A stretch of DNA of 60,537 bases, the filler included. It is 4 parts of 4 records of this genome, joined end to end, with 100 filler letters (N's around TTAATTAATTAA, not from the genome) between each part and the next. Parts side by side here need not be neighbours in the genome. Positions count along the whole stretch, not along the records: positions 28,692 to 47,093 come from SRR31156797_6207; 3 more parts are not named here. One strand, 5' to 3'. The position numbers were made by a program, and so were the translations under genes. Shown in pieces: positions 1 through 60,537 of this stretch. The notes beneath the pieces are model-generated. The model searched no databases and had not been told where the DNA came from. It was given only the letters and a program-made list of their open reading frames with translations. Every line of letters starts with the position of its first letter. The stretch's first letter is position 1.

Positions 1-37
1 TACGAATGCGCTGCTCTACCAACTGAGCTAAGGTGGC
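1..37 (-). tRNA. tRNA-Thr(CGT), 5' half only (cut by window start)
   Basis: Minus strand reads GCCACCTTAGCTCAGTTGGTAGAGCAGCGCATTCGTA: acceptor 5' strand, canonical D-arm, and anticodon arm with loop TT-CGT-A. Confidence 0.9.
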
Positions 38-143
38 AAATGTTGCGCTCACCCTTGCTACCAATCCCGCCTTTGGCGAGGATGCTCGTAAAAAAATGAA
101 TTTAAAAATTTCTGTTTTTACGGCACTGAGCTAAGGTGGCAAA
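22..143 (-). repeat. 19-bp direct repeat duplicating the tRNA-Thr 5' end
   Basis: actgagctaaggtggcaaa occurs at 22-40 and at 125-143. Confidence 0.9.
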
Positions 144-191
144 ATTTATTTTGCAAAATTAGAATTTTTCAAAACCGAATTCATTTGATCC

Positions 192-1373
192 TTAAAATTC
201 TGCAATAAAAATTTCCTGCGATTTTAGAAATCCCGATACTTTGAGCAATTGGTGGAGACTTATTTCCCCAAGGAGATATTTGAAATCTGCAGAAAAATGT
301 TTTTCAAGTACCCTATCGAAATTCAGATGTTCTAAAATTTGTTCATCACCATACCTCAGGTAAATTCTTACCGGATTTTTATTGCTAAATGAAAGCCCGT
401 TTTTAAGTTTCATCTTTTTGTATTCATACCGGTAATCATAACCCCTGGCCGTAATATCAGAAAGAACTGCCGATCCTGTTGGGTGCCCGCCTGCACCGCG
501 GCCAAACATAAATTGCTTATCGTAAAAAGCCCCTTTGATCACAACACCGTTGAATTCATCCTCTACATTATAGATGTACTTATTAGGTGTGACCATTCTC
601 GGCATCACCGACATAGCAAGTGTACCGGTATCAGTTTTTTTTACATGGGCCACCAGCTTTATTTTCCGGCCCTTCTCACGGGCAAACTGCATATCCTTTT
701 CACTGATTTTTGAGATGCCAAAGTGGAAGATTTCCTTTTCCGGTACAAACAACCCAAAAGCGTGAACAGTAATGATCACAAGCTTTGATAGTGCATCAAG
801 GCCCTCAACATCCAGTGCTGGATTGCTTTCGGCAAAACCCAGCTCCTGCGCCTGTTTGAGTGCATCCTGATAACTAAGCCCTTCATTAAACATCCTGGAT
901 AAAATGTAATTGGAAGAACCGTTCAGGATACCGGTAACGCTTTTCAGGAGATCATTGTCGTAATATTCTTCAAGATTGCGGATCACCGGTATGCTGCCGC
1001 ATGCAGAAGCATCATACAAAATCCCAATTCCATTTTCCTGTTGTATGCTGATAAATTCAGGAAGGTGCAAAGCCAGCATCTTTTTGTTACCGGATACCAC
1101 ACTTTTACCCTTTTTTAAGGCTGTTTTAACTATCCCATACGCAGCTTCGGCATCATCGATCAGTTCCACCACAAGGTTAATTTCAGGATCGTTTAGAATT
1201 TCGTTGGCATCATTACAGAACATATTTGCAGGAAGATTCCTTGCCTTTGATAAATCCCTTACACAAATCTTTTTTATCTGTGCATTGGCGGTAGGACTTT
1301 GTTGTAAAACCTCATAAAGGCCTTGTCCCACAATGCCATACCCGAATAGTCCGATGTTAAGCTCTTTTTTCAT
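192..1373 (-). CDS. hom: Homoserine dehydrogenase
   Basis: GLFGYGIVG Rossmann motif, SGNKK, YDASACGSIP, GILNGSSNYIL, GFAESNPALDVEG, GRGAG. Start moved to MKKELNIG (ATG at 1373). Confidence 0.93.
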   Translation of the reverse strand: MKKELNIGLFGYGIVGQGLYEVLQQSPTANAQIKKICVRDLSKARNLPANMFCNDANEILNDPEINLVVELIDDAEAAYGIVKTALKKGKSVVSGNKKMLALHLPEFISIQQENGIGILYDASACGSIPVIRNLEEYYDNDLLKSVTGILNGSSNYILSRMFNEGLSYQDALKQAQELGFAESNPALDVEGLDALSKLVIITVHAFGLFVPEKEIFHFGISKISEKDMQFAREKGRKIKLVAHVKKTDTGTLAMSVMPRMVTPNKYIYNVEDEFNGVVIKGAFYDKQFMFGRGAGGHPTGSAVLSDITARGYDYRYEYKKMKLKNGLSFSNKNPVRIYLRYGDEQILEHLNFDRVLEKHFSADFKYLLGEISLHQLLKVSGFLKSQEIFIAEF

Positions 1374-2400
1374 TTTTTTTGTATTGATAAAATTTGTGGA
1401 CGATTTCAGCAATTTGCTCGCTTTCAACCAGGAAGCCATCGTGTCCAAATGGTGAATCTATTTCTACAAACTCGCTGTCCTGAACATGCCTGGAAATAAA
1501 CCTGAGTTCATCCGTTGGAAACAAGATATCTGATGATACCCCGATTGCAAGTGTTTTTGCCTGAATTTGCCCAAGGGCATTTTCGATGCTGCCACGATTT
1601 CGCCCCAGGTTGTGCGTATCCATCATCCGGGTAAATAAATGGTAGGAGTATGCATTAAACCGTTTCACAAGTTTTTCGCCCTGGTAAGTCTGGTAAGATG
1701 ATGCCTTGAAATTTGAGGTTTTATCCAGGTCGGTTTCAAACTGACGGATGTTGTATGCATGTCCGTTACGGTAACTGAGCAATGCAATGGAGCGGGCAGC
1801 TTTCATGCCGGCCAGCCCGCCACCTTTACTGTCGTCAAAATAACTGGAATCCGCCTCAATGGCAAGTCGTTGCGATTGATTAAACGCAATAGCCCAGGGC
1901 GAAAGCACTGCGTTGGTAGCCAGAAGTACAACATGATCAAAAATATCAGGGCATCGAATGGCCCATTCCAATGCCTGCTGTCCACCCATTGATCCACCCG
2001 TCACGGTGTGGATGTTGTTTATACCCAGATGTTTTCGTAGGATTTCCAGCATCGAAACCTGATCGCGGATCGTAACCTGCGGAAAATCCCTAAACCAGGG
2101 TTTCCCGGTCTCAGGATTTTCCGAAAGTGGGCCGGTACTGCCATAACAGGATCCCAGCATGTTGGCACAAACGATAAAATGTTCATTGGGATCATACAGT
2201 TTACCATCGCCAACCAGTCCCGGCCACCATTCAGGTGGATCGGAATTGGCAGTTAAAGCGTGGCAGATCCAGATCACATTATCCCCGGCAGCATTCAATT
2301 TGCCGTATGTGTGATATCCAATTTCGATCCCCGGAAGATTCCCTCCCAGTTCGAGCGGGAAATCCCGGTTATATTTCAATGTTTGAAATCCTTGTTCCAT
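1357..2400 (-). CDS. metX: Homoserine O-acetyltransferase (MetX family)
   Basis: CHALTANS, NMLGSCYGSTGP, GGSMGG nucleophile elbow, SDILFP, GHDGFL. Confidence 0.93.
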   Translation of the reverse strand: MEQGFQTLKYNRDFPLELGGNLPGIEIGYHTYGKLNAAGDNVIWICHALTANSDPPEWWPGLVGDGKLYDPNEHFIVCANMLGSCYGSTGPLSENPETGKPWFRDFPQVTIRDQVSMLEILRKHLGINNIHTVTGGSMGGQQALEWAIRCPDIFDHVVLLATNAVLSPWAIAFNQSQRLAIEADSSYFDDSKGGGLAGMKAARSIALLSYRNGHAYNIRQFETDLDKTSNFKASSYQTYQGEKLVKRFNAYSYHLFTRMMDTHNLGRNRGSIENALGQIQAKTLAIGVSSDILFPTDELRFISRHVQDSEFVEIDSPFGHDGFLVESEQIAEIVHKFYQYKKNEKRA

Positions 2401-2468
2401 CTCAGTTTCAAAGCTTTAATCATGCTATATTCCTGCAATTTTTATTCTTGCTTCTACTACCATCCAGA

Positions 2469-3809
<1,341 letters not shown>

Positions 3810-3824
3810 TTATTGTTTTTCTAG

Positions 3825-3898
3825 TTGAGACGCACGGCCGTGCATCTTTACTGGTTATTTATTATTCACCTTGAGACGCACGGCCGTGCGTCTTTACT
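3825..3898. repeat. Two tandem REP-like palindromes (TTGAGACGCACGGCCGTGCRTCTTTACT)
   Basis: Copies at 3825-3852 and 3871-3898 differ at one base. Palindromic core AGACGCACGGCCGTGCGTCT. The second copy overlaps the aspartokinase 3' end. Confidence 0.85.
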
Positions 3899-5317
3899 AT
3901 TTATCTCATCAAGTTCATTTTTCGTTAAGCACCCTGCGCCAGGGTCTTTCTCAAAAAAAGTTTCATGAATTGTGCGTATGGTTTCATCCCGATCTTCCCT
4001 GGCAACGATCAGATATGCTGATACTTCTGATGCTCCCATCACAATGGTTTGGATGTTGATATTTTTGGATGCAACCGCTCCAAGTATTTTTGCCATGATT
4101 CCGGGTTGGTGGTTTAAACCGTCACCAACGGTTGCAATTACTGAGATATCCTCTTCTGTCGAAACCTGATTTACCGATTTCAAAGGTGATTGGCTGATGC
4201 TGGCAAAGGCTTTTTGCAGGTCGGTTTTAGAAAGTAGAATATTGATACTTGTTTGCGAGGTGATCACCGATTTGATGTTCACCTTTTCTTCTTCCAGGCG
4301 GTGGGTAGCTTCAGCCAGGATGCCCGGACGAGCCCCTATTCCGGCACCACGCAATCGCAGGGTTCCAAAATCATCACTGAATGTTATGCTTTTGATTACC
4401 TCGGCATGTGTTTCGGTATAGCCATTGATTGTGGTTGCCGGTTTTATGGTACTTGAAAAATTTTCCACATCCAGGATTCGCAGTTGGGTTTTGACTGGCT
4501 TTAGCGGGCTGACGGTTTCGGGGTGGAGGATTCGTGCCCCGAAATACGCCAGCTCCGCCGCTTCATTATAACTTAGATTTTCCCGCAGGGAAGGATTCTC
4601 AACAATGCCAGGGTCGGCTGAAAGAAAACCCCGCACATCTTTCCAAACATCCACTGATAATGCCCCGATACAACGTGCGATGGAAGCAGCCGTGTAATCA
4701 CTGCCACCCCGTCCGAATACTGTGGTTTTTCCTTCCGGCGAAATGCCATAAAATCCGGGCACAACAAAAATCCTTTCATCTTTCAGGTTTTCGCTGAGAT
4801 GAGGTGATGATTGGTCGAAATCGGTGGAGGCCATCCCAAAAATGCCATCAGTTTTAAGCCCGATGTTTTCCGGCAAGGCCTCAGCACAATCAAAGCCTTT
4901 GTCTGTTAAAATCTCAGTAATGAGCAGTGAGTTCAGTCTTTCTCCAAAACTCAATACCTGGTCGTGCAAAAAGTCCGTGGTTTCCCCTATAAAATGTATG
5001 CTGGTGAGTATTTTATGCAGGTTGTCAATTCGTTTGTTCAGCTTTTCCAAAACGGATGCATGATTCGTTCTGCTGATATTTTTGCGAACCAGTTCCAGTT
5101 TCAGTTCATATAATTTATCAATGAAAATTTCAATGGCTTCCCGGTTTGTGGGTGCTTTATCGAGTACATCGATTATTTGATTGGTGAGCCCGAAATACGC
5201 GGATACAACAACAACCAGGGGTTGATTATATGCTTCGCAAATATTTACCAGCCTTTGATAATCGGCGCTGGCTTTGAGGTTAGATCCTCCAAATTTTACT
5301 ACAATTTTATCCGTCAT
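3866..5317 (-). CDS. Aspartate kinase with C-terminal ACT domains
   Basis: VKFGGS, VVSA, SFGE, GRGGSDYTA, WKDV.G..SADP, ELAYFGARILHP, two ACT-like repeats. First gene of the met operon. Confidence 0.92.
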   Translation of the reverse strand: MTDKIVVKFGGSNLKASADYQRLVNICEAYNQPLVVVVSAYFGLTNQIIDVLDKAPTNREAIEIFIDKLYELKLELVRKNISRTNHASVLEKLNKRIDNLHKILTSIHFIGETTDFLHDQVLSFGERLNSLLITEILTDKGFDCAEALPENIGLKTDGIFGMASTDFDQSSPHLSENLKDERIFVVPGFYGISPEGKTTVFGRGGSDYTAASIARCIGALSVDVWKDVRGFLSADPGIVENPSLRENLSYNEAAELAYFGARILHPETVSPLKPVKTQLRILDVENFSSTIKPATTINGYTETHAEVIKSITFSDDFGTLRLRGAGIGARPGILAEATHRLEEEKVNIKSVITSQTSINILLSKTDLQKAFASISQSPLKSVNQVSTEEDISVIATVGDGLNHQPGIMAKILGAVASKNINIQTIVMGASEVSAYLIVAREDRDETIRTIHETFFEKDPGAGCLTKNELDEINSKDARPCVSR

Positions 5318-5436
5318 TGTCTTTTAACTGTTGCTTGAAAAAAATGATGAAATGGTGTACTTTTTTCTCTGGTTATGAAATATGATCCAGGACAGGTTTT
5401 CCTTGAAAAGTACGTAAAGGAAATTGGCAAGCAGGT

Positions 5437-5568
5437 TTAGCCCTGCATGTGCATAGACATGGAAATTGCTATGCCGGTGGCGAAATTGGTGGTGGAAATT
5501 TTTACTGAAGATCTATCAGCATTGCGTTGCTTCGAAATAAAACCCTGCGATAAACTTAACTGTGTCAT
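5437..5568 (-). CDS. Putative 43-aa leader peptide MTQLSLSQGFISKQRNADRSSVKISTTNFATGIAISMSMHMQG
   Basis: Hand-translated ATG(5568)..TAA(5437). It starts 15 nt after the riboswitch aptamer, and its C-terminus clusters Thr, Ile and Met codons. Confidence 0.55.
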   Translation of the reverse strand: MTQLSLSQGFISKQRNADRSSVKISTTNFATGIAISMSMHMQG

Positions 5569-5583
5569 GATTTTACGTGTTTA

Positions 5584-5689
5584 GTTTATAATCTCCCGAA
5601 CTTTTCGGGATCAGGTATTAGCACCTTGCAAAAGCCTGTAGGTTGCTAGAGTTTCACAGAGCCTGATCTCTCCACTCTTCTGTATAAAC
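5584..5689 (-). ncRNA. SAM-I family riboswitch
   Basis: Minus strand GTTTATACAGAAGAGTGGAGAGATCAGGCTCTGTGAAACTCTAGCAACC...AAGGTGCTAATACCTGA-TCCCGAAAAGTTCGGGA-GATTATAAAC. P1 is GTTTATA/TATAAAC, with the GCAACC and GGTGCTAA motifs. Lies upstream of Met genes. Confidence 0.92.
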
Positions 5690-5868
5690 CGAACACTTTC
5701 AGTTGAGGAAAGAATTCGATCTTTATGCGTGCAAAGAAAGTGCATAATTTCCATTCTGACCAAATTTTTAAGTGTGAAAAATTTGTTAAATGTGAAATTT
5801 TGACTGATTTTCAGCGAGATAGTTTTGCTGTTTTTTTTAATTTGACTTAACGTTTCGGAAAGTTCACA

Positions 5869-5986
5869 GTAGGCAGCAGGCAGTAGGAAGTAAGAAGTAG
5901 GAAGTAAGAAGTAGGTAATAGACAGTTGGCAGTAGGCAGAATGTAGCAGGTAGTAAGCAAATGTAGCAGGTAGTAAGCAGTAGAGA
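5869..5986 (+). repeat. Degenerate heptamer tandem array (~17 units, GTAGGCA/GTAAGAA-like)
   Basis: gtaggca gcaggca gtaggaa gtaagaa gtaggaa gtaagaa gtaggta atagaca gttggca gtaggca ... Confidence 0.9.
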
Positions 5987-6071
5987 GTAAATCGGGAAAC
6001 TCTATTACTTTTAATAATTTGAAGTCTCGAAAACAATTCGTTTTGAATACGAAAACTGAGTAAAAAATATT

Positions 6072-6100
6072 TGTAACGAATCACACAATGCGCAGTTACA
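6072..6100 (+). promoter_or_regulatory. Candidate autoregulatory ECF promoter (TGTAAC-N17-GTTACA)
   Basis: An AAC-type -35 and GTT-type -10 with ECF-like spacing sit immediately upstream of the ECF sigma gene. Confidence 0.5.
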
Positions 6101-6131
6101 CTAATTGAATAACAAAATTTACAAGTCGATT

Positions 6132-6698
6132 TTGGATCCGCTATCTGATAATGCATTGATGCTTAAGGTTAAGTCAGGCGAAATTGCCCGACTGGGATTG
6201 TTGTTCGAACGACATCACAAATCGCTCTTTGGTTTCCTGGTTCGCATTTCCGGAGATCCTGATCTTAGCGAAGATCTGGTTCAGAATGTTTTTGAGAAAA
6301 TCCTGAAAAACAGAAAACAATTCAAAGGATATGGGAAATTCTCAACCTGGATGTTCAGCATTGCCAGGAACGAATGGATCGATCACATCAAGAAATTGAA
6401 AAGAAAGCCAAAACAAGAACAGTATGACGAAGCAATTAAAGAGGGCTCTCAAATCGATTCAGTTCATGCCTTTGATGATGAAAAAGAAGATCGGATCAGA
6501 GTGCTTGAAAGGGCGTTCGCAAAGTTGGATGATGACCAAAAACAACTGCTTGCTTTGATCAAATATGAAGGATTGAGTTACCGTGAGGTCGGATCGGTTT
6601 TAAGCATCAGTGAAGGAAATGCCAGAATAAGGGTTTACAGGGCCATGCATGATTTGCGTACCCAGTATTTTAAAATTGAAAAACAGTTAACACCATGA
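6132..6698 (+). CDS. ECF RNA polymerase sigma-70 factor
   Basis: Region 2 (LFERHH..L, SEDLVQNVF, FSTWMFSIARN) and region 4 (EGLSYREVG.VL.ISEG..RIRVYRA). Start uncertain (6105 or 6132). Confidence 0.92.
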   Translation: MDPLSDNALMLKVKSGEIARLGLLFERHHKSLFGFLVRISGDPDLSEDLVQNVFEKILKNRKQFKGYGKFSTWMFSIARNEWIDHIKKLKRKPKQEQYDEAIKEGSQIDSVHAFDDEKEDRIRVLERAFAKLDDDQKQLLALIKYEGLSYREVGSVLSISEGNARIRVYRAMHDLRTQYFKIEKQLTP

Positions 6699-7498
6699 AC
6701 GACGAAAGATATCACTATCTCCTCACCGAGTTTATTGATAAAAATCTTGATAAAAACCTGGAGATGGAGCTTAAGGCCGAGATGCAGCGCAGGGGTGAAA
6801 ATCCTGATACCATTGAGCAGATGCGTACTTTCTCAGGAAAAATGGACAGTTGGGAAGCACCCCAGCCTTCTGAAAAATTGAAGGATAATTTTTACACTTT
6901 ACTTTCAAAAGAAGAGCGAAAACTAGCATCCAAAAATGAAAGGCTTTCATTTCAGAGAATTGTTACACAAACTTTCTCCAGGACCTTCGTGCCAAAATTT
7001 GTTTATGCGATTCTATTGTTGCTGGTCGGATATGTTGCCGGAACACAGTTCTCACCGGTACAGCAATACAAAGGGCAAATGGAAGATATGGCCTCAGAAA
7101 TTCAGCAGGTTCGCCAGGTGATGATGTTGGCCCTGCTTGACAATCCGGCTGCCAGTGAGCGCCTTAAAGCCATACAAACCTCACATCAGCTCTCCAGTCC
7201 TGACGAAAAGATCATCAATGCCTTGCTGAAAACCCTCAACGACGATCCCAACGAAAATGTGCGACTTGCCGCAGTGGATGCCTTGCTCAAGTTTTCAGGG
7301 AGCGAAAAGGTTCGGCAGGGAATCTACGAATCGATTCCCAACCAGTATTCTCCAATGGTCCAGGTGACAATGTCGGAGGCTATGCTGGCACTGGATGAAA
7401 AGGAGTCGGTGCCCTATCTGAAGGCATTACTTGAAAAAGGCGGGTTAAATGAAACTGCTGAAGAAAAAATTGAAGAAACCATTCAAATTTTATCCTAA
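6695..7498 (+). CDS. Probable anti-sigma factor with a TM helix and a HEAT-repeat domain
   Basis: ATGA overlap with the sigma gene, one TM segment (FVYAILLLLVGYVAG), HEAT repeats (DPNENVRLAAVDAL). Confidence 0.8.
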   Translation: MNDERYHYLLTEFIDKNLDKNLEMELKAEMQRRGENPDTIEQMRTFSGKMDSWEAPQPSEKLKDNFYTLLSKEERKLASKNERLSFQRIVTQTFSRTFVPKFVYAILLLLVGYVAGTQFSPVQQYKGQMEDMASEIQQVRQVMMLALLDNPAASERLKAIQTSHQLSSPDEKIINALLKTLNDDPNENVRLAAVDALLKFSGSEKVRQGIYESIPNQYSPMVQVTMSEAMLALDEKESVPYLKALLEKGGLNETAEEKIEETIQILS

Positions 7499-7499
7499 G

Positions 7500-8354
7500 A
7501 TGATGGCAAGATTAATGGGTTCAATACTGATTTTTTCATTGACATTTTTCGGGCATAATCCTGAAAAAAAAGGACTGACAAAACAACAGGTATTGCAGCT
7601 GGACCCACAGATGGAAAATATCTATATCTACAATTATCTGGGCTCTGTAGGGGTTGAAGCAAATTTTCAGGAGGAGCTCACAGTGATTGCAGAAAGGGTT
7701 GCATTGGGTAATGGAGTTATTCGTCATGCAGACACGGCAATACATATCACAGCTCAAAAATTCCCGGATGGTTATCTGGTTTATATTGAATCGGCATGCA
7801 CCAGGGTTTTAAGTGAATCAAGAAAAGTGAAGTATTGCTGCTGCAGTGATGAAGAACCGGATGTAAAATTCGACCTGAAAGTGAGAGTACCTGCTGATTT
7901 AAACCTGGTCATTTCAACTATTTATGAAGGTGATATTAATGTAAGTGGCATAAATGGCAGGGTGGGGGTGAGCGTTGTAAACGGCAGTATTTCTTTAACA
8001 GACGTTACCGGAACTGTTGATGCTGTGACGATCAATGGAAATATCGATGCCATTTTCAATACGATGATCTCGCCGGGTTCGTCCTTCGAAACACGAAACG
8101 GAAATATCTATGTTTCATGTCCGGATGATCTTTCTGCAAATATTCGGTTTGATGCTTTTAATGGAAGTATGTACACAGATTTTAAAAATGTGAAACCAGG
8201 TAAAGAATCGATAGAGTTGTCTGAAAATGCCGAAGATGGAAGGCATGTTTATGCATACCGATTCTTCAAAACAGTTGATATTGGAGAAGGCTTTGCCAGG
8301 CTCAATTTTGAAACATTTAATGGAAACGTATATCTGAAAAATAATAATTATTAA
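7500..8354 (+). CDS. Secreted DUF4097 / adhesin-like beta-strand repeat protein
   Basis: Signal-like N-terminus and repeated (T/V)xNGxI motifs. Confidence 0.75.
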   Translation: MMARLMGSILIFSLTFFGHNPEKKGLTKQQVLQLDPQMENIYIYNYLGSVGVEANFQEELTVIAERVALGNGVIRHADTAIHITAQKFPDGYLVYIESACTRVLSESRKVKYCCCSDEEPDVKFDLKVRVPADLNLVISTIYEGDINVSGINGRVGVSVVNGSISLTDVTGTVDAVTINGNIDAIFNTMISPGSSFETRNGNIYVSCPDDLSANIRFDAFNGSMYTDFKNVKPGKESIELSENAEDGRHVYAYRFFKTVDIGEGFARLNFETFNGNVYLKNNNY

Positions 8355-8372
8355 CCTATTAATTGATTAACC

Positions 8373-9338
8373 ATGAAAAATTTAAGCATTGCATTTTTTG
8401 TATTCCTGATCGCAGGATTTCAGGGATTTGCACAGGAGAAACTCGAGAAGCAACTCGTGGTGCCATTATCGAAACCGGGCGACCGCGGGTCATTAACTAT
8501 TGAGTTGGTGAACGGCGGAATGACCGTTACCGGATATAATGGCAATGAGGTGGTCATTGAAGCCGGTGAAATGAAACTGGATGAACAACTTACAAGAGTG
8601 CCCACGGCAGTTGGTTGGGCTAGCCCTGCCCCGGAGGTTGAAGCTGCAGAAATGGAAGAACGGGAACGCAGGGTTGAGGCTGAAAGGGAAGCCAGGGAAG
8701 CCTATTTTTTTCAGTATGCAGGGCAGAGCAAAGATAACGATGATAACATTAACCGGTCAACGGAAGGGATGAAAAAAATCGGGGCTGCAACTTTCACACT
8801 CAACGCTGAAGAAAAGAATAACCATGTTGAGGTGGAAAGCGGATCATGGCAAAAGGCCATCCAGTTGAATGTGAAGGTTCCAAAAAACTTCGACCTGAAA
8901 CTCACAACCATAAACAGGGGCGAGATCATTGTTAAAAATATTGACGGCGTACTAGAAATTGAAAATGTAAATGGTTCTGTAACAGCATCAGGAGTTACCG
9001 GAACTGCTGTGGTCAATTCGGTGAATGGAAGCACAAAAGTTGCTTTTGATAAAATTTATACCGATGATCCCATGTCGTTTTCCACCCTTAATGGTGATAT
9101 CGAACTGATTCTCCCATCTTCAACAAAGGCCAATTTCAAAATGAAAACCGACATGGGAGAAATTTTCACGGATTTTGATATGGCGATTCAGCAACAGGAC
9201 CCTAAAGTGGAAAAAGACAACAGCCGCGGAACTTACAAGGTTTCGCTTACAAAATGGATTTATGGAAAGATCAATGGCGGTGGCCCAGAGATTACCATGC
9301 AAAGTATGCACGGTGATTTTTACATCCGGAAAAAATAG
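8373..9338 (+). CDS. Secreted DUF4097 beta-strand repeat protein
   Basis: Signal peptide (AQ cleavage), NVNGS/SVNGS/TLNGD repeats, C-terminal GKINGGGPEITMQSMHGD. Confidence 0.8.
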   Translation: MKNLSIAFFVFLIAGFQGFAQEKLEKQLVVPLSKPGDRGSLTIELVNGGMTVTGYNGNEVVIEAGEMKLDEQLTRVPTAVGWASPAPEVEAAEMEERERRVEAEREAREAYFFQYAGQSKDNDDNINRSTEGMKKIGAATFTLNAEEKNNHVEVESGSWQKAIQLNVKVPKNFDLKLTTINRGEIIVKNIDGVLEIENVNGSVTASGVTGTAVVNSVNGSTKVAFDKIYTDDPMSFSTLNGDIELILPSSTKANFKMKTDMGEIFTDFDMAIQQQDPKVEKDNSRGTYKVSLTKWIYGKINGGGPEITMQSMHGDFYIRKK

Positions 9339-9377
9339 TTGGTTGATTTTTTTTAATGAAGATGTGTTTCATTTTAC

Positions 9378-9407
9378 AAAAAGGGCTCCGGTTTCGGGGC
9401 CTTTTTT
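9378..9407. terminator. Bidirectional intrinsic terminator
   Basis: aaaaagggctccg-gttt-cggggcctttttt between convergent genes. Confidence 0.8.
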
Positions 9408-10659
9408 ATGATGCTTTTATGTTGTAGGCCTGAATCACATTCCCATGCCTAACATACAATTTCCCGTCATTTATCACCGGATGCGCAAAATGCTCTTTAT
9501 TTCCTTTCTTCATCCTGAACTTGCCGGGCACTTCCATGTTGCCCGGATCAGTGGTGATCAGCATCACTTCGCCGGCATAGTTGTAGTAATACAGCATATC
9601 GTCAGCCGCAATTACAGCACCACTGTTAATTTTCATGACTTGTTCGATTTCGCCTGAAATGGCATTCAAGCATCTGAAATCCCGTTTTGCGGTTCCGCAT
9701 CCATACAAATAATCACCCAGTTTTACGATGCCGCCCATGTAGCTGTCGAATTCAGGGTTATGCCAAACCTGCTCAATAGAAGTTTCATCTTCACTCAATT
9801 TTAGTTTTATGCCGCCATTTCCATCACCTTCGGCGTAATAGATGAATCCATCTTCATACAGGACTGTATTACTATGGGTATCACCCATACCGGGTTTTCG
9901 TGCTTCAGGCTTAACATTTGTCTGGTCATGCTTCCAGAGTAATTCACCTGTTTGGGTATCGATACCCAGCATTTCATAGGCTGTGAAGGTTACAAAAATG
10001 TTCCTTTCCGGCAGGTTGATAATTTTAGGTTGATTATATCCTGGTCGTTGCCCAACACCTTTGTTGATCCATGCTATTTCCCCGGTAAATCTGTTGAGCG
10101 CGACAACATTGGTATCGCGGCCTCCGGGCGTACAAAAAACCAAATCGCCATCCACAGCCACTGCCTCCGAATAACCAAAAAGCGGGTACTGGCCGTTCAG
10201 GTCATCCTTCATGCCAACATGCCATTGCTCCTCACCGTTAACCCTGTCAAAGCAATACAGATTTCCCATCCCGGATGTCACATAAACCAGTTCGCCAACA
10301 ATGGTTGGTGCCGATCGTGAGCCATCGTAATTTTTCACCCATTCCTCCCCGAAATCTTTTTTCCAAAGCAAATTGCCCTCATTATCAAAAGCAAAGAGGT
10401 ATGCAAGGTTATCAACTTCACCGGTGATGTACATTTTATCAGGGGTAAATACCGGTGAACCGTAACCGTTTCCAATCCCTTCGTATTCCCAAACCAGTTC
10501 GGGACCTTCCTCCGGCCAGGTTTTCAAAAGGTTAGTTTCGTAATAAATGCCAGCTCTGTCTTTGCCGCGCCATTCGTAAAGTTCTTCATTTTGGGTGCAT
10601 GAAACGCAAAACATCGCAATCAGCAGAATTGCAATAACGGGAGTAAATTTTCTGATCAT
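9406..10659 (-). CDS. PQQ-like beta-propeller repeat lipoprotein
   Basis: Lipoprotein-type signal (..CVSC), WRGKDRAG, WPEEGPELVW, repeated G..LW blades, AHPVINDGKLYVR. Confidence 0.85.
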   Translation of the reverse strand: MIRKFTPVIAILLIAMFCVSCTQNEELYEWRGKDRAGIYYETNLLKTWPEEGPELVWEYEGIGNGYGSPVFTPDKMYITGEVDNLAYLFAFDNEGNLLWKKDFGEEWVKNYDGSRSAPTIVGELVYVTSGMGNLYCFDRVNGEEQWHVGMKDDLNGQYPLFGYSEAVAVDGDLVFCTPGGRDTNVVALNRFTGEIAWINKGVGQRPGYNQPKIINLPERNIFVTFTAYEMLGIDTQTGELLWKHDQTNVKPEARKPGMGDTHSNTVLYEDGFIYYAEGDGNGGIKLKLSEDETSIEQVWHNPEFDSYMGGIVKLGDYLYGCGTAKRDFRCLNAISGEIEQVMKINSGAVIAADDMLYYYNYAGEVMLITTDPGNMEVPGKFRMKKGNKEHFAHPVINDGKLYVRHGNVIQAYNIKAS

Positions 10660-10812
10660 AGCTTATCGTTTTTGGTATCAGCAAAGTAACATCATTTTCA
10701 GGGCAAATGCATCAAAAGCCCATAAAAAAATATTTGACCGCAGAGGAAACGGAGTTTGTGCGTAGAAAACAGAGATGCATCCATTTAGCTAAAAAACCAA
10801 TACTTTTGACAA

Positions 10813-12153
10813 ATGCATATTGCCGAAATTTTGAACCTGATTGTTGCCTGTATTGGTGCCGTTGCTTTTGGCTATGCAAGCCTGGTTTCACTATTTGAAA
10901 AGGAGCGTAGGGCAGCAGTACTGATATTTGTTTTTGGACTGATTTTGTCTTTACCGCCTTTGGCAGTGCATCTGTTTCCCGGATTTTTTCCTGCTTTTGT
11001 TTTGTTCGCCATCCCGGCATTGTACGTTGTGGTTGCAGCAGTGTTCTTTTTGCCCCTGCAATGGAGATTCCCGGAAACTAAAGGTGAGCCGGTTACAGGC
11101 TATGATGAACGAAAAATTATGTTTTCCCGAAATGAGTTGAAGCCAGGCACCGATAAATTTGAAAAGTATTACGAAGATTATCCTGAACATCTGAATCCGG
11201 ATAACCAGTTTCGCAGTAAGCCCGGACTGCTGGATGATGGAGCGCGCTTTTTTGATCCATTCCTGTTCAATGCTGCAAAGGCAAGTTTTGATGCAGTAGG
11301 TGCGTTTCATGACCTAGTGGATGGCCCGGTTCATAATCAAAAAACGGTATGTAATCCAAATGAGCTAACTGCATTTGTAAAATCCTGGGCAAAAAAACTC
11401 GGTGCAAAAGATGTGGGAATCACGCCACTCGAAGATTATCACAAATACACACTTATCGGACGGGGAAAGGATTATGGAAAACCGGTAAACCTGAATCACA
11501 TATATGCCATTGCCCTCACTGTGGAGATGAACAAGGATTTAATCGACACTGCACCAAAGGGTCCGGTTACGCTGGAAACTTCCCATATTTACCTGGAATC
11601 GGGAGAGGTGGCTGTTCAGCTTGCCCTATTCCTTCGAAAAATGGGATATCCGTCCCGGGCGCATATTGATGGCAACTACCGGGTAATTTGCCCACTGGTG
11701 GCCAAAGATGCCGGACTGGGAAACATTGGCAGGATGGGATTGCTGATGACACCCAATGAAGGACCCAGGGTCAGGATTGCTGTGGTTACTACCGATGCAC
11801 CATTGAAACCGGAAAAACGAAGACCTGATGCCTCAATACCGGCATTTTGCCGGATTTGTAAAAAATGTACTTCGAATTGCCCTTCGCAAGCTATACCTTT
11901 TGATGACGAAAAAACGATTGAAGGTATAAAACGGTGGCAAATCAACCATGAGAAATGTTACACATACTGGTGCACCGTAGGGACAGATTGCGGAAAATGT
12001 ATTGCCGTATGCCCATATTCCCATCCTGATAATTTATTCCACAACATGGTAAGGTACGGCATCAGGTATAACCCCATGTTCAGAAAAGTTGCAGCGTTTC
12101 TGGATGATGTTTTCTACGGGAAAAAGCTGGCGCCAAAAACCTGGAAAAAATAG
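10813..12153 (+). CDS. Reductive dehalogenase-like (cobalamin / 2x4Fe-4S) protein with N-terminal TM helices
   Basis: Three hydrophobic N-terminal segments, LGAKDVGIT, FLRKMGY.SRAH, PLVAKDAGLGNIGR.G, GPRVRIAVVTTD, CRICKKCTSNCP and C..YW.....DCGKCIAVCP. Confidence 0.8.
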   Translation: MHIAEILNLIVACIGAVAFGYASLVSLFEKERRAAVLIFVFGLILSLPPLAVHLFPGFFPAFVLFAIPALYVVVAAVFFLPLQWRFPETKGEPVTGYDERKIMFSRNELKPGTDKFEKYYEDYPEHLNPDNQFRSKPGLLDDGARFFDPFLFNAAKASFDAVGAFHDLVDGPVHNQKTVCNPNELTAFVKSWAKKLGAKDVGITPLEDYHKYTLIGRGKDYGKPVNLNHIYAIALTVEMNKDLIDTAPKGPVTLETSHIYLESGEVAVQLALFLRKMGYPSRAHIDGNYRVICPLVAKDAGLGNIGRMGLLMTPNEGPRVRIAVVTTDAPLKPEKRRPDASIPAFCRICKKCTSNCPSQAIPFDDEKTIEGIKRWQINHEKCYTYWCTVGTDCGKCIAVCPYSHPDNLFHNMVRYGIRYNPMFRKVAAFLDDVFYGKKLAPKTWKK

Positions 12154-12190
12154 CTATAAGGCATAACCATCCTTTTCGACTGTTAATTTT

Positions 12191-12208
12191 GTGTTAAGCA
12201 TTTAACAA
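12191..12208. promoter_or_regulatory. Rex-like operator upstream of pta
   Basis: GTGTTAA-GCAT-TTAACAA, one mismatch to TTGTTAA-N4-TTAACAA. Confidence 0.55.
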
Positions 12209-12373
12209 AAGCCCCATGGGTTTGGCAAATTGATGCCCTGGCCATCACTTTACAATATCAAACGCTTACCTTACTTCACGCAAAATTAAAATCCGCAAAA
12301 CTCACATATTAAATATTCATTGTTATTTTGTGGATCAAAATGAAAGTTAAAATTATTTGCTAATTCCCCAATA

Positions 12374-14467
12374 ATGTCAAACAACCTCTACATTGCTGCA
12401 GCTGAAGCGAAAGCCGGGAAATCACTCATTGCCATGGGTTTTATGGAACTGCTCTCACGACACGTAAAAAAGATCGGATTTTTCAGGCCCATCGTACGTA
12501 GTGAAGAAGAGATAGACTCCCACATTAAATTAATTTCCGAACGCTACAAACTTCCTTTTGGCTATCAGGACATGTATGGCCTCACCTCCAACCAGGCGCT
12601 CCGGCTCATTCAGGATGGTGACCAGGATGGTTTGCTCACGGGTATTTTAAATAAATATAAAAAGCTGGAAAAGCAGTGCGATTTTATCCTTTGTGAAGGA
12701 ACTGACTTCAGGGGAACGCTGGTTTCGTTTGAGTTTGACATGAATGCACGATTTGCCAATAACCTCGGGGCGCCTATTCTTGCGGTTATCAATGGCCATG
12801 GAAAAACCATCAACGAAATTGCGGAAAGCATTCATATCGTCAGGGATACGCTGAAAAATGAAAAATGCAGCCAGATCGGAACCTGCATAAACCGTGTGGA
12901 CGAAGATGCCCTGGATGGTGTGAAAGGTGTGCTGGACAAATTTGGTAAACCCGAAGAGATCAATTTTGCCCTGCCTGAAAAAGAAATCCTGCAAAAGCTC
13001 ACCATGCGTCAGATTGTGCAGTCGGTGAATGCAAAACACATTTATGGCGACAACGAAGCATTGAATTATGATGTGATGGATTTCAAAGTTGCAGCGATGA
13101 CCCTTGAGAATATCCTAGAACATATTGCTGATCAAACATTAGTCATTACTCCGGGAGACCGTACAGATATTCTGATCGGGTTGCTAATGAGCATGCTGGC
13201 TGATAATTTTCCAAAGGTTTCCGGAGTGTTGCTTACCGGAGGTTTAAAACCAAGCCCGCAGTTAACCAGACTTATGGATGGGATTAAAAAAATTCCATTG
13301 GCTGTTTATGGGGTTGAATCCGACACTTACGAAACTGCCATGGCAGTTAGTAAAATCCATCCGGTACTTACACCCGAAAATGAGCGGCGTTTAAGCACGG
13401 CACTTGGCCATTTTGAAGCTAATGTGGATGTGGATATTCTGGGGCAAATATTAAAAATTACAAGTTCGCATGTTGTTACACCGGTTATGTTTGAATATGA
13501 ATTATTTGAACGTGCCCGTGCCGATCGCAAGCATATTGTGTTGCCCGAAGCTGAAGATGAAAGAATCCTGCGGGCTGCTGAAATTCTCCTGAAACGGAAT
13601 GTCGTGGATATCACACTTCTCGGAAATGAAGAAGAAATCCTCAACCATGCCAAATCGTTGCAGTTGAATCTGGATGGTGTGAATATCATCGATCCTTATG
13701 ATAATGACCTGGTTCATGAATATGCAGCTGAATATTTTAAGTTGCGTAAACACAAAGGCATTACCAAAGAGCAGGCCTATGAATTGATGTTCGATGTAAG
13801 CTACCTCGGCACCATGATGGTGCACAAAGGCCACGCCGATGGCATGGTTTCAGGTGCTGCCCACACCACACAGCACACCATCCGTCCGGCATTTGAATTT
13901 ATAAAAACAAAGCCCGGCGTTTCCATCGTTTCCAGTTCTTTCCTGATGTGTTTCAACGACAGGGTGCTGGTTTATGGCGACTGCGCTGTGAATCCAAATC
14001 CTAATTCAGAAGAGCTTGCAGACATCGCCATCAGTTCCGCCGAAACCGCCATGAACTTTGGCATTGCGCCAAGGATTGCAATGTTGTCTTATTCAACCGG
14101 TGAATCCGGAAAAGGTGCTGATGTGGAAAAAGTAAGGAAAGCAACCGCCATTGCCCGCGAACGCCGACCCGATCTGAAGATCGAAGGCCCCATCCAATAC
14201 GATGCCGCCATCGAACCCACCGTTGCCAAACAAAAAATGCCGGGCAGCGAAGTAGCCGGGAAAGCTACTGTTTTCATCTTCCCCGATCTCAATACCGGAA
14301 ACAACACCTACAAAGCCGTTCAACGTGCTGCCAATGCCGTTGCCATCGGTCCGGTGCTGCAGGGTTTGAACAAACCTGTAAACGACCTCAGCCGTGGCTG
14401 TTTGGTAAAAGACATCGTGAATACGGTGGTAATCACTGCTATTCAGGCGCAGGGTATGAAAAAGTAA
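12374..14467 (+). CDS. pta: Phosphate acetyltransferase, long form (BioD-like + DRTGG + PTA domains)
   Basis: AGKS, ITPGDR, IVLPE, GDCAVNP.P, AMLSYSTG.SG, GPIQYDAA, GNNTYKAVQR, PVNDLSRG. Confidence 0.96.
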   Translation: MSNNLYIAAAEAKAGKSLIAMGFMELLSRHVKKIGFFRPIVRSEEEIDSHIKLISERYKLPFGYQDMYGLTSNQALRLIQDGDQDGLLTGILNKYKKLEKQCDFILCEGTDFRGTLVSFEFDMNARFANNLGAPILAVINGHGKTINEIAESIHIVRDTLKNEKCSQIGTCINRVDEDALDGVKGVLDKFGKPEEINFALPEKEILQKLTMRQIVQSVNAKHIYGDNEALNYDVMDFKVAAMTLENILEHIADQTLVITPGDRTDILIGLLMSMLADNFPKVSGVLLTGGLKPSPQLTRLMDGIKKIPLAVYGVESDTYETAMAVSKIHPVLTPENERRLSTALGHFEANVDVDILGQILKITSSHVVTPVMFEYELFERARADRKHIVLPEAEDERILRAAEILLKRNVVDITLLGNEEEILNHAKSLQLNLDGVNIIDPYDNDLVHEYAAEYFKLRKHKGITKEQAYELMFDVSYLGTMMVHKGHADGMVSGAAHTTQHTIRPAFEFIKTKPGVSIVSSSFLMCFNDRVLVYGDCAVNPNPNSEELADIAISSAETAMNFGIAPRIAMLSYSTGESGKGADVEKVRKATAIARERRPDLKIEGPIQYDAAIEPTVAKQKMPGSEVAGKATVFIFPDLNTGNNTYKAVQRAANAVAIGPVLQGLNKPVNDLSRGCLVKDIVNTVVITAIQAQGMKK

Positions 14468-14503
14468 ATCAATCGGAATAATCACATATCAAAGCAAAAA
14501 CAA

Positions 14504-15133
14504 ATGAAAAAATTAAACTGGTCATGGCATGGAGGCATCCCTGCTTCAAATAATTGTAGAACTGTTACGGCATTTTTGTTGATTACTCTTTGGCTATTAC
14601 CTTCTTTGGGATTTGGCCAAAAAGGGAAGTTTTTACTGGAAGCTACCTCAAATTTCTCCAGCAGCGTGGCCTTTTACAAAAATGATAATGATAAAGAATA
14701 TAGGGCGATTTCACTTGATATTCAGCCAAAGGCAGCATATTTTGTAACTGACAATTTTTCCATTGGATTGTTCGCAGGCTTTTCTTTTTCACAGGAAAGT
14801 GATCTCCAGTTTGACGCCACGGATGAATCAACTATATCCATCGGCCCTTATTTTAGGTACTATTTTGGAAACGGTAAAGTAAGACCCTACATAATGGCTG
14901 ATGCAGGATTTGTACGTATCACATCTAATAGTCATTTTACATTGGATTATGATGGATATGGTGGCGATGCAGGTTTTGGTACACTGGTGTTTATTTCAAA
15001 AAGAATCGCATTGAATACCCAATTATTATACGGATATTACAAGCTATCATATGAAAGAGGATCGGATGTTACAGTGCATGGGCCGCAATTACAATTTGGT
15101 TTTTCAATATTGCTTGGGAAGGATGAAGAATGA
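14504..15133 (+). CDS. Small outer-membrane beta-barrel protein
   Basis: Signal-like segment and alternating aromatic beta strands (AAYFVTDNFSIG, IGPYFRYYF). Confidence 0.75.
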   Translation: MKKLNWSWHGGIPASNNCRTVTAFLLITLWLLPSLGFGQKGKFLLEATSNFSSSVAFYKNDNDKEYRAISLDIQPKAAYFVTDNFSIGLFAGFSFSQESDLQFDATDESTISIGPYFRYYFGNGKVRPYIMADAGFVRITSNSHFTLDYDGYGGDAGFGTLVFISKRIALNTQLLYGYYKLSYERGSDVTVHGPQLQFGFSILLGKDEE

Positions 15134-15147
15134 GATGAGACTTCCAT

Positions 15148-16446
15148 TTATTTGTCTGATAAGTTAATTTTCCCTCTCATCTGAACGGCGATCACCTTCA
15201 CTTCTTTATCCAAAGATTTTTCAGGAATATCGATGTAAACCAATCCGGGCTTTTCGCTCCAGTATTGTTTCATTTTGATGTCCCAGCTTAGTTTGGTTCC
15301 ATCGCCAACCACGCGAATCCGGTTGATTTTGTTTTTCAATCCTTTGAGGGCAATGGGCCCGTTTGGTTTGTGTTCAACAAAAAGGTACAAAATCGTGCTG
15401 TCAGCAGAAAGAGTGCTCGGCCCTGAAAAATAATCTCTGGAAATACCTGCCTGACTTCCGTAAATCGCTTCGCCATGTTTTTTGGTCCATCTTCCCAGTT
15501 CTTCCAGAATTTTCACTTGCTCTTCCGGGATGTTTCCATCAGCTTTCGGACCGATGTCCAGTAGCAGGTTTCCACCCTTGCTGATCACATCTGTAAAAAT
15601 CCTGATGATTTGATTTGCTGTTTTATAATTGTGGTCGTTGTGCTGGTAGCCCCACGAATCGTTCATGGTCATGCACAATTCCCAGTAGCGCTCATCGGGT
15701 TTGAAAATCGGAATGCCCTGCTCCGGGGTGGCATAATCGCCGTATCCGGCCAGCCTTGAATTGATGATCACATAGGGGTTGTCTTCCAGCAGCAGTTCAC
15801 GGATTTTTTTGGCATTCCAGGTTTCGGCATCCTGCTCCCAGTCGCCATCAAACCAAACCAGGTCGGGGTTGAATTTTTCAGAAATCTCATTGATCTGATC
15901 AAAATTGAATTTGTTAAACTGATCCCACCGCTTCGGGTCATTTTCATAGCGTTTTTCCGTTCGGGTAAAATTCGGATAATCCGGATGCGACCAGTCCAGC
16001 AAAGAATAATACAACCCTACTTTCAGGTTTTGTTTGCTGAGTTCATCCACAAAAGGCCGAATCAAATCACGACCAGCGGGTGTTTTGTCCACCACATTCA
16101 AATCTCCAAAATCAGAATCCCAAAGGGCTACACCATCATGATGTTTCGTGGTGATCACCGTATAACCGGCTCCGCTTTCTTTGATAAGTTCAGCCCAGTA
16201 AGCCGGGTCGTAGTTCTCGGCGGTAAACCCATTAAGCTGTTTCATATAATCTTCATGAGAAATGTATCCGTTAAAAAACGACCACGACTCATCGATGCCA
16301 TCCACAGCATAAATGCCCCAGTGAATAAAAATTCCCAGCCGGGCATCTTCAAACCAGTCCATCTTGCCGGTTTGCTGGGCATTTGTGTGATTGAAAATGA
16401 AGATAGAAAGTACGGCGATGGTGAAAAATCTGTATTGTTTATTCAT
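15148..16446 (-). CDS. Alpha-L-fucosidase (GH29)
   Basis: WF..ARLGIFIHWG, TTKHHDG, YYSLLDW, WFDG nucleophile, GGNLLLDIGP, signal peptide. Confidence 0.93.
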   Translation of the reverse strand: MNKQYRFFTIAVLSIFIFNHTNAQQTGKMDWFEDARLGIFIHWGIYAVDGIDESWSFFNGYISHEDYMKQLNGFTAENYDPAYWAELIKESGAGYTVITTKHHDGVALWDSDFGDLNVVDKTPAGRDLIRPFVDELSKQNLKVGLYYSLLDWSHPDYPNFTRTEKRYENDPKRWDQFNKFNFDQINEISEKFNPDLVWFDGDWEQDAETWNAKKIRELLLEDNPYVIINSRLAGYGDYATPEQGIPIFKPDERYWELCMTMNDSWGYQHNDHNYKTANQIIRIFTDVISKGGNLLLDIGPKADGNIPEEQVKILEELGRWTKKHGEAIYGSQAGISRDYFSGPSTLSADSTILYLFVEHKPNGPIALKGLKNKINRIRVVGDGTKLSWDIKMKQYWSEKPGLVYIDIPEKSLDKEVKVIAVQMRGKINLSDK

Positions 16447-16568
16447 TTGTCACAAAATTTTTTCATAAAAAACGCAACTTTGGAAGATGTAAAAATATTA
16501 ATATTGCAGTTCATCTGTGGGATTGAACAAAATTCCGGATGAAACATTTTATTGTTCATTGAATCATT

Positions 16569-16660
16569 AGAGGGGTTGGAACTGGTGTTCCGGCTGGTCT
16601 TCAAAACCAGTAGCAGACGGATAAAACCGGCTGTGGCAGGTTCGATCCCTGCTCCCTCTG
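16569..16660 (+). tRNA. selC: tRNA-Sec (anticodon TCA), 12-bp acceptor+T arm type, CCA not encoded
   Basis: AGAGGGG/TCCCTCT acceptor, (T)GGAAC-TGGT-GTTCC(G) D-arm with 4-nt loop, CTGGT-CTTCAAA-ACCAG anticodon arm, long variable arm, GCAGG-TTCGATC-CCTGC T-arm, G discriminator. Upstream of selA and selB. Confidence 0.93.
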
Positions 16661-16737
16661 CGAGTGAAGTTAATCGTTAATCCTTGTCATCCGAAGCTTT
16701 AGCGAAGGAGAAGATAATGGTTAATTGAAAAAAGTAA

Positions 16738-16773
16738 GGTGGGCGTGGAATTTTCTATGCCCATTTTTGTTTT
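16738..16773 (+). terminator. Intrinsic terminator after selC
   Basis: gtgggcgtgga-attt-tctatgcccat followed by a T-rich tail. Confidence 0.7.
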
Positions 16774-16853
16774 CGATCCCTTGTATTATCTCAAGATAAG
16801 TTTTTTAAAGATGTTGTCCGATTTTTAGAATGCAAAACAATTTTCCTTGAAAT

Positions 16854-16952
16854 AAACTCTGTGAAACTTTGAGGCTACTTTGTGAACCTCAGTGTAATAA
16901 CCCTTTAGGTATACCACAAAGTTGCTCAAAGAAGGAACAAAGCATTGCAAAG
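16854..16952. repeat. Degenerate inverted ~10-mer repeat arrays (ctctgtg.. / ..cacaaag)
   Basis: aactctgtgaaactttgaggctactttgtgaacctcagtgt faces accacaaagttgctcaaagaaggaacaaagcattgcaaag. Confidence 0.55.
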
Positions 16953-17111
16953 ATATTTTGGTTAATTTCTACATCTGTTATTCATATCCTGTATAAAAGT
17001 GTTCATCAATCATGAACTTTACAAATTACGGATCAACGGATAACGTTTAACTCACGCCCCATTCCCCCAACTATCTTATTTTTGCTGATTCTAAAATCAA
17101 ATCATTGCACC

Positions 17112-18527
17112 ATGTCAACGCAGGATGAACTCAGAAAACTACCAGGGGTAGATAAATTGTTGAATGATGAGCGGATAAAAACCTTGCTAGAAACCAGGCC
17201 CCGCGAAGTGGTAACTTCTTACATCAAGCAAACCATCGATTATTACCGCCGGCAGGCTCTGGATGGAAAACAGATTCCCGAAGCTGAAACAATTATAGAA
17301 GAAGTACATACTCAAATTCAGCAGCTAACCACCAAAAGCCTTAAACCGGTGATAAACGGAACAGGCGTGATTGTGCACACGAATCTGGGCAGGGCACCCT
17401 TTGGCGAAGAACTGCTCGACAGGGTGAGAGAAGTGCTGGCTGGTTACAATAACCTGGAATACAACCTGGAGGCAGCCAGTCGTGGTTCACGCTATACGCA
17501 TGTCACTAACATCCTTCGCTACCTAACCGGTGCCGAAGATGTGCTGGTGGTCAACAACAACGCCGCAGCCATCATGCTGGTTTTGCGGGCTTTTGCCAAA
17601 TCCAGGGAAGTGATTGTATCCAGGGGTGAACTCATCGAAATCGGCGGCTCTTTCCGCATGCCCGACATCATGAGTGCATCCGATTGTGTGATGATAGAAG
17701 TGGGAACCACCAACAAAACCAAAGCCACAGATTACGATAATGCCATCACTGAGCAAACGGCCATGCTACTCAAGGTGCATCAATCCAATTACATCATCCA
17801 GGGGTTTACCACCGAAGCTTCGCTGGAAGAGCTGGTGGAAGTGGGCCGGCAAAAAGCTGTTCCTGTGGTTTATGATATGGGCTCCGGACTGTTGCGCAAG
17901 GCTAATATTCCTTTCCTGGAAGATGAACCTGATGTGAAAAGTACGCTGCAAACCGGAATCGATCTGGTTACTTTTAGCGGCGACAAATTGCTGGGTGGCC
18001 CGCAGGCCGGGATCATTGCCGGCAAAAAGGAATGGATCGACAAACTGAAAAAGGAGCCATTGACCAGAGCATTGCGTGTGGGCAAAGAAACACTCTCCAT
18101 GCTCGAAGCCATCGCCATAGCCTACCTCGACGAAGAAAAGTTAATTGGACTCAGCCCGGTTTTCCAGATGATGACCGCCAAAAAAGAAGCGCTTCATCAA
18201 AAAGCCGAAAGGCTCCAGAATATGCTTTCGGAAAGTGGCATTAAATCCATAGTTGTAGAAAGCCAGGGACAGGCTGGCGGAGGGTCGCTACCCGGAAAGT
18301 TCATCGAAAGTTATGCAGTCCAGATTGATTTGGAGGATATGTCGAGAAACAAAAGAATTGAAACTGCCGAAAAAATGTTCAGGTTTCTGTTGGACATCGA
18401 AAAGCCCTTGCTGGGCGTGCTCCGAAAAGGAAATTTGTTGTTTGACATACTTACGATCCCTGACCATAAATTGCCCGAAGCTGCCGATAAAATCATCCAG
18501 GCCAAAAACGAAATCTTCAAATCATGA
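17112..18527 (+). CDS. selA: L-seryl-tRNA(Sec) selenium transferase
   Basis: LRKLPGVD, VINGTGVIVHTNLGRAP, VVNNNAAA, SRGELIEIGGSFR, EVGTTN, SGDKLLGGPQAG (PLP lysine). Start moved to the ATG at 17112. Confidence 0.97.
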   Translation: MSTQDELRKLPGVDKLLNDERIKTLLETRPREVVTSYIKQTIDYYRRQALDGKQIPEAETIIEEVHTQIQQLTTKSLKPVINGTGVIVHTNLGRAPFGEELLDRVREVLAGYNNLEYNLEAASRGSRYTHVTNILRYLTGAEDVLVVNNNAAAIMLVLRAFAKSREVIVSRGELIEIGGSFRMPDIMSASDCVMIEVGTTNKTKATDYDNAITEQTAMLLKVHQSNYIIQGFTTEASLEELVEVGRQKAVPVVYDMGSGLLRKANIPFLEDEPDVKSTLQTGIDLVTFSGDKLLGGPQAGIIAGKKEWIDKLKKEPLTRALRVGKETLSMLEAIAIAYLDEEKLIGLSPVFQMMTAKKEALHQKAERLQNMLSESGIKSIVVESQGQAGGGSLPGKFIESYAVQIDLEDMSRNKRIETAEKMFRFLLDIEKPLLGVLRKGNLLFDILTIPDHKLPEAADKIIQAKNEIFKS

Positions 18528-20476
18528 ACAAGCATTTAATCATGGGTACCGCCGGGCATGTGGATCACGGGAAAACCGCCCTGATCAAAGCCCTTACCGG
18601 TATCAACACCGATACACACAAAGAAGAACAGGAACGTGGCATCACCATCAACCTGGGCTTTGCCCACCTTGAAATGAGTTCCGGCATGTCCCTCGGCATC
18701 GTGGATGTACCGGGCCATAAGGATTTCATACGTACCATGGTTGCAGGAGCTTACGGGATCGATTTTGTGTTGCTGGTGATTTCTGCCGACAGCGGCATTA
18801 TGCCGCAAACCCGCGAGCACTTCAACATCATGCGCATGCTTGGCGTTGATCGCGGGTTGATTGCGCTGAATAAAGCCGACCTTGTGGATGAGGAAATGCT
18901 GGAACTGGCCAAACTGGAAATCATGGAATTTGTGGAAGGCACACCGTTGGAGGATGCTCCGGTGGTTGCGGTTTCTTCCATTACCGGTCAGGGTATTGAG
19001 GAACTGAAAAAGGAAATTGATACGATTGCACAAAATGTTCCGGAAAAGCCACGCACCGAACAATTCAGATTATTTATCGACCGGATATTTAATGTGAAAG
19101 GGCAGGGCATTGTAGTTACAGGATCAGTACTGGGTGGCAAGGTGGAAACCGGCCAGGATTTGTTGCTGCTTCCGGGAAGTCATGATAAGATCCGGATAAA
19201 AAGCATCCAGCGGCATGGTGCGACCGTTCAGTTTACTTCGGCGGGTGACCGCGCTGCACTGAACCTGTCAGGGCTCAAACATGATGATTTTGACAGAGGC
19301 ATGCTGCTTACGGACTTCCCAATCGATGAAACAAGCATGGTAGATGCACATGTTGAATTGTTTGATGTGCAGGTGCGCATGAAACCCTGGAGCCATGTGA
19401 TTTTCCACACCGGGACCTTTGCAACAAAAGCCCGCATGCACCTGCTTACTACAGATGCTTTGACGGGTGAAGAAAACGCTGTGGTACAATTTCACTTAGA
19501 AAAACCGGCTATCCTCCTGAACGGCGACAAGTTCATTATCCGGAATTCATCCAACGATATGACCCTGGGTGGTGGCAGTGTGCTGGATGTGGAGCCGCTG
19601 CATCACCGGCGGCGCACGGCCAAACTCAAAGAAAAGATGCAGCTGCTTGCCGATGCTCAGATGAACAAAGCCAACGTGTTCCAGTTGTTGCAGCTTGAAA
19701 TAGAAAAATCAGGAAAACCCGTTTCTGTAAATGAACTTGCTTCAAAAATCAATATTCCGGTGGAAGATATCGAAGCCTCAGTAGCTGAAAGCGGAGGCTT
19801 GCTTGAATTGCTGCAAACCCTGGCAGGAAAATTTCTGACCACAAATTCTTTTATCAGCAATATCAAAACCAAAATCCTCGAAGAAATCAAATTATATCAT
19901 GCCCAGAATAAACTTTTTGAGCGCGGACTGGATACCAAAGAACTGAAAGGCAAGCTGGGGATGACTTCCACGGCAGAAACCGAAATCCTGAACCAGATTT
20001 TGGAAAGATTGCTTGAGGAAGGAAGTATTAAAACAGTAGGAAAGACTTTTGCTCTAAAGGATCATTCCGTGAAGCCCGACAAGCGTATGCAGGAACAACT
20101 CAACTGGTTGGATTATTTCATCGAAAGAAATGGCTTGCAACGTTTAACCCTCTCAGAACTTGAAGGCAAAGCCGTGCATGAAGGTATCAAGCGCGGACCT
20201 TTGAAAATGCTGCTCCAGTTTATGTCTGGGAGGAAGGGAATCTATTTCAACGGCGAAGATATATTGCATGCTTCGGTTGTTGACAGCGCCCGAAAAGCCT
20301 TGCTTCACGATCTGGCCAACAAGCCCCGCGGCATCAACGAAAAGGATTTCCGCATGCTTATAGATGCTCCCAAAAAGACCGTTCAGGTACTTATTGATAT
20401 ATTCTTAAAAGAAGGCATCATCACCAAACAAACCTTCTTTTTGCATATTACGGAAAAGGGGAAAAGTATTGTGTAA
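18524..20476 (+). CDS. selB: Selenocysteine-specific elongation factor
   Basis: GTAGHVDHGKT, EQERGITINLGFA, DVPGH, NKAD, IDRIF...GQG.VVTG, AGDRAALN, and a long C-terminal winged-helix-sized extension. ATGA overlap with selA. Confidence 0.95.
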   Translation: MNKHLIMGTAGHVDHGKTALIKALTGINTDTHKEEQERGITINLGFAHLEMSSGMSLGIVDVPGHKDFIRTMVAGAYGIDFVLLVISADSGIMPQTREHFNIMRMLGVDRGLIALNKADLVDEEMLELAKLEIMEFVEGTPLEDAPVVAVSSITGQGIEELKKEIDTIAQNVPEKPRTEQFRLFIDRIFNVKGQGIVVTGSVLGGKVETGQDLLLLPGSHDKIRIKSIQRHGATVQFTSAGDRAALNLSGLKHDDFDRGMLLTDFPIDETSMVDAHVELFDVQVRMKPWSHVIFHTGTFATKARMHLLTTDALTGEENAVVQFHLEKPAILLNGDKFIIRNSSNDMTLGGGSVLDVEPLHHRRRTAKLKEKMQLLADAQMNKANVFQLLQLEIEKSGKPVSVNELASKINIPVEDIEASVAESGGLLELLQTLAGKFLTTNSFISNIKTKILEEIKLYHAQNKLFERGLDTKELKGKLGMTSTAETEILNQILERLLEEGSIKTVGKTFALKDHSVKPDKRMQEQLNWLDYFIERNGLQRLTLSELEGKAVHEGIKRGPLKMLLQFMSGRKGIYFNGEDILHASVVDSARKALLHDLANKPRGINEKDFRMLIDAPKKTVQVLIDIFLKEGIITKQTFFLHITEKGKSIV

Positions 20477-20508
20477 CTCTGACAGGGTTTAAAAAACTGT
20501 CAGAGTTA
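20474..20508. repeat. REP-like hairpin / possible terminator after selB
   Basis: taactctgacag-ggtttaaaaaa-ctgtcagagtta, a 12-bp perfect stem. Confidence 0.7.
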
Positions 20509-20512
20509 AAAA

Positions 20513-20603
20513 GCCAAGGTTAGCAGCCATGCCCGCAGGGAAGGGATCGCCCCGAAGAAATGGATGCCCACTTCGCGAGGCGAGCCTGTGGCACAACCCT
20601 GGT
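20513..20603. ncRNA. Candidate structured RNA (about 90-nt rod-like hairpin, family unknown)
   Basis: GC-rich island in AT-rich intergenic DNA. Nested pairings gccaaggtt/aaccctggt, gccat/gtggc, gcccgc/gcgagc, gaag/cttc, gggatc/gatgccc. Confidence 0.4.
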
Positions 20604-20976
20604 ACAAAAAAAGGAATTGGATTGTATAATCCCTTTAAAGTTTCGGTTAACTGAAACAATTACCCTAATAAAGTTTCTGTTAACAGAAATAATGGAAATG
20701 AAAACTGCCGGGAATATTATTGGCTATCTTACCAAATCTCAATTTCAAGGTTTAGCTACTCCGGTTACTCTGTGGATCCTCAGATTGCTCTATGGTAATT
20801 TTTTTCCTTACCACAATGTTAACCCATCATTAATTTACCCCTGGAAATTACCGCCAATTTCGTGTTAGAATTTGTTACTGCATGAATTCCGGTTTCCATT
20901 AGCTGTTCTTTTGCCATCTAACAATCTGAAAATTAATTATTACAGTTTAACTCCATCGGCAGTAAATGTTAAGTTA

Positions 20977-21070
20977 GTGTTATTTTATTCACACTGTTAA
21001 TTTAATAACAAATAAAACTTTGCCGGATTAATCCGAAAAATTACTTTTGCAGTTGTTAATTCATTAACAA
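20977..21070 (+). promoter_or_regulatory. Bacteroidota sigma-A promoter flanked by three Rex-like operators
   Basis: -33 TTTG at 21019-21022, 19-nt spacer, -7 TACTTTTG at 21042-21049. Boxes GTGTTAT-N4-TTCACAC (20977-20994), CTGTTAA-N4-ATAACAA (20994-21011) and perfect TTGTTAA-N4-TTAACAA (21053-21070). Confidence 0.75.
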
Positions 21071-21146
21071 TGTAGTTATTAAGACTGCTTCAAGATAAGT
21101 ACTTCAAAACTGAAAACAAAAATCAATCAAAGAGATTTTATAGCAC

Positions 21147-21542
21147 ATGGCAAAAATTAAGACACTGGCCGACCTGAGAAAAAAGAAAGAGGAGCTACAG
21201 AGCAGACTCAACCTCAGGGAAAGAAGCAACGAACCTGAAAAATACGTTCAGATCAAAGTGGGCATGGCTACAAGCGGCATCGCATCGGGTGCCAAGGAAG
21301 TGATGGATTTCCTGCTTGAGGAACTGGATAAGCGTGGGATTGACGCTGTAGTAACCCAAACCGGCGATATGGGTTATTCCTATGCCGAACCTACCATCGA
21401 GGTGAAACGCCCCGGTGAAGAGCCGATCGTTTTCGGATATGTAAACACCGAAAAAGCGGATGAGATCATCGAAAAGTACATCAAAAATGGTGAACTGGTC
21501 GAGGGTATCATCCCTGTAAATTATGAATCGATTGACGAATAG
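21147..21542 (+). CDS. Thioredoxin-like ferredoxin subunit of the hydrogenase (HydD/HndB-like), cysteine-free
   Basis: IKVGMAT(S)GIASGA...VTQTG(D)MGY(S)YAEPTIEV aligns to HndB-type proteins. First gene of the operon. Confidence 0.85.
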   Translation: MAKIKTLADLRKKKEELQSRLNLRERSNEPEKYVQIKVGMATSGIASGAKEVMDFLLEELDKRGIDAVVTQTGDMGYSYAEPTIEVKRPGEEPIVFGYVNTEKADEIIEKYIKNGELVEGIIPVNYESIDE

Positions 21543-21559
21543 AACCGAATCTTAGAGTT

Positions 21560-23356
21560 ATGGCGAAACAAATAAAAATGCACTTAATGGTATGTGGCGG
21601 TACGGGTTGCCGTGCATCCGAAAGTGAGTCCATCGAAATGAAGCTCAACCAGGAGCTTAAAAGTCATGGGCTGGATGAAGAGGCCAAAGTGGTTAACACC
21701 GGGTGTTTTGGTTTTTGCGAAAAAGGGCCCATCGTTAAGGTCCACCCCGACAATACTTTCTACACCCAGGTAAAACCGGAAGATGCAAAAGAGATCGTTG
21801 AAGAACATGTGCTGAAAGGCCGCAGGGTAGAGCGCCTGCTTTACACCGATCCGGAGAAAAAGGAACATATTCCCGACAGCAAACACATGGGATTTTACCG
21901 CAAGCAAATTCGTATCGCATTGCGCAACTGCGGTTTAATCGATCCTGAAAACATCGATGAATATCTGGCTCGCGATGGTTATGAAGCCCTGGGAAAAGTA
22001 TTGGGTGACATGACACCTGAAGAAACCTGCGACATTGTTAAAGCCTCAGGTCTGCGTGGTCGTGGTGGTGGAGGATTTCATACAGGACTAAAATGGGAGA
22101 TCACCCGCAAAAGTGAAGCCGACCAGAAATATGTTGTTTGTAACGCCGACGAAGGTGATCCCGGAGCATTTATGGACCGTTCCATACTGGAAGGTGACCC
22201 ACACGCAGTGCTCGAAGCCATGGCTATTTGTGGTTGGGCTATCGGTGCAACCAAAGGTTTGATATATATCCGTGCTGAATATCCACTGGCCATCAAGCGC
22301 CTGAAAATCGCCATCGGCCAGGCCATGGAATACGGACTGCTGGGTAAAGATATTTTCGGCAGCGGTTTCGACTTTGAAATCGAGATGCGCTACGGTGCCG
22401 GAGCTTTTGTTTGTGGTGAAGAAACTGCACTCATCCATTCTATGGAAGGCAGCCGTGGTGAGCCTACATTCAAACCGCCGTTTCCATCCGTTGAGGGTTA
22501 TCTCGGAAAACCCACCAACGTAAATAACGTTGAAACCTTTGCCAACATCCCCATCATCATCAATAAAGGTGCTGATTGGTTTGCCAGCATCGGTACCGAG
22601 AAATCTAAAGGAACCAAAGTTTTTGCCCTTGCCGGGAAAATAAATAATGTTGGTTTGATTGAAGTCCCGATGGGAACCACCCTTCGTGAGGTGATTTTTG
22701 AAATCGGTGGTGGAATTAAGGACGGCAAGAAATTCAAGGCGGTGCAAACCGGTGGTCCATCCGGCGGATGCTTAACTGAAAAGCATCTCGATACTCCCAT
22801 TGAATATGACACACTGATCGAAGCCGGCTCGATGATGGGCTCCGGTGGTATGATCGTGATGGATGAAGACGACTGTATGGTTTCGGTAGCTAAATTCTAT
22901 CTTGACTTTACGGTTGAAGAATCCTGCGGAAAATGTGCACCATGCCGGGTTGGTAACAAGCGCCTCTACGAAATGCTCGAAACCATCACCAAAGGCGAAG
23001 GTACCATGGACCTGCTTGAGAATATGAAGAACCTTTGCAATGTGGTAAAGGATACTTCGCTTTGCGGACTTGGCCAGACAGCGCCAAACCCTATCCTCTC
23101 TACCATGGATAATTTCTGGGAAGAATATGTTGAGCACGTTGAAGAAGAAAAATGTACCGCCGGCGTATGTAAATCCCTCATGCGTTACAAGGTAATTGCA
23201 GAGAACTGTGTGGGATGCACTGCTTGTGCAAGAAACTGCCCTGTGAACTGTATTTCTGGAGGAAGAAAGCAGGTACACGAAATCGATCAGGCTGCCTGTA
23301 TCAAGTGCGGAGCCTGCATGGAGAAATGTAAATTCAATGCTATTGAAATCGTTTAA
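21560..23356 (+). CDS. hydB: [FeFe]-hydrogenase NADH/FMN-binding subunit (HydB/HndC, NuoF-like)
   Basis: CGGTGC..GCFGFC 2Fe-2S domain, SGLRGRGGGGF, CNADEGDPGAFMDR, GAGAFVCGEETAL, ESCGKC.PCR, C-terminal 2x[4Fe-4S]. Confidence 0.93.
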   Translation: MAKQIKMHLMVCGGTGCRASESESIEMKLNQELKSHGLDEEAKVVNTGCFGFCEKGPIVKVHPDNTFYTQVKPEDAKEIVEEHVLKGRRVERLLYTDPEKKEHIPDSKHMGFYRKQIRIALRNCGLIDPENIDEYLARDGYEALGKVLGDMTPEETCDIVKASGLRGRGGGGFHTGLKWEITRKSEADQKYVVCNADEGDPGAFMDRSILEGDPHAVLEAMAICGWAIGATKGLIYIRAEYPLAIKRLKIAIGQAMEYGLLGKDIFGSGFDFEIEMRYGAGAFVCGEETALIHSMEGSRGEPTFKPPFPSVEGYLGKPTNVNNVETFANIPIIINKGADWFASIGTEKSKGTKVFALAGKINNVGLIEVPMGTTLREVIFEIGGGIKDGKKFKAVQTGGPSGGCLTEKHLDTPIEYDTLIEAGSMMGSGGMIVMDEDDCMVSVAKFYLDFTVEESCGKCAPCRVGNKRLYEMLETITKGEGTMDLLENMKNLCNVVKDTSLCGLGQTAPNPILSTMDNFWEEYVEHVEEEKCTAGVCKSLMRYKVIAENCVGCTACARNCPVNCISGGRKQVHEIDQAACIKCGACMEKCKFNAIEIV

Positions 23357-23374
23357 TCAAACAATCAGTTTAAA

Positions 23375-25147
23375 ATGGATAAGATTAAATTAATCATAGA
23401 TAAAAAGCCGGTAGAGGTTGAAAAAGGTACAACCATCCTGCAGGCTGCCAAAAATATCGGGATACATATTCCTACCCTGTGTTACATGAACCTCGGTGAT
23501 TTGAACATAGAGAACAAGCCGGGCGGCTGTCGTGTATGTGTTGTGGAGGTGGAAGGACGCCATAACCTGGCTCCGGCCTGTGCGACCGACTGTACCGAAG
23601 GTATGGTAGTTCATACGCATTCAATCCGCGTTTTGAATGCCCGTAAAACCGTTGTTCAGCTTATTCTGTCTGATCACCCGTTTGACTGCCTGATCTGTGC
23701 AAAATCAGGAAACTGCGAGCTGCAGGACCTGGCTCATAAGTTAGGAATTCGTGAAATTCCCTACCAGGGAGAGCAGAGCACCTATCGGGAAGATACTTCA
23801 CCATCGATAATCCGCGACATCGACAAATGCATCATGTGTCGTCGCTGCGAAGTAATGTGTAATGAGGTACAAACCGTTGGTGTGCTTTCAGCCATCAATC
23901 GTGGATTTGAATCCGTGGTGGCTCCGGCATTTGAAATGAACCTCGACCACAGTGTGTGTGTGTATTGCGGACAATGTGTGAATGTTTGTCCAACCGGCGC
24001 ACTCACCGAAATGGATCACACCAACCAACTCATCAACGACCTTGCTAATCCGGATAAAACCGTTGTTGTACAAACAGCTCCTGCGGTTCGTGCTGCTCTT
24101 GGTGAAGAATTTGGCATGGAAGCCGGAACACTTGTTACAGGTAAAATGGCATCAGCACTTCGTGAGTTGGGATTCGATTATGTTTTTGATACAGATTTCG
24201 CTGCTGACCTTACCATTATGGAAGAAGGTACCGAGTTGCTGGATCGTTTAACAAAACACCTCAATGGCGATAAAGAAGTCAAGCTCCCAATTCTTACCTC
24301 CTGCTGTCCGGCCTGGGTAAAATTCTTTGAGCATCAGTTCCCGGAAATGAAGGATATCCCTTCAACAGCCCGCTCACCACAGCAGATGTTTGGCGCCGTA
24401 GCCAAAACTTATTTTGCTGATCAAATCAAAACTAAACGTGAAGACATGATCGTGGTTTCCATCATGCCTTGTGTGGCCAAAAAATATGAATGTTCACGTG
24501 ATGAGTTTAAAGTGGATGGTAACCCTGATGTGGATTATTCCATCTCGACCCGCGAATTGGCCAATCTAATCAAGCGGGCTAACATAGATTATAACGGACT
24601 GGAAGAAGCCGATTTCGACAATCCACTTGGAGAATCAACAGGTGCCGCTGTAATATTCGGTACAACCGGCGGAGTGATAGAAGCAGCTGTTCGCACAGCA
24701 TACGAGGTTCATACAGGTAAGCCACTTCCAAAAGTTGATTTCGAAGAATTACGTGGAATGGAAGGTATCCGATCAGCGACTGTTGATTTTGACGGACTAC
24801 CAATCAACATCGGGATTGCACACGGACTCGGAAATGCCAGAAAGCTGCTTGAAGACATCAAAGCCGGAAAGAGTGAATACCATGCCATCGAAATTATGGC
24901 TTGCCCAGGCGGATGTATCGGCGGCGGTGGCCAGCCTTATATCCACGGCGATACCTCCATCCTGAAAGCAAGGCAAAAAGCCATTTACCGGGAAGATGCC
25001 GATAAGGAAATCAGGAAATCCCATGAGAATGAGTATGTTCAGCAATTGTACAAAGAATTCCTGGGTAAACCGATGAGCGAAAAAGCCCATCACCTGCTGC
25101 ATACCCACTATTTCGACAGGAAGAAGGAAGTGTTTATTGAGGAGTAG
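23375..25147 (+). CDS. hydA: [FeFe]-hydrogenase catalytic subunit (group A3-type, HydA/HndD)
   Basis: H-cluster motifs TSCCPAW, MPCVAKKYE and EIMACPGGCIGGGGQP. N-terminal 2Fe-2S, His-ligated 4Fe-4S and 2x4Fe-4S domains. Confidence 0.96.
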   Translation: MDKIKLIIDKKPVEVEKGTTILQAAKNIGIHIPTLCYMNLGDLNIENKPGGCRVCVVEVEGRHNLAPACATDCTEGMVVHTHSIRVLNARKTVVQLILSDHPFDCLICAKSGNCELQDLAHKLGIREIPYQGEQSTYREDTSPSIIRDIDKCIMCRRCEVMCNEVQTVGVLSAINRGFESVVAPAFEMNLDHSVCVYCGQCVNVCPTGALTEMDHTNQLINDLANPDKTVVVQTAPAVRAALGEEFGMEAGTLVTGKMASALRELGFDYVFDTDFAADLTIMEEGTELLDRLTKHLNGDKEVKLPILTSCCPAWVKFFEHQFPEMKDIPSTARSPQQMFGAVAKTYFADQIKTKREDMIVVSIMPCVAKKYECSRDEFKVDGNPDVDYSISTRELANLIKRANIDYNGLEEADFDNPLGESTGAAVIFGTTGGVIEAAVRTAYEVHTGKPLPKVDFEELRGMEGIRSATVDFDGLPINIGIAHGLGNARKLLEDIKAGKSEYHAIEIMACPGGCIGGGGQPYIHGDTSILKARQKAIYREDADKEIRKSHENEYVQQLYKEFLGKPMSEKAHHLLHTHYFDRKKEVFIEE

Positions 25148-25440
25148 TAATTGGTGATTGGTAATTAGTATTTGGTGATTAGTAATTGGTAATTAGTAAT
25201 TGAAGAATAGAAATTAATTGAAATTTGAATTCTAAAATTAAATATTGATTTGTCATGGAACTGGAAGATTTGAGGGTGTACAATTTGGGTATGGAACTTG
25301 GAGAGATGCTTAATAGCTGCATCAATTCACTTTACAAATTGGTTGATCAAAATACCAAAAAGAAATAGCTTACATTCACCAAACTATAAACATCTTTTTA
25401 CCAATATCCAATTACTAATTTCTAATTACCAATTACGATA
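25145..25440 (+). mobile_element. Miniature four-helix-bundle-type cassette bounded by inverted heptamer arrays
   Basis: Left array tagtaat/tggtgat/tggtaat x8 (25145-25200) and right array taccaat/tactaat-like x6 (25399-25440) in the complementary orientation, enclosing a 37-codon ORF. Confidence 0.65.
25255..25368 (+). pseudogene. Internally deleted four-helix-bundle (23S rRNA IVP-like) gene: MELEDLRVYNLGMELGEMLNSCINSLYKLVDQNTKKK
   Basis: The N-terminus resembles the family start (xEDLxVY..AM.L) and is joined directly to a family-like end (ML..xI.SL). The central region is missing. Confidence 0.65.
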
Positions 25441-25508
25441 TCGTTAATTATTCAATAAAGACGGGTTTAAAAAATAACAGATAGTTCCATTTTAATAGAT
25501 ATTTAATC

Positions 25509-25994
25509 ATGTCAAGCATAAAAGTAAAACTCAAGGAAAAGGATGTTGCCAAAATCAAAGAAATAGCGGCATCTTTTAACAACAATCCCGGCGATCTCAT
25601 CAATGTATTGCATAAAGTTCAGGGTGAATTTGGCTACCTGCCTGCTGAAGTCCAGGAAGTTGTAGCAAATGAGTTGAATATGTCACTGGCCAAGGTTTAT
25701 GGTGTGGTAACTTTTTACTCTTTCTTCACCATGATCCCAAAGGGCAAGCACCCGATTTCCATCTGTACAGGAACTGCATGCTATGTGCGTGGTGCCGAAA
25801 AGGTGCTGGATGAGTTCAAAAAGGAACTGGACATCAAAGTGGGAGAATCTACTGCCGATGGCAAATTCTCACTCACCTGCCTTCGCTGCGTAGGTGCATG
25901 TGGTTTGGCTCCTGTGGTGTTGGTAGGCGAAAAAACCTACGGACGTATTGCCCCGGATGATGTAAAAGGTATTTTGGCTGAGTACGAAAATTAG
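25509..25994 (+). CDS. hydC: [FeFe]-hydrogenase 2Fe-2S subunit (HydC/HndA, NuoE-like)
   Basis: LINVLHKVQ..FGYLP, VYGVVTFY, CTGTAC, CVGACGLAP. Confidence 0.93.
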   Translation: MSSIKVKLKEKDVAKIKEIAASFNNNPGDLINVLHKVQGEFGYLPAEVQEVVANELNMSLAKVYGVVTFYSFFTMIPKGKHPISICTGTACYVRGAEKVLDEFKKELDIKVGESTADGKFSLTCLRCVGACGLAPVVLVGEKTYGRIAPDDVKGILAEYEN

Positions 25995-26114
25995 ATTGTC
26001 AGATACGGATAAGGGCCGAAGCTTTGCTCTGGTTATCAGGTAGTAAATACAATATTTAACGTATGTGATTTCATAGCTCACATATCTCCATTTTTGATTG
26101 ATTAACTGAGAAAT

Positions 26115-26147
26115 CCCCGCATCTCCCCGATGCGGGGTATTTTTTTT
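26115..26147 (+). terminator. Intrinsic terminator of the hydrogenase operon
   Basis: ccccgcatc-tcccc-gatgcgggg followed by a T8 tract. Confidence 0.85.
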
Positions 26148-26295
26148 GCACAAGGCAGTTGAGGGATCAACAATTCGTCCTGATTAGCCAAAACAATTAT
26201 TGCCAATAAACTTGCTGAATAACCCAAGTTATCAGCAACCTTTGGCGAAGCGAATAAAGAACAACAGATAACTTATTAACCTGATAACCCCAATC

Positions 26296-27312
26296 CTAGA
26301 AACCGCCCCTGGCATACGGCGCGGCATCCTGCCCGATGAATTCCTTTTTCAGGTATTTGAAATACCCGGTAACCGCAATCATCGCTGCATTGTCGGTGGT
26401 GAACTGGAATGGCGGTATGAAGGTTTCCCAGCCAAAATCTGCCCGGGCATCTTCCATTACTTTTCTTAAACCCGAATTAGCCGAAACCCCACCGGCAATA
26501 GCAATTTGGTTGGTGTTGTATTTTTTGGCAGCCAATTTCAGTTTTTTAAGTAGTGTACTGATGATGGTTTTCTGGATGGAAGCGCTGAGATCGGCCTTGT
26601 TTTTTTCGATGAAATCCGGATCTTCTTTCAGGTTATCCCGCAGAAAATAGAGGAATGAAGTTTTTAGTCCGCTGAAGCTATAATCAAAATTCGGTATCCG
26701 TGGTTCTGGAAAATCAAACTTGTCAGGATTGCCCTGTTGCGCCAGTTTGTCGATGACAGGCCCGCCGGGGTAGGGCAGGCCCATAATTTTTGCGGCTTTA
26801 TCAAAAGCTTCTCCGGCGGCATCGTCAATGGTCTGCCCAACGATTTCCATATCAAAAAAATCCTTTACCAGAACAATCTGTGTATGGCCGCCTGAAACCG
26901 TAAGGCAGAGGAATGGAAATATTGGAGTTTTCGTTTCAACATCCGGCATTTTGATAAAGTGCGCCAGAATGTGTGCCTGCATGTGATTGACCTCAACCAG
27001 CGGAATGTTAAGTCCTAAAGCAAAAGCTTTTGAAAAAGATGTTCCCACCAGCAAAGAACCTAACAGCCCCGGGCCACGTGTAAACGCCACTGCGTCCAGT
27101 TGTTCTTTTTTAATTCCGGCGGTTATAAGTGCCTGGTGGATTACAGGTATGATATTTTGCTGGTGTGCACGGGAGGCCAGTTCGGGAACCACGCCTCCAT
27201 ATTTTTCGTGAACCGCCTGGTTTGCCGTGATGTTTGATAGCATGGTGGTATCCCGGAGTACTGCCGCTGAGGTATCGTCGCATGAGGATTCTATTCCCAA
27301 AATGTAAGCCAT
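26296..27312 (-). CDS. tsaD: tRNA N6-threonylcarbamoyltransferase TsaD
   Basis: ILGIESSCDDT, GGVVPELASRAH, NHMQAH, VSGGHT, DDAAGEAFDK, SFSGLKT, TDNAAMIA. Confidence 0.97.
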   Translation of the reverse strand: MAYILGIESSCDDTSAAVLRDTTMLSNITANQAVHEKYGGVVPELASRAHQQNIIPVIHQALITAGIKKEQLDAVAFTRGPGLLGSLLVGTSFSKAFALGLNIPLVEVNHMQAHILAHFIKMPDVETKTPIFPFLCLTVSGGHTQIVLVKDFFDMEIVGQTIDDAAGEAFDKAAKIMGLPYPGGPVIDKLAQQGNPDKFDFPEPRIPNFDYSFSGLKTSFLYFLRDNLKEDPDFIEKNKADLSASIQKTIISTLLKKLKLAAKKYNTNQIAIAGGVSANSGLRKVMEDARADFGWETFIPPFQFTTDNAAMIAVTGYFKYLKKEFIGQDAAPYARGGF

Positions 27313-27382
27313 GGTCAAAAATTTTAAGCCTGCAAAATTAGCGTTTTCAGACTTCTGACGGAATTCTTTGGTAGCCAGATGA

Positions 27383-27982
27383 TTATTTTGATTTACGTAA
27401 GAATTGTGGCGAACGGGACTTGTTTTTGACCGGAGTTAGTGGTTCAAGGATTCCATGTTTAACCATTTTCACATCTTCAACCGAATAAAATGCATTGGGG
27501 TTGTGCTGGTTTATGATGTTGATCAGGCTATTCAACCGCTTTCGGGGTATAATCGTAAAAATGATATCAACAGGACCCCGGCAGCCTTCCGCTCCAACCC
27601 GTGTGATACCATAGTTTCCTTCACTTAGATGGTTTACAAGGCTGGTGGTTTCTTTTTTTGGAATGATCCTGACAACAACATTGCCGAGCGATAACTTTTC
27701 TTCGAGCAACATCCCAACATAATTTCCTGCCGCAAATCCAAGGCCATAAGCCAGGTAATACACCAGGTTGTCGAGTTGCTGGAAAATCTGACCCACTGCA
27801 GCCAACCAGATTATTACCTCAAAAAAACCAAGCGTGGGAGCCAGCAACTTATACCCTTTCGAAAGGAAAATCAGCCTTAAGGTGCCAATGCTTTGGTCGG
27901 CAATCCTTGACAGGAAAATAAGAAAGGGCAAAATGATCCATGTAAAAACAAATGAATCACCGGTTAAGAAACCAAGGTCCAT
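27383..27982 (-). CDS. DUF5698/DUF2179 (UPF0316-like) membrane protein
   Basis: IFLSRIADQSIGTLR, LGFFEVIIW, GFAAGNYVG, NPNAFYSVEDV. Confidence 0.85.
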   Translation of the reverse strand: MDLGFLTGDSFVFTWIILPFLIFLSRIADQSIGTLRLIFLSKGYKLLAPTLGFFEVIIWLAAVGQIFQQLDNLVYYLAYGLGFAAGNYVGMLLEEKLSLGNVVVRIIPKKETTSLVNHLSEGNYGITRVGAEGCRGPVDIIFTIIPRKRLNSLINIINQHNPNAFYSVEDVKMVKHGILEPLTPVKNKSRSPQFLRKSK

Positions 27983-28175
27983 ACAATTATTGTTTTATTA
28001 ATTTGGGCGCAAAAGTAGGGAATCAGAATGCCCGATTTATAGGGTGTAACAAATAATTTCAAACATGAAATTCAGCTTTTTTTTGATCAGAAAATCAATG
28101 GTTTATTAGCTGGCCAGGCGACTCTTTTGCAATTGGATAAGGATCAATTAATATTGAAAAGCTTTGGAGAATAAA

Positions 28176-28218
28176 AATGACGAATAACGAATAACAAATA
28201 ACTGATTAATCAATAACT
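28176..28218 (+). repeat. Short heptamer array (aataacg-like)
   Basis: aatgacg aataacg aataaca aataact gattaat c aataact just past the cysH stop. Confidence 0.6.
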
Positions 28219-28225
28219 CCTTCTA

Positions 28226-28591
28226 TCACTTCACATGCAACCCGCACTCTTTTTTATCTGGCATTTCCCACCACCAGCGGCCGGAGCGGACATCTTCTCC
28301 GGGCTCAACTGCCCGGGTGCAGGGCTGGCAACCAATACTCGGGAAGCCTTTGTCGTGGAGTTTGTTGTAGGGGATGTTATTTTCCTCGATATAGTTCCAC
28401 ACCTGTTCTTCTGTCCAGTCAACAAGTGGGTTTACTTTGATCAGGCCGTTACCTTCGTCCCATTCAACCAGTTTAATGTCTGTCCTGGTCACAGACTGTG
28501 CCCGTCGTAAACCACTGATCCAAACGTCAAGCCCATTCAGGGCGCGCTTCAATGGAACAATTTTGCGGATGCGGCAGCACTCCTTGCGGTT
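28226..28591 (-). CDS. cysH: APS/PAPS reductase, C-terminal part (5' end lost at contig break)
   Basis: RKECCRIRK, WISGLRRAQ, SIGCQPCT, RSGRW, ECGLH. The CC plus CxxC pattern indicates the 4Fe-4S APS-reductase type. Confidence 0.92.
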   Translation of the reverse strand, partial: NRKECCRIRKIVPLKRALNGLDVWISGLRRAQSVTRTDIKLVEWDEGNGLIKVNPLVDWTEEQVWNYIEENNIPYNKLHDKGFPSIGCQPCTRAVEPGEDVRSGRWWWEMPDKKECGLHVK

Positions 28592-28691
28592 NNNNNNNNN
28601 NNNNNNNNNNNNNNNNNNNNNNNNNNNNNNNNNNNTTAATTAATTAANNNNNNNNNNNNNNNNNNNNNNNNNNNNNNNNNNNNNNNNNNNN
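28592..28691. other. Artificial contig linker
   Basis: N-run, TTAATTAATTAA (stop codons in all six frames), N-run. Confidence 0.99.
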
Positions 28692-28716
28692 GATTCATCA
28701 GTCCCATAAATTATAG

Positions 28717-28773
28717 AGCCAATAAAAAAGCATCACAGTTAGGCAAACTAACTGTGATGCTTTTTTATTGGCT
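28717..28773. terminator. Long bidirectional terminator downstream of secA2
   Basis: 26-bp perfect inverted repeat agccaataaaaaagcatcacagttag-gcaaa-ctaactgtgatgcttttttattggct. Confidence 0.88.
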
Positions 28774-28781
28774 ATAGTTGG

Positions 28782-31151
28782 CTATGGAAATTCAACATCG
28801 AATGAACCATCTTCTGTTTTTACCAACTCGGATAATAATAAATTTCTGACTGCTTCAAGATAAATGGCTTCACGCATTTCAGTAAAAGAACGATGTGCTT
28901 CTACTTGAAATTCATAGATGGGGCGATGTTGTCCCCAGTTTCGCCCATTGATGACTGTTTTCAATTGTTGCAGGTTGTCTGATTGTTCGATCCAAAGAGT
29001 ATCTAAGGCTTTTAAAAGAATGATTCGCTTGAAAAACAGCTGTTGGAAACTATCTGGCATAAATTGTTGAATGTGAATCAAACGCTCTGAAATCAGATCC
29101 AATAAAAATTTTTTGACCGTTCGCTTATTAAATTTATCTAGTTTCTCGATTTCAAAAACATCAAAATTATAGTCCAAATTATTAAAGATAAAATCAAGGA
29201 TCGCTTGTTGATTTAGGTTCTCTTTTTTAGTGGTGAATTGATTGATTGTTTCTTCTATGCATTGATTAATGATGTTTTCTAACTCGACAGGGGTACCTTT
29301 CATAATGCTGTTTCTCATGCTGTACATTTTGTCTCTTTGAATGGTAATAATTGAGTCAAATTCTAGCGTCGTTTGACGTCCGGCAATTTCTTGATTTTTG
29401 CGATTGCTTTGAGACTGATTGATTAGTTTATTGTATTTTTTCTTTTTTAAGGGCGTGAGATCACTGGATAATTCTTCTTGTTCAGTTAATAATTCTCGTT
29501 CGTCGGCGGCCCATTTGGGTGCACTTTCAACCACGATTTTGTCTTCCATAGATACATAGAAAATACTGTCACCCGGATCTCCTTGACGTCCAGAGCGGCC
29601 CCGAAGCTGATTGTCAATTCGGTCACTGGTCATCCGCTCAGTTCCTACTACTAATAGACCACCATTTTCCCGTGCGTCTTCTTCCAGTTTAATATCTGTA
29701 CCACGCCCAGCCATTGAAGTAGCCACAGTTACGGCACCTTTTTTACCAGCTTCTGAGATGATCCAGGATTCCTTGGTCGCTGTTGTAGCGTTTAAAAGAT
29801 TATGAGGGATTCGATGCTTTAAGAGAATCAGGGAGTATAACGTCGACATTGAGACTGATCCTGTCTCAATCAATACGGGGCGTTCTTGCGTCAAAGCATT
29901 TCTTACTGCTTCTAAAGAAGCCATGATTTTCGACTGATTGGTCACATAGACCAGATCCTGATGATCTTTTCGGCGAATGGGTTTATTTGTCGGAATTTCG
30001 ATTACGTCAATATCATACGTTTCTCGAAATTCGTCGGCGTCTGTTTTGGCAGTACCAGTCATTCCGGACAAAATTTTAAATTTTCGGAATAGGTTTTGGT
30101 AGGTAATGGAGCCCATGGAGCGGCTCTCTGTAGTAATCTCTACGCCTTCTTTCGCTTCGATTGCTTGATGAAGGCCAGCTTGTAGTTTTGTTCCAATCAG
30201 CTTACGTCCATTTGCTTCATCAAGCAAAAGAATCTCGTTGTCCTCCACAACATAGTCTTTGTTTAAGTGTAAGAGATAATTGGCCCGTAAGGCAATGACT
30301 AAATGACGGTAAAGACTTTTCCATTTTTCTGAAAGAATAGTTTCAATACCTAAGTAGTCTTCGGCTTTTTTTATGCCTGCTTCTGTAAACCAAGCGTGAC
30401 GTTTGTTTTCACTTCTCATAAAGTCTTTACCTTCAATCAAGCTTTTCACAAACCAATCAGATAGCGTAAAAAAATTTGACTGAACTTTGGGTGCTCCTGA
30501 AATGATCAATGGCGTTTGCGCCATATCAAGTAATATTGCATCGATTTCATCTATCAGTACATAATTGAAGTGGGTGACATATTGTTCGTCTGGAGAAACA
30601 GCCAAGTTGTCAAATAAATAGTCAAAGCCCAGTGCGCTATGCGTCGTATAGACGATGTCTGCTGCATAGACCACCTCTTTATCGATTTCTTCTCCTTCAT
30701 CTTCATGTTCAGGAACACCTGCAGCCACGGATAGTCCTAGAAAACGATAGACTTTTCCCGTTTCTTCAATATCTCGCAAGGCTAAATACGTATTAGAAGT
30801 AATCAAGAAATTGCCTTTGCCTCCCAGACCATGTAAATACATCGGCATGGTTGCGGTCAATGTTTTTCCTTCTCCGGTTTTCATTTCAGCAACATTGCCG
30901 TAAAAAAGAGCAATTGCGCCAAGAATTTGAACAAAATAAGGCTCCATTCCCAAGACACGACGGTCTGCTTCGACAACGACAGCATAGGCTTGCGGGAGTA
31001 AACTCTCCAGTTTTTTGCCCTGTTCGAGTTGTTGTCGAAAATGAATGGTTTGCATTTGCAATTCTTGATCTGATAATTGCCGATAGTTTTCTGCAAGACT
31101 TTGAACTTTTCTCGCCAACCGAATATACTTGCGAAACTTTTTATCTTTCAT
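28782..31151 (-). CDS. secA2: Accessory Sec translocase ATPase SecA2
   Basis: AEMKTGEGKT, IDEIDAIL, LHQAIEAKE, GMTGTA, MAGRGTDI, QLRGRSGRQGDPG. Short, with no C-terminal zinc tail. AGGAGG RBS before the ATG at 31151. Confidence 0.93.
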   Translation of the reverse strand: MKDKKFRKYIRLARKVQSLAENYRQLSDQELQMQTIHFRQQLEQGKKLESLLPQAYAVVVEADRRVLGMEPYFVQILGAIALFYGNVAEMKTGEGKTLTATMPMYLHGLGGKGNFLITSNTYLALRDIEETGKVYRFLGLSVAAGVPEHEDEGEEIDKEVVYAADIVYTTHSALGFDYLFDNLAVSPDEQYVTHFNYVLIDEIDAILLDMAQTPLIISGAPKVQSNFFTLSDWFVKSLIEGKDFMRSENKRHAWFTEAGIKKAEDYLGIETILSEKWKSLYRHLVIALRANYLLHLNKDYVVEDNEILLLDEANGRKLIGTKLQAGLHQAIEAKEGVEITTESRSMGSITYQNLFRKFKILSGMTGTAKTDADEFRETYDIDVIEIPTNKPIRRKDHQDLVYVTNQSKIMASLEAVRNALTQERPVLIETGSVSMSTLYSLILLKHRIPHNLLNATTATKESWIISEAGKKGAVTVATSMAGRGTDIKLEEDARENGGLLVVGTERMTSDRIDNQLRGRSGRQGDPGDSIFYVSMEDKIVVESAPKWAADERELLTEQEELSSDLTPLKKKKYNKLINQSQSNRKNQEIAGRQTTLEFDSIITIQRDKMYSMRNSIMKGTPVELENIINQCIEETINQFTTKKENLNQQAILDFIFNNLDYNFDVFEIEKLDKFNKRTVKKFLLDLISERLIHIQQFMPDSFQQLFFKRIILLKALDTLWIEQSDNLQQLKTVINGRNWGQHRPIYEFQVEAHRSFTEMREAIYLEAVRNLLLSELVKTEDGSFDVEFP

Positions 31152-31197
31152 TTTTTTGTTCCTCCTTTCAAAAACTGATATTGCTTGTGGCTTAAGC

Positions 31198-31653
31198 TTA
31201 ATCAGCAATGCTTTCTAATTTAGCACGAATCATGACGTCGTCTAGGTCAAAAAGATATTCCCTCATCAAATCATTGGCTTCTAAAAAAAAGACGATCTTT
31301 CCCTTCTGAGTAACTAGTTTCATCTTTCTTGATGCAATAAGTGGTTCTTCGTTTTGATCCAGCAGCGCTTCACCAGAACTTGTTACGAAGTGAAGTGAAA
31401 ACGTATAGGTTTTGGTGCTATCCATATTATAGTAGGGAAATTCACCGTGATAGATGGACTCTTGATCAACTGCTTCCAAAGAGTCATCAGTCCGCAAAAC
31501 GACAGCTTTTAGGTTTAACTTAGGCGTCGGTTCATTGTCAGGGACCCTAGATTCTGTAGTCGGTGTTTCGTTGACTGTTAAATTTTCTTTCAAAAAAAAG
31601 ATACCTCCTAAGAGCAAAACGAGAGGTATGATGACTTCAATTAGTTTTTTCAT
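31198..31653 (-). CDS. Membrane-anchored protein with one degenerate VaFE-repeat-like Ig domain
   Basis: N-terminal TM helix. Y.NM...KTYT...L....GEALLD...EPL.AS...KG.IVF resembles VaFE / T-Q ester repeat domains. Start could also be 31737. Confidence 0.55.
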   Translation of the reverse strand: MKKLIEVIIPLVLLLGGIFFLKENLTVNETPTTESRVPDNEPTPKLNLKAVVLRTDDSLEAVDQESIYHGEFPYYNMDSTKTYTFSLHFVTSSGEALLDQNEEPLIASRKMKLVTQKGKIVFFLEANDLMREYLFDLDDVMIRAKLESIAD

Positions 31654-31916
31654 AGTAAAGACCTTCTTTTGGGGGCTATTTCTCAGGAAATTCTCCCTTT
31701 TTTTCTTTTCCAATCCTTGTATTTCTCTGATGACCATTTAAAGTGAGTAGTTTTTACTTATTTGAATTTAAAACGATGATACCACAATGACCAACCTCAC
31801 CTTTTCCTTTTTTTTTTTTATTTCAACAAAAAACAAGTACAAAAGGCAATTTTAAACCTGTTACTATTTTGTTAAACCTTGCAGATTAAAAAAAAGTAAG
31901 AAAATTGGAGATGAAA

Positions 31917-33134
31917 ATGAAGAATCAAAAAGAACTCATTCGAAGAATAATCGCGAGCTTTTTCCTTTTGTTCATTGTTGAGATAGGTAAGCATATCCAG
32001 GTTCCTTTTTTTATTTCAGAAAAGATACCAGAGGAATCAACTAGTTTGATTCTGAAATTTTTAGCGACATCAACCGGTGGGAATTTTACTGTTCCAACGC
32101 TTTTTTCTTTAGGGATGGGCCCGTATATGACTGCCCTGATCATCTGGACAACGATAAGCATGATTGATACAGAAAGTATCGGAAATCTTTCCACCAAACG
32201 AATTGGGTATATTCAACGCAGTTTGACTCTTTTATTTGCTATCCTTCAAAGTTGCGCACTGGTTTTAAAATTTCGTTCCTCAATGATTGATCAAAAAGCA
32301 ATTGGAGGCTCTATTGTCCTGTTGTTTTTAGGAGCAGTTCTTCTTTTGACGGCTGGGGGATTGTTCGTTGCATGGCTAGCTGATATCAACATTGATAAAG
32401 GAATTGGAGGTCAAAGTCTGTTTATTGTTCCAGGTTTACTGATGAATATCCCAGCTATGTTAATTTCGGGACAAACAGAATCCGTTCATTTAAGTCAAAA
32501 CTTTATTATCGGGTTAGTTATGGTGACCTTAGTTTTTATTTATCTCACACTCTTCCTGTACAATGCAGAATACCGTATCAATATTGAACGGACAGGTATC
32601 GACAGTCGCTTTAACAATTCATATATTCCTATTCGACTTTTACCTGCCGGGGCAATGCCTTTCATGTTTGCAGTAACCGTCTTTTCAATGCCACAGCTTT
32701 TACTATTGAACGAAAAGTGGGGAGACACAGGCTTTTCAAATTTTATTACGACTTACTTTTCCTTTAATAATGTGCGGGGTATTTTCACTTATGGTCTGAT
32801 TCTCTATGTTTTAGGTTACGGATTTAGTTTTATAAATGTTCGACCATACGATATAGCCAAAAATCTAAAAGAGACGGGAGATTACATTTTAAATGTTGCT
32901 CCTGGCAAACAGACAGAGCGATATATATTGAAGCGTTTATCAACCGTTGCATTACTTGGCAACAGTTATCTTGTGATCGTTTCAATGATTCCCTTGTTGA
33001 TTGGATTGCAAAATCAAATCATTTCCAACTTAGCTTTTTATTTCGGAAGTATTTTTATGTTGATCATCATTTTAGAAACTATCACAAATGAAATACGGTT
33101 CCTCTTTTCCAGACATACTTACCGGATTTTTTAG
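31917..33134 (+). CDS. secY2: Accessory Sec translocon SecY2
   Basis: About 10 TM segments, LFSLGMGPYMTA.I, KGIGGQS, YIPIRLLPAGAMPFMF, IAKNLKETGDYILNVAPG..TE.YI. Start between 31905 and 31917. Confidence 0.92.
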   Translation: MKNQKELIRRIIASFFLLFIVEIGKHIQVPFFISEKIPEESTSLILKFLATSTGGNFTVPTLFSLGMGPYMTALIIWTTISMIDTESIGNLSTKRIGYIQRSLTLLFAILQSCALVLKFRSSMIDQKAIGGSIVLLFLGAVLLLTAGGLFVAWLADINIDKGIGGQSLFIVPGLLMNIPAMLISGQTESVHLSQNFIIGLVMVTLVFIYLTLFLYNAEYRINIERTGIDSRFNNSYIPIRLLPAGAMPFMFAVTVFSMPQLLLLNEKWGDTGFSNFITTYFSFNNVRGIFTYGLILYVLGYGFSFINVRPYDIAKNLKETGDYILNVAPGKQTERYILKRLSTVALLGNSYLVIVSMIPLLIGLQNQIISNLAFYFGSIFMLIIILETITNEIRFLFSRHTYRIF

Positions 33135-33155
33135 AGGATGTTAGGAGGCAATTTT

Positions 33156-34757
33156 TTGAATTATTTTATCCCTGATTGGACGACCAGTAGTGGCAATTTA
33201 GAAAGTGATTATATGATGAATATCATTCAGCTTTTCAAGAACAATCGAGAACCGTATCACTTATTGTTATTGGAGCATATACCGTTTTTACGTTATCAGA
33301 TGCATGCATATGAATTAGAAGTAGCGCAAATGACTTCGCTTTATGATCGCTTGCAAGACATTCAAAAAACCAATGGATTTCCCTTAGATGTCGATGACTT
33401 GCCTCTTGCTCAGAATGTTGAGAAGGTCTATACACCTTTTGGAATCACGCTGATTAAGGAAAATCAACCATTTGGTGAAATTCGGTTCAATTCATTTGGT
33501 TTTGCAGAACAGATGTCTATAATGACGGAACCTTATCGACAAATCCTCTTTTTCGATGATCGGGGATTTATTTCTGCAAAATCGTTCCAGAATGACAAAG
33601 GGGAACAAGTAAAGAAGATTTATTATAACGAATCGGGAATGGAAAAATGTGTGGAATACTTTGGAGAAAATCCACAGATTGAGCTGATAAATCCTCAAAG
33701 AATTGGGCTAAAGAAAAGTCAGTATCAAAGCATGGATGAACTTCTTTTAGAGATGATGAATCAATTTCAACTGAATCTTGAGCCAGAAGATCAAACAATT
33801 TGTTTGACAAATGAGCGGAGTCTACGATTGGTCAAAACGAACGAGGAACGAAAAAGAGTGATCCAGATCGTTTCTGATGCCCACAGACTTTCAACTTGTG
33901 CATCAGATGAAAAAGCAGCATTATGGGCTGGCGAAAATAAAATCATTACTGATTCGACTAGTAATCAAACAGCGCTTTTCTCTTTAATGAAACAGTCCGG
34001 TGTCAATGACCTATCTCGGATACAGCGCATACCTATTTACACAACTTCTTTTCAGCTGGGCAATAGCAACTCCATTCCCCAGCTGGTTCTTTATTGGAAC
34101 GCCGGTGAGCTTAACGAAGACGTTCGGAGAATCCATCATCTATTACTGCAAAAAGTTATTCAGAATGATCGTTATGACTTAATTATCGAAACGACGACAT
34201 TCCAAAGCGAAGTCGTTTTACGAGAAGCACAAAAAGAACTGGTTGATACTCACTTCGGTGTCGATAGTGAAACTGAGGAGTATCAAAAGGTATTAAAGTA
34301 TTTCGAAGCAAAAAAGGCGAAAAAGTTATTTAAAACGGATGAAGAGGCGATTGAAGAGATCCGAGAAAGCAAAAATTGGCGAAATCTAGTAGAGGCAGTT
34401 GATGTCAATTTTAGGATTCACTTTCGTTTGGATTCTCATCTCACCACGATTCGTCAGGATTTCAATGAGACACGATTGTATATTGATTTGTCTGCTGAAG
34501 TTGATGTCCAGAAACAAGCACTAGCTGTTAGTGCAGGGATTCCTCAGCTTGTTAGGAAGAAAACCGATTATGTGGATGACCAAAAGAATGGGCAAATCAT
34601 TGGTCAAATTAGAGAATTAGATGCAGCAATCGCTTTTTACCTGGACGATTTAAATAATTGGAACCAAGCATTGGTGGAAAATATTAGTTATATTGAGCGT
34701 TTTAGTGAGGAAAATATTATTAAACAATGGAGGGAGTTGCTAGAGGGTGTCGTCTAA
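33156..34757 (+). CDS. asp1: Accessory Sec protein Asp1
   Basis: YFIPDW start, PFLRY, FDDRGFIS, RLYIDLS..D....A.AVSAGIPQ, YL..LNNWNQALV. TTG start with an AGGAGG RBS. Confidence 0.9.
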   Translation: MNYFIPDWTTSSGNLESDYMMNIIQLFKNNREPYHLLLLEHIPFLRYQMHAYELEVAQMTSLYDRLQDIQKTNGFPLDVDDLPLAQNVEKVYTPFGITLIKENQPFGEIRFNSFGFAEQMSIMTEPYRQILFFDDRGFISAKSFQNDKGEQVKKIYYNESGMEKCVEYFGENPQIELINPQRIGLKKSQYQSMDELLLEMMNQFQLNLEPEDQTICLTNERSLRLVKTNEERKRVIQIVSDAHRLSTCASDEKAALWAGENKIITDSTSNQTALFSLMKQSGVNDLSRIQRIPIYTTSFQLGNSNSIPQLVLYWNAGELNEDVRRIHHLLLQKVIQNDRYDLIIETTTFQSEVVLREAQKELVDTHFGVDSETEEYQKVLKYFEAKKAKKLFKTDEEAIEEIRESKNWRNLVEAVDVNFRIHFRLDSHLTTIRQDFNETRLYIDLSAEVDVQKQALAVSAGIPQLVRKKTDYVDDQKNGQIIGQIRELDAAIAFYLDDLNNWNQALVENISYIERFSEENIIKQWRELLEGVV

Positions 34758-36330
34758 ACAGATTCAGGTATTTCATGTTGCAGCTGTTTCTTCTGAGGGG
34801 CAAAAGCAGCTTTCTCCTTTGTTTGCCTATCAGTGGCTTCCGTTGGCCTATGATTTCAGAAAAGATGAGCAGGAGCTACAGCTGTTTAAGAAAGACAAAT
34901 ATAATACCAAATACCATCGGGCAATTTTTCTTCTAGAGGAAAATGCCGCGATTCTTGAAAATTTGGAATTTTTAAAACAATTGCCAGCCTACCAAATATT
35001 TTACGAAGAAAATGGGCAGCTATCTCCAGAAGTTCAAGCGCTATTCACATTAAAAGCAGCGAATCCTTTTGATAAAAAGCAGCTAGAAAATGTTTTTCGT
35101 ACGATCAATGAGCAATTCTCAGCAAAGCAACAAGGATATAAGCTATCTATGGATCACATGAAATTTAATAAAACTGTCCCGTTGCAGATCGTTAAAGAAG
35201 GACATGCAGCCTGTCAGGTAAAGGCACAACTGACATCAGACGATCAGCAAATAACTACTTGGAAAATGACTAACCTGATACCTAAAGACGAACGCACCTG
35301 TTTTTATCCGGAGATCGCAGATGTTCAAGGAGAAGTGACATTAAAAATCAAACTCTTTTTCATTAAAGAAAACACGAATCAAGTCATCCAAGTGATTGAG
35401 GTCCTTCACGATCAAATCATAAATGGGGAGCCGGTTTACTTCAAATTAGATCAAAATTCATACATCAATGTTTCATTGTATGCCAAAGGAAATCGAGGGC
35501 AATTTACGATCGGGCAGATGCACCTGCGAAGAGCAATGGCAGATGAAAGTGTCATGATTCCAGGAGGCGGACGGATTCGGGATGAAGAGAATCTGGGGGG
35601 CGAAGTGATCTATTACTTTAATCCGGGAGATTTAAAACCTCCATTAGCGGTTTATTTTTCTGGCTATCGTTCAGCGGAAGGATTTGAAGGCCGTGGGATG
35701 ATGGGAAGTATGGGCTGTCCGTTTCTGCTGATTGGTGACCCTCGTTTAGAAGGTGGGAATTTCTATCTAGGCAGCCAGAAATTCGAACAAGAAATCGTAG
35801 CGATCATCTTAGGGAAACTAGCACTGCTAGGATTTGATAAGTCAGACCTCATTTTATCCGGATTATCGATGGGCACGTTTGGGGCGCTGTATTTTGCTAG
35901 CGATTTAAGCCCAAACAGTGTCATTGTGGGAAAACCGTTGACGAATCTTGGTTCCATTGCTCTAAATGAACGCATCAATCGACCAACTGGATTTCCAACC
36001 TCATTGGATATGCTGCTTTACAATATTGGGGTTGTTTCAAAAGAAGCGAGCAGTCAATTGAATGAACGGTTCTGGAGCAAATTCAAAAGTGGCGATTATC
36101 GGGAGACAACCTTTGCGATCGCCTATATGAAACAAGACGATTACGACATGGAGGCATTTCCAATGTTGTTTGAATTTTTAAAAAATAATTTCCCCATGAC
36201 TCGTGTTCTGTATAAAGGCATGATCGGCCGACATAACGATAATAGTCCTGCCATCAATAATTGGTTTTTGAAACAATACAAAAATATTCTCGTGCATACA
36301 TTTCACCGCGATATCAAGAAAATATTATAG
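34747..36330 (+). CDS. asp2: Accessory Sec protein Asp2 (O-acetyltransferase fold)
   Basis: YYFNPGDLKPPLAVYFSGYRSAEGFEG, DPRLEGG.FY, GLSMG, YM.QDDYD, GRHND (Ser-Asp-His triad). Confidence 0.93.
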   Translation: MSSKQIQVFHVAAVSSEGQKQLSPLFAYQWLPLAYDFRKDEQELQLFKKDKYNTKYHRAIFLLEENAAILENLEFLKQLPAYQIFYEENGQLSPEVQALFTLKAANPFDKKQLENVFRTINEQFSAKQQGYKLSMDHMKFNKTVPLQIVKEGHAACQVKAQLTSDDQQITTWKMTNLIPKDERTCFYPEIADVQGEVTLKIKLFFIKENTNQVIQVIEVLHDQIINGEPVYFKLDQNSYINVSLYAKGNRGQFTIGQMHLRRAMADESVMIPGGGRIRDEENLGGEVIYYFNPGDLKPPLAVYFSGYRSAEGFEGRGMMGSMGCPFLLIGDPRLEGGNFYLGSQKFEQEIVAIILGKLALLGFDKSDLILSGLSMGTFGALYFASDLSPNSVIVGKPLTNLGSIALNERINRPTGFPTSLDMLLYNIGVVSKEASSQLNERFWSKFKSGDYRETTFAIAYMKQDDYDMEAFPMLFEFLKNNFPMTRVLYKGMIGRHNDNSPAINNWFLKQYKNILVHTFHRDIKKIL

Positions 36331-36345
36331 GGAATGAGGGAGTCG

Positions 36346-37251
36346 ATGAATAGTTTATATCGTATCAAGTGGGGGATCGACTTTAATGACAATTATAATT
36401 ATGGCGCAAAAATAGCTTATATGCCCTCTGGGGATGTCTTGTACTCTTCTCCTTTGATGCCTCCAGGCGTCAGTATTAAATCTTGGTATTCGAAAACAGA
36501 ATTTCATATTAGTCGGAAATCACCAATGCTACCAATGTTACTGCCTGGATACAAGTACGAGTTAACACTTCATGCTGCATTCGATCGTAAGGAAGCAGTA
36601 CAGCTATTGGTGGAATTTTTTGATAAGGATGGGTTTCTCCTTGAAAAACTAGTCTTCGAAACAAACCAAGAATGTTTTCTCTTTCCGCAAGGTGCCACTG
36701 ATTATCAGATTCATATGGTAAACAAAAAGCATCAAGAGATTCATTTTAAGGAATTGGTTTTATCCACTAAGGAGAATCAAGCATTTGAAGTGGTTCCTAT
36801 AAATGCAAACACTGGAGCAAACCAAGGCTCAAACATAGCAACCAGCGTTGTTGCGGTTACACCGTTGGTTGAGAAACATGCTGCCTTATCGGTCGTATTT
36901 GAAAAACAGAACAGCTATGTCAAAGAATATTCACTTTCAGATTTTGAAGCAGGATTGTTTGTTGAACCGGATACTAAGGCTGCATCATCGTATTTGGAAG
37001 TATTGCTTGAACAAATCTATCAGCGAAGCGACAGTCCCGAAAAAATCAACCTTAAAATGGGACAAAATTTTTCTTTGCTGGAGTCTTGTTACCACGAAGA
37101 TTTTTCTGTATTAGCTTTATTATTTGCAAAGCCAAATGAAGAAGCCGAAGCACCCGAGCTTATGGATCGTCTGCAAAAAAAGATCGCACTTAATCAAAGG
37201 GCACTAAAAGTTTTAGAGAATGTAAAAGAAAACAGGAAAAAATCAACCTAA
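36346..37251 (+). CDS. asp3: Accessory Sec protein Asp3 with C-terminal extension
   Basis: I.WG....YNYG, SPLMPPGVSIKSWYS.T.F....P.LP.L..G..Y, F.FP.GA.DY.I. Confidence 0.88.
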   Translation: MNSLYRIKWGIDFNDNYNYGAKIAYMPSGDVLYSSPLMPPGVSIKSWYSKTEFHISRKSPMLPMLLPGYKYELTLHAAFDRKEAVQLLVEFFDKDGFLLEKLVFETNQECFLFPQGATDYQIHMVNKKHQEIHFKELVLSTKENQAFEVVPINANTGANQGSNIATSVVAVTPLVEKHAALSVVFEKQNSYVKEYSLSDFEAGLFVEPDTKAASSYLEVLLEQIYQRSDSPEKINLKMGQNFSLLESCYHEDFSVLALLFAKPNEEAEAPELMDRLQKKIALNQRALKVLENVKENRKKST

Positions 37252-37267
37252 TAAAGAGGGGGACATC

Positions 37268-38707
37268 ATGAATTTTTTTGTAAATAAAGCAATGGGGATT
37301 GGTAATTCTGGTGTGGAACATGCACAGTTCTATCGTGCTGCTTGTTTTGATAGAAAAAATATTCCCTATAAGTATATTTTTATGGAGCTAGTGAAGAATC
37401 TCCATGAAGCCATGGCGGCTTGGAAAATACCAGATGATAAAGTCATCTCCATGTGGGAATATTTTGCACTAGAAGGTGATTATTTAAGGCAAGGGGCTAA
37501 AGCAGTTTTTACTGCACAACAAGATCTCTTAGTAGATGCTACGAACACACATAGAATCAAAGAAACCATCACGTCATCAGGATTAAAAATCGTTGAGCAT
37601 ATGGAAAAATCTCCTAGTCCAAAAAAGGAAGGCTTACTGCTAGTTTCGGATTATCGGGTAGAGATTTTTGACTATCGAACGAATCAAAGAAAAATCATGT
37701 ACAGTTATCGAAATGATTCGCATCGAGGAAGAGTAATGACGAATATTCATTTGTTTGCTTTCAAAGGCAAACATCGTTTCTTTAGAAATGAAGTCTTATT
37801 GCAGCGATTTTTCTTTAAACAACTGATAGAAGAATTCCCAGAAACCAAAAGTATCATCATTGATCGGGGGGAGGAAAGCGAGGCTGCTTTATATGATCAT
37901 TGTCCTCCGGAAATCAAATTGATTGAGATCGTTCATGCCGATCATTTATCTGATCGTGACGTAGCTAGCGCACCTCTTTGGAACAATTACTATGAATTTG
38001 CTTTGACGCATTTGGAACAAGTCGCTCATATCGTTGTTGCGACAGAATTGCAAAGGCAAGATTTGTTGATCGATTTCCCAAACGAGTCCAAAAAAATTGT
38101 GACGATCCCGGTGGGAGGGATTCGCGATGTGACAGAAGATTCATTTGAATTAGGCAAACAACAGGCAGAAAAGTTTGTGACAGTCTCTCGTTTGGCATCC
38201 GAAAAGCACATTGATCTTGTGATGCGGGCAATTGCTGCAGCAAAAAAAGAACATCCAACGATCTCTTTAGACATCTATGGTCAAGGGGGAGAAGAAGGTA
38301 AGTTAAAAGCAGTGATCAAGGAGTTGAATGCAGAAGAGTACATTCTGTTAAAAGGGCATTCTCATGCAATCAATGAAGTATATCCTGATTATGATGCATT
38401 TATCTCTGGTTCTTTTTCAGAAGGTTTCGGATTGACTTATATTGAAGCTTTAAATGCAGGATTGCCAATTGTAACCTTCAAGGCTCGTTTTGGGGCCATG
38501 GAGTTGATCAAAGAAGGAGTCAATGGTTATTTGAAAGATTTTTCTAGAACTGATGAAGCTTATACTATTCAGCAACTAACAGATGGCATTCGTCAGTTGA
38601 CTGCTTCTGATCTGAACCAACTTAAAGCCAATACCCGCAAGTCTGTACGAATGTTTCAAGACGCGATAATTGCAGAGAAATGGAGTGAGTTGATCGATGC
38701 ATTATGA
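37268..38707 (+). CDS. gtfA: GtfA-like GT4 glycosyltransferase
   Basis: SGVEHAQFYRA, VHADH, TIPVG, SRLASEKHID, EGFGLTYIEA (EX7E motif). Confidence 0.85.
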   Translation: MNFFVNKAMGIGNSGVEHAQFYRAACFDRKNIPYKYIFMELVKNLHEAMAAWKIPDDKVISMWEYFALEGDYLRQGAKAVFTAQQDLLVDATNTHRIKETITSSGLKIVEHMEKSPSPKKEGLLLVSDYRVEIFDYRTNQRKIMYSYRNDSHRGRVMTNIHLFAFKGKHRFFRNEVLLQRFFFKQLIEEFPETKSIIIDRGEESEAALYDHCPPEIKLIEIVHADHLSDRDVASAPLWNNYYEFALTHLEQVAHIVVATELQRQDLLIDFPNESKKIVTIPVGGIRDVTEDSFELGKQQAEKFVTVSRLASEKHIDLVMRAIAAAKKEHPTISLDIYGQGGEEGKLKAVIKELNAEEYILLKGHSHAINEVYPDYDAFISGSFSEGFGLTYIEALNAGLPIVTFKARFGAMELIKEGVNGYLKDFSRTDEAYTIQQLTDGIRQLTASDLNQLKANTRKSVRMFQDAIIAEKWSELIDAL

Positions 38708-39545
38708 ATTAGTCACCGTGATCCGACCAAATGACCGAATTTGGATGGCACAAAAATCACGAATCAAAGAAGGAAGTCAAGTGTTGTCCATCTCACCGAG
38801 TCCAAATTTTCAAGCGATGCTCCAAAAAGAAGCATTGCAGGGAATAAATATTTTAGATCAAGTGACACAGCGCAGTCACGATACAGAAGCCTTTCTGTTT
38901 TTTAACCAAGTACCAACAGCTTACTCTACAGAAGTTTATATGAACGAGGACCGGACCATTTCCTTGATCACTGATGGAGATGAAGTAGGTAAAGTGAGCT
39001 TGTATCCTATGACTAGAAGACATGTCAAAGAAGTTCGCTACTTTTATCCTGATGGCACGACAGATTTCATTGAAGAATATGCCGCAGATGGGAAATTATT
39101 CTCAACTATTTATTACTGCAATGACCAGGTTCAAGAGATTGCTTTTTTCAATGATCAGCAACAAAGTATTCTGAATTACTATTTTTATCAAGGCACCATC
39201 AATTTAGTCACGATTCGTGATACAGAAACATTCAAGGTAACTCAAAAATTTAACACAACACTTGATTTCATTCGTGATCAGTTAGCTTTTCGGTTAACAG
39301 AAAATGATACAGTTGGCATTTCATATATGGGGTTAGAATTATTTTCTCTAGCAAAATCCAACTCGACAAATACACTTTATCTGGAAGAATCGCCGCTTGA
39401 TGGCAAAGGGAATATCAAAGGGAACTTAATGAGTATTTTAGATGACCGCGTTCCTTATATTCATAAGGTAGAAGTCGATCAAAAGAATTATCAGTTGTTG
39501 GCAAACAAAAATGTATGCATGGACAAAGTTGTGTTGAAAGGATGA
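38697..39545 (+). CDS. Short GtfB-like partner (N-terminal DUF1975-like part only)
   Basis: Occupies the gtfB position, overlapping gtfA. LFFNQVP and R.VKEV.Y...DG...FIEEY...G..FS resemble GtfB. Only 282 aa. Confidence 0.6.
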   Translation: MHYELVTVIRPNDRIWMAQKSRIKEGSQVLSISPSPNFQAMLQKEALQGINILDQVTQRSHDTEAFLFFNQVPTAYSTEVYMNEDRTISLITDGDEVGKVSLYPMTRRHVKEVRYFYPDGTTDFIEEYAADGKLFSTIYYCNDQVQEIAFFNDQQQSILNYYFYQGTINLVTIRDTETFKVTQKFNTTLDFIRDQLAFRLTENDTVGISYMGLELFSLAKSNSTNTLYLEESPLDGKGNIKGNLMSILDDRVPYIHKVEVDQKNYQLLANKNVCMDKVVLKG

Positions 39546-39552
39546 AGACAAA

Positions 39553-40110
39553 ATGAAAAAAATGAAAACCACTGAATTGTATGAGCAAATTATGTTGTTA
39601 ATAAAAGAGAACAGCGGGTCCATGCTCACTTTTGAGAAGGAACAAGAGGAAGCAAAGAAACTTTTTGCTCATCAAAACGCATTGATTGATCAGCTGATTC
39701 AAATCAATCAAGAAATGAAAGCAATGATGAACAAGTCAGAAAACGATATCGATCTAAATGTGATCCAAACATTAAAAAAACAATTCAATGCATCTTTTGA
39801 GCAGCAACAGGAGGAGCAAAATAAATTACAAATGATTTATGAGAAGCTCTTTTCTGCTTATGAGGTTGAAAAGCAAATGCTTCGAACCTATTTTTTGAAT
39901 GAAACCGAGCAGATCATTGATCGGTTAACCTCAACCGTCGAAAGACAAGATAACGATGTGAATCAATTGAGTCAAGAGCTGATTGATGAGCTTCGGGCAG
40001 TGGAAATAGCAGAGGTAGTGAATGAGATAGCTACAAACGAAAATGAACCAGTAGAAAATGTTTCAGAACTGAGTGAATCACTACAACTGGCAGACGATCA
40101 GAACCAGTAG
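39553..40110 (+). CDS. Hypothetical acidic coiled-coil protein
   Basis: 185 aa, E/Q/K-rich heptads, no TM, tightly packed in the operon. Confidence 0.7.
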   Translation: MKKMKTTELYEQIMLLIKENSGSMLTFEKEQEEAKKLFAHQNALIDQLIQINQEMKAMMNKSENDIDLNVIQTLKKQFNASFEQQQEEQNKLQMIYEKLFSAYEVEKQMLRTYFLNETEQIIDRLTSTVERQDNDVNQLSQELIDELRAVEIAEVVNEIATNENEPVENVSELSESLQLADDQNQ

Positions 40111-40168
40111 ATAAACCAGTTTTCTTCATAGTTGTTTGCCGAAAATAAACTGGGAAGAGGTGATTTCG

Positions 40169-40351
40169 TTGGCGAATAATCAGCTAGAAAAAACGATTCA
40201 AGCGGGATTTCAAGAAGAACGAGAAAACGTAAGAAATCACTCAGAAGAAAAGAAAAAGGGCAAAGCGATCACCATCGTGCTTTCCTTAGTTATGTCGATC
40301 GTGATCCTTGGATCGTTGGTTTATTCTTTATTGGAAGCATTACAGAAGTAA
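40169..40351 (+). CDS. Small single-TM protein, Asp4-like
   Basis: 60 aa with a charged N-terminus, KKKGK, then a C-terminal TM (AITIVLSLVMSIVILGSLVYSLL). GAGGTG RBS before TTG. Sits after gtfAB. Confidence 0.6.
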   Translation: MANNQLEKTIQAGFQEERENVRNHSEEKKKGKAITIVLSLVMSIVILGSLVYSLLEALQK

Positions 40352-40387
40352 GAATAAAAATAGGTCCTGCATTTTAGAAAAAAGGAT

Positions 40388-41383
40388 TTGAAAAATATGG
40401 AAACTAGATTACTAAGCGTTTGTCGATTAATTAGCACGATCAACCCAGACTTAAAGATACCTGATACATCAGTCGTTGCTGTCAATATTGATCGCGAGAA
40501 ATTAGAAGAGATACGCAAATGTAAAGGACTATCTGTGAAATCTTTTGAAAGAAAGATTGGGTTATCTCGCTCACGGTACTATAGATGGGTACAATATGAG
40601 ATCGACTTGCCCTTCGAATTGGTTGTTGGCATCAAGAAAATGTTGAGCATATCTGATACCGAATTGTTAGACATGTTTGCAATGTCAACAGATGAACAAC
40701 TTCATCTATTAAGTGTATTGATTTATAGCTCTTTATCAACGAAAGAGGACATGTTTGTTACCTTTATGAAAGTCAGAAAAGAGTTAGAAAAATTTCGCTC
40801 CTCTACTGAGGATAATACGATGTTTAAACTTATGTTGGCCTATTCTGACCTCGTATTTGGTTGTATGAACCAGAAAGTTCCGGATGCAAGTTTAGAAATG
40901 CTTGAAACATTTTTTCTGGGAACTGATTTTTATACATTATTTGACAGCCTTTTATATTTAGCTACATTACGCATCAAACAGCGCTATGGCTTGCACGCTT
41001 CATCTTTAGAAAAACAAATTTTTTTGTTAGAGAGCTGCCTTTTAAAGAAAATAAATTCGACTGATTTTACGGAACTGCGGCCAGTCTTGGTAGGCGCCGT
41101 ATTAGATTTATCAGAATGTTTGGTAGACATCCAACGCTGTGATGATGCGGTTCAATTACTTCAACATGCAAGTCGTTTAATGGAGGAACATTGGCATATT
41201 GATGTCTATAATCAGACAGTTCTAAAACTAGTCAAATATTTGCTGCTTACAAGGAATACTGCACAAGAAGATCCTGCTGTACAACTGTTTTCTAAAAATT
41301 TGAAGGGTGCAGAATGGTGCTTACCGAAAGATGAAGTGATGTTTGTGCGGGCAATGATGGAAAAGGAGATGGGACAAGCGTGA
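40388..41383 (+). CDS. Rgg/MutR-like transcriptional regulator (XRE HTH + helical repeat domain)
   Basis: LEEIRKCKGLSVK......GLSRSRYYRW...IDLPFE HTH followed by an all-helical C-terminal domain. Start uncertain. Confidence 0.7.
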   Translation: MKNMETRLLSVCRLISTINPDLKIPDTSVVAVNIDREKLEEIRKCKGLSVKSFERKIGLSRSRYYRWVQYEIDLPFELVVGIKKMLSISDTELLDMFAMSTDEQLHLLSVLIYSSLSTKEDMFVTFMKVRKELEKFRSSTEDNTMFKLMLAYSDLVFGCMNQKVPDASLEMLETFFLGTDFYTLFDSLLYLATLRIKQRYGLHASSLEKQIFLLESCLLKKINSTDFTELRPVLVGAVLDLSECLVDIQRCDDAVQLLQHASRLMEEHWHIDVYNQTVLKLVKYLLLTRNTAQEDPAVQLFSKNLKGAEWCLPKDEVMFVRAMMEKEMGQA

Positions 41384-42396
41384 ATCGGTGGGTGACGACG
41401 ATCATTGAATCGAATGCAGCAGATTCAGTCAAAAAAGCGAAAGTAGATGTTTTTCACATTGCCAATGGGATGGATTATCAACCTTTATATATTTATCGTT
41501 ATATCGATGAGAATGAAGATGATTATGCACTTATGTCAAGGATTGATGGCATTACAGCTGGTGTCGCTTATGAAGATATCGTGGTCTATCAATATCCAAG
41601 TTATAACGGAGCCCATTTTGACCGAATGTTCTTACAAAGAATGAAACAAAGAGGGATTTACACGAGTTTATTCATCCATGACGCTGAGATGTTGCGTGGG
41701 AAAGTCGATTTTGATGAATCTGCTCTTTTCAATGAAGCAACAGTATTGATCGTTCATAGCCAAGCTATGCAGACAGCCTTAGTCGAAAGAGGCGTGACAC
41801 GGAGAATGATCCAAAAACCATTTTTCGACTATCAGCATCAAGAAGTTAGTGTCAGTCATGAAAGACCAGAAAAACGAGTTGTCTTTGCAGGAAATTTGGC
41901 AAAAACCCGTTTTCTACAGCAGTGGCCCAATCGCACGGAAATTCTTGTATACGGCGATAAAAACGACAGTCAATTTGGTCCGAATGTTCATTATTGTGGT
42001 GTTTTTGAGCAAGAGAAATTGGTTCGTAGGATGGAGAAAAATGGTTTCGGACTTGCGTGGGATGATAAGTTGCCTGATGGTGGTGACTACCAACAATATA
42101 CGAAGTATAATGCACCGCACAAAATCTCGTTGTATCTCTCGTTAGGAATCCCTGTCATTGTATGGAAAGAAGCAGCTATAGCAGAGATGGTACAGAAACT
42201 GGAACTTGGCATTACTATCAACGCAATTGAAGACATTGATCATCAATTAAGTGAGTTAACAGATGAAGAGCTGCTGCGGATAAAAAATAATGTTCTTTCA
42301 TTTAGTTGTTTACTGCAATCAGGAATATTTACTAGAACGGCACTGATGGATTCAGAAGTGAAAATACTCCTAGGCAAAGGAGCAAGTCAAGCATGA
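41380..42396 (+). CDS. Gtf3/Nss-like glycosyltransferase
   Basis: RIDGITAGV...DIVVYQYPS, FIHD.E.LR, LIVHS..M, FDY, FAGNL.K, GFGLAWD, YNAPHKISLYL..GIPVIVW. Confidence 0.88.
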   Translation: MNRWVTTIIESNAADSVKKAKVDVFHIANGMDYQPLYIYRYIDENEDDYALMSRIDGITAGVAYEDIVVYQYPSYNGAHFDRMFLQRMKQRGIYTSLFIHDAEMLRGKVDFDESALFNEATVLIVHSQAMQTALVERGVTRRMIQKPFFDYQHQEVSVSHERPEKRVVFAGNLAKTRFLQQWPNRTEILVYGDKNDSQFGPNVHYCGVFEQEKLVRRMEKNGFGLAWDDKLPDGGDYQQYTKYNAPHKISLYLSLGIPVIVWKEAAIAEMVQKLELGITINAIEDIDHQLSELTDEELLRIKNNVLSFSCLLQSGIFTRTALMDSEVKILLGKGASQA

Positions 42397-42776
42397 AACA
42401 ATCGATGAGTACAAAGAAGTTATCCGCAATCATTCAAATCAGCGAACTAGATCAGATGTTGACTGATTTGAAACAAGCGATCGAACAACGGGATAGTAAA
42501 ATTGCGCGATTACAACAAATGATTTCAGAAAAACGACAGTCAGCCGTTGGTTATCGCGATTTTATTGTCTTAAAGAATAGCCAAGAAGAATTGAGAGAGT
42601 TATGCAAAAAAATTGACTTGCAGCTGGTCAAAACCAATGAGCTTTTACGGCATATACGTAATACAAAAGTAATTTTCAGCGACTTGTTGCTTTTAGAAGC
42701 AGAAGTCAACGAACAAATGAGTAAAATTCAGGAACTGTCCAATGCATTCTTTATCCAAGAAGAGGCAGGAAAATAG
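42393..42776 (+). CDS. Hypothetical coiled-coil protein
   Basis: 127 aa with continuous heptads, ATGA-coupled to the glycosyltransferase. Confidence 0.7.
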   Translation: MKQSMSTKKLSAIIQISELDQMLTDLKQAIEQRDSKIARLQQMISEKRQSAVGYRDFIVLKNSQEELRELCKKIDLQLVKTNELLRHIRNTKVIFSDLLLLEAEVNEQMSKIQELSNAFFIQEEAGK

Positions 42777-42847
42777 AGGATGAAATAGCAATAGTGTTAT
42801 TAGGGAAGCTGTAAGTCATGATAAATAGGGAAGTTAGGGGGATTAGT

Positions 42848-44185
42848 GTGAACAAAATCATTGCATTAGACATTGATGAATTTCGAGTAGGCGTTGTTGG
42901 CTACGGTTATCAAGATGTCAGAAGTTCTGTTTATTCAGAAGTCAAAAAAAATAATCTACAATATCTTTTAGGAAAGAATAATGAACCGATCTACCTAAAA
43001 AACAAAGTAGGGAAACGAATACTTCTCGGGGGCAGCGAGAAAGAAATCACTTGGGGACTCGACAAGTTGTATAGTCGACGATCAGAAGCCTATCAAACAT
43101 TTGGCAATCCGTTGGCAACCCTGGGAGACCAAAAATTTAAGACATATATCAAAACGATACTCTCTTATTTAGTAGCGAAAAGACCCTCACTTTTTACTGA
43201 AATTGCAGAGGATTACTTTAGCTGTTCATTATGCCTTGGCGTAGCAACAGAAAGTTTTGACCGGCTTGCTGACATTGAGAGACAACTGGCAGATGAATTC
43301 GAGACAGTTGTTGATGGCACTCACTATCAGATCCGCATCGAGCGAGTAAAGCTGATCCCGAAATCTCTGGGCGCAATTTTTGAAAGCAAACGAAATGATA
43401 TTCATTTGATGTTAGGCGTGGAAGAAATTCTTGCTGGGTTGACCTATGTGATTGAAATCAATGATCATTCTCTCACTTGTGATAGCTACGAAAATGGGGA
43501 ACTGATCAAAAGTTCAAAAGTCACAGACGGCTTGTTTGAATTGGCAGGCAACGTGGTACAAGCTTATCAAGAAAATGAGGGGGATCATCCCGCACCTATC
43601 TTTGCGCTAGATCATGGCGTCGTTTACGATATGCTTGTCACAGCTAAGAAAAACAATCCATTTGTCGTGACGATCAATGGAGGTCAGACAATAGATTTAA
43701 CTGAGATCGTTAAAAAAGAGACGACTGCTTTGACAGATCAATTGATTGATTATGTAAACAGTGATCAAGATATTCAATATGCTGATACAATTCTAATCAG
43801 AGATATTCCTTCAGAAACGATCAACGAAAACACAGTAAATCAGACACTCACCAAGATGGGGTTATCTTGTAAAGTATTTAACAATAAAAGTGCTCTTGGC
43901 GTGTATCTCTTCGGAGAGTTGTTTTGGAAAAGTCAACTGAATGCTTCGATAGATCATTTTGAGGATAACAGTCCATTTCCAATGAAGCCAGACGGTTTAG
44001 AGTCGAAAGTGAATGCAGAACCTTTACCAGTCGAGAAGTCCCTCGAATCTTCAACTAACCAAATTGATTCTGAGCTACCAGAAGCTACCAAGCAAAAGAG
44101 TCATCATAGAAGCTTATCTGTAGAAGCAATCTTTGCGGAACAGTCGGAATTGCTTGATTTCTTGATCAGCAACGACAAAGAGTAG
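42848..44185 (+). CDS. ParM/StbA-family actin-like protein with degenerate nucleotide-binding motifs and an acidic tail
   Basis: Collinear with Firmicute ParM: IIALDI, FKTYI, VDG..YQI.I..VKLIP.SLG.I, YVIEI.....D.Y.NG, IDLTEIV.KE, D.ILI, G...FGEL. GTG start with an AGGGGG RBS. Confidence 0.75.
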   Translation: MNKIIALDIDEFRVGVVGYGYQDVRSSVYSEVKKNNLQYLLGKNNEPIYLKNKVGKRILLGGSEKEITWGLDKLYSRRSEAYQTFGNPLATLGDQKFKTYIKTILSYLVAKRPSLFTEIAEDYFSCSLCLGVATESFDRLADIERQLADEFETVVDGTHYQIRIERVKLIPKSLGAIFESKRNDIHLMLGVEEILAGLTYVIEINDHSLTCDSYENGELIKSSKVTDGLFELAGNVVQAYQENEGDHPAPIFALDHGVVYDMLVTAKKNNPFVVTINGGQTIDLTEIVKKETTALTDQLIDYVNSDQDIQYADTILIRDIPSETINENTVNQTLTKMGLSCKVFNNKSALGVYLFGELFWKSQLNASIDHFEDNSPFPMKPDGLESKVNAEPLPVEKSLESSTNQIDSELPEATKQKSHHRSLSVEAIFAEQSELLDFLISNDKE

Positions 44186-44322
44186 TCAATTTGGAGAAGG
44201 AAATGTGAATTTCGAGAGGATTGCAATAACCATTCCCTTTTTTTCCATGGTTAGTCTTTTGTACTAAATCAGAACATCGGACTTTGCAATAAAGTCTTGT
44301 CGTCAATAAGGATTGATATGTT

Positions 44323-44400
44323 GTACAAAAAACACACTTGGGACTGAAGAATCAATTATGATTCATCAGTCCCAAAAATGATAAAGACGTTTCTTTGTAC
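44323..44400. repeat. Nested palindromic element, one arm repeated at the contig start
   Basis: ttgggactgaagaatc-aattat-gattcatcagtcccaa (44338-44375) inside gtacaaaaaac..gtttctttgtac. gattcatcagtccca also occurs at 28692-28706. Confidence 0.8.
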
Positions 44401-44847
44401 AGTAAAAGTTAAGAGAACTTATAAATAAAGGGAAAATAACAGTAAGATTTTAAAGAATCTGCTAAAATTTTTGTAACCGAAAATGAAAATAATATGATTG
44501 TTTATGAAAATTTTCATTTTCAGTTTACAATTATTTTTTTTGACAAGTGAAATTTTAGCGAGTAGCCAATCACTCCTGGTGTTTAAGAGTTTTCAAGGAA
44601 AGAACTTTTATCACAAACAAAAGATTCTTTCTGGATTTTGAGTATTTATCATGAAAAAAATATTCTGTTGTTTTTCAAACAAAAGAAATCCTATTTCATT
44701 TTCACAAATTCGCTTGAGAGAAGGACCCATTTTTTGGCTTTTGCTCTCATTTTTCTCACAGAATCAAAATTTGGGTCATTTTGCATTTTCTCTTTTTTCC
44801 GATTAGGATAATCACCTGAGTAAAATTTGTTGTTTGGAGGAAGAGAA

Positions 44848-47093
44848 ATGCGTACTTATGTGAAAAAAATAGCTTACCCAATGTTCATGCTGTCCTTACT
44901 TATTTTATCCTATTTGGCGCCTTTATTATCAGTCATCACAGCCAATGCGGACACCGAGGAGAATCCCAAAACAATCCTATTTCAAAACGAAAAGGGCATA
45001 GCGCAAGTGACATCATTACCAGATCCTACCACAGGGGAGATCACTTGGACGATCCAAGTAGAAAAGAATCAACAAGCAGCAAATCAACTGGCATTCAGCT
45101 TGAGTGAAGGGGAACAAACGGTTCTGCCGAACTCGATTCAAAGCAGCGGCACGCCATTTACATATGATCCGCAAAGACAGCAGCTGATGGAAGAAACCGC
45201 TAGCAGTTCTTTTAGCCAAATGACGCTAACGTTTCAAACAAAAAGTCTTCAAACATTGACAATCAAATCCGCCTTTCTTCAAACAGATGAAAAAAATGGA
45301 CAAGTGAAAGAAGACATCATCAACACAACAGATGTAGCAGTTGTTCTACCTGAAAATGAATCCACAGAAGCAACGAGTACAGAAGCCGTACTTTCTGATA
45401 CTCAGGATCAAACAGAGGCTTCTGAAAAAAAGGTTGTAACAACAAGCAACGAGTCACAACAACAAACGGCGTCAAATACTGCATCAAAAACCATAGAATC
45501 AACGCTTGATACCCAAGCAAGTGCGCCAGCAGCTTCACAACTTTCAAGTGGGGGCATTTTTAAAAATGATGTTCCTGAAGTTGATGACGCACTTCTAGGA
45601 GAAGCGCAATATTTTCATATTTTTGCTAACCATGCGACGCTAAATACACACACGAACGGAAATTTGGCCGTTGGTGAATTAAACGGAAATGTCAATTTTG
45701 GGACCAGTATTCAGGATGGTTCTTTGCCAACAGAAATCAATTATATTCAAAAGGTCAATTCCATCGCAAACTCTTCTTTTGTATCAGGAACTGATAGTAG
45801 AAAAAACAAAGTTGTTTTTGGCCCATCAGTCACAGTAGATTTAGCAGATCAAAATCAGCAACCTGCCGTTTTTGTAAATGGTCAGAGAATGGATCACTTG
45901 AAGACTTCCGAAGTTTTTCAAGATCAATCCGTGAGTGAGCCTTATATAGACTTTGAACAGGCATTTTCAACGTTACAGGCGACGTCAGAAAGACTGGGAG
46001 CTTATCCGCAGACACCCGGTGTAACCAAGGATTTCACTGATAATAATCAGCGGGTCATCAATACAGCCGATGCCGAAGATGAGACACAAGCGGTTGTTTT
46101 GACCTTGACAGACGAACAAGGAAATCCACTTGATGATGGTGTTTACGAACTTCAAAACAACAAGACGCATAAGGAAGTCGATGAAGAAGTCACAAATGAT
46201 GATGGGCAGGTGATCGAAGCTGGTCTTCCAGAGGGAGAATATTCCTTTGTGGAAACGGAAGCGCCAGACGGCTATCTGATTGATAAAAAAACCATTTCTT
46301 TTTCAGAAGATACAATTGCGAAAGAAGATCAAAAGGTTGTTGTTTCTCTTTCAAAAACGGAATTAGAAAAAGATACGCCAATCACCATTAAAGGGCTAAC
46401 AAGAGGAAATACGCCTGTGATCATCAATGTGGACACTGAGGGAGTCAGCACCGTTAATGTTAAGTCCCAAATCAAACTAGAATATACGGATGGTACGTCT
46501 CGTAATAGCCATGAAACAGAAGAGTTTGATGATGCTGTTATCTTATGGAATTTTGTTGACCAATCAGAGGGCCAAACGATTTCGATTAATAGTCCATTCC
46601 AAGGAACCATCTTGGCTGTTGGTGATACAGTCGATGTCCATCAAAATGTTGACGGCAGTATCATTGCTGATACAGTGCTGGTCAACGCAGAAACCCATCG
46701 CTGGGATCTGCAAGCAAATGAAACAATCGTGCCGACTATTAAACTAGCTGCCATGAATCAATTACTTTCTTTTGATACAACGACAATCAGCGGGACCAAA
46801 ACGTGGGATGATTATGACAACAAATTCAATACCCGTCCGACAAGCATTATGGTTCAATTATTGCAAAACGGTGAAGTATTCCAAACAAAAACGGTTACCC
46901 AAAGTAAAGAGGGGGACTGGCATTATGAATTTACTGATCTACCGAAAACTGACGAATCTGGTCAGACTTATGAATACACAATCCAAGAAACACCTGTTGA
47001 AGGGTATTCTACTAAAGTAAACGGTTATGACCTGGTCAACACGTACCGCAATATTGAAACGACAGACGTAGCTGGAACAAAGACATGGAAAGA
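44848..47093 (+). CDS. Cell-surface adhesin: signal peptide, S/T-rich linker, choice-of-anchor-A/collagen-binding-like domain, SpaA-like domain, CnaB repeats (3' truncated)
   Basis: LG.A..FHIFAN...HTNGNLAV, YIDF, IINVDT, ILWNF, FQGTILA. GLPEGEYSFVETEAPDGY. ISGTKTWDD...RP.SI.VQLLQNG...W.YEFTDLPK. Confidence 0.88.
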
Positions 47094-47193
47094 NNNNNNN
47101 NNNNNNNNNNNNNNNNNNNNNNNNNNNNNNNNNNNNNTTAATTAATTAANNNNNNNNNNNNNNNNNNNNNNNNNNNNNNNNNNNNNNNNNNNN
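47094..47193. other. Artificial contig linker
   Basis: N-run, TTAATTAATTAA, N-run. Confidence 0.99.
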
Positions 47194-50100
47194 AAATGCT
47201 TCCCAGTCTTTCCATATTTTTTCAATCAGATCTTCAGGCTTCTCAATTGTAGTTTCGCCATTTTTACAGGCATTTACAAATTCCTCACTAGCCAAACAGC
47301 CATCGATAAACTTTAATTTTAGTTTATCCATCATGGCTATAATCTTCTTACCCATAGCTTTACGCAATGAGTCGGAATCGCCTCGGGTAAATCCTCCTAA
47401 TGCCCTGGACTGAAGCATCACCTGCTCCTGATACACCGTAATTCCATAGGTATCTTTCAGGTAGGGCTCCATCATGGGATGGTCGTATACTATTTCTTCG
47501 CGACCATGCTTACGGGCAATAAAGGATGGAATATATTCCATCGGACCCGGACGATACAGGGCATTCATTGCTACCAAATCTTCGAAACGGTTTGGTTGCA
47601 GAGCCTTTAAGTGTTTTTTCATACCCGGGGACTCAAACTGGAATACAGCAGTTGTTTCTCCGTTACCAAAAAGCTTAAAAGCTATTTCGTCATCCAAAGG
47701 AATATTTGCCAAATCAACATCAATTCCTTTAGAGAGTTTTACATTATCTAATACCTCTTTAAAAATAGACAGGGTTTTTAGTCCCAGAAAGTCCATTTTT
47801 AAAAGACCAATATCTTCTACAAAGCGTCCATCGTATTGCGTAGTTAGCAATTCCTCACCCTTGGTTGGCATAACAGGTAAGTGCTCATCTAACGGATTTT
47901 TACCAATTAAAACACCACAAGCATGCACCCCGGTTTGTCTCACAGCTCCTTCAAGTTGCTCCGCAAAACTTAGGGTTTGCGCAACCAGCTGATTGGGGGA
48001 ATTCTTTTCCTGTTCGAGTTCAGGCACTTCTTTATAAGCTTTTTTAAAACTCATTTTAGGTGCCTCAGGAACCATTTTGGCCAGTCGGTTTGCTTCTGAT
48101 AATTCAAGATTTAGTACACGAGCAACATCTTTAATAGAACTTTTGGTAGCCATGGTTCCGAATGTACATATGTGCGCTACCTTATCATGGCCATATTTAT
48201 CAGTTACATAATCCAATACCTTTTGTCTTCCATCATCATCAAAGTCGATATCAACATCGGGCATGGAGATACGATCGGGATTCAGGAAACGCTCAAACAG
48301 CAAATCATATTTTATAGGATCAACATCCGTAATCTTAACACAGTAGGCTACAGCGGCACCTGCTGCTGAACCCCTTCCCGGTCCTACCAGTACGCCATTG
48401 TCTTTGGCCCAGTTTATAAAATCCTGTACAATAAGGAAGTATCCCGGAAACCCCATGGTTTTAATGGTGTCCAACTCAAAATCGATACGCTCTTTTTTAT
48501 CATCAGTAAAATCATCCGGATATCTATGCTTAACACCTTCATAGGTTAGGTGTTCAAGATAATCAGCCTCAAGTTTAATTTGGAGCACTTTATCATATCC
48601 TCCTAGTTTCCCATATCTTTCCTCACCAAATTCCTTTACCAAGTCCTCCTCGGTAAACTTGGCTTTATAAGTTTCAAAAGTTCCAAAGTCCTCCGGAATA
48701 TTAAACGGAGGCATAATTGGATCGCTGTCCAATTCAAAGAACTCCACTTTATCGGCAATTTCAACAGTGCTCTCTAATGCCTCAGGAATATCGGCAAACA
48801 ACTTGCTCATCTCTTCGCAAGTTTTAAACCACTCTTGCTTTGAATAGCGCATACGAGTTGGGTCTGTATAATCACGACCTGTACTCAAGCAAACCAACAT
48901 ATCATGTGCTTCGGCATCATCTTCATTGGTAAAGTGACTATCATTGGTAGCTACTACTTTTACGCCCAACTCTCTGCTTAATTTCATTAAAACCCTGTTT
49001 ACCTTGGCTTGATTTTGCCAGGTATCGCGTCGTAAAATAGGGTCATTATTGATGTGACGCATCATTTCAAGATAATAATCCTCGCCAAAAACATCTTTGT
49101 ACCAAAGTACTGTTTCCTTGGCTTTATCCAGGTTTCCCTGCATAATATGTTGAGATACTTCACCACCAAGGCAGGCACTCAATGCGATTACACCTTCATT
49201 GTATTTTTCCAGTAACTCCTTATCAATACGCGGTTTATAGTAAAAACCATCCGTATGGGCAATAGAAGTCAGTTTAAGCAGGTTTTGATATCCCTTATAA
49301 TTTTTAGCCAGTAAAATAAGATGATGCCCTGATGAATCGGTTTTATCATCCTTACGTAAGTGACCGCGCTGTGCTACATAGGCTTCAACACCAATAATGG
49401 GCTTTACTTCATTCTTTTTACAAGCAACATGAAACTCTTTCACTCCAAACATACCACCGTGATCGGTAATGGCAACAGCTGTTTGACCGTCTTCCTTGGC
49501 TTTGGCTGCAATGGCTCCTGTTTTGTTGGCACCATCCAGAATTGAATATTGCGTATGTACATGCAGATGGACAAAGGCTTTTGTTTCCGCATTTTTAGCA
49601 GCCTCCTGAATAATTCTTTCTTCCTCTTCGAGCGGAATATCTTCAAATACGTCTACTTTAAAAGATTCATACTCAATTCCAACCAGTTGAATTTCGGAAG
49701 GGTTATTTTTTCGAAAAGCTTCGAGCTCGGCCTCCGTCATACGAAGTAGCTGAACAGACATTCCTCCTACTCGGACTAACTCAAGAAAACAACGCGAAGT
49801 AGCTTCTACATCGGCAGCAGCATTATGTGCCTCTTCAAACGGAACCTTAAAGAGCTTGATGTGTAACTCAGTAAGTGTTGGGTTTTTTAATTTTCCACCT
49901 CTGGTTAAGCCACAAAACTCTTTACTACCAGTCATGGTATCCAACATAGGTGCATTAACCAATACCTGCTCATCCATTTCACAACGAACAAGCTCACAAC
50001 CTACAATATTGATATCGAAGGTTACATTATGCCCAATTATAAACTTGCTTTTAGCCACATCGGCCATGAAATCGTCCAGGGCTTCTTTTAAAGGAATCCC

Positions 50101-50328
50101 TTTTTCATGAGCAATTTCAGTGGTAATACCATGCACCGCCACCACATCCTCTGGTATGGTATAGCCATCCGGTGTAATCACATGATTTTTGGCGTATAGA
50201 AAGTTCCCCTCAATATCGTGACATTGCCATGCCAGCTGAACCATTCTTGGCCAATTGTCTGTATCGGTAATGGGTGCTTTCCAATTCTTTGGAAGTCCGG
50301 TGGTTTCGGTATCAAAAACTAAAAACAT
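47194..50328 (-). CDS. dnaE: DNA polymerase III alpha subunit with fused N-terminal DEDDh exonuclease (3' truncated)
   Basis: FDTETTG, GHNVTFD and AHNA.ADV exonuclease motifs; HLHVHTQYS PHP domain; GPGRGSAAG; PDVDIDF; KMDFLGL; ALYRPGP. Confidence 0.96.
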
Positions 50329-50572
50329 TGTTTATCAACTATTTAAAATCAACGCTAACATATCTTCTGCGACCTACAAAGTTAGCTTTTTAAGCGAGAA
50401 AGGCGAGTAAAAATATAAATGGTTGAGGTATTAATTTCCTATGATTTTAAATCCTGATTATCTTTTTTAAATTCACTACTTTTTAGGGAACGTATAGGGA
50501 GCAAAAGAACTAAGCTTTTAATTGCATAAGCCACATTCAGAATGTAACTTGCATTTACATGTATGAGAAAAC

Positions 50573-53500
50573 ATGCACAGGGACAGGATTAAATATGGAA
50601 TAATTTTACTGACTTTTCTTTTTCAACTCAGTAATTCTTTTGCCCAATACTTTGGACAAAACAAACCACAATACAAGCAATTTAACTTCGAATTATATAA
50701 TACACCTCACTTTGAGCTTTACCATTATTTTAACTCCGATACTTTAATTCAAAACCTTTCACAACAAAGTGAAGTATGGTATCAATATCATCAACAAATA
50801 TTCCGCGATTCTTTTAACACCCGAAATCCTATCATATTCTATAGCAACCATGCCGACTTTCAGCAAACAACTGCCATAAGCAGTCATATTAGTGTAGGAA
50901 CAGGTGGTGTTACCGAAGGCATAAAAAGGCGCATAGTCATGCCCGTCAACTTTTCTGCTCAGGAAACAAATCATGTTTTGGGTCATGAGATGGTGCATGC
51001 TTTTCAGTATCATCTTCTGCAATACAAAACCAATTTAGGTATATCAGCTGTCCAGAATATTCCTTTATGGATGATTGAAGGAATGGCTGAATATTTATCC
51101 AAAGGTAACACTGATAGTCACACTGCTTTATGGATGAGAGATGCTTTGCTTCACAAGCATTTTCCTTCCCTAAAGCAAATGACACTTAATTATGCCTATT
51201 CTCCTTACAGGTATGGACAAGCTTTTTGGAGCTACATTGCCTATACATATGGAGAGCAATATATTCGGCATTTATTGTTGGAAACAGCCAACAAAGGAGT
51301 AGAGCAAGCCATCTCAGATGTCTTCCTGATTTCTATGGATTCGCTATCGGTTTTATGGAAAAATGAGCTTCACGATCATCTGCTCCAAAACATTAATGAT
51401 TCAACATTCTCGGTGCATGGCGATAGAATTATTTCTCATAAAAACAGTGGGCGATATAACTTGTCTCCGTCAGTTAGCCCGGATGGAAAGAAACTCATTT
51501 ATTTATCCGAACGGGATTTATTTAGCCTGGATTTATACATGGCCAATGCAGAAACCGGCGAGTTGATAAAGAAATTATACTCATCCACCTACAGCGATGA
51601 TATTGATGCTATTAGCTTTTTAGAAACTGCCGGAAGCTGGTCGAACGATAGCAGGCATTTTGCGTATGTGGCTTATACCAAAGGGCAGAGTGCCTTTATC
51701 ATATTCGATACAGAAACGGCTAAAATTGTAGAGATTATTTCCTTTCCGGATATTGATGGCATTGGTTTTCCGGCATGGTCGCCCAATGGAGAGAGCATTG
51801 CTTTTACAGGTCTTAAAAATGGCGTTTCTGATGTATACCTGTATCAACTAAAAAACAATCAACTGCAAAATATCACCAACGATACTTACTGTAATTTGCA
51901 ACCCAACTGGGATAAGTCGGGGCACATTTTATATTACACTACGGATGAACTGTTTCCAACACAAATCAACCTCAACCGGAACTTTTATAACATTGCTTCA
52001 TACAATTTAAAAACAGGTACACATCAGGTTTTCGATACATTTGACGGCGCACAAAATATGAATCCAGTCATTGGCGATCAGGCTCATCACCTCTTTTTTC
52101 TATCAGATAGAGATGGCACCCGAAATTTGTATCAGATCGACACCCAAGAAAATACTATTTCTCAACTTACTCAATACCCAACTGGCATTACCGGAATGAC
52201 TCACCTCTCTCCGGCACTCACAACATCTGGTTCTAACATTTATTATAACATGTTGTGGGAAGGACGCTTTTCTATTTTAAAAGCCAACATACCGCAGATT
52301 CTGAAAACGGGAACCATTATTGAAAATCATTCCGTAAATAATTATGCATCACGATTAATGCCCTATTCCAAATTTCCATCGGATGTGGATTATAATTTAG
52401 CCTCTGCAACAAAAGAAGTAAATAGCCCGGTAGATAGTTTTTACAAAGAGAAGGTACAATCTAAGTTTAAACTGGATTATATTGGCAATACCTCAACCGG
52501 AATTATGACCAGCCGATATGGAACAGGTATGGCCGGAAGTATAGAAGCCCGATTTAGCGATATTTTTGGGGAGCACATTCTTTATTCGGGTGTAAGTATT
52601 AACGGGGAGATTTATGATTTTGGTGCACAAGTAGCCTACATCAACCAAAAGAAACCTATCAAACTGGGCACAAGCTTATCCCACATTCCGTATCGAACAG
52701 GCTACTTTATTAGTGAATCGGATGAAACAAGTGGAAGTTCAGAAATCAGCTACCTTTTTCAACGAACCTTTGTGGACAAGCTCAGCTTTTTTGGCTTCTA
52801 TCCTTTGAACAAAGCACACCGAATTGAAGCAGGAATTGCAGCAGCATATTATAGCTATAGAACCGAGAAAATACATAATCCCAACTCTATTTATACTTCA
52901 TATCGAAGTGACCGAAAACTCATATCATCACCTTCAGCGTTTACGGTAGGAATTATTGATGCTGCTTACGTGATTGATAACTCAAAATTCGGATTAGCAT
53001 CACCCATCGAGGGTAAAAGAATACGTATTGGCTATGAAAGATATTTTCATGGGGTAAACATGAATGCGCTATTACTTGATTATAGAAAGTATTTTAATTT
53101 TAAACCCTATACTCTCGGCTTCCGGTTTTATCATTATGGTCGATATGGAAAAGAGAGCGATAGCAATCGTTTGATCAGTATGTTTATTGGTTATCCCTGG
53201 TATATCAGAGGATATGAAGCCGGCAATTTTTATGGTAGTGAAGAGGAGGGAAAGATTTCTACCAACCAACTACTGGGATCTAAAATTATTGTATCTAATG
53301 TAGAATGGCGCATCCCCTTTACTGGTCCCCGAAACTACGCATGGATTAAATCCCGTTTCCTGTTCTCTGAACTGGCTCTTTTTTACGATGCAGGAATTGC
53401 CTGGGACAGATATTCCTCTCCCTCATTTAATCTAACCACCTCCGAACTGTCTAAAAGAATTCCTTTGATGAGCACCGGAGCCGCCTTACGTTTTAATCTC

Positions 53501-53599
53501 TTAGGAGCTATTATTGTTGAACCATATTATGCTTTCCCCATTCACCAGGGCAAAGTACATACAGGAAACTTGGGCATAAATATTCTTTCGGGTTGGTAA
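50573..53599 (+). CDS. Outer-membrane protein: peptidase-MA-like domain + PD40/TolB propeller + Omp85-like barrel
   Basis: Signal peptide then QYFGQNK, HEMVH...PLWMIEGMAEY, PSVSPDG/PAWSPNG repeats, IRGY motif, LFYDAG, C-terminal aromatic residue. Confidence 0.8.
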   Translation: MHRDRIKYGIILLTFLFQLSNSFAQYFGQNKPQYKQFNFELYNTPHFELYHYFNSDTLIQNLSQQSEVWYQYHQQIFRDSFNTRNPIIFYSNHADFQQTTAISSHISVGTGGVTEGIKRRIVMPVNFSAQETNHVLGHEMVHAFQYHLLQYKTNLGISAVQNIPLWMIEGMAEYLSKGNTDSHTALWMRDALLHKHFPSLKQMTLNYAYSPYRYGQAFWSYIAYTYGEQYIRHLLLETANKGVEQAISDVFLISMDSLSVLWKNELHDHLLQNINDSTFSVHGDRIISHKNSGRYNLSPSVSPDGKKLIYLSERDLFSLDLYMANAETGELIKKLYSSTYSDDIDAISFLETAGSWSNDSRHFAYVAYTKGQSAFIIFDTETAKIVEIISFPDIDGIGFPAWSPNGESIAFTGLKNGVSDVYLYQLKNNQLQNITNDTYCNLQPNWDKSGHILYYTTDELFPTQINLNRNFYNIASYNLKTGTHQVFDTFDGAQNMNPVIGDQAHHLFFLSDRDGTRNLYQIDTQENTISQLTQYPTGITGMTHLSPALTTSGSNIYYNMLWEGRFSILKANIPQILKTGTIIENHSVNNYASRLMPYSKFPSDVDYNLASATKEVNSPVDSFYKEKVQSKFKLDYIGNTSTGIMTSRYGTGMAGSIEARFSDIFGEHILYSGVSINGEIYDFGAQVAYINQKKPIKLGTSLSHIPYRTGYFISESDETSGSSEISYLFQRTFVDKLSFFGFYPLNKAHRIEAGIAAAYYSYRTEKIHNPNSIYTSYRSDRKLISSPSAFTVGIIDAAYVIDNSKFGLASPIEGKRIRIGYERYFHGVNMNALLLDYRKYFNFKPYTLGFRFYHYGRYGKESDSNRLISMFIGYPWYIRGYEAGNFYGSEEEGKISTNQLLGSKIIVSNVEWRIPFTGPRNYAWIKSRFLFSELALFYDAGIAWDRYSSPSFNLTTSELSKRIPLMSTGAALRFNLLGAIIVEPYYAFPIHQGKVHTGNLGINILSGW

Positions 53600-53814
53600 T
53601 ACATGCCAACATAAGGTTTGACATCTCCAAATATATTATTCTGATATTCTGAACATTCAACCCAACGGAACAATTAAACAACTTTTAATTTAGCAGTTAT
53701 ACTTACTTAGCTTAAATACTTCACATCGTACTTAAAAAAACTTACCTTTGTCGGGATTTTTAAAAGGATCATAGGGGTAAATATTAATGTACTAAAACCG
53801 TAATTATTTTTAAA

Positions 53815-55242
53815 ATGAGCAACAAAACTGTGAACAGAGCAGCTGATAACATCAGACTACTTTCTGCTGCCATGGTAGAGAAAGCAAAGTCAGGACACCC
53901 GGGTGGTGCCATGGGCGGAGCCGATTTTATTAACATTCTTTATACTGAATACCTTAACTATGATCCTAAGGACAGAAATTGGGTAAACAGAGACCGTTTC
54001 TTTTTAGATCCGGGACATATGTCTCCAATGTTATATGCACAGTTGGCATTAACCGGAGCATACACTATGGAGGAACTATCTAACTTCCGTCAGTGGGGAA
54101 GCCCAACACCAGGACACCCTGAAGTAGACTTTGAAAGAGGAGTTGAAAATACTTCCGGACCACTAGGTCAAGGACACACCATGGCTGTTGGTGCAGCTAT
54201 TGCTGAAAAATTCCTTGCTGAACGTTTTGGCGCATGGATGAATCATAACATCTACACCTTTATTTCTGATGGTGGTATCCAGGAAGAAATTTCACAGGGA
54301 GCCGGTCGTATTGCAGGTTATCTTGGATTGAATAACCTGGTTATGTTCTATGACTCAAATGATATCCAGTTATCGACAAAAACGGATGCTGTAACTGTAG
54401 AAGATACAGCTAAAAAATATGAAGCCTGGGGATGGTCAGTAATGACTATTGATGGAAACAGTGCTGATGAAATTCGTAAAGCATTAGATGCAGCTCAGGC
54501 TGAAACAGAAAAACCTTTCCTTATTATTGGAAAAACCATTATGGGAAAAGGAGCTGTTACTGAAGATGGTTCTTCATTCGAAAAAATGGTATCAACACAC
54601 GGACAGCCATTGTCTGCTGCTGGTGCCAGCTTCGACAAAACGATTGAGGCATTAGGTGGCGATGTTGCTAATCCTTTCCAGGTATTTGATGATGTAGCTG
54701 AACTTTATGCTGAAGCAAACGCTAAAAAAGCGGAATATGCAGCTGCTAAAAAAGCTGAGCAGGCAGAATGGGAAAAAGCAAACCCTGAATTAGCTGCCAA
54801 ATTTGCTAAATTCTTTTCTGGAGAAGCGCCTGATGTTGACTTCAGTGCTATTGAGCAAAAAGCAGGAAGCGCTACTCGTGCTGCATCTGCAACTGTATTG
54901 GCTACTTTTGCTGATCAGGTTGAGAATATGATTGTTTCTTCTGCTGACTTAGCAAACTCGGATAAAACAGATGGTTTCCTTAAGAAAACAACTGCTTTCT
55001 CTAAAGGCGATTTCTCTGGTCAGTTCTTACAAGCTGGTGTTGCAGAATTAACCATGGCTGCATTAGCTAACGGTATGGCTTTACACGGTGGTGTCATTCC
55101 TGTAGTAGGTACTTTCTTCGTTTTCTCTGATTACATGAAGCCTGCTGTTCGAATTGCTGCCTTACAACAATTACCTGTAAAATATGTATGGACTCACGAT
55201 GCATTCCGTGTGGGAGAAGATGGTCCTACTCACCAGCCAATT
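53815..55242 (+). CDS. tkt: Transketolase (3' truncated)
   Basis: SGHPGG, RDRFFL..GH, TPGHPE, GPLGQG, SDGGIQE..N TPP motif, THD..VGEDGPTHQP. Promoter -7 TACCTTTG at 53743-53750. Confidence 0.96.
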
Positions 55243-55342
55243 NNNNNNNNNNNNNNNNNNNNNNNNNNNNNNNNNNNNNNNNNNNNTTAATTAATTAANN
55301 NNNNNNNNNNNNNNNNNNNNNNNNNNNNNNNNNNNNNNNNNN
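55243..55342. other. Artificial contig linker
   Basis: N-run, TTAATTAATTAA, N-run. Confidence 0.99.
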
Positions 55343-55343
55343 C

Positions 55344-55559
55344 GGAAAGGATCTGGTCTTCTGGGGCGGCGGTATAGACACCCAGAGGATTCTCCCCTTC
55401 GGCACTCCCGAAGAGGTGAGGGAGGAAGTCCTGAAGACCTGCGAGATCTTCTCCGAAGACGGCGGATTCGTCTTCGATGCCATCCATAACGTTCAGGCCA
55501 AGACTCCCACCGAGAATATCGTGGCCATGATCGAAGCGGTGAGGGAGTTCAACGGCTGA
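55344..55559 (+). CDS. Uroporphyrinogen decarboxylase / methylcobamide methyltransferase family protein, C-terminal fragment (not in ORF track)
   Basis: Hand translation GKDLVFWGGGIDTQRILPFGTPEEVREEV...GGFVFDAIHNVQAKTPTENIVAMIEAVREFNG*. Confidence 0.88.
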   Translation, partial: GKDLVFWGGGIDTQRILPFGTPEEVREEVLKTCEIFSEDGGFVFDAIHNVQAKTPTENIVAMIEAVREFNG

Positions 55560-55643
55560 GGGCGTCAGGGCGAAGCGGGGATTGAAGCTGTGTCGGTACT
55601 CCAGCCAGGAAACCAGGCGGCGATAGTATCTTTATATTCATAA

Positions 55644-56864
55644 TTAATTCTCCCCGGAGAGATTGGATAAGCTGATAACGGCCTGGCTGCAGACCCCGGG
55701 AACCTCGTCCTGCAGCCAGTGGCCATGGGAGGGGTCCTGCCAGATACCGGCGACGGCGTCCCCGTTCCAGAGGGACAGAAAGCGGTCCAGGTAGGGCCAG
55801 ACAAGCTCTCCCTCCACATCCACGCAATTTGTCTTCCAGCCGATCTCCTCCGGGTCCGGCCTGTATCCCTCGGGACAGGGAATCCTCTTTTCATAGCCCC
55901 CCCAATCCACCTTCAGGGGGCCGAAGGCCGTATCGTCGCCGAACATGAAATAGACGGGAAGGGAGTTGATTGCCGAAATCTTCTTTTCCACGGAATCGAG
56001 GAAATCATGATCCTCCACGGTAGATCTGGCGGAGATCCACACCGGCAGGGTCACGCCCTGATAGAGGAGCTCATCCCTCTTCTCCAGCTTGATATAGGGG
56101 GCCATCTGCATGGTCTCCAGAGCGTTATAAAGCTCTGACCCCTTCTCCGCGTTTCGGCGCGCCAGCCCCCTGGCTCCCCCTCTGACCAGATCGCCGTTCA
56201 GATAGAAAGAGGGATTCATCACGGCGTCCATGCCCCTGTCATGGACCACGTGATAGGGATTGAACTCATCCTCAGGATAATCCGGGAGGGCCCAGGCCCA
56301 GGTATTCATCAACAGGAATCCGGACATCCGCTGGGGATGCCTTTCCGCCACGGCCAGGCCGATAGGTCCGCCCCAGTCCTGAAGCACCATATAGATATCC
56401 TCAAGATCGAGGGCGGTGATAAGATCTTCGACAACCTCAGCCTGGGAATGGGGCCTGTAGTCGAAGTCCCGTGGATGGGGAAAGTCGGAAAGCCCGAAGC
56501 CGAAGTGATCCATGGCAATGACCCTGAATCCCTCCTCCCTGAGCCGGATTATCATCTTCCTGTAGATGATGCTCCAGGTCCCGTTTCCATGGATCGCGAC
56601 GACCGTTCCCCGGGTGACGCCTTCGGGCCTCTCGTCAATATAGTGCATGCGGATTCCCTCCCAGTCGTAGAACCGGGAAGGGAAGGGATAAACCCCGTCG
56701 TCCACCCAGGCCGGGCGGCCCTCCGCAATGGGGTTCCCCTCGGCAAAAGCTCCTGCCGAAGCTCTGCCCGTATCCGTTCCTGTGGCGCAGGACAGTAAAG
56801 CTAAAGCGACGGGGGCAGCCGTGAGCAGGCTGCGGATATTTCGTATGAATCTCTTATCAGTCAT
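55644..56864 (-). CDS. Lipoprotein alpha/beta hydrolase, haloalkane dehalogenase-like
   Basis: Lipobox LALLSC, YPF, MHYIDE, HGNGTWS..YR, GFGLSD, QDWGGPIG (Asp nucleophile + Trp), LMNTW, GHWLQDE. Start moved to MTDK (56864). Confidence 0.82.
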   Translation of the reverse strand: MTDKRFIRNIRSLLTAAPVALALLSCATGTDTGRASAGAFAEGNPIAEGRPAWVDDGVYPFPSRFYDWEGIRMHYIDERPEGVTRGTVVAIHGNGTWSIIYRKMIIRLREEGFRVIAMDHFGFGLSDFPHPRDFDYRPHSQAEVVEDLITALDLEDIYMVLQDWGGPIGLAVAERHPQRMSGFLLMNTWAWALPDYPEDEFNPYHVVHDRGMDAVMNPSFYLNGDLVRGGARGLARRNAEKGSELYNALETMQMAPYIKLEKRDELLYQGVTLPVWISARSTVEDHDFLDSVEKKISAINSLPVYFMFGDDTAFGPLKVDWGGYEKRIPCPEGYRPDPEEIGWKTNCVDVEGELVWPYLDRFLSLWNGDAVAGIWQDPSHGHWLQDEVPGVCSQAVISLSNLSGEN

Positions 56865-57028
56865 GATGACGAGGATAGCGATATGGGGACAGCTGTCGTC
56901 TGAGTCAATTTTCCGGGACAAAAAAAAGGTACTGATAAATTTATCCGGACAAACAAGGCCGTAATCCAGCGGCTTTCCCCGGGGTATCATCTTTCTACCG
57001 GAAGGGCTTTTTGATTAGAATACAGCTT

Positions 57029-58207
57029 ATGAACCAACAGCATGTCAGCGATCTGATTACCCTGACGGGAGCGGCATTCGGCGTCTCATTCTCCCTTCTC
57101 CTCTATCTTTCCAAGCAGAACCACGGAGCGAAGCGCTACCTCAGCCTCCTGCTCCTTCTAACGGGCATGAGCATTATCATGCAGTATCTGAGCAACCAGG
57201 AGCTCAATGTAAAGCATCCCCATCTGATAAGAGTTCACTATCCCGTCAACTTCCTCTTCGGGCCCCTGCTCTACCTGTTCACCTGCGAGCTGACGGAATC
57301 CGGAAGAAAGCATTCCGGACGATGGCTTCATCTGCTCCCCTTTCTTCTGATCACACTCACCATGATTTTCTTCTATTACAGACTGGACGAAGCGACGAAA
57401 CTGATGATCCACAGGGGCGGGGGAGATGAGTATTTCATCCGGCATTTCTTCAGGCTCTGCCAGATGCTGATCATTCCCCATGGTCTGATTTATATGGTTT
57501 TCTCCCTTATCAGATCCCGTTCCTACCAGAAGCGTATCAATCAGTATTTCTCACGGATAGATGAGATAAACCTGAAATGGCTCAACCGCATAATAATCAT
57601 CATTCTGCTGAGCTGGATCATATCGGGATTCTCTATGATCAGCAGAGCTCTTCATGTCCAGACCTTCCATTTTGCCTACATCAACGGAATCGTAGGCACC
57701 AGCCTGATCTATGTACTGGCCTATCTGATGATGCGTCAGCCCGACCTGTTCAAATACATTTCACTGGTTGATGAGCTTACGCAGGCTCCCGAGAGCTCTC
57801 CGGAAAAAACGCGGAAGTACAAAAACCTCAGTATGGATGAGGAGACTCAGAAGGAAAGCTACCGGAGGCTGATCGCCACCCTGGAGAAGAACGGGAAGTA
57901 CCTCGATCCCGATCTGACGGTTAAGGAACTGGCAGAGTCGATGGGGATCACGTCGGCCCAGCTGTCGATGGTAATCAGCAGCCAGTCGGATCATAACTTC
58001 TACTCCCTTGTGAACACCTTCCGGGTGGAGGAGGCGAAAGCGCTGCTTGCCTCGAAGGAGTATGTGAACAGGAATATTCTGGATGTGGCCTATGCGTCAG
58101 GATTCAATTCGAAGTCCGTATTCAACAGCTACTTCAAGAAGATCAGTGGCATCACCCCTCTCCAGTACAAGAAGGCCCACAGCGCGGCCATTGGCAGGGA
58201 GAGCTGA
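57029..58207 (+). CDS. Membrane-bound AraC-family transcriptional regulator
   Basis: Multiple TM helices (LFGPLLYLF, LHLLPF, NLKWL) and a C-terminal YLDPDLT..ELA / NFY..VN..RVEEAK / SGFNSKS.F...FKK..G.TP. Confidence 0.92.
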   Translation: MNQQHVSDLITLTGAAFGVSFSLLLYLSKQNHGAKRYLSLLLLLTGMSIIMQYLSNQELNVKHPHLIRVHYPVNFLFGPLLYLFTCELTESGRKHSGRWLHLLPFLLITLTMIFFYYRLDEATKLMIHRGGGDEYFIRHFFRLCQMLIIPHGLIYMVFSLIRSRSYQKRINQYFSRIDEINLKWLNRIIIIILLSWIISGFSMISRALHVQTFHFAYINGIVGTSLIYVLAYLMMRQPDLFKYISLVDELTQAPESSPEKTRKYKNLSMDEETQKESYRRLIATLEKNGKYLDPDLTVKELAESMGITSAQLSMVISSQSDHNFYSLVNTFRVEEAKALLASKEYVNRNILDVAYASGFNSKSVFNSYFKKISGITPLQYKKAHSAAIGRES

Positions 58208-58274
58208 ATAGGAGAACGAGCCGTTTTTGCCGGGGGTAATCACAAGAGTGAATCGTAGATGTGAAAATCGCTGT

Positions 58275-60537
58275 TCAATGCATAGATAAGGGAAAATAGA
58301 TTCTGAATGACGTGCCCACGGAAACCTGGCTGTCAGCGAAAATAAAGCCCTTCATCTGCTTGATGATCCCGTAGGAAGAAGACAGGCCCAGCCCGTTTCC
58401 CTTTTCATTCTTTGTCGTAAAGAAAGGTTCGAAGACTCTGCTGAGGGTAGCCTCATCCATCCCCGAACCCGAATCCTCAACAGTAATCCGACAAAAATCA
58501 GAACTCGGCAGGGTAAAGGTCCCATTGCCGTCCGGAATAATGGGATCCGTAAGCCTGGCCGATGAGATAGTGATCGATCCACCATTATCCATGGCATCCT
58601 GAGCATTGAGAATCAGGTTCACCAGCACCTGCTCTATCTGTACGCTATCCCCGTAAACAATAAGGTCCTCATCGCTGAGATCATACTTGAGTACGATACT
58701 TTTCCTGAGGAATGTTTTTGCCAGGATCTGGAAAGCGTTCAGGAGAGTATTGATCTGTATCTCTTCGTAATTGATTTTTTCCTTTTTACTGAAAAGAAGC
58801 AGTTTCCTGATAAGATCGCCCGCCTTCTTCGTGACCGACAGGATCATGTCGGCATTGGCAGAATTGTCATCACCCTCTTCATTATCCATTTTGATGAACT
58901 GCGCATACCCTGAAATAGGAGTCAGCAGATTGTTCAGATCATGGGCAAAGCTTCCTGCCAGGATTCCCAGACTCTCCAGTCTCTGGCTTCTTTGAATCTG
59001 AAGCTCAAGCCTGTTCTTCTCAGTAATATCCCGCCCATAGCAGATGATGCAGCTCTCACTGTCATCATGATAAGCGGATACAACCGAAAGGATGTGCGCC
59101 TCACCGTTCATCCTGTTTTCAATATTCAGATTCAAATACTGGGTATTCCCTGTTCGCAGGCACTCTTCGAATATCCTGGTCGACTGAATGACATCCGCTT
59201 TGGAAAAGACGGAACCGCATGGCCTTCCCAGTATTTCATGTTCCGGTCTGCCGATGAGGGTTCTGAGCTTGTCATTGAGATAGGTGATGCACAGGGACTT
59301 GTCCATGGACCAGATCACATCTCCTGAATTCTCTATAAGGATTCGGTATTTCCTCTCCGACTCGGTAAGTGATTTTTCCGCTTTCACCTGATCGCTCAGA
59401 TCTAGGAAACTGCCTCTGTGACCCAGGAATCTGCCCTGATCGTTATAGATATGGCGACACCTGTAGCGCAGCCAGCGGAGATCTCCCGAACGTGTCTTGA
59501 TCCGGAGCTGTTCGATCTGTTCCCCGCTATTGATATTGTTATAATGATCCCGCCACTTCTGCCGATCCTCGGGAATAATCAGATCCTCGACCAGCCTCGG
59601 ATTCTTATAGAAATCTTCAGGTTTATATCCGGTAAAATCATAGCAGGAAGGAGAACAATAGATGAATTTGATTTCCGGAGTGATCCAGAATTCCCAGTCA
59701 TAATTGTGCTCGGCTATAATGCGATAGTTCAGATCCGCCTGCTCAACCGCTTCGTCAAATTCTTTCTCCTTAATCAGCATGTCGTTCTTGGATTTTACAA
59801 TCCTCAACTGAAGGACAAGGATGAATAGAAAGGAAACGAACAGAACCATCGCCAGCGATATCAGGACGGGATAGAGCCAGGGCGGCCTTTTGATAAGCTC
59901 ATCATAGTGGAACCATTCCTCCAGAAGCTCATAGTATATGGAGTCGTTATCCTCTTTCATTTCAGCCAGCCGGCTGTCGATCTTTTCCAGAATACCAGAA
60001 TCGATCTCCTTTCCGGCAGCCACGAAGGCCTGCGTAGGAGAGAATACGACTCCCATCGACTTGAGAAGCCCCTGAGCATTGAAAGAGCTGTAGGCTACCA
60101 TGGCATCCACATCCTTCTGCTTCACAGCCTCCGCCATTGTCGACAGGTCATCATAGTAAACGGGAGTATAATGAATATCGAAATTATCCATCATGGTGAT
60201 GAAGTTTTTCGCATTCTGATCTCCCATCATCAGGCCGACTCGTTTGAACTGAACATCGAAAATATTATCCAGCACAGTATCGTGATCAACAAACAATTCT
60301 CCCCAGGAAACCAGGAAGACCTCTTCATTGAATACAAGCTCCCTTTCTCTCTCTACAGTCCTGACCGCCGCCGGAAGGAGGTCGATTTCATTATCCCGTA
60401 CTTTCCGGTAGGCCTCCTGAAAGCTGATATCGGTAATGAAAGTAATGCTCTCATCGGGAAGTAGTTTTCTCAACATCTCGGGAAAGAAACCTGTGGCCGT
60501 ACCGTCTTCCTTAACAATTATAACCGGATCCGCTCCG
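58275..60537 (-). CDS. Sensor histidine kinase (periplasmic solute-binding domain, TM, 2 PAS, HisKA, HATPase); 5' end beyond window
   Basis: AHDLNNLL H-box, EQVLVNLILNAQDAM, D.G.GM, FEPFFTTK, GLGLS. The frame stays open to the window end (GADPVIIVKEDGTATGFFPEM). Confidence 0.92.
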   Translation of the reverse strand, partial: GADPVIIVKEDGTATGFFPEMLRKLLPDESITFITDISFQEAYRKVRDNEIDLLPAAVRTVERERELVFNEEVFLVSWGELFVDHDTVLDNIFDVQFKRVGLMMGDQNAKNFITMMDNFDIHYTPVYYDDLSTMAEAVKQKDVDAMVAYSSFNAQGLLKSMGVVFSPTQAFVAAGKEIDSGILEKIDSRLAEMKEDNDSIYYELLEEWFHYDELIKRPPWLYPVLISLAMVLFVSFLFILVLQLRIVKSKNDMLIKEKEFDEAVEQADLNYRIIAEHNYDWEFWITPEIKFIYCSPSCYDFTGYKPEDFYKNPRLVEDLIIPEDRQKWRDHYNNINSGEQIEQLRIKTRSGDLRWLRYRCRHIYNDQGRFLGHRGSFLDLSDQVKAEKSLTESERKYRILIENSGDVIWSMDKSLCITYLNDKLRTLIGRPEHEILGRPCGSVFSKADVIQSTRIFEECLRTGNTQYLNLNIENRMNGEAHILSVVSAYHDDSESCIICYGRDITEKNRLELQIQRSQRLESLGILAGSFAHDLNNLLTPISGYAQFIKMDNEEGDDNSANADMILSVTKKAGDLIRKLLLFSKKEKINYEEIQINTLLNAFQILAKTFLRKSIVLKYDLSDEDLIVYGDSVQIEQVLVNLILNAQDAMDNGGSITISSARLTDPIIPDGNGTFTLPSSDFCRITVEDSGSGMDEATLSRVFEPFFTTKNEKGNGLGLSSSYGIIKQMKGFIFADSQVSVGTSFRIYFPLSMH

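Follow-up and report, generated by a model that had tools for sequence, protein, structure and literature searches.

An enterococcal accessory Sec locus with an actin-fold protein among its conserved extra genes, and the probable whereabouts of its substrate gene

The contig and its core export genes

The window analysed is a 60.5-kb stretch in which four contigs are joined through N spacers, and the accessory Sec (aSec) genes occupy one of them (28692-47093, 18.4 kb) whose source, judged by sequence comparison, is a member of the casseliflavus/gallinarum group of Enterococcus, close to E. innesii. Across 18,387 nt it runs collinear to E. innesii at 94.3% nucleotide identity, and across 15,518 nt to E. 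gallinarum at 87.0%, homology to the latter stopping at 44215. These are the two nearest genomes, and the host genus guessed in an earlier, sequence-only reading of the DNA was correct. The left contig break is genuine (N44-spacer-N44 at 28592-28691) and leaves only 90 nt beyond the secA2 stop; a further break lies at 47094-47193.

Family searches bear out the identities and order that had been given for the core genes, with secA2 divergent from secY2-asp1-asp2-asp3-gtfA. The gene for the motor ATPase, secA2 (28782-31208, minus strand; TIGR03714, 985.1 bits against a cut-off of 930, and Pfam SecA domains), has a longest ORF of 808 aa, and comparison with E. gallinarum points to ATG at 31151 as its likely start (789 aa). 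On the plus strand, as are all genes considered below unless otherwise stated, come secY2 for the accessory channel (31905-33134; PF00344, E 3.8e-48; TIGR02920, 242.3 bits, slightly below the cut-off of 249.6), asp1 (33138-34757; TIGR03713, 262.5 bits against 136.1), asp2 (34747-36330; TIGR03712, 440.9 bits against 210.75) and asp3 (36334-37251; PF15432, E 5.4e-29; TIGR03711, 94.5 bits against 67.25). The last is of double length, 305 aa, with the Asp3 domain spanning residues 21-144 only and the C-terminal 160 aa without a family match. The GT4 glycosyltransferase gene that follows (37268-38707) is gtfA-like, with TIGR02918 (E 8.7e-76) and Pfam Glycos_transf_1 matches; TIGR02918 is its best NCBIfam match, though at 255.6 bits it is far below the cut-off of 574.6, and by homology its product would be the priming O-GlcNAc transferase. 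From secY2 to the actin-like gene discussed below there are 12 genes, with gaps of no more than 41 nt and four overlapping junctions, and the frames of all aSec genes in the window are intact.

Paired with secA2, on its upstream side and on the same strand, is a gene for a membrane protein (31198-31653, minus strand). Its longest ORF extends to 31737, but the start is more likely the methionine at residue 29, which is conserved in alignment and gives a protein of 151 aa. Hydropathy peaks at residue 4 (KD19 maximum 2.37), and the AF2 model has a TM helix followed by an extracytoplasmic seven-strand beta-sandwich with a domain pLDDT of about 90. The pairing noted in the sequence-only reading stands, the same gene adjoining secA2 in E. 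gallinarum, E. innesii, E. sulfureus and an Enterococcus MAG; the description ‘Ig-like’ is only loosely right, since the modelled beta-sandwich had no significant PDB match.

The extra genes and the subtype they mark

Overlapping the 3' end of gtfA is a gene for a 282-aa GtfB-like protein (38697-39545). As had been proposed, it is a short GtfB: it corresponds to the N-terminal half only, matching positions 55-256 of the 438 of TIGR02919 (E 1.2e-7) and residues 58-238 of 446 of PDB 5E9U_B (E 0.0016). It thus aligns to the GtfB chain of the GtfA-GtfB (Gtf1-Gtf2) O-GlcNAc transferase complex (PDB 5E9T/5E9U) but is without the C-terminal half of that chain, and scores 30.8 bits against an equivalog cut-off of 338.3. 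The truncated form is not peculiar to this contig; strong matches occur in 10 of 134 Enterococcaceae genomes, all with frames of 283-328 aa.

Two genes had been read as encoding coiled coils, and heptad periodicity, scored with a crude in-house script on which two globular controls reached 0.45 and 0.425, agrees. One product is an acidic helical protein of 185 aa (39553-40110; score 0.70), for which family searches gave no match and which is weakly conserved (30-35% identity) in five of seven more distant loci. The other, of 127 aa (42393-42776; 0.725), is encoded invariably immediately 5' of the actin-like gene, and its positional orthologues in eight other loci (116-145 aa) align with six invariant columns and no large gaps. 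Between these two lie three genes. That for a tail-anchored membrane protein of 71 aa, here TM71 (40136-40351), had been called Asp4-like: its size and single C-terminal TM segment (KD19 maximum 2.64 at residue 44) fit, but it has no Asp4 or Asp5 Pfam match, and the likeness to SecE and Asp4 is one of topology only. TM71 is kept in all nine of the enterococcal-subtype loci compared. Next is a 331-aa HTH regulator (40388-41383), conserved across nine loci at 33-99% identity, whose Rgg/MutR affinity, also part of the sequence-only reading, is suggested by language-model (Atlas) features (0.93 to Rgg_C+HTH_3 clusters, where 20 of 30 hits fall), its direct HTH_3 match (E 0.0015) being below cut-off. 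The third (41380-42396) is a Gtf3/GtfC-type glycosyltransferase, with matches to solved Gtf3/GtfC structures (PDB 4W6Q, E 7.7e-42; 3QKW, E 3.5e-36) and to the PRK09814 family; by homology it would be a second sugar transferase.

How widely is this arrangement shared? Asp2 is found in 12 of the 134 Enterococcaceae species genomes. More distant species, in which SecA2 is 68-69% identical, carry at 35-66% protein identity the run that leads from gtfA through short gtfB, (coiled coil), TM71, HTH, gtf3 and (coiled coil) to the actin-like gene: E. pallens, Ca. E. ferrettii, E. avium, Ca. E. murrayae, E. raffinosus and E. sulfureus. The contig locus accordingly belongs to a distinct aSec subtype, as the sequence-only reading had surmised, one that is enterococcal, previously undescribed and never without extra genes, and the short GtfB, TM71, Rgg-like HTH, Gtf3, two coiled-coil and actin-fold proteins are, to judge by their distribution, a conserved accessory module specific to Enterococcus.

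The aSec loci for GspB of Streptococcus gordonii and Fap1 of S. parasanguinis have secA2 between asp3 and gtfA. They share with the contig SecA2, SecY2, Asp1-3, GtfA, a GtfB relative and a Gtf3-type enzyme, and in relatives of the contig the substrate is likewise an LPxTG serine-rich-repeat (SRR) adhesin with a KxYKxGKxW signal. In the enterococcal subtype, by contrast, secA2 is never between asp3 and gtfA; it is upstream, divergent as here, or at the 3' end, and the divergent order is one inversion away from that of E. sulfureus. Further differences are that the contig has a half-length GtfB, a double-length Asp3 and no Asp4 or Asp5 family match, and that it adds the TM plus beta-sandwich partner of secA2 and, within the operon, an Rgg-like regulator, two coiled-coil proteins and an actin-fold protein.

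The aSec locus of the E. raffinosus megaplasmid (NZ_CP081847.1) is of the same subtype and has the same gene run, with an actin-like protein 37% identical to that of the contig, though in that locus secA2 stands upstream of secY2 in the same orientation, an integrase adjoins it, and the substrates are downstream of the actin-like gene, the run ending with two linked proteins that PGAP annotates as having KxYKxGKxW signal peptides. Its short GtfB, Gtf3 homologue, coiled-coil and actin-like genes are all annotated ‘hypothetical protein’, and the available part of the published account of the region notes asp, sec and gtf genes only (PMC10323788).

An actin fold in an export operon

The last gene of the run (42818-44185) encodes a 455-aa protein that had been taken for an actin homologue, and both structure and profile comparisons support this. 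The best 50 PDB chains listed by Foldseek were all of ParM, Alp, MreB or FtsA type, with a best E of 3.5e-12, the value for psk41 ParM (3JS6), from a weak model (pLDDT 60.8, TM about 0.3); profile-profile comparison with ALP_N-family proteins gave 99.4% probability (E 8e-22). The fold is thus shared with the ParM/Alp7A actins (Pfam ALP_N, PF17989), but the direct ALP_N score, 18.2, is below the Pfam cut-off of 26.3, a disordered stretch of about 75 residues (358-433) precedes a conserved acidic C-terminal helix, and the gene is in a secretion/glycosylation operon instead of a partition cassette. The nucleotide site also differs. In a profile alignment at 18% identity, the ALP-family invariants G9, G199/T202 and G309-G310 align to invariant D20, D216-H217 and R328-D329, so that all three glycine motifs for nucleotide binding (phosphate-1, phosphate-2 and adenosine) are missing, with the invariant charged residues D, DH and RD in their stead; the conserved GG is in none of 15 actin-like sequences.

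The family is narrow: 15 clusters among 5.8 billion proteins, with all named ones from Enterococcus; three full-length representatives among 1.84 billion; and 11 loci among 185,579 species, ten in Enterococcus and one on a 2.6-kb MAG contig labelled Streptococcus. The gene is in nine of the 134 Enterococcaceae species genomes, all of them within the 12 that have Asp2 (three of the 12 lack it), and none was found among the 134 outside aSec-positive genomes.

That last distribution bears on whether the actin-like gene and the coiled-coil gene before it are merely a leftover ParM/ParR-like partition cassette, from an island or megaplasmid carrying the aSec genes, with no part in export. The nearest relatives of the protein are indeed plasmid-segregation actins, the E. 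raffinosus locus follows a site-specific integrase on a megaplasmid about 1 Mb in size, in a region that the available text of PMC10323788 describes as variable, and loss of the nucleotide motifs could signal functional decay. Yet the frame is open (450-527 aa) at 34-45% identity over nine more distant loci, and the substituted motif residues are invariant, which argues for purifying selection rather than decay. The pair is moreover within the operon, with a 4-nt overlap between gtf3 and the coiled-coil gene and a gap of 41 nt before the actin-like gene; in most loci the actin-like gene is between gtf3 and the SRR genes; it is also found in chromosomal contexts; and the 127-aa coiled-coil protein has no DNA-binding family match. 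A partition relic is for these reasons unlikely.

Our own reading, held at about even odds, is that the actin-like protein would serve the glycosylation and export machinery as a scaffold or adaptor independent of nucleotide, and not as a classical ATP-driven filament.

The substrate and the broken left end

The sequence-only reading found no SRR gene or KxYKxGKxW-type signal, and this holds throughout the 60.5-kb stretch, in which there is neither a Ser-rich ORF nor a K.YK.GK.W match. The further suggestion of a different or unlinked substrate does not fare so well. In E. gallinarum the ORF 135 nt beyond secA2 encodes 2794 aa, with KxYKxGKxW signal, SRR1, binding region, SRR2 and LPKTG; the same adhesin gene stands there in E. 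innesii, in two pieces, and these genes are the only match to TIGR03715 in each genome. A linked KxYKxGKxW ORF was present in eight of the nine enterococcal-subtype loci fetched, and also in Enterococcus sp. MMGLQ5-1; E. sulfureus alone has unlinked substrates, its KxYKxGKxW proteins being on other contigs. Since the SRR adhesin is next beyond secA2 in both nearest genomes, the missing substrate is most likely an assembly artefact, and the gene most likely lies convergent to secA2 immediately left of 28692. The earlier reading had allowed that a canonical SRR gene just past the break, with extra genes not conserved, would tell against it; in the relatives such a gene does lie there, while the extra genes are conserved.

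The contig end itself falls within a multi-copy palindromic repeat, of which the right arm (28692-28721) remains; several contigs terminate in this arm, and in three of four runs contig depth is 3-9 times as great across the first 30 nt as across the rest (flat in X6). The repeat, about 54 nt in size, is present in seven of eight genomes of the genus at 1-5 copies apiece, and a second copy (44340-44385, around 44360) is in the 641-nt gap 3' of the operon. Homology to E. innesii and E. gallinarum begins at 28720/28721, just before a bidirectional terminator-like hairpin (A-run, 12-bp stem, T-run; 28723-28766) common to both, where it divides secA2 from the convergent SRR gene. An alignment of the first 16 nt of the contig to the SRR stop-codon region is not counted as evidence, as these bases are part of the repeat. 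Among clusters sought by the SRR N-terminal region, none could be assigned to the contig's lineage, and one candidate, cluster P0044 (96%), turned out to be that of E. gallinarum.

Could the linked SRR gene instead be truly lost, deleted or displaced by the repeat or mobile DNA left of 28721, leaving an unlinked substrate or a decaying locus? Homology to both relatives does give way there to a multi-copy repeat, which in one genome adjoins an IS3-like orfA remnant; E. sulfureus retains the subtype with its substrates elsewhere; and aSec loci can decay, as in E. innesii GAL7, which has frameshifts in both secA2 and asp2 and a split SRR gene. Set against this are the intact aSec frames of the window, the presence of the SRR gene at this site in both nearest genomes as their sole KxYKxGKxW gene, and the consideration that the palindrome would fit the spacer of about 77 nt between SRR stop and shared terminator in E. 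innesii, a spacer that contains a different hairpin. True loss seems distinctly improbable, and we hold with good confidence to the account as a whole: an intact aSec locus, its SRR gene most likely beyond the break, with a conserved extra module.

On the model of the streptococcal systems, and with the genes as the guide here, GtfA and the half-length GtfB would together O-glycosylate an SRR adhesin in the cytoplasm, and the Gtf3-type enzyme would extend its glycan; Asp1-3 would handle the preprotein, SecA2 would drive it through SecY2, and sortase would anchor the exported adhesin.

The contig does carry one sortase-type adhesin gene (44827-47093), with SpaA, ice-binding-like and Cna_B domains by Pfam, cut by the right contig end within the Cna_B repeats. 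It is a surface protein encoded 3' of the actin-like gene, the SRR position in E. pallens, E. avium and E. raffinosus-type loci, and might on that account be thought the aSec substrate in place of an SRR protein. This is very improbable: its signal peptide is short and of the ordinary Sec type, it has neither KxYKxGKxW motif nor serine-rich repeats, the 641-nt gap separates it from the operon, and it is missing from the corresponding site in E. gallinarum, where the entire aSec locus is kept. The Cna_B adhesin is outside the aSec system; its E. innesii orthologue is of 1302 aa and has LPKTN at its end.

The accessory Sec contig and its core genes

The accessory Sec (aSec; SecA2/SecY2) locus is on an 18.4-kb contig (28692-47093) with a GC content of about 0.38, one of four contigs; between these are N44-spacer-N44 blocks (28592-28691, 47094-47193, 55243-55342). 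Contig 1 (1-28591; GC 0.42-0.48) carries SelB and an electron-bifurcating-type (HydABC-type) [FeFe] hydrogenase set, and contig 3 (47194-55242) a DnaE-type polymerase with an N-terminal exonuclease together with a 1008-aa PD40/peptidase protein, so these neighbors need not share the organism of the aSec contig. An Enterococcus origin is unlikely for the DNA outside that contig (1-28591, 47194-55242 and 55343-60537), and the source is thus probably a mixed assembly or bin. A promoter and terminator scan gave 56 promoter-like sites where shuffles led one to expect 47.9, which is no informative excess.

The core of the locus is a standard aSec system, and the identities that the sequence-only reading had given to its genes have held. 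SecA2, whose gene probably starts with the ATG at 31151, scores 985.1 bits with TIGR03714 (cut-off 930), and Asp1, Asp2 and Asp3 likewise exceed their NCBIfam cut-offs (262.5 bits versus 136.1, 440.9 versus 210.75 and 94.5 versus 67.25, respectively). SecY2 narrowly misses: it fits the SecY2 equivalogs best but scores below cut-off with each (TIGR02920, 242.3 versus 249.6; NF009082, 253.3 versus 353), with Pfam SecY matching at E 3.8e-48. For GtfA, the GT4 enzyme, the top model is TIGR02918 at 255.6 bits, below its cut-off of 574.6. From secY2 to the actin-like gene no gap exceeds 41 nt, and at four junctions the genes overlap. Asp3 (36334-37251) has 305 aa, of which residues 21-144 alone are Asp3 domain, with no family match for the C-terminal 160 residues; the asp3 of E. 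raffinosus is likewise long, at 951 nt.

The substrate and the left contig break

Nowhere in the 60,537-base window is there a serine-rich ORF or a KxYKxGKxW motif, the latter being the signal peptide motif of serine-rich repeat (SRR) adhesins, and it had been proposed on this ground that the system serves a different or unlinked substrate. The nearest relatives of the locus do not bear this out. A search with the actin-like protein pointed to E. innesii GAL7 (93% amino acid identity) and E. gallinarum NBRC 100675 (82%), with which the contig is collinear, in the first case at 94.3% nucleotide identity from 28721 rightward to the contig end and in the second at 87.0% from 28720 to 44215. In E. 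gallinarum a 2794-aa SRR gene is situated 135 nt past secA2 and convergent with it, its product having, in order, a KxYKxGKxW signal, a brief serine-rich stretch, a non-repeat region, serine-rich repeats over some 1,500 residues and, lastly, LPKTG. The same gene is directly past secA2 in E. innesii, there in two pieces (1884 aa and 1561 aa) about 1 kb apart, and the one TIGR03715 match that each of these genomes has is this SRR gene. The contig in the window stops 90 nt beyond the secA2 stop codon, i.e. short of the position that the SRR gene occupies in the relatives. With that gene past secA2 in both nearest genomes, the absence of a substrate is most likely an artefact of the contig break and the claim of a substrate-less system should be dropped; judging from the relatives, there is a strong likelihood that an SRR gene follows beyond the left break.

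The break itself falls in a repeat. The first 30 nt of the contig (28692-28721) form the right arm of a ~54-nt palindrome, their depth in three of four runs is 3-9 times that of the remainder, and several contigs terminate there. A second copy is at 44340-44385, and seven of eight genomes of the genus have the repeat 1-5 times, in intergenic positions and often at contig ends. The break is accordingly one of assembly, placed at a multi-copy, high-depth repeat. An IS element as the general cause was considered and rejected, as the one copy in full context is a ~54-nt intergenic palindrome; that single fully read copy (L042 1500-1560) adjoins a mere remnant of an IS3-like orfA. The public runs were represented by Logan contigs of 4 among 22 listed, in three of which the contigs carrying the stretch are of 15.9 to 18.4 kb, and such contigs cannot reveal sequence past the repeat. 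An SRR stop codon aligned at the contig's first 16 nt was withdrawn since those bases are repeat. The SRR N-terminal region, when compared with 5.8 billion proteins, gave no cluster assignable to the lineage of the window, the 96% SRR cluster P0044 being ruled out on account of its 99% identity to the E. gallinarum SRR protein.

Several features of the adhesins and their surroundings deserve mention. In the enterococcal SRR adhesin a pectate-lyase-like adhesive domain (PF20585) is part of the non-repeat region; relatives with 35-60% identity are known from Vagococcus, Leuconostoc, Convivina, Weissella and lactobacilli (proteins P0041-P0071). In E. innesii GAL7 both secA2 and asp2 are broken up into two or three frames; the locus looks decayed there, with sequencing error as a possible alternative, whereas that of E. 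gallinarum NBRC 100675 is intact. To the right of the locus (44827-47093) is a sortase-type adhesin (SpaA, ice-binding-like, Cna_B repeats), incomplete since the contig ends on that side within the Cna_B repeats. Its E. innesii orthologue has 1302 aa and LPKTN, and E. gallinarum is without the gene at the same place.

An enterococcal subtype and its extra genes

A distinct and expanded subtype had also been proposed from the window, and here the survey of 134 Enterococcaceae species genomes both supports and extends the proposal, the extra genes having been kept with the locus across Enterococcus species. Asp2 is over its cut-off in 12 of the genomes; the actin-like protein is found in nine, all of them among these 12, and the short GtfB in ten, with a frame that is always of 283-328 aa. 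From tblastn synteny, ORF reading and organism names, three arrangements of one subtype can be distinguished. The first, seen in E. pallens, Ca. E. ferrettii, E. avium, Ca. E. murrayae and E. raffinosus, runs secA2, secY2, asp1-3, gtfA, short gtfB, a coiled coil, the gene for the 71-aa membrane protein (TM71), HTH, gtf3, a second coiled coil and the actin-like gene, after which KxYKxGKxW genes come, one or two in number; a further genome, G005, agrees with it except that the actin-like gene is missing. In the second (E. sulfureus and an Enterococcus MAG) a single strand carries the run from secY2 through the actin-like gene and, after it, the 151-aa gene followed by secA2, with the substrates on other contigs. 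In the third, which the window shares with E. gallinarum and E. innesii, secA2 and the 151-aa gene are paired and divergent from secY2, the SRR gene being convergent beyond them in both relatives, and one inversion leads to it from the second. Two other Enterococcaceae genomes have Asp2, one of which (G068) is streptococcus-like, with secA2 before gtfA.

When the streptococcal and staphylococcal gene order is used for comparison, the enterococcal subtype differs in the placement of secA2, in having a half-length GtfB and a double-length Asp3, in lacking Asp4/5 family members, and in the addition of a regulator, coiled coils, a membrane partner and an actin-fold protein. In streptococci, staphylococci and lactobacilli, SRR adhesins and the aSec systems exporting them are drivers of colonization and biofilm formation. 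A group of Enterococcus species has an aSec architecture of its own; its six or seven conserved extra genes are 'hypothetical' in current annotation, as they are on the annotated E. raffinosus megaplasmid, which has the first arrangement with an integrase upstream. The full texts searched yielded no description of this subtype. The aSec genes of E. cecorum (PMC10117131) and of E. raffinosus (PMC10323788) are mentioned in passing, and a term search of an SRRP review (PMC6973325) gave 0 occurrences of 'Enterococc'.

The extra genes vary in how far they can be named. The 338-aa enzyme (41380-42396, + strand) has full-length homology to solved Gtf3/GtfC glucosyltransferases (4W6Q, E 7.7e-42 over residues 6-326; 3QKW, E 3.5e-36; 9HU9, E 2e-28), and the 282-aa short GtfB (38697-39545, + strand) matches the N-terminal half of GtfB only, at 30.8 bits versus a cut-off of 338.3. 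The 331-aa HTH protein reaches 19 bits with HTH_3 (cut-off 23), has no Rgg_C Pfam match and a top PDB sequence match at E 0.025; its language-model (Atlas) features give 0.93, with 20 of 30 matches in Rgg_C+HTH_3 clusters. The tail-anchored 71-aa membrane protein (40136-40351, + strand) resembles Asp4/Asp5, small membrane proteins that only some aSec systems have, in topology only, there being no Pfam or NCBIfam match to either even at E up to 10. The protein encoded upstream of secA2 (31198-31653, - strand), for which a start at M29 giving 151 aa is the more likely, combines a TM helix with a confidently modelled beta-sandwich; Foldseek found nothing at E of 0.001 or better and Atlas no usable match. 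E. gallinarum has four distant paralogues of it (20-24% identity) elsewhere in the genome (contigs C56, C16, C59 and C18). The 127-aa coiled-coil protein (42393-42776, + strand) beside the actin-like gene matched no DNA-binding family.

An actin-like protein in the operon

The 455-aa product of the last gene of the run (42818-44185, + strand) belongs to a family of 15 clusters at 90% identity, every named one of which is from Enterococcus. Its search among 1.84 billion representatives gave 22 matches, three of full length and five to distant ALP_N-family proteins, and in 185,579 species genomes 11 loci were found, ten in Enterococcus and one on a 2.6-kb MAG contig labelled Streptococcus. Pfam ALP_N is reached at 18.2 bits (E 0.0029), short of the gathering cut-off of 26.3. 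Profile-profile comparison (hhalign) with Alp7A-like ALP_N-family proteins gave 99.4% probability, and the 50 best chains listed by Foldseek are all of ParM, Alp, MreB or FtsA type (best E 3.5e-12, for a weak AF2 model with pLDDT 60.8 and TM 0.24-0.31). The modelled structure and the profiles together point to an actin (ASKHA) fold.

The family departs from the ALP proteins at the nucleotide motifs. In the profile-profile alignment the ALP invariants G9 (phosphate-1), G199 and T202 (phosphate-2) and G309-G310 (adenosine) are faced by D20, D216-H217 and R328-D329, which are invariant in 15 of 15 family members, none of which has a conserved GG. Is the gene then a relic partition cassette, which is the main rival explanation? 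That replacement residues at the nucleotide motifs should be invariant weakens this view, as do the position inside the operon and the failure to find the gene outside aSec-positive genomes among the 134 searched. From context and conservation, we read the protein instead as a scaffold or adaptor of actin fold, independent of nucleotide and connected with SRR glycosylation and export. Residues 358-433 are predicted to be disordered, and at the C-terminal end is a conserved acidic helix. A fuller proposal, to be held tentatively and rather doubtful as a whole, is that a ParM-derived protein was recruited in enterococci to the export and glycosylation machinery, its pocket filled by conserved charged residues, its disordered stretch serving as a linker and its acidic helix for docking. 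With the coiled-coil neighbor it may then form a nucleotide-independent scaffold by which SRR-adhesin glycosylation and SecA2/SecY2 export are organized or positioned, and the half-length GtfB would be a minimal chaperone of GtfA.

If true, the proposal would give a Sec-family pathway its first cytoskeleton-type component; the full texts searched held nothing that connects aSec with actin-like proteins or ParM. How is cytosolic glycosylation spatially coupled to export, and how large a part of GtfB is required? The glycine-less actin-fold protein and the half-size GtfB are testable handles on these open aSec questions. In Enterococcus sp. MMGLQ5-1 a 527-aa version of the actin-like gene is directly upstream of an SRR gene of >3178 aa, gtf3 and the coiled-coil gene being absent in front of it and asp2 being ~16 kb downstream of its end.
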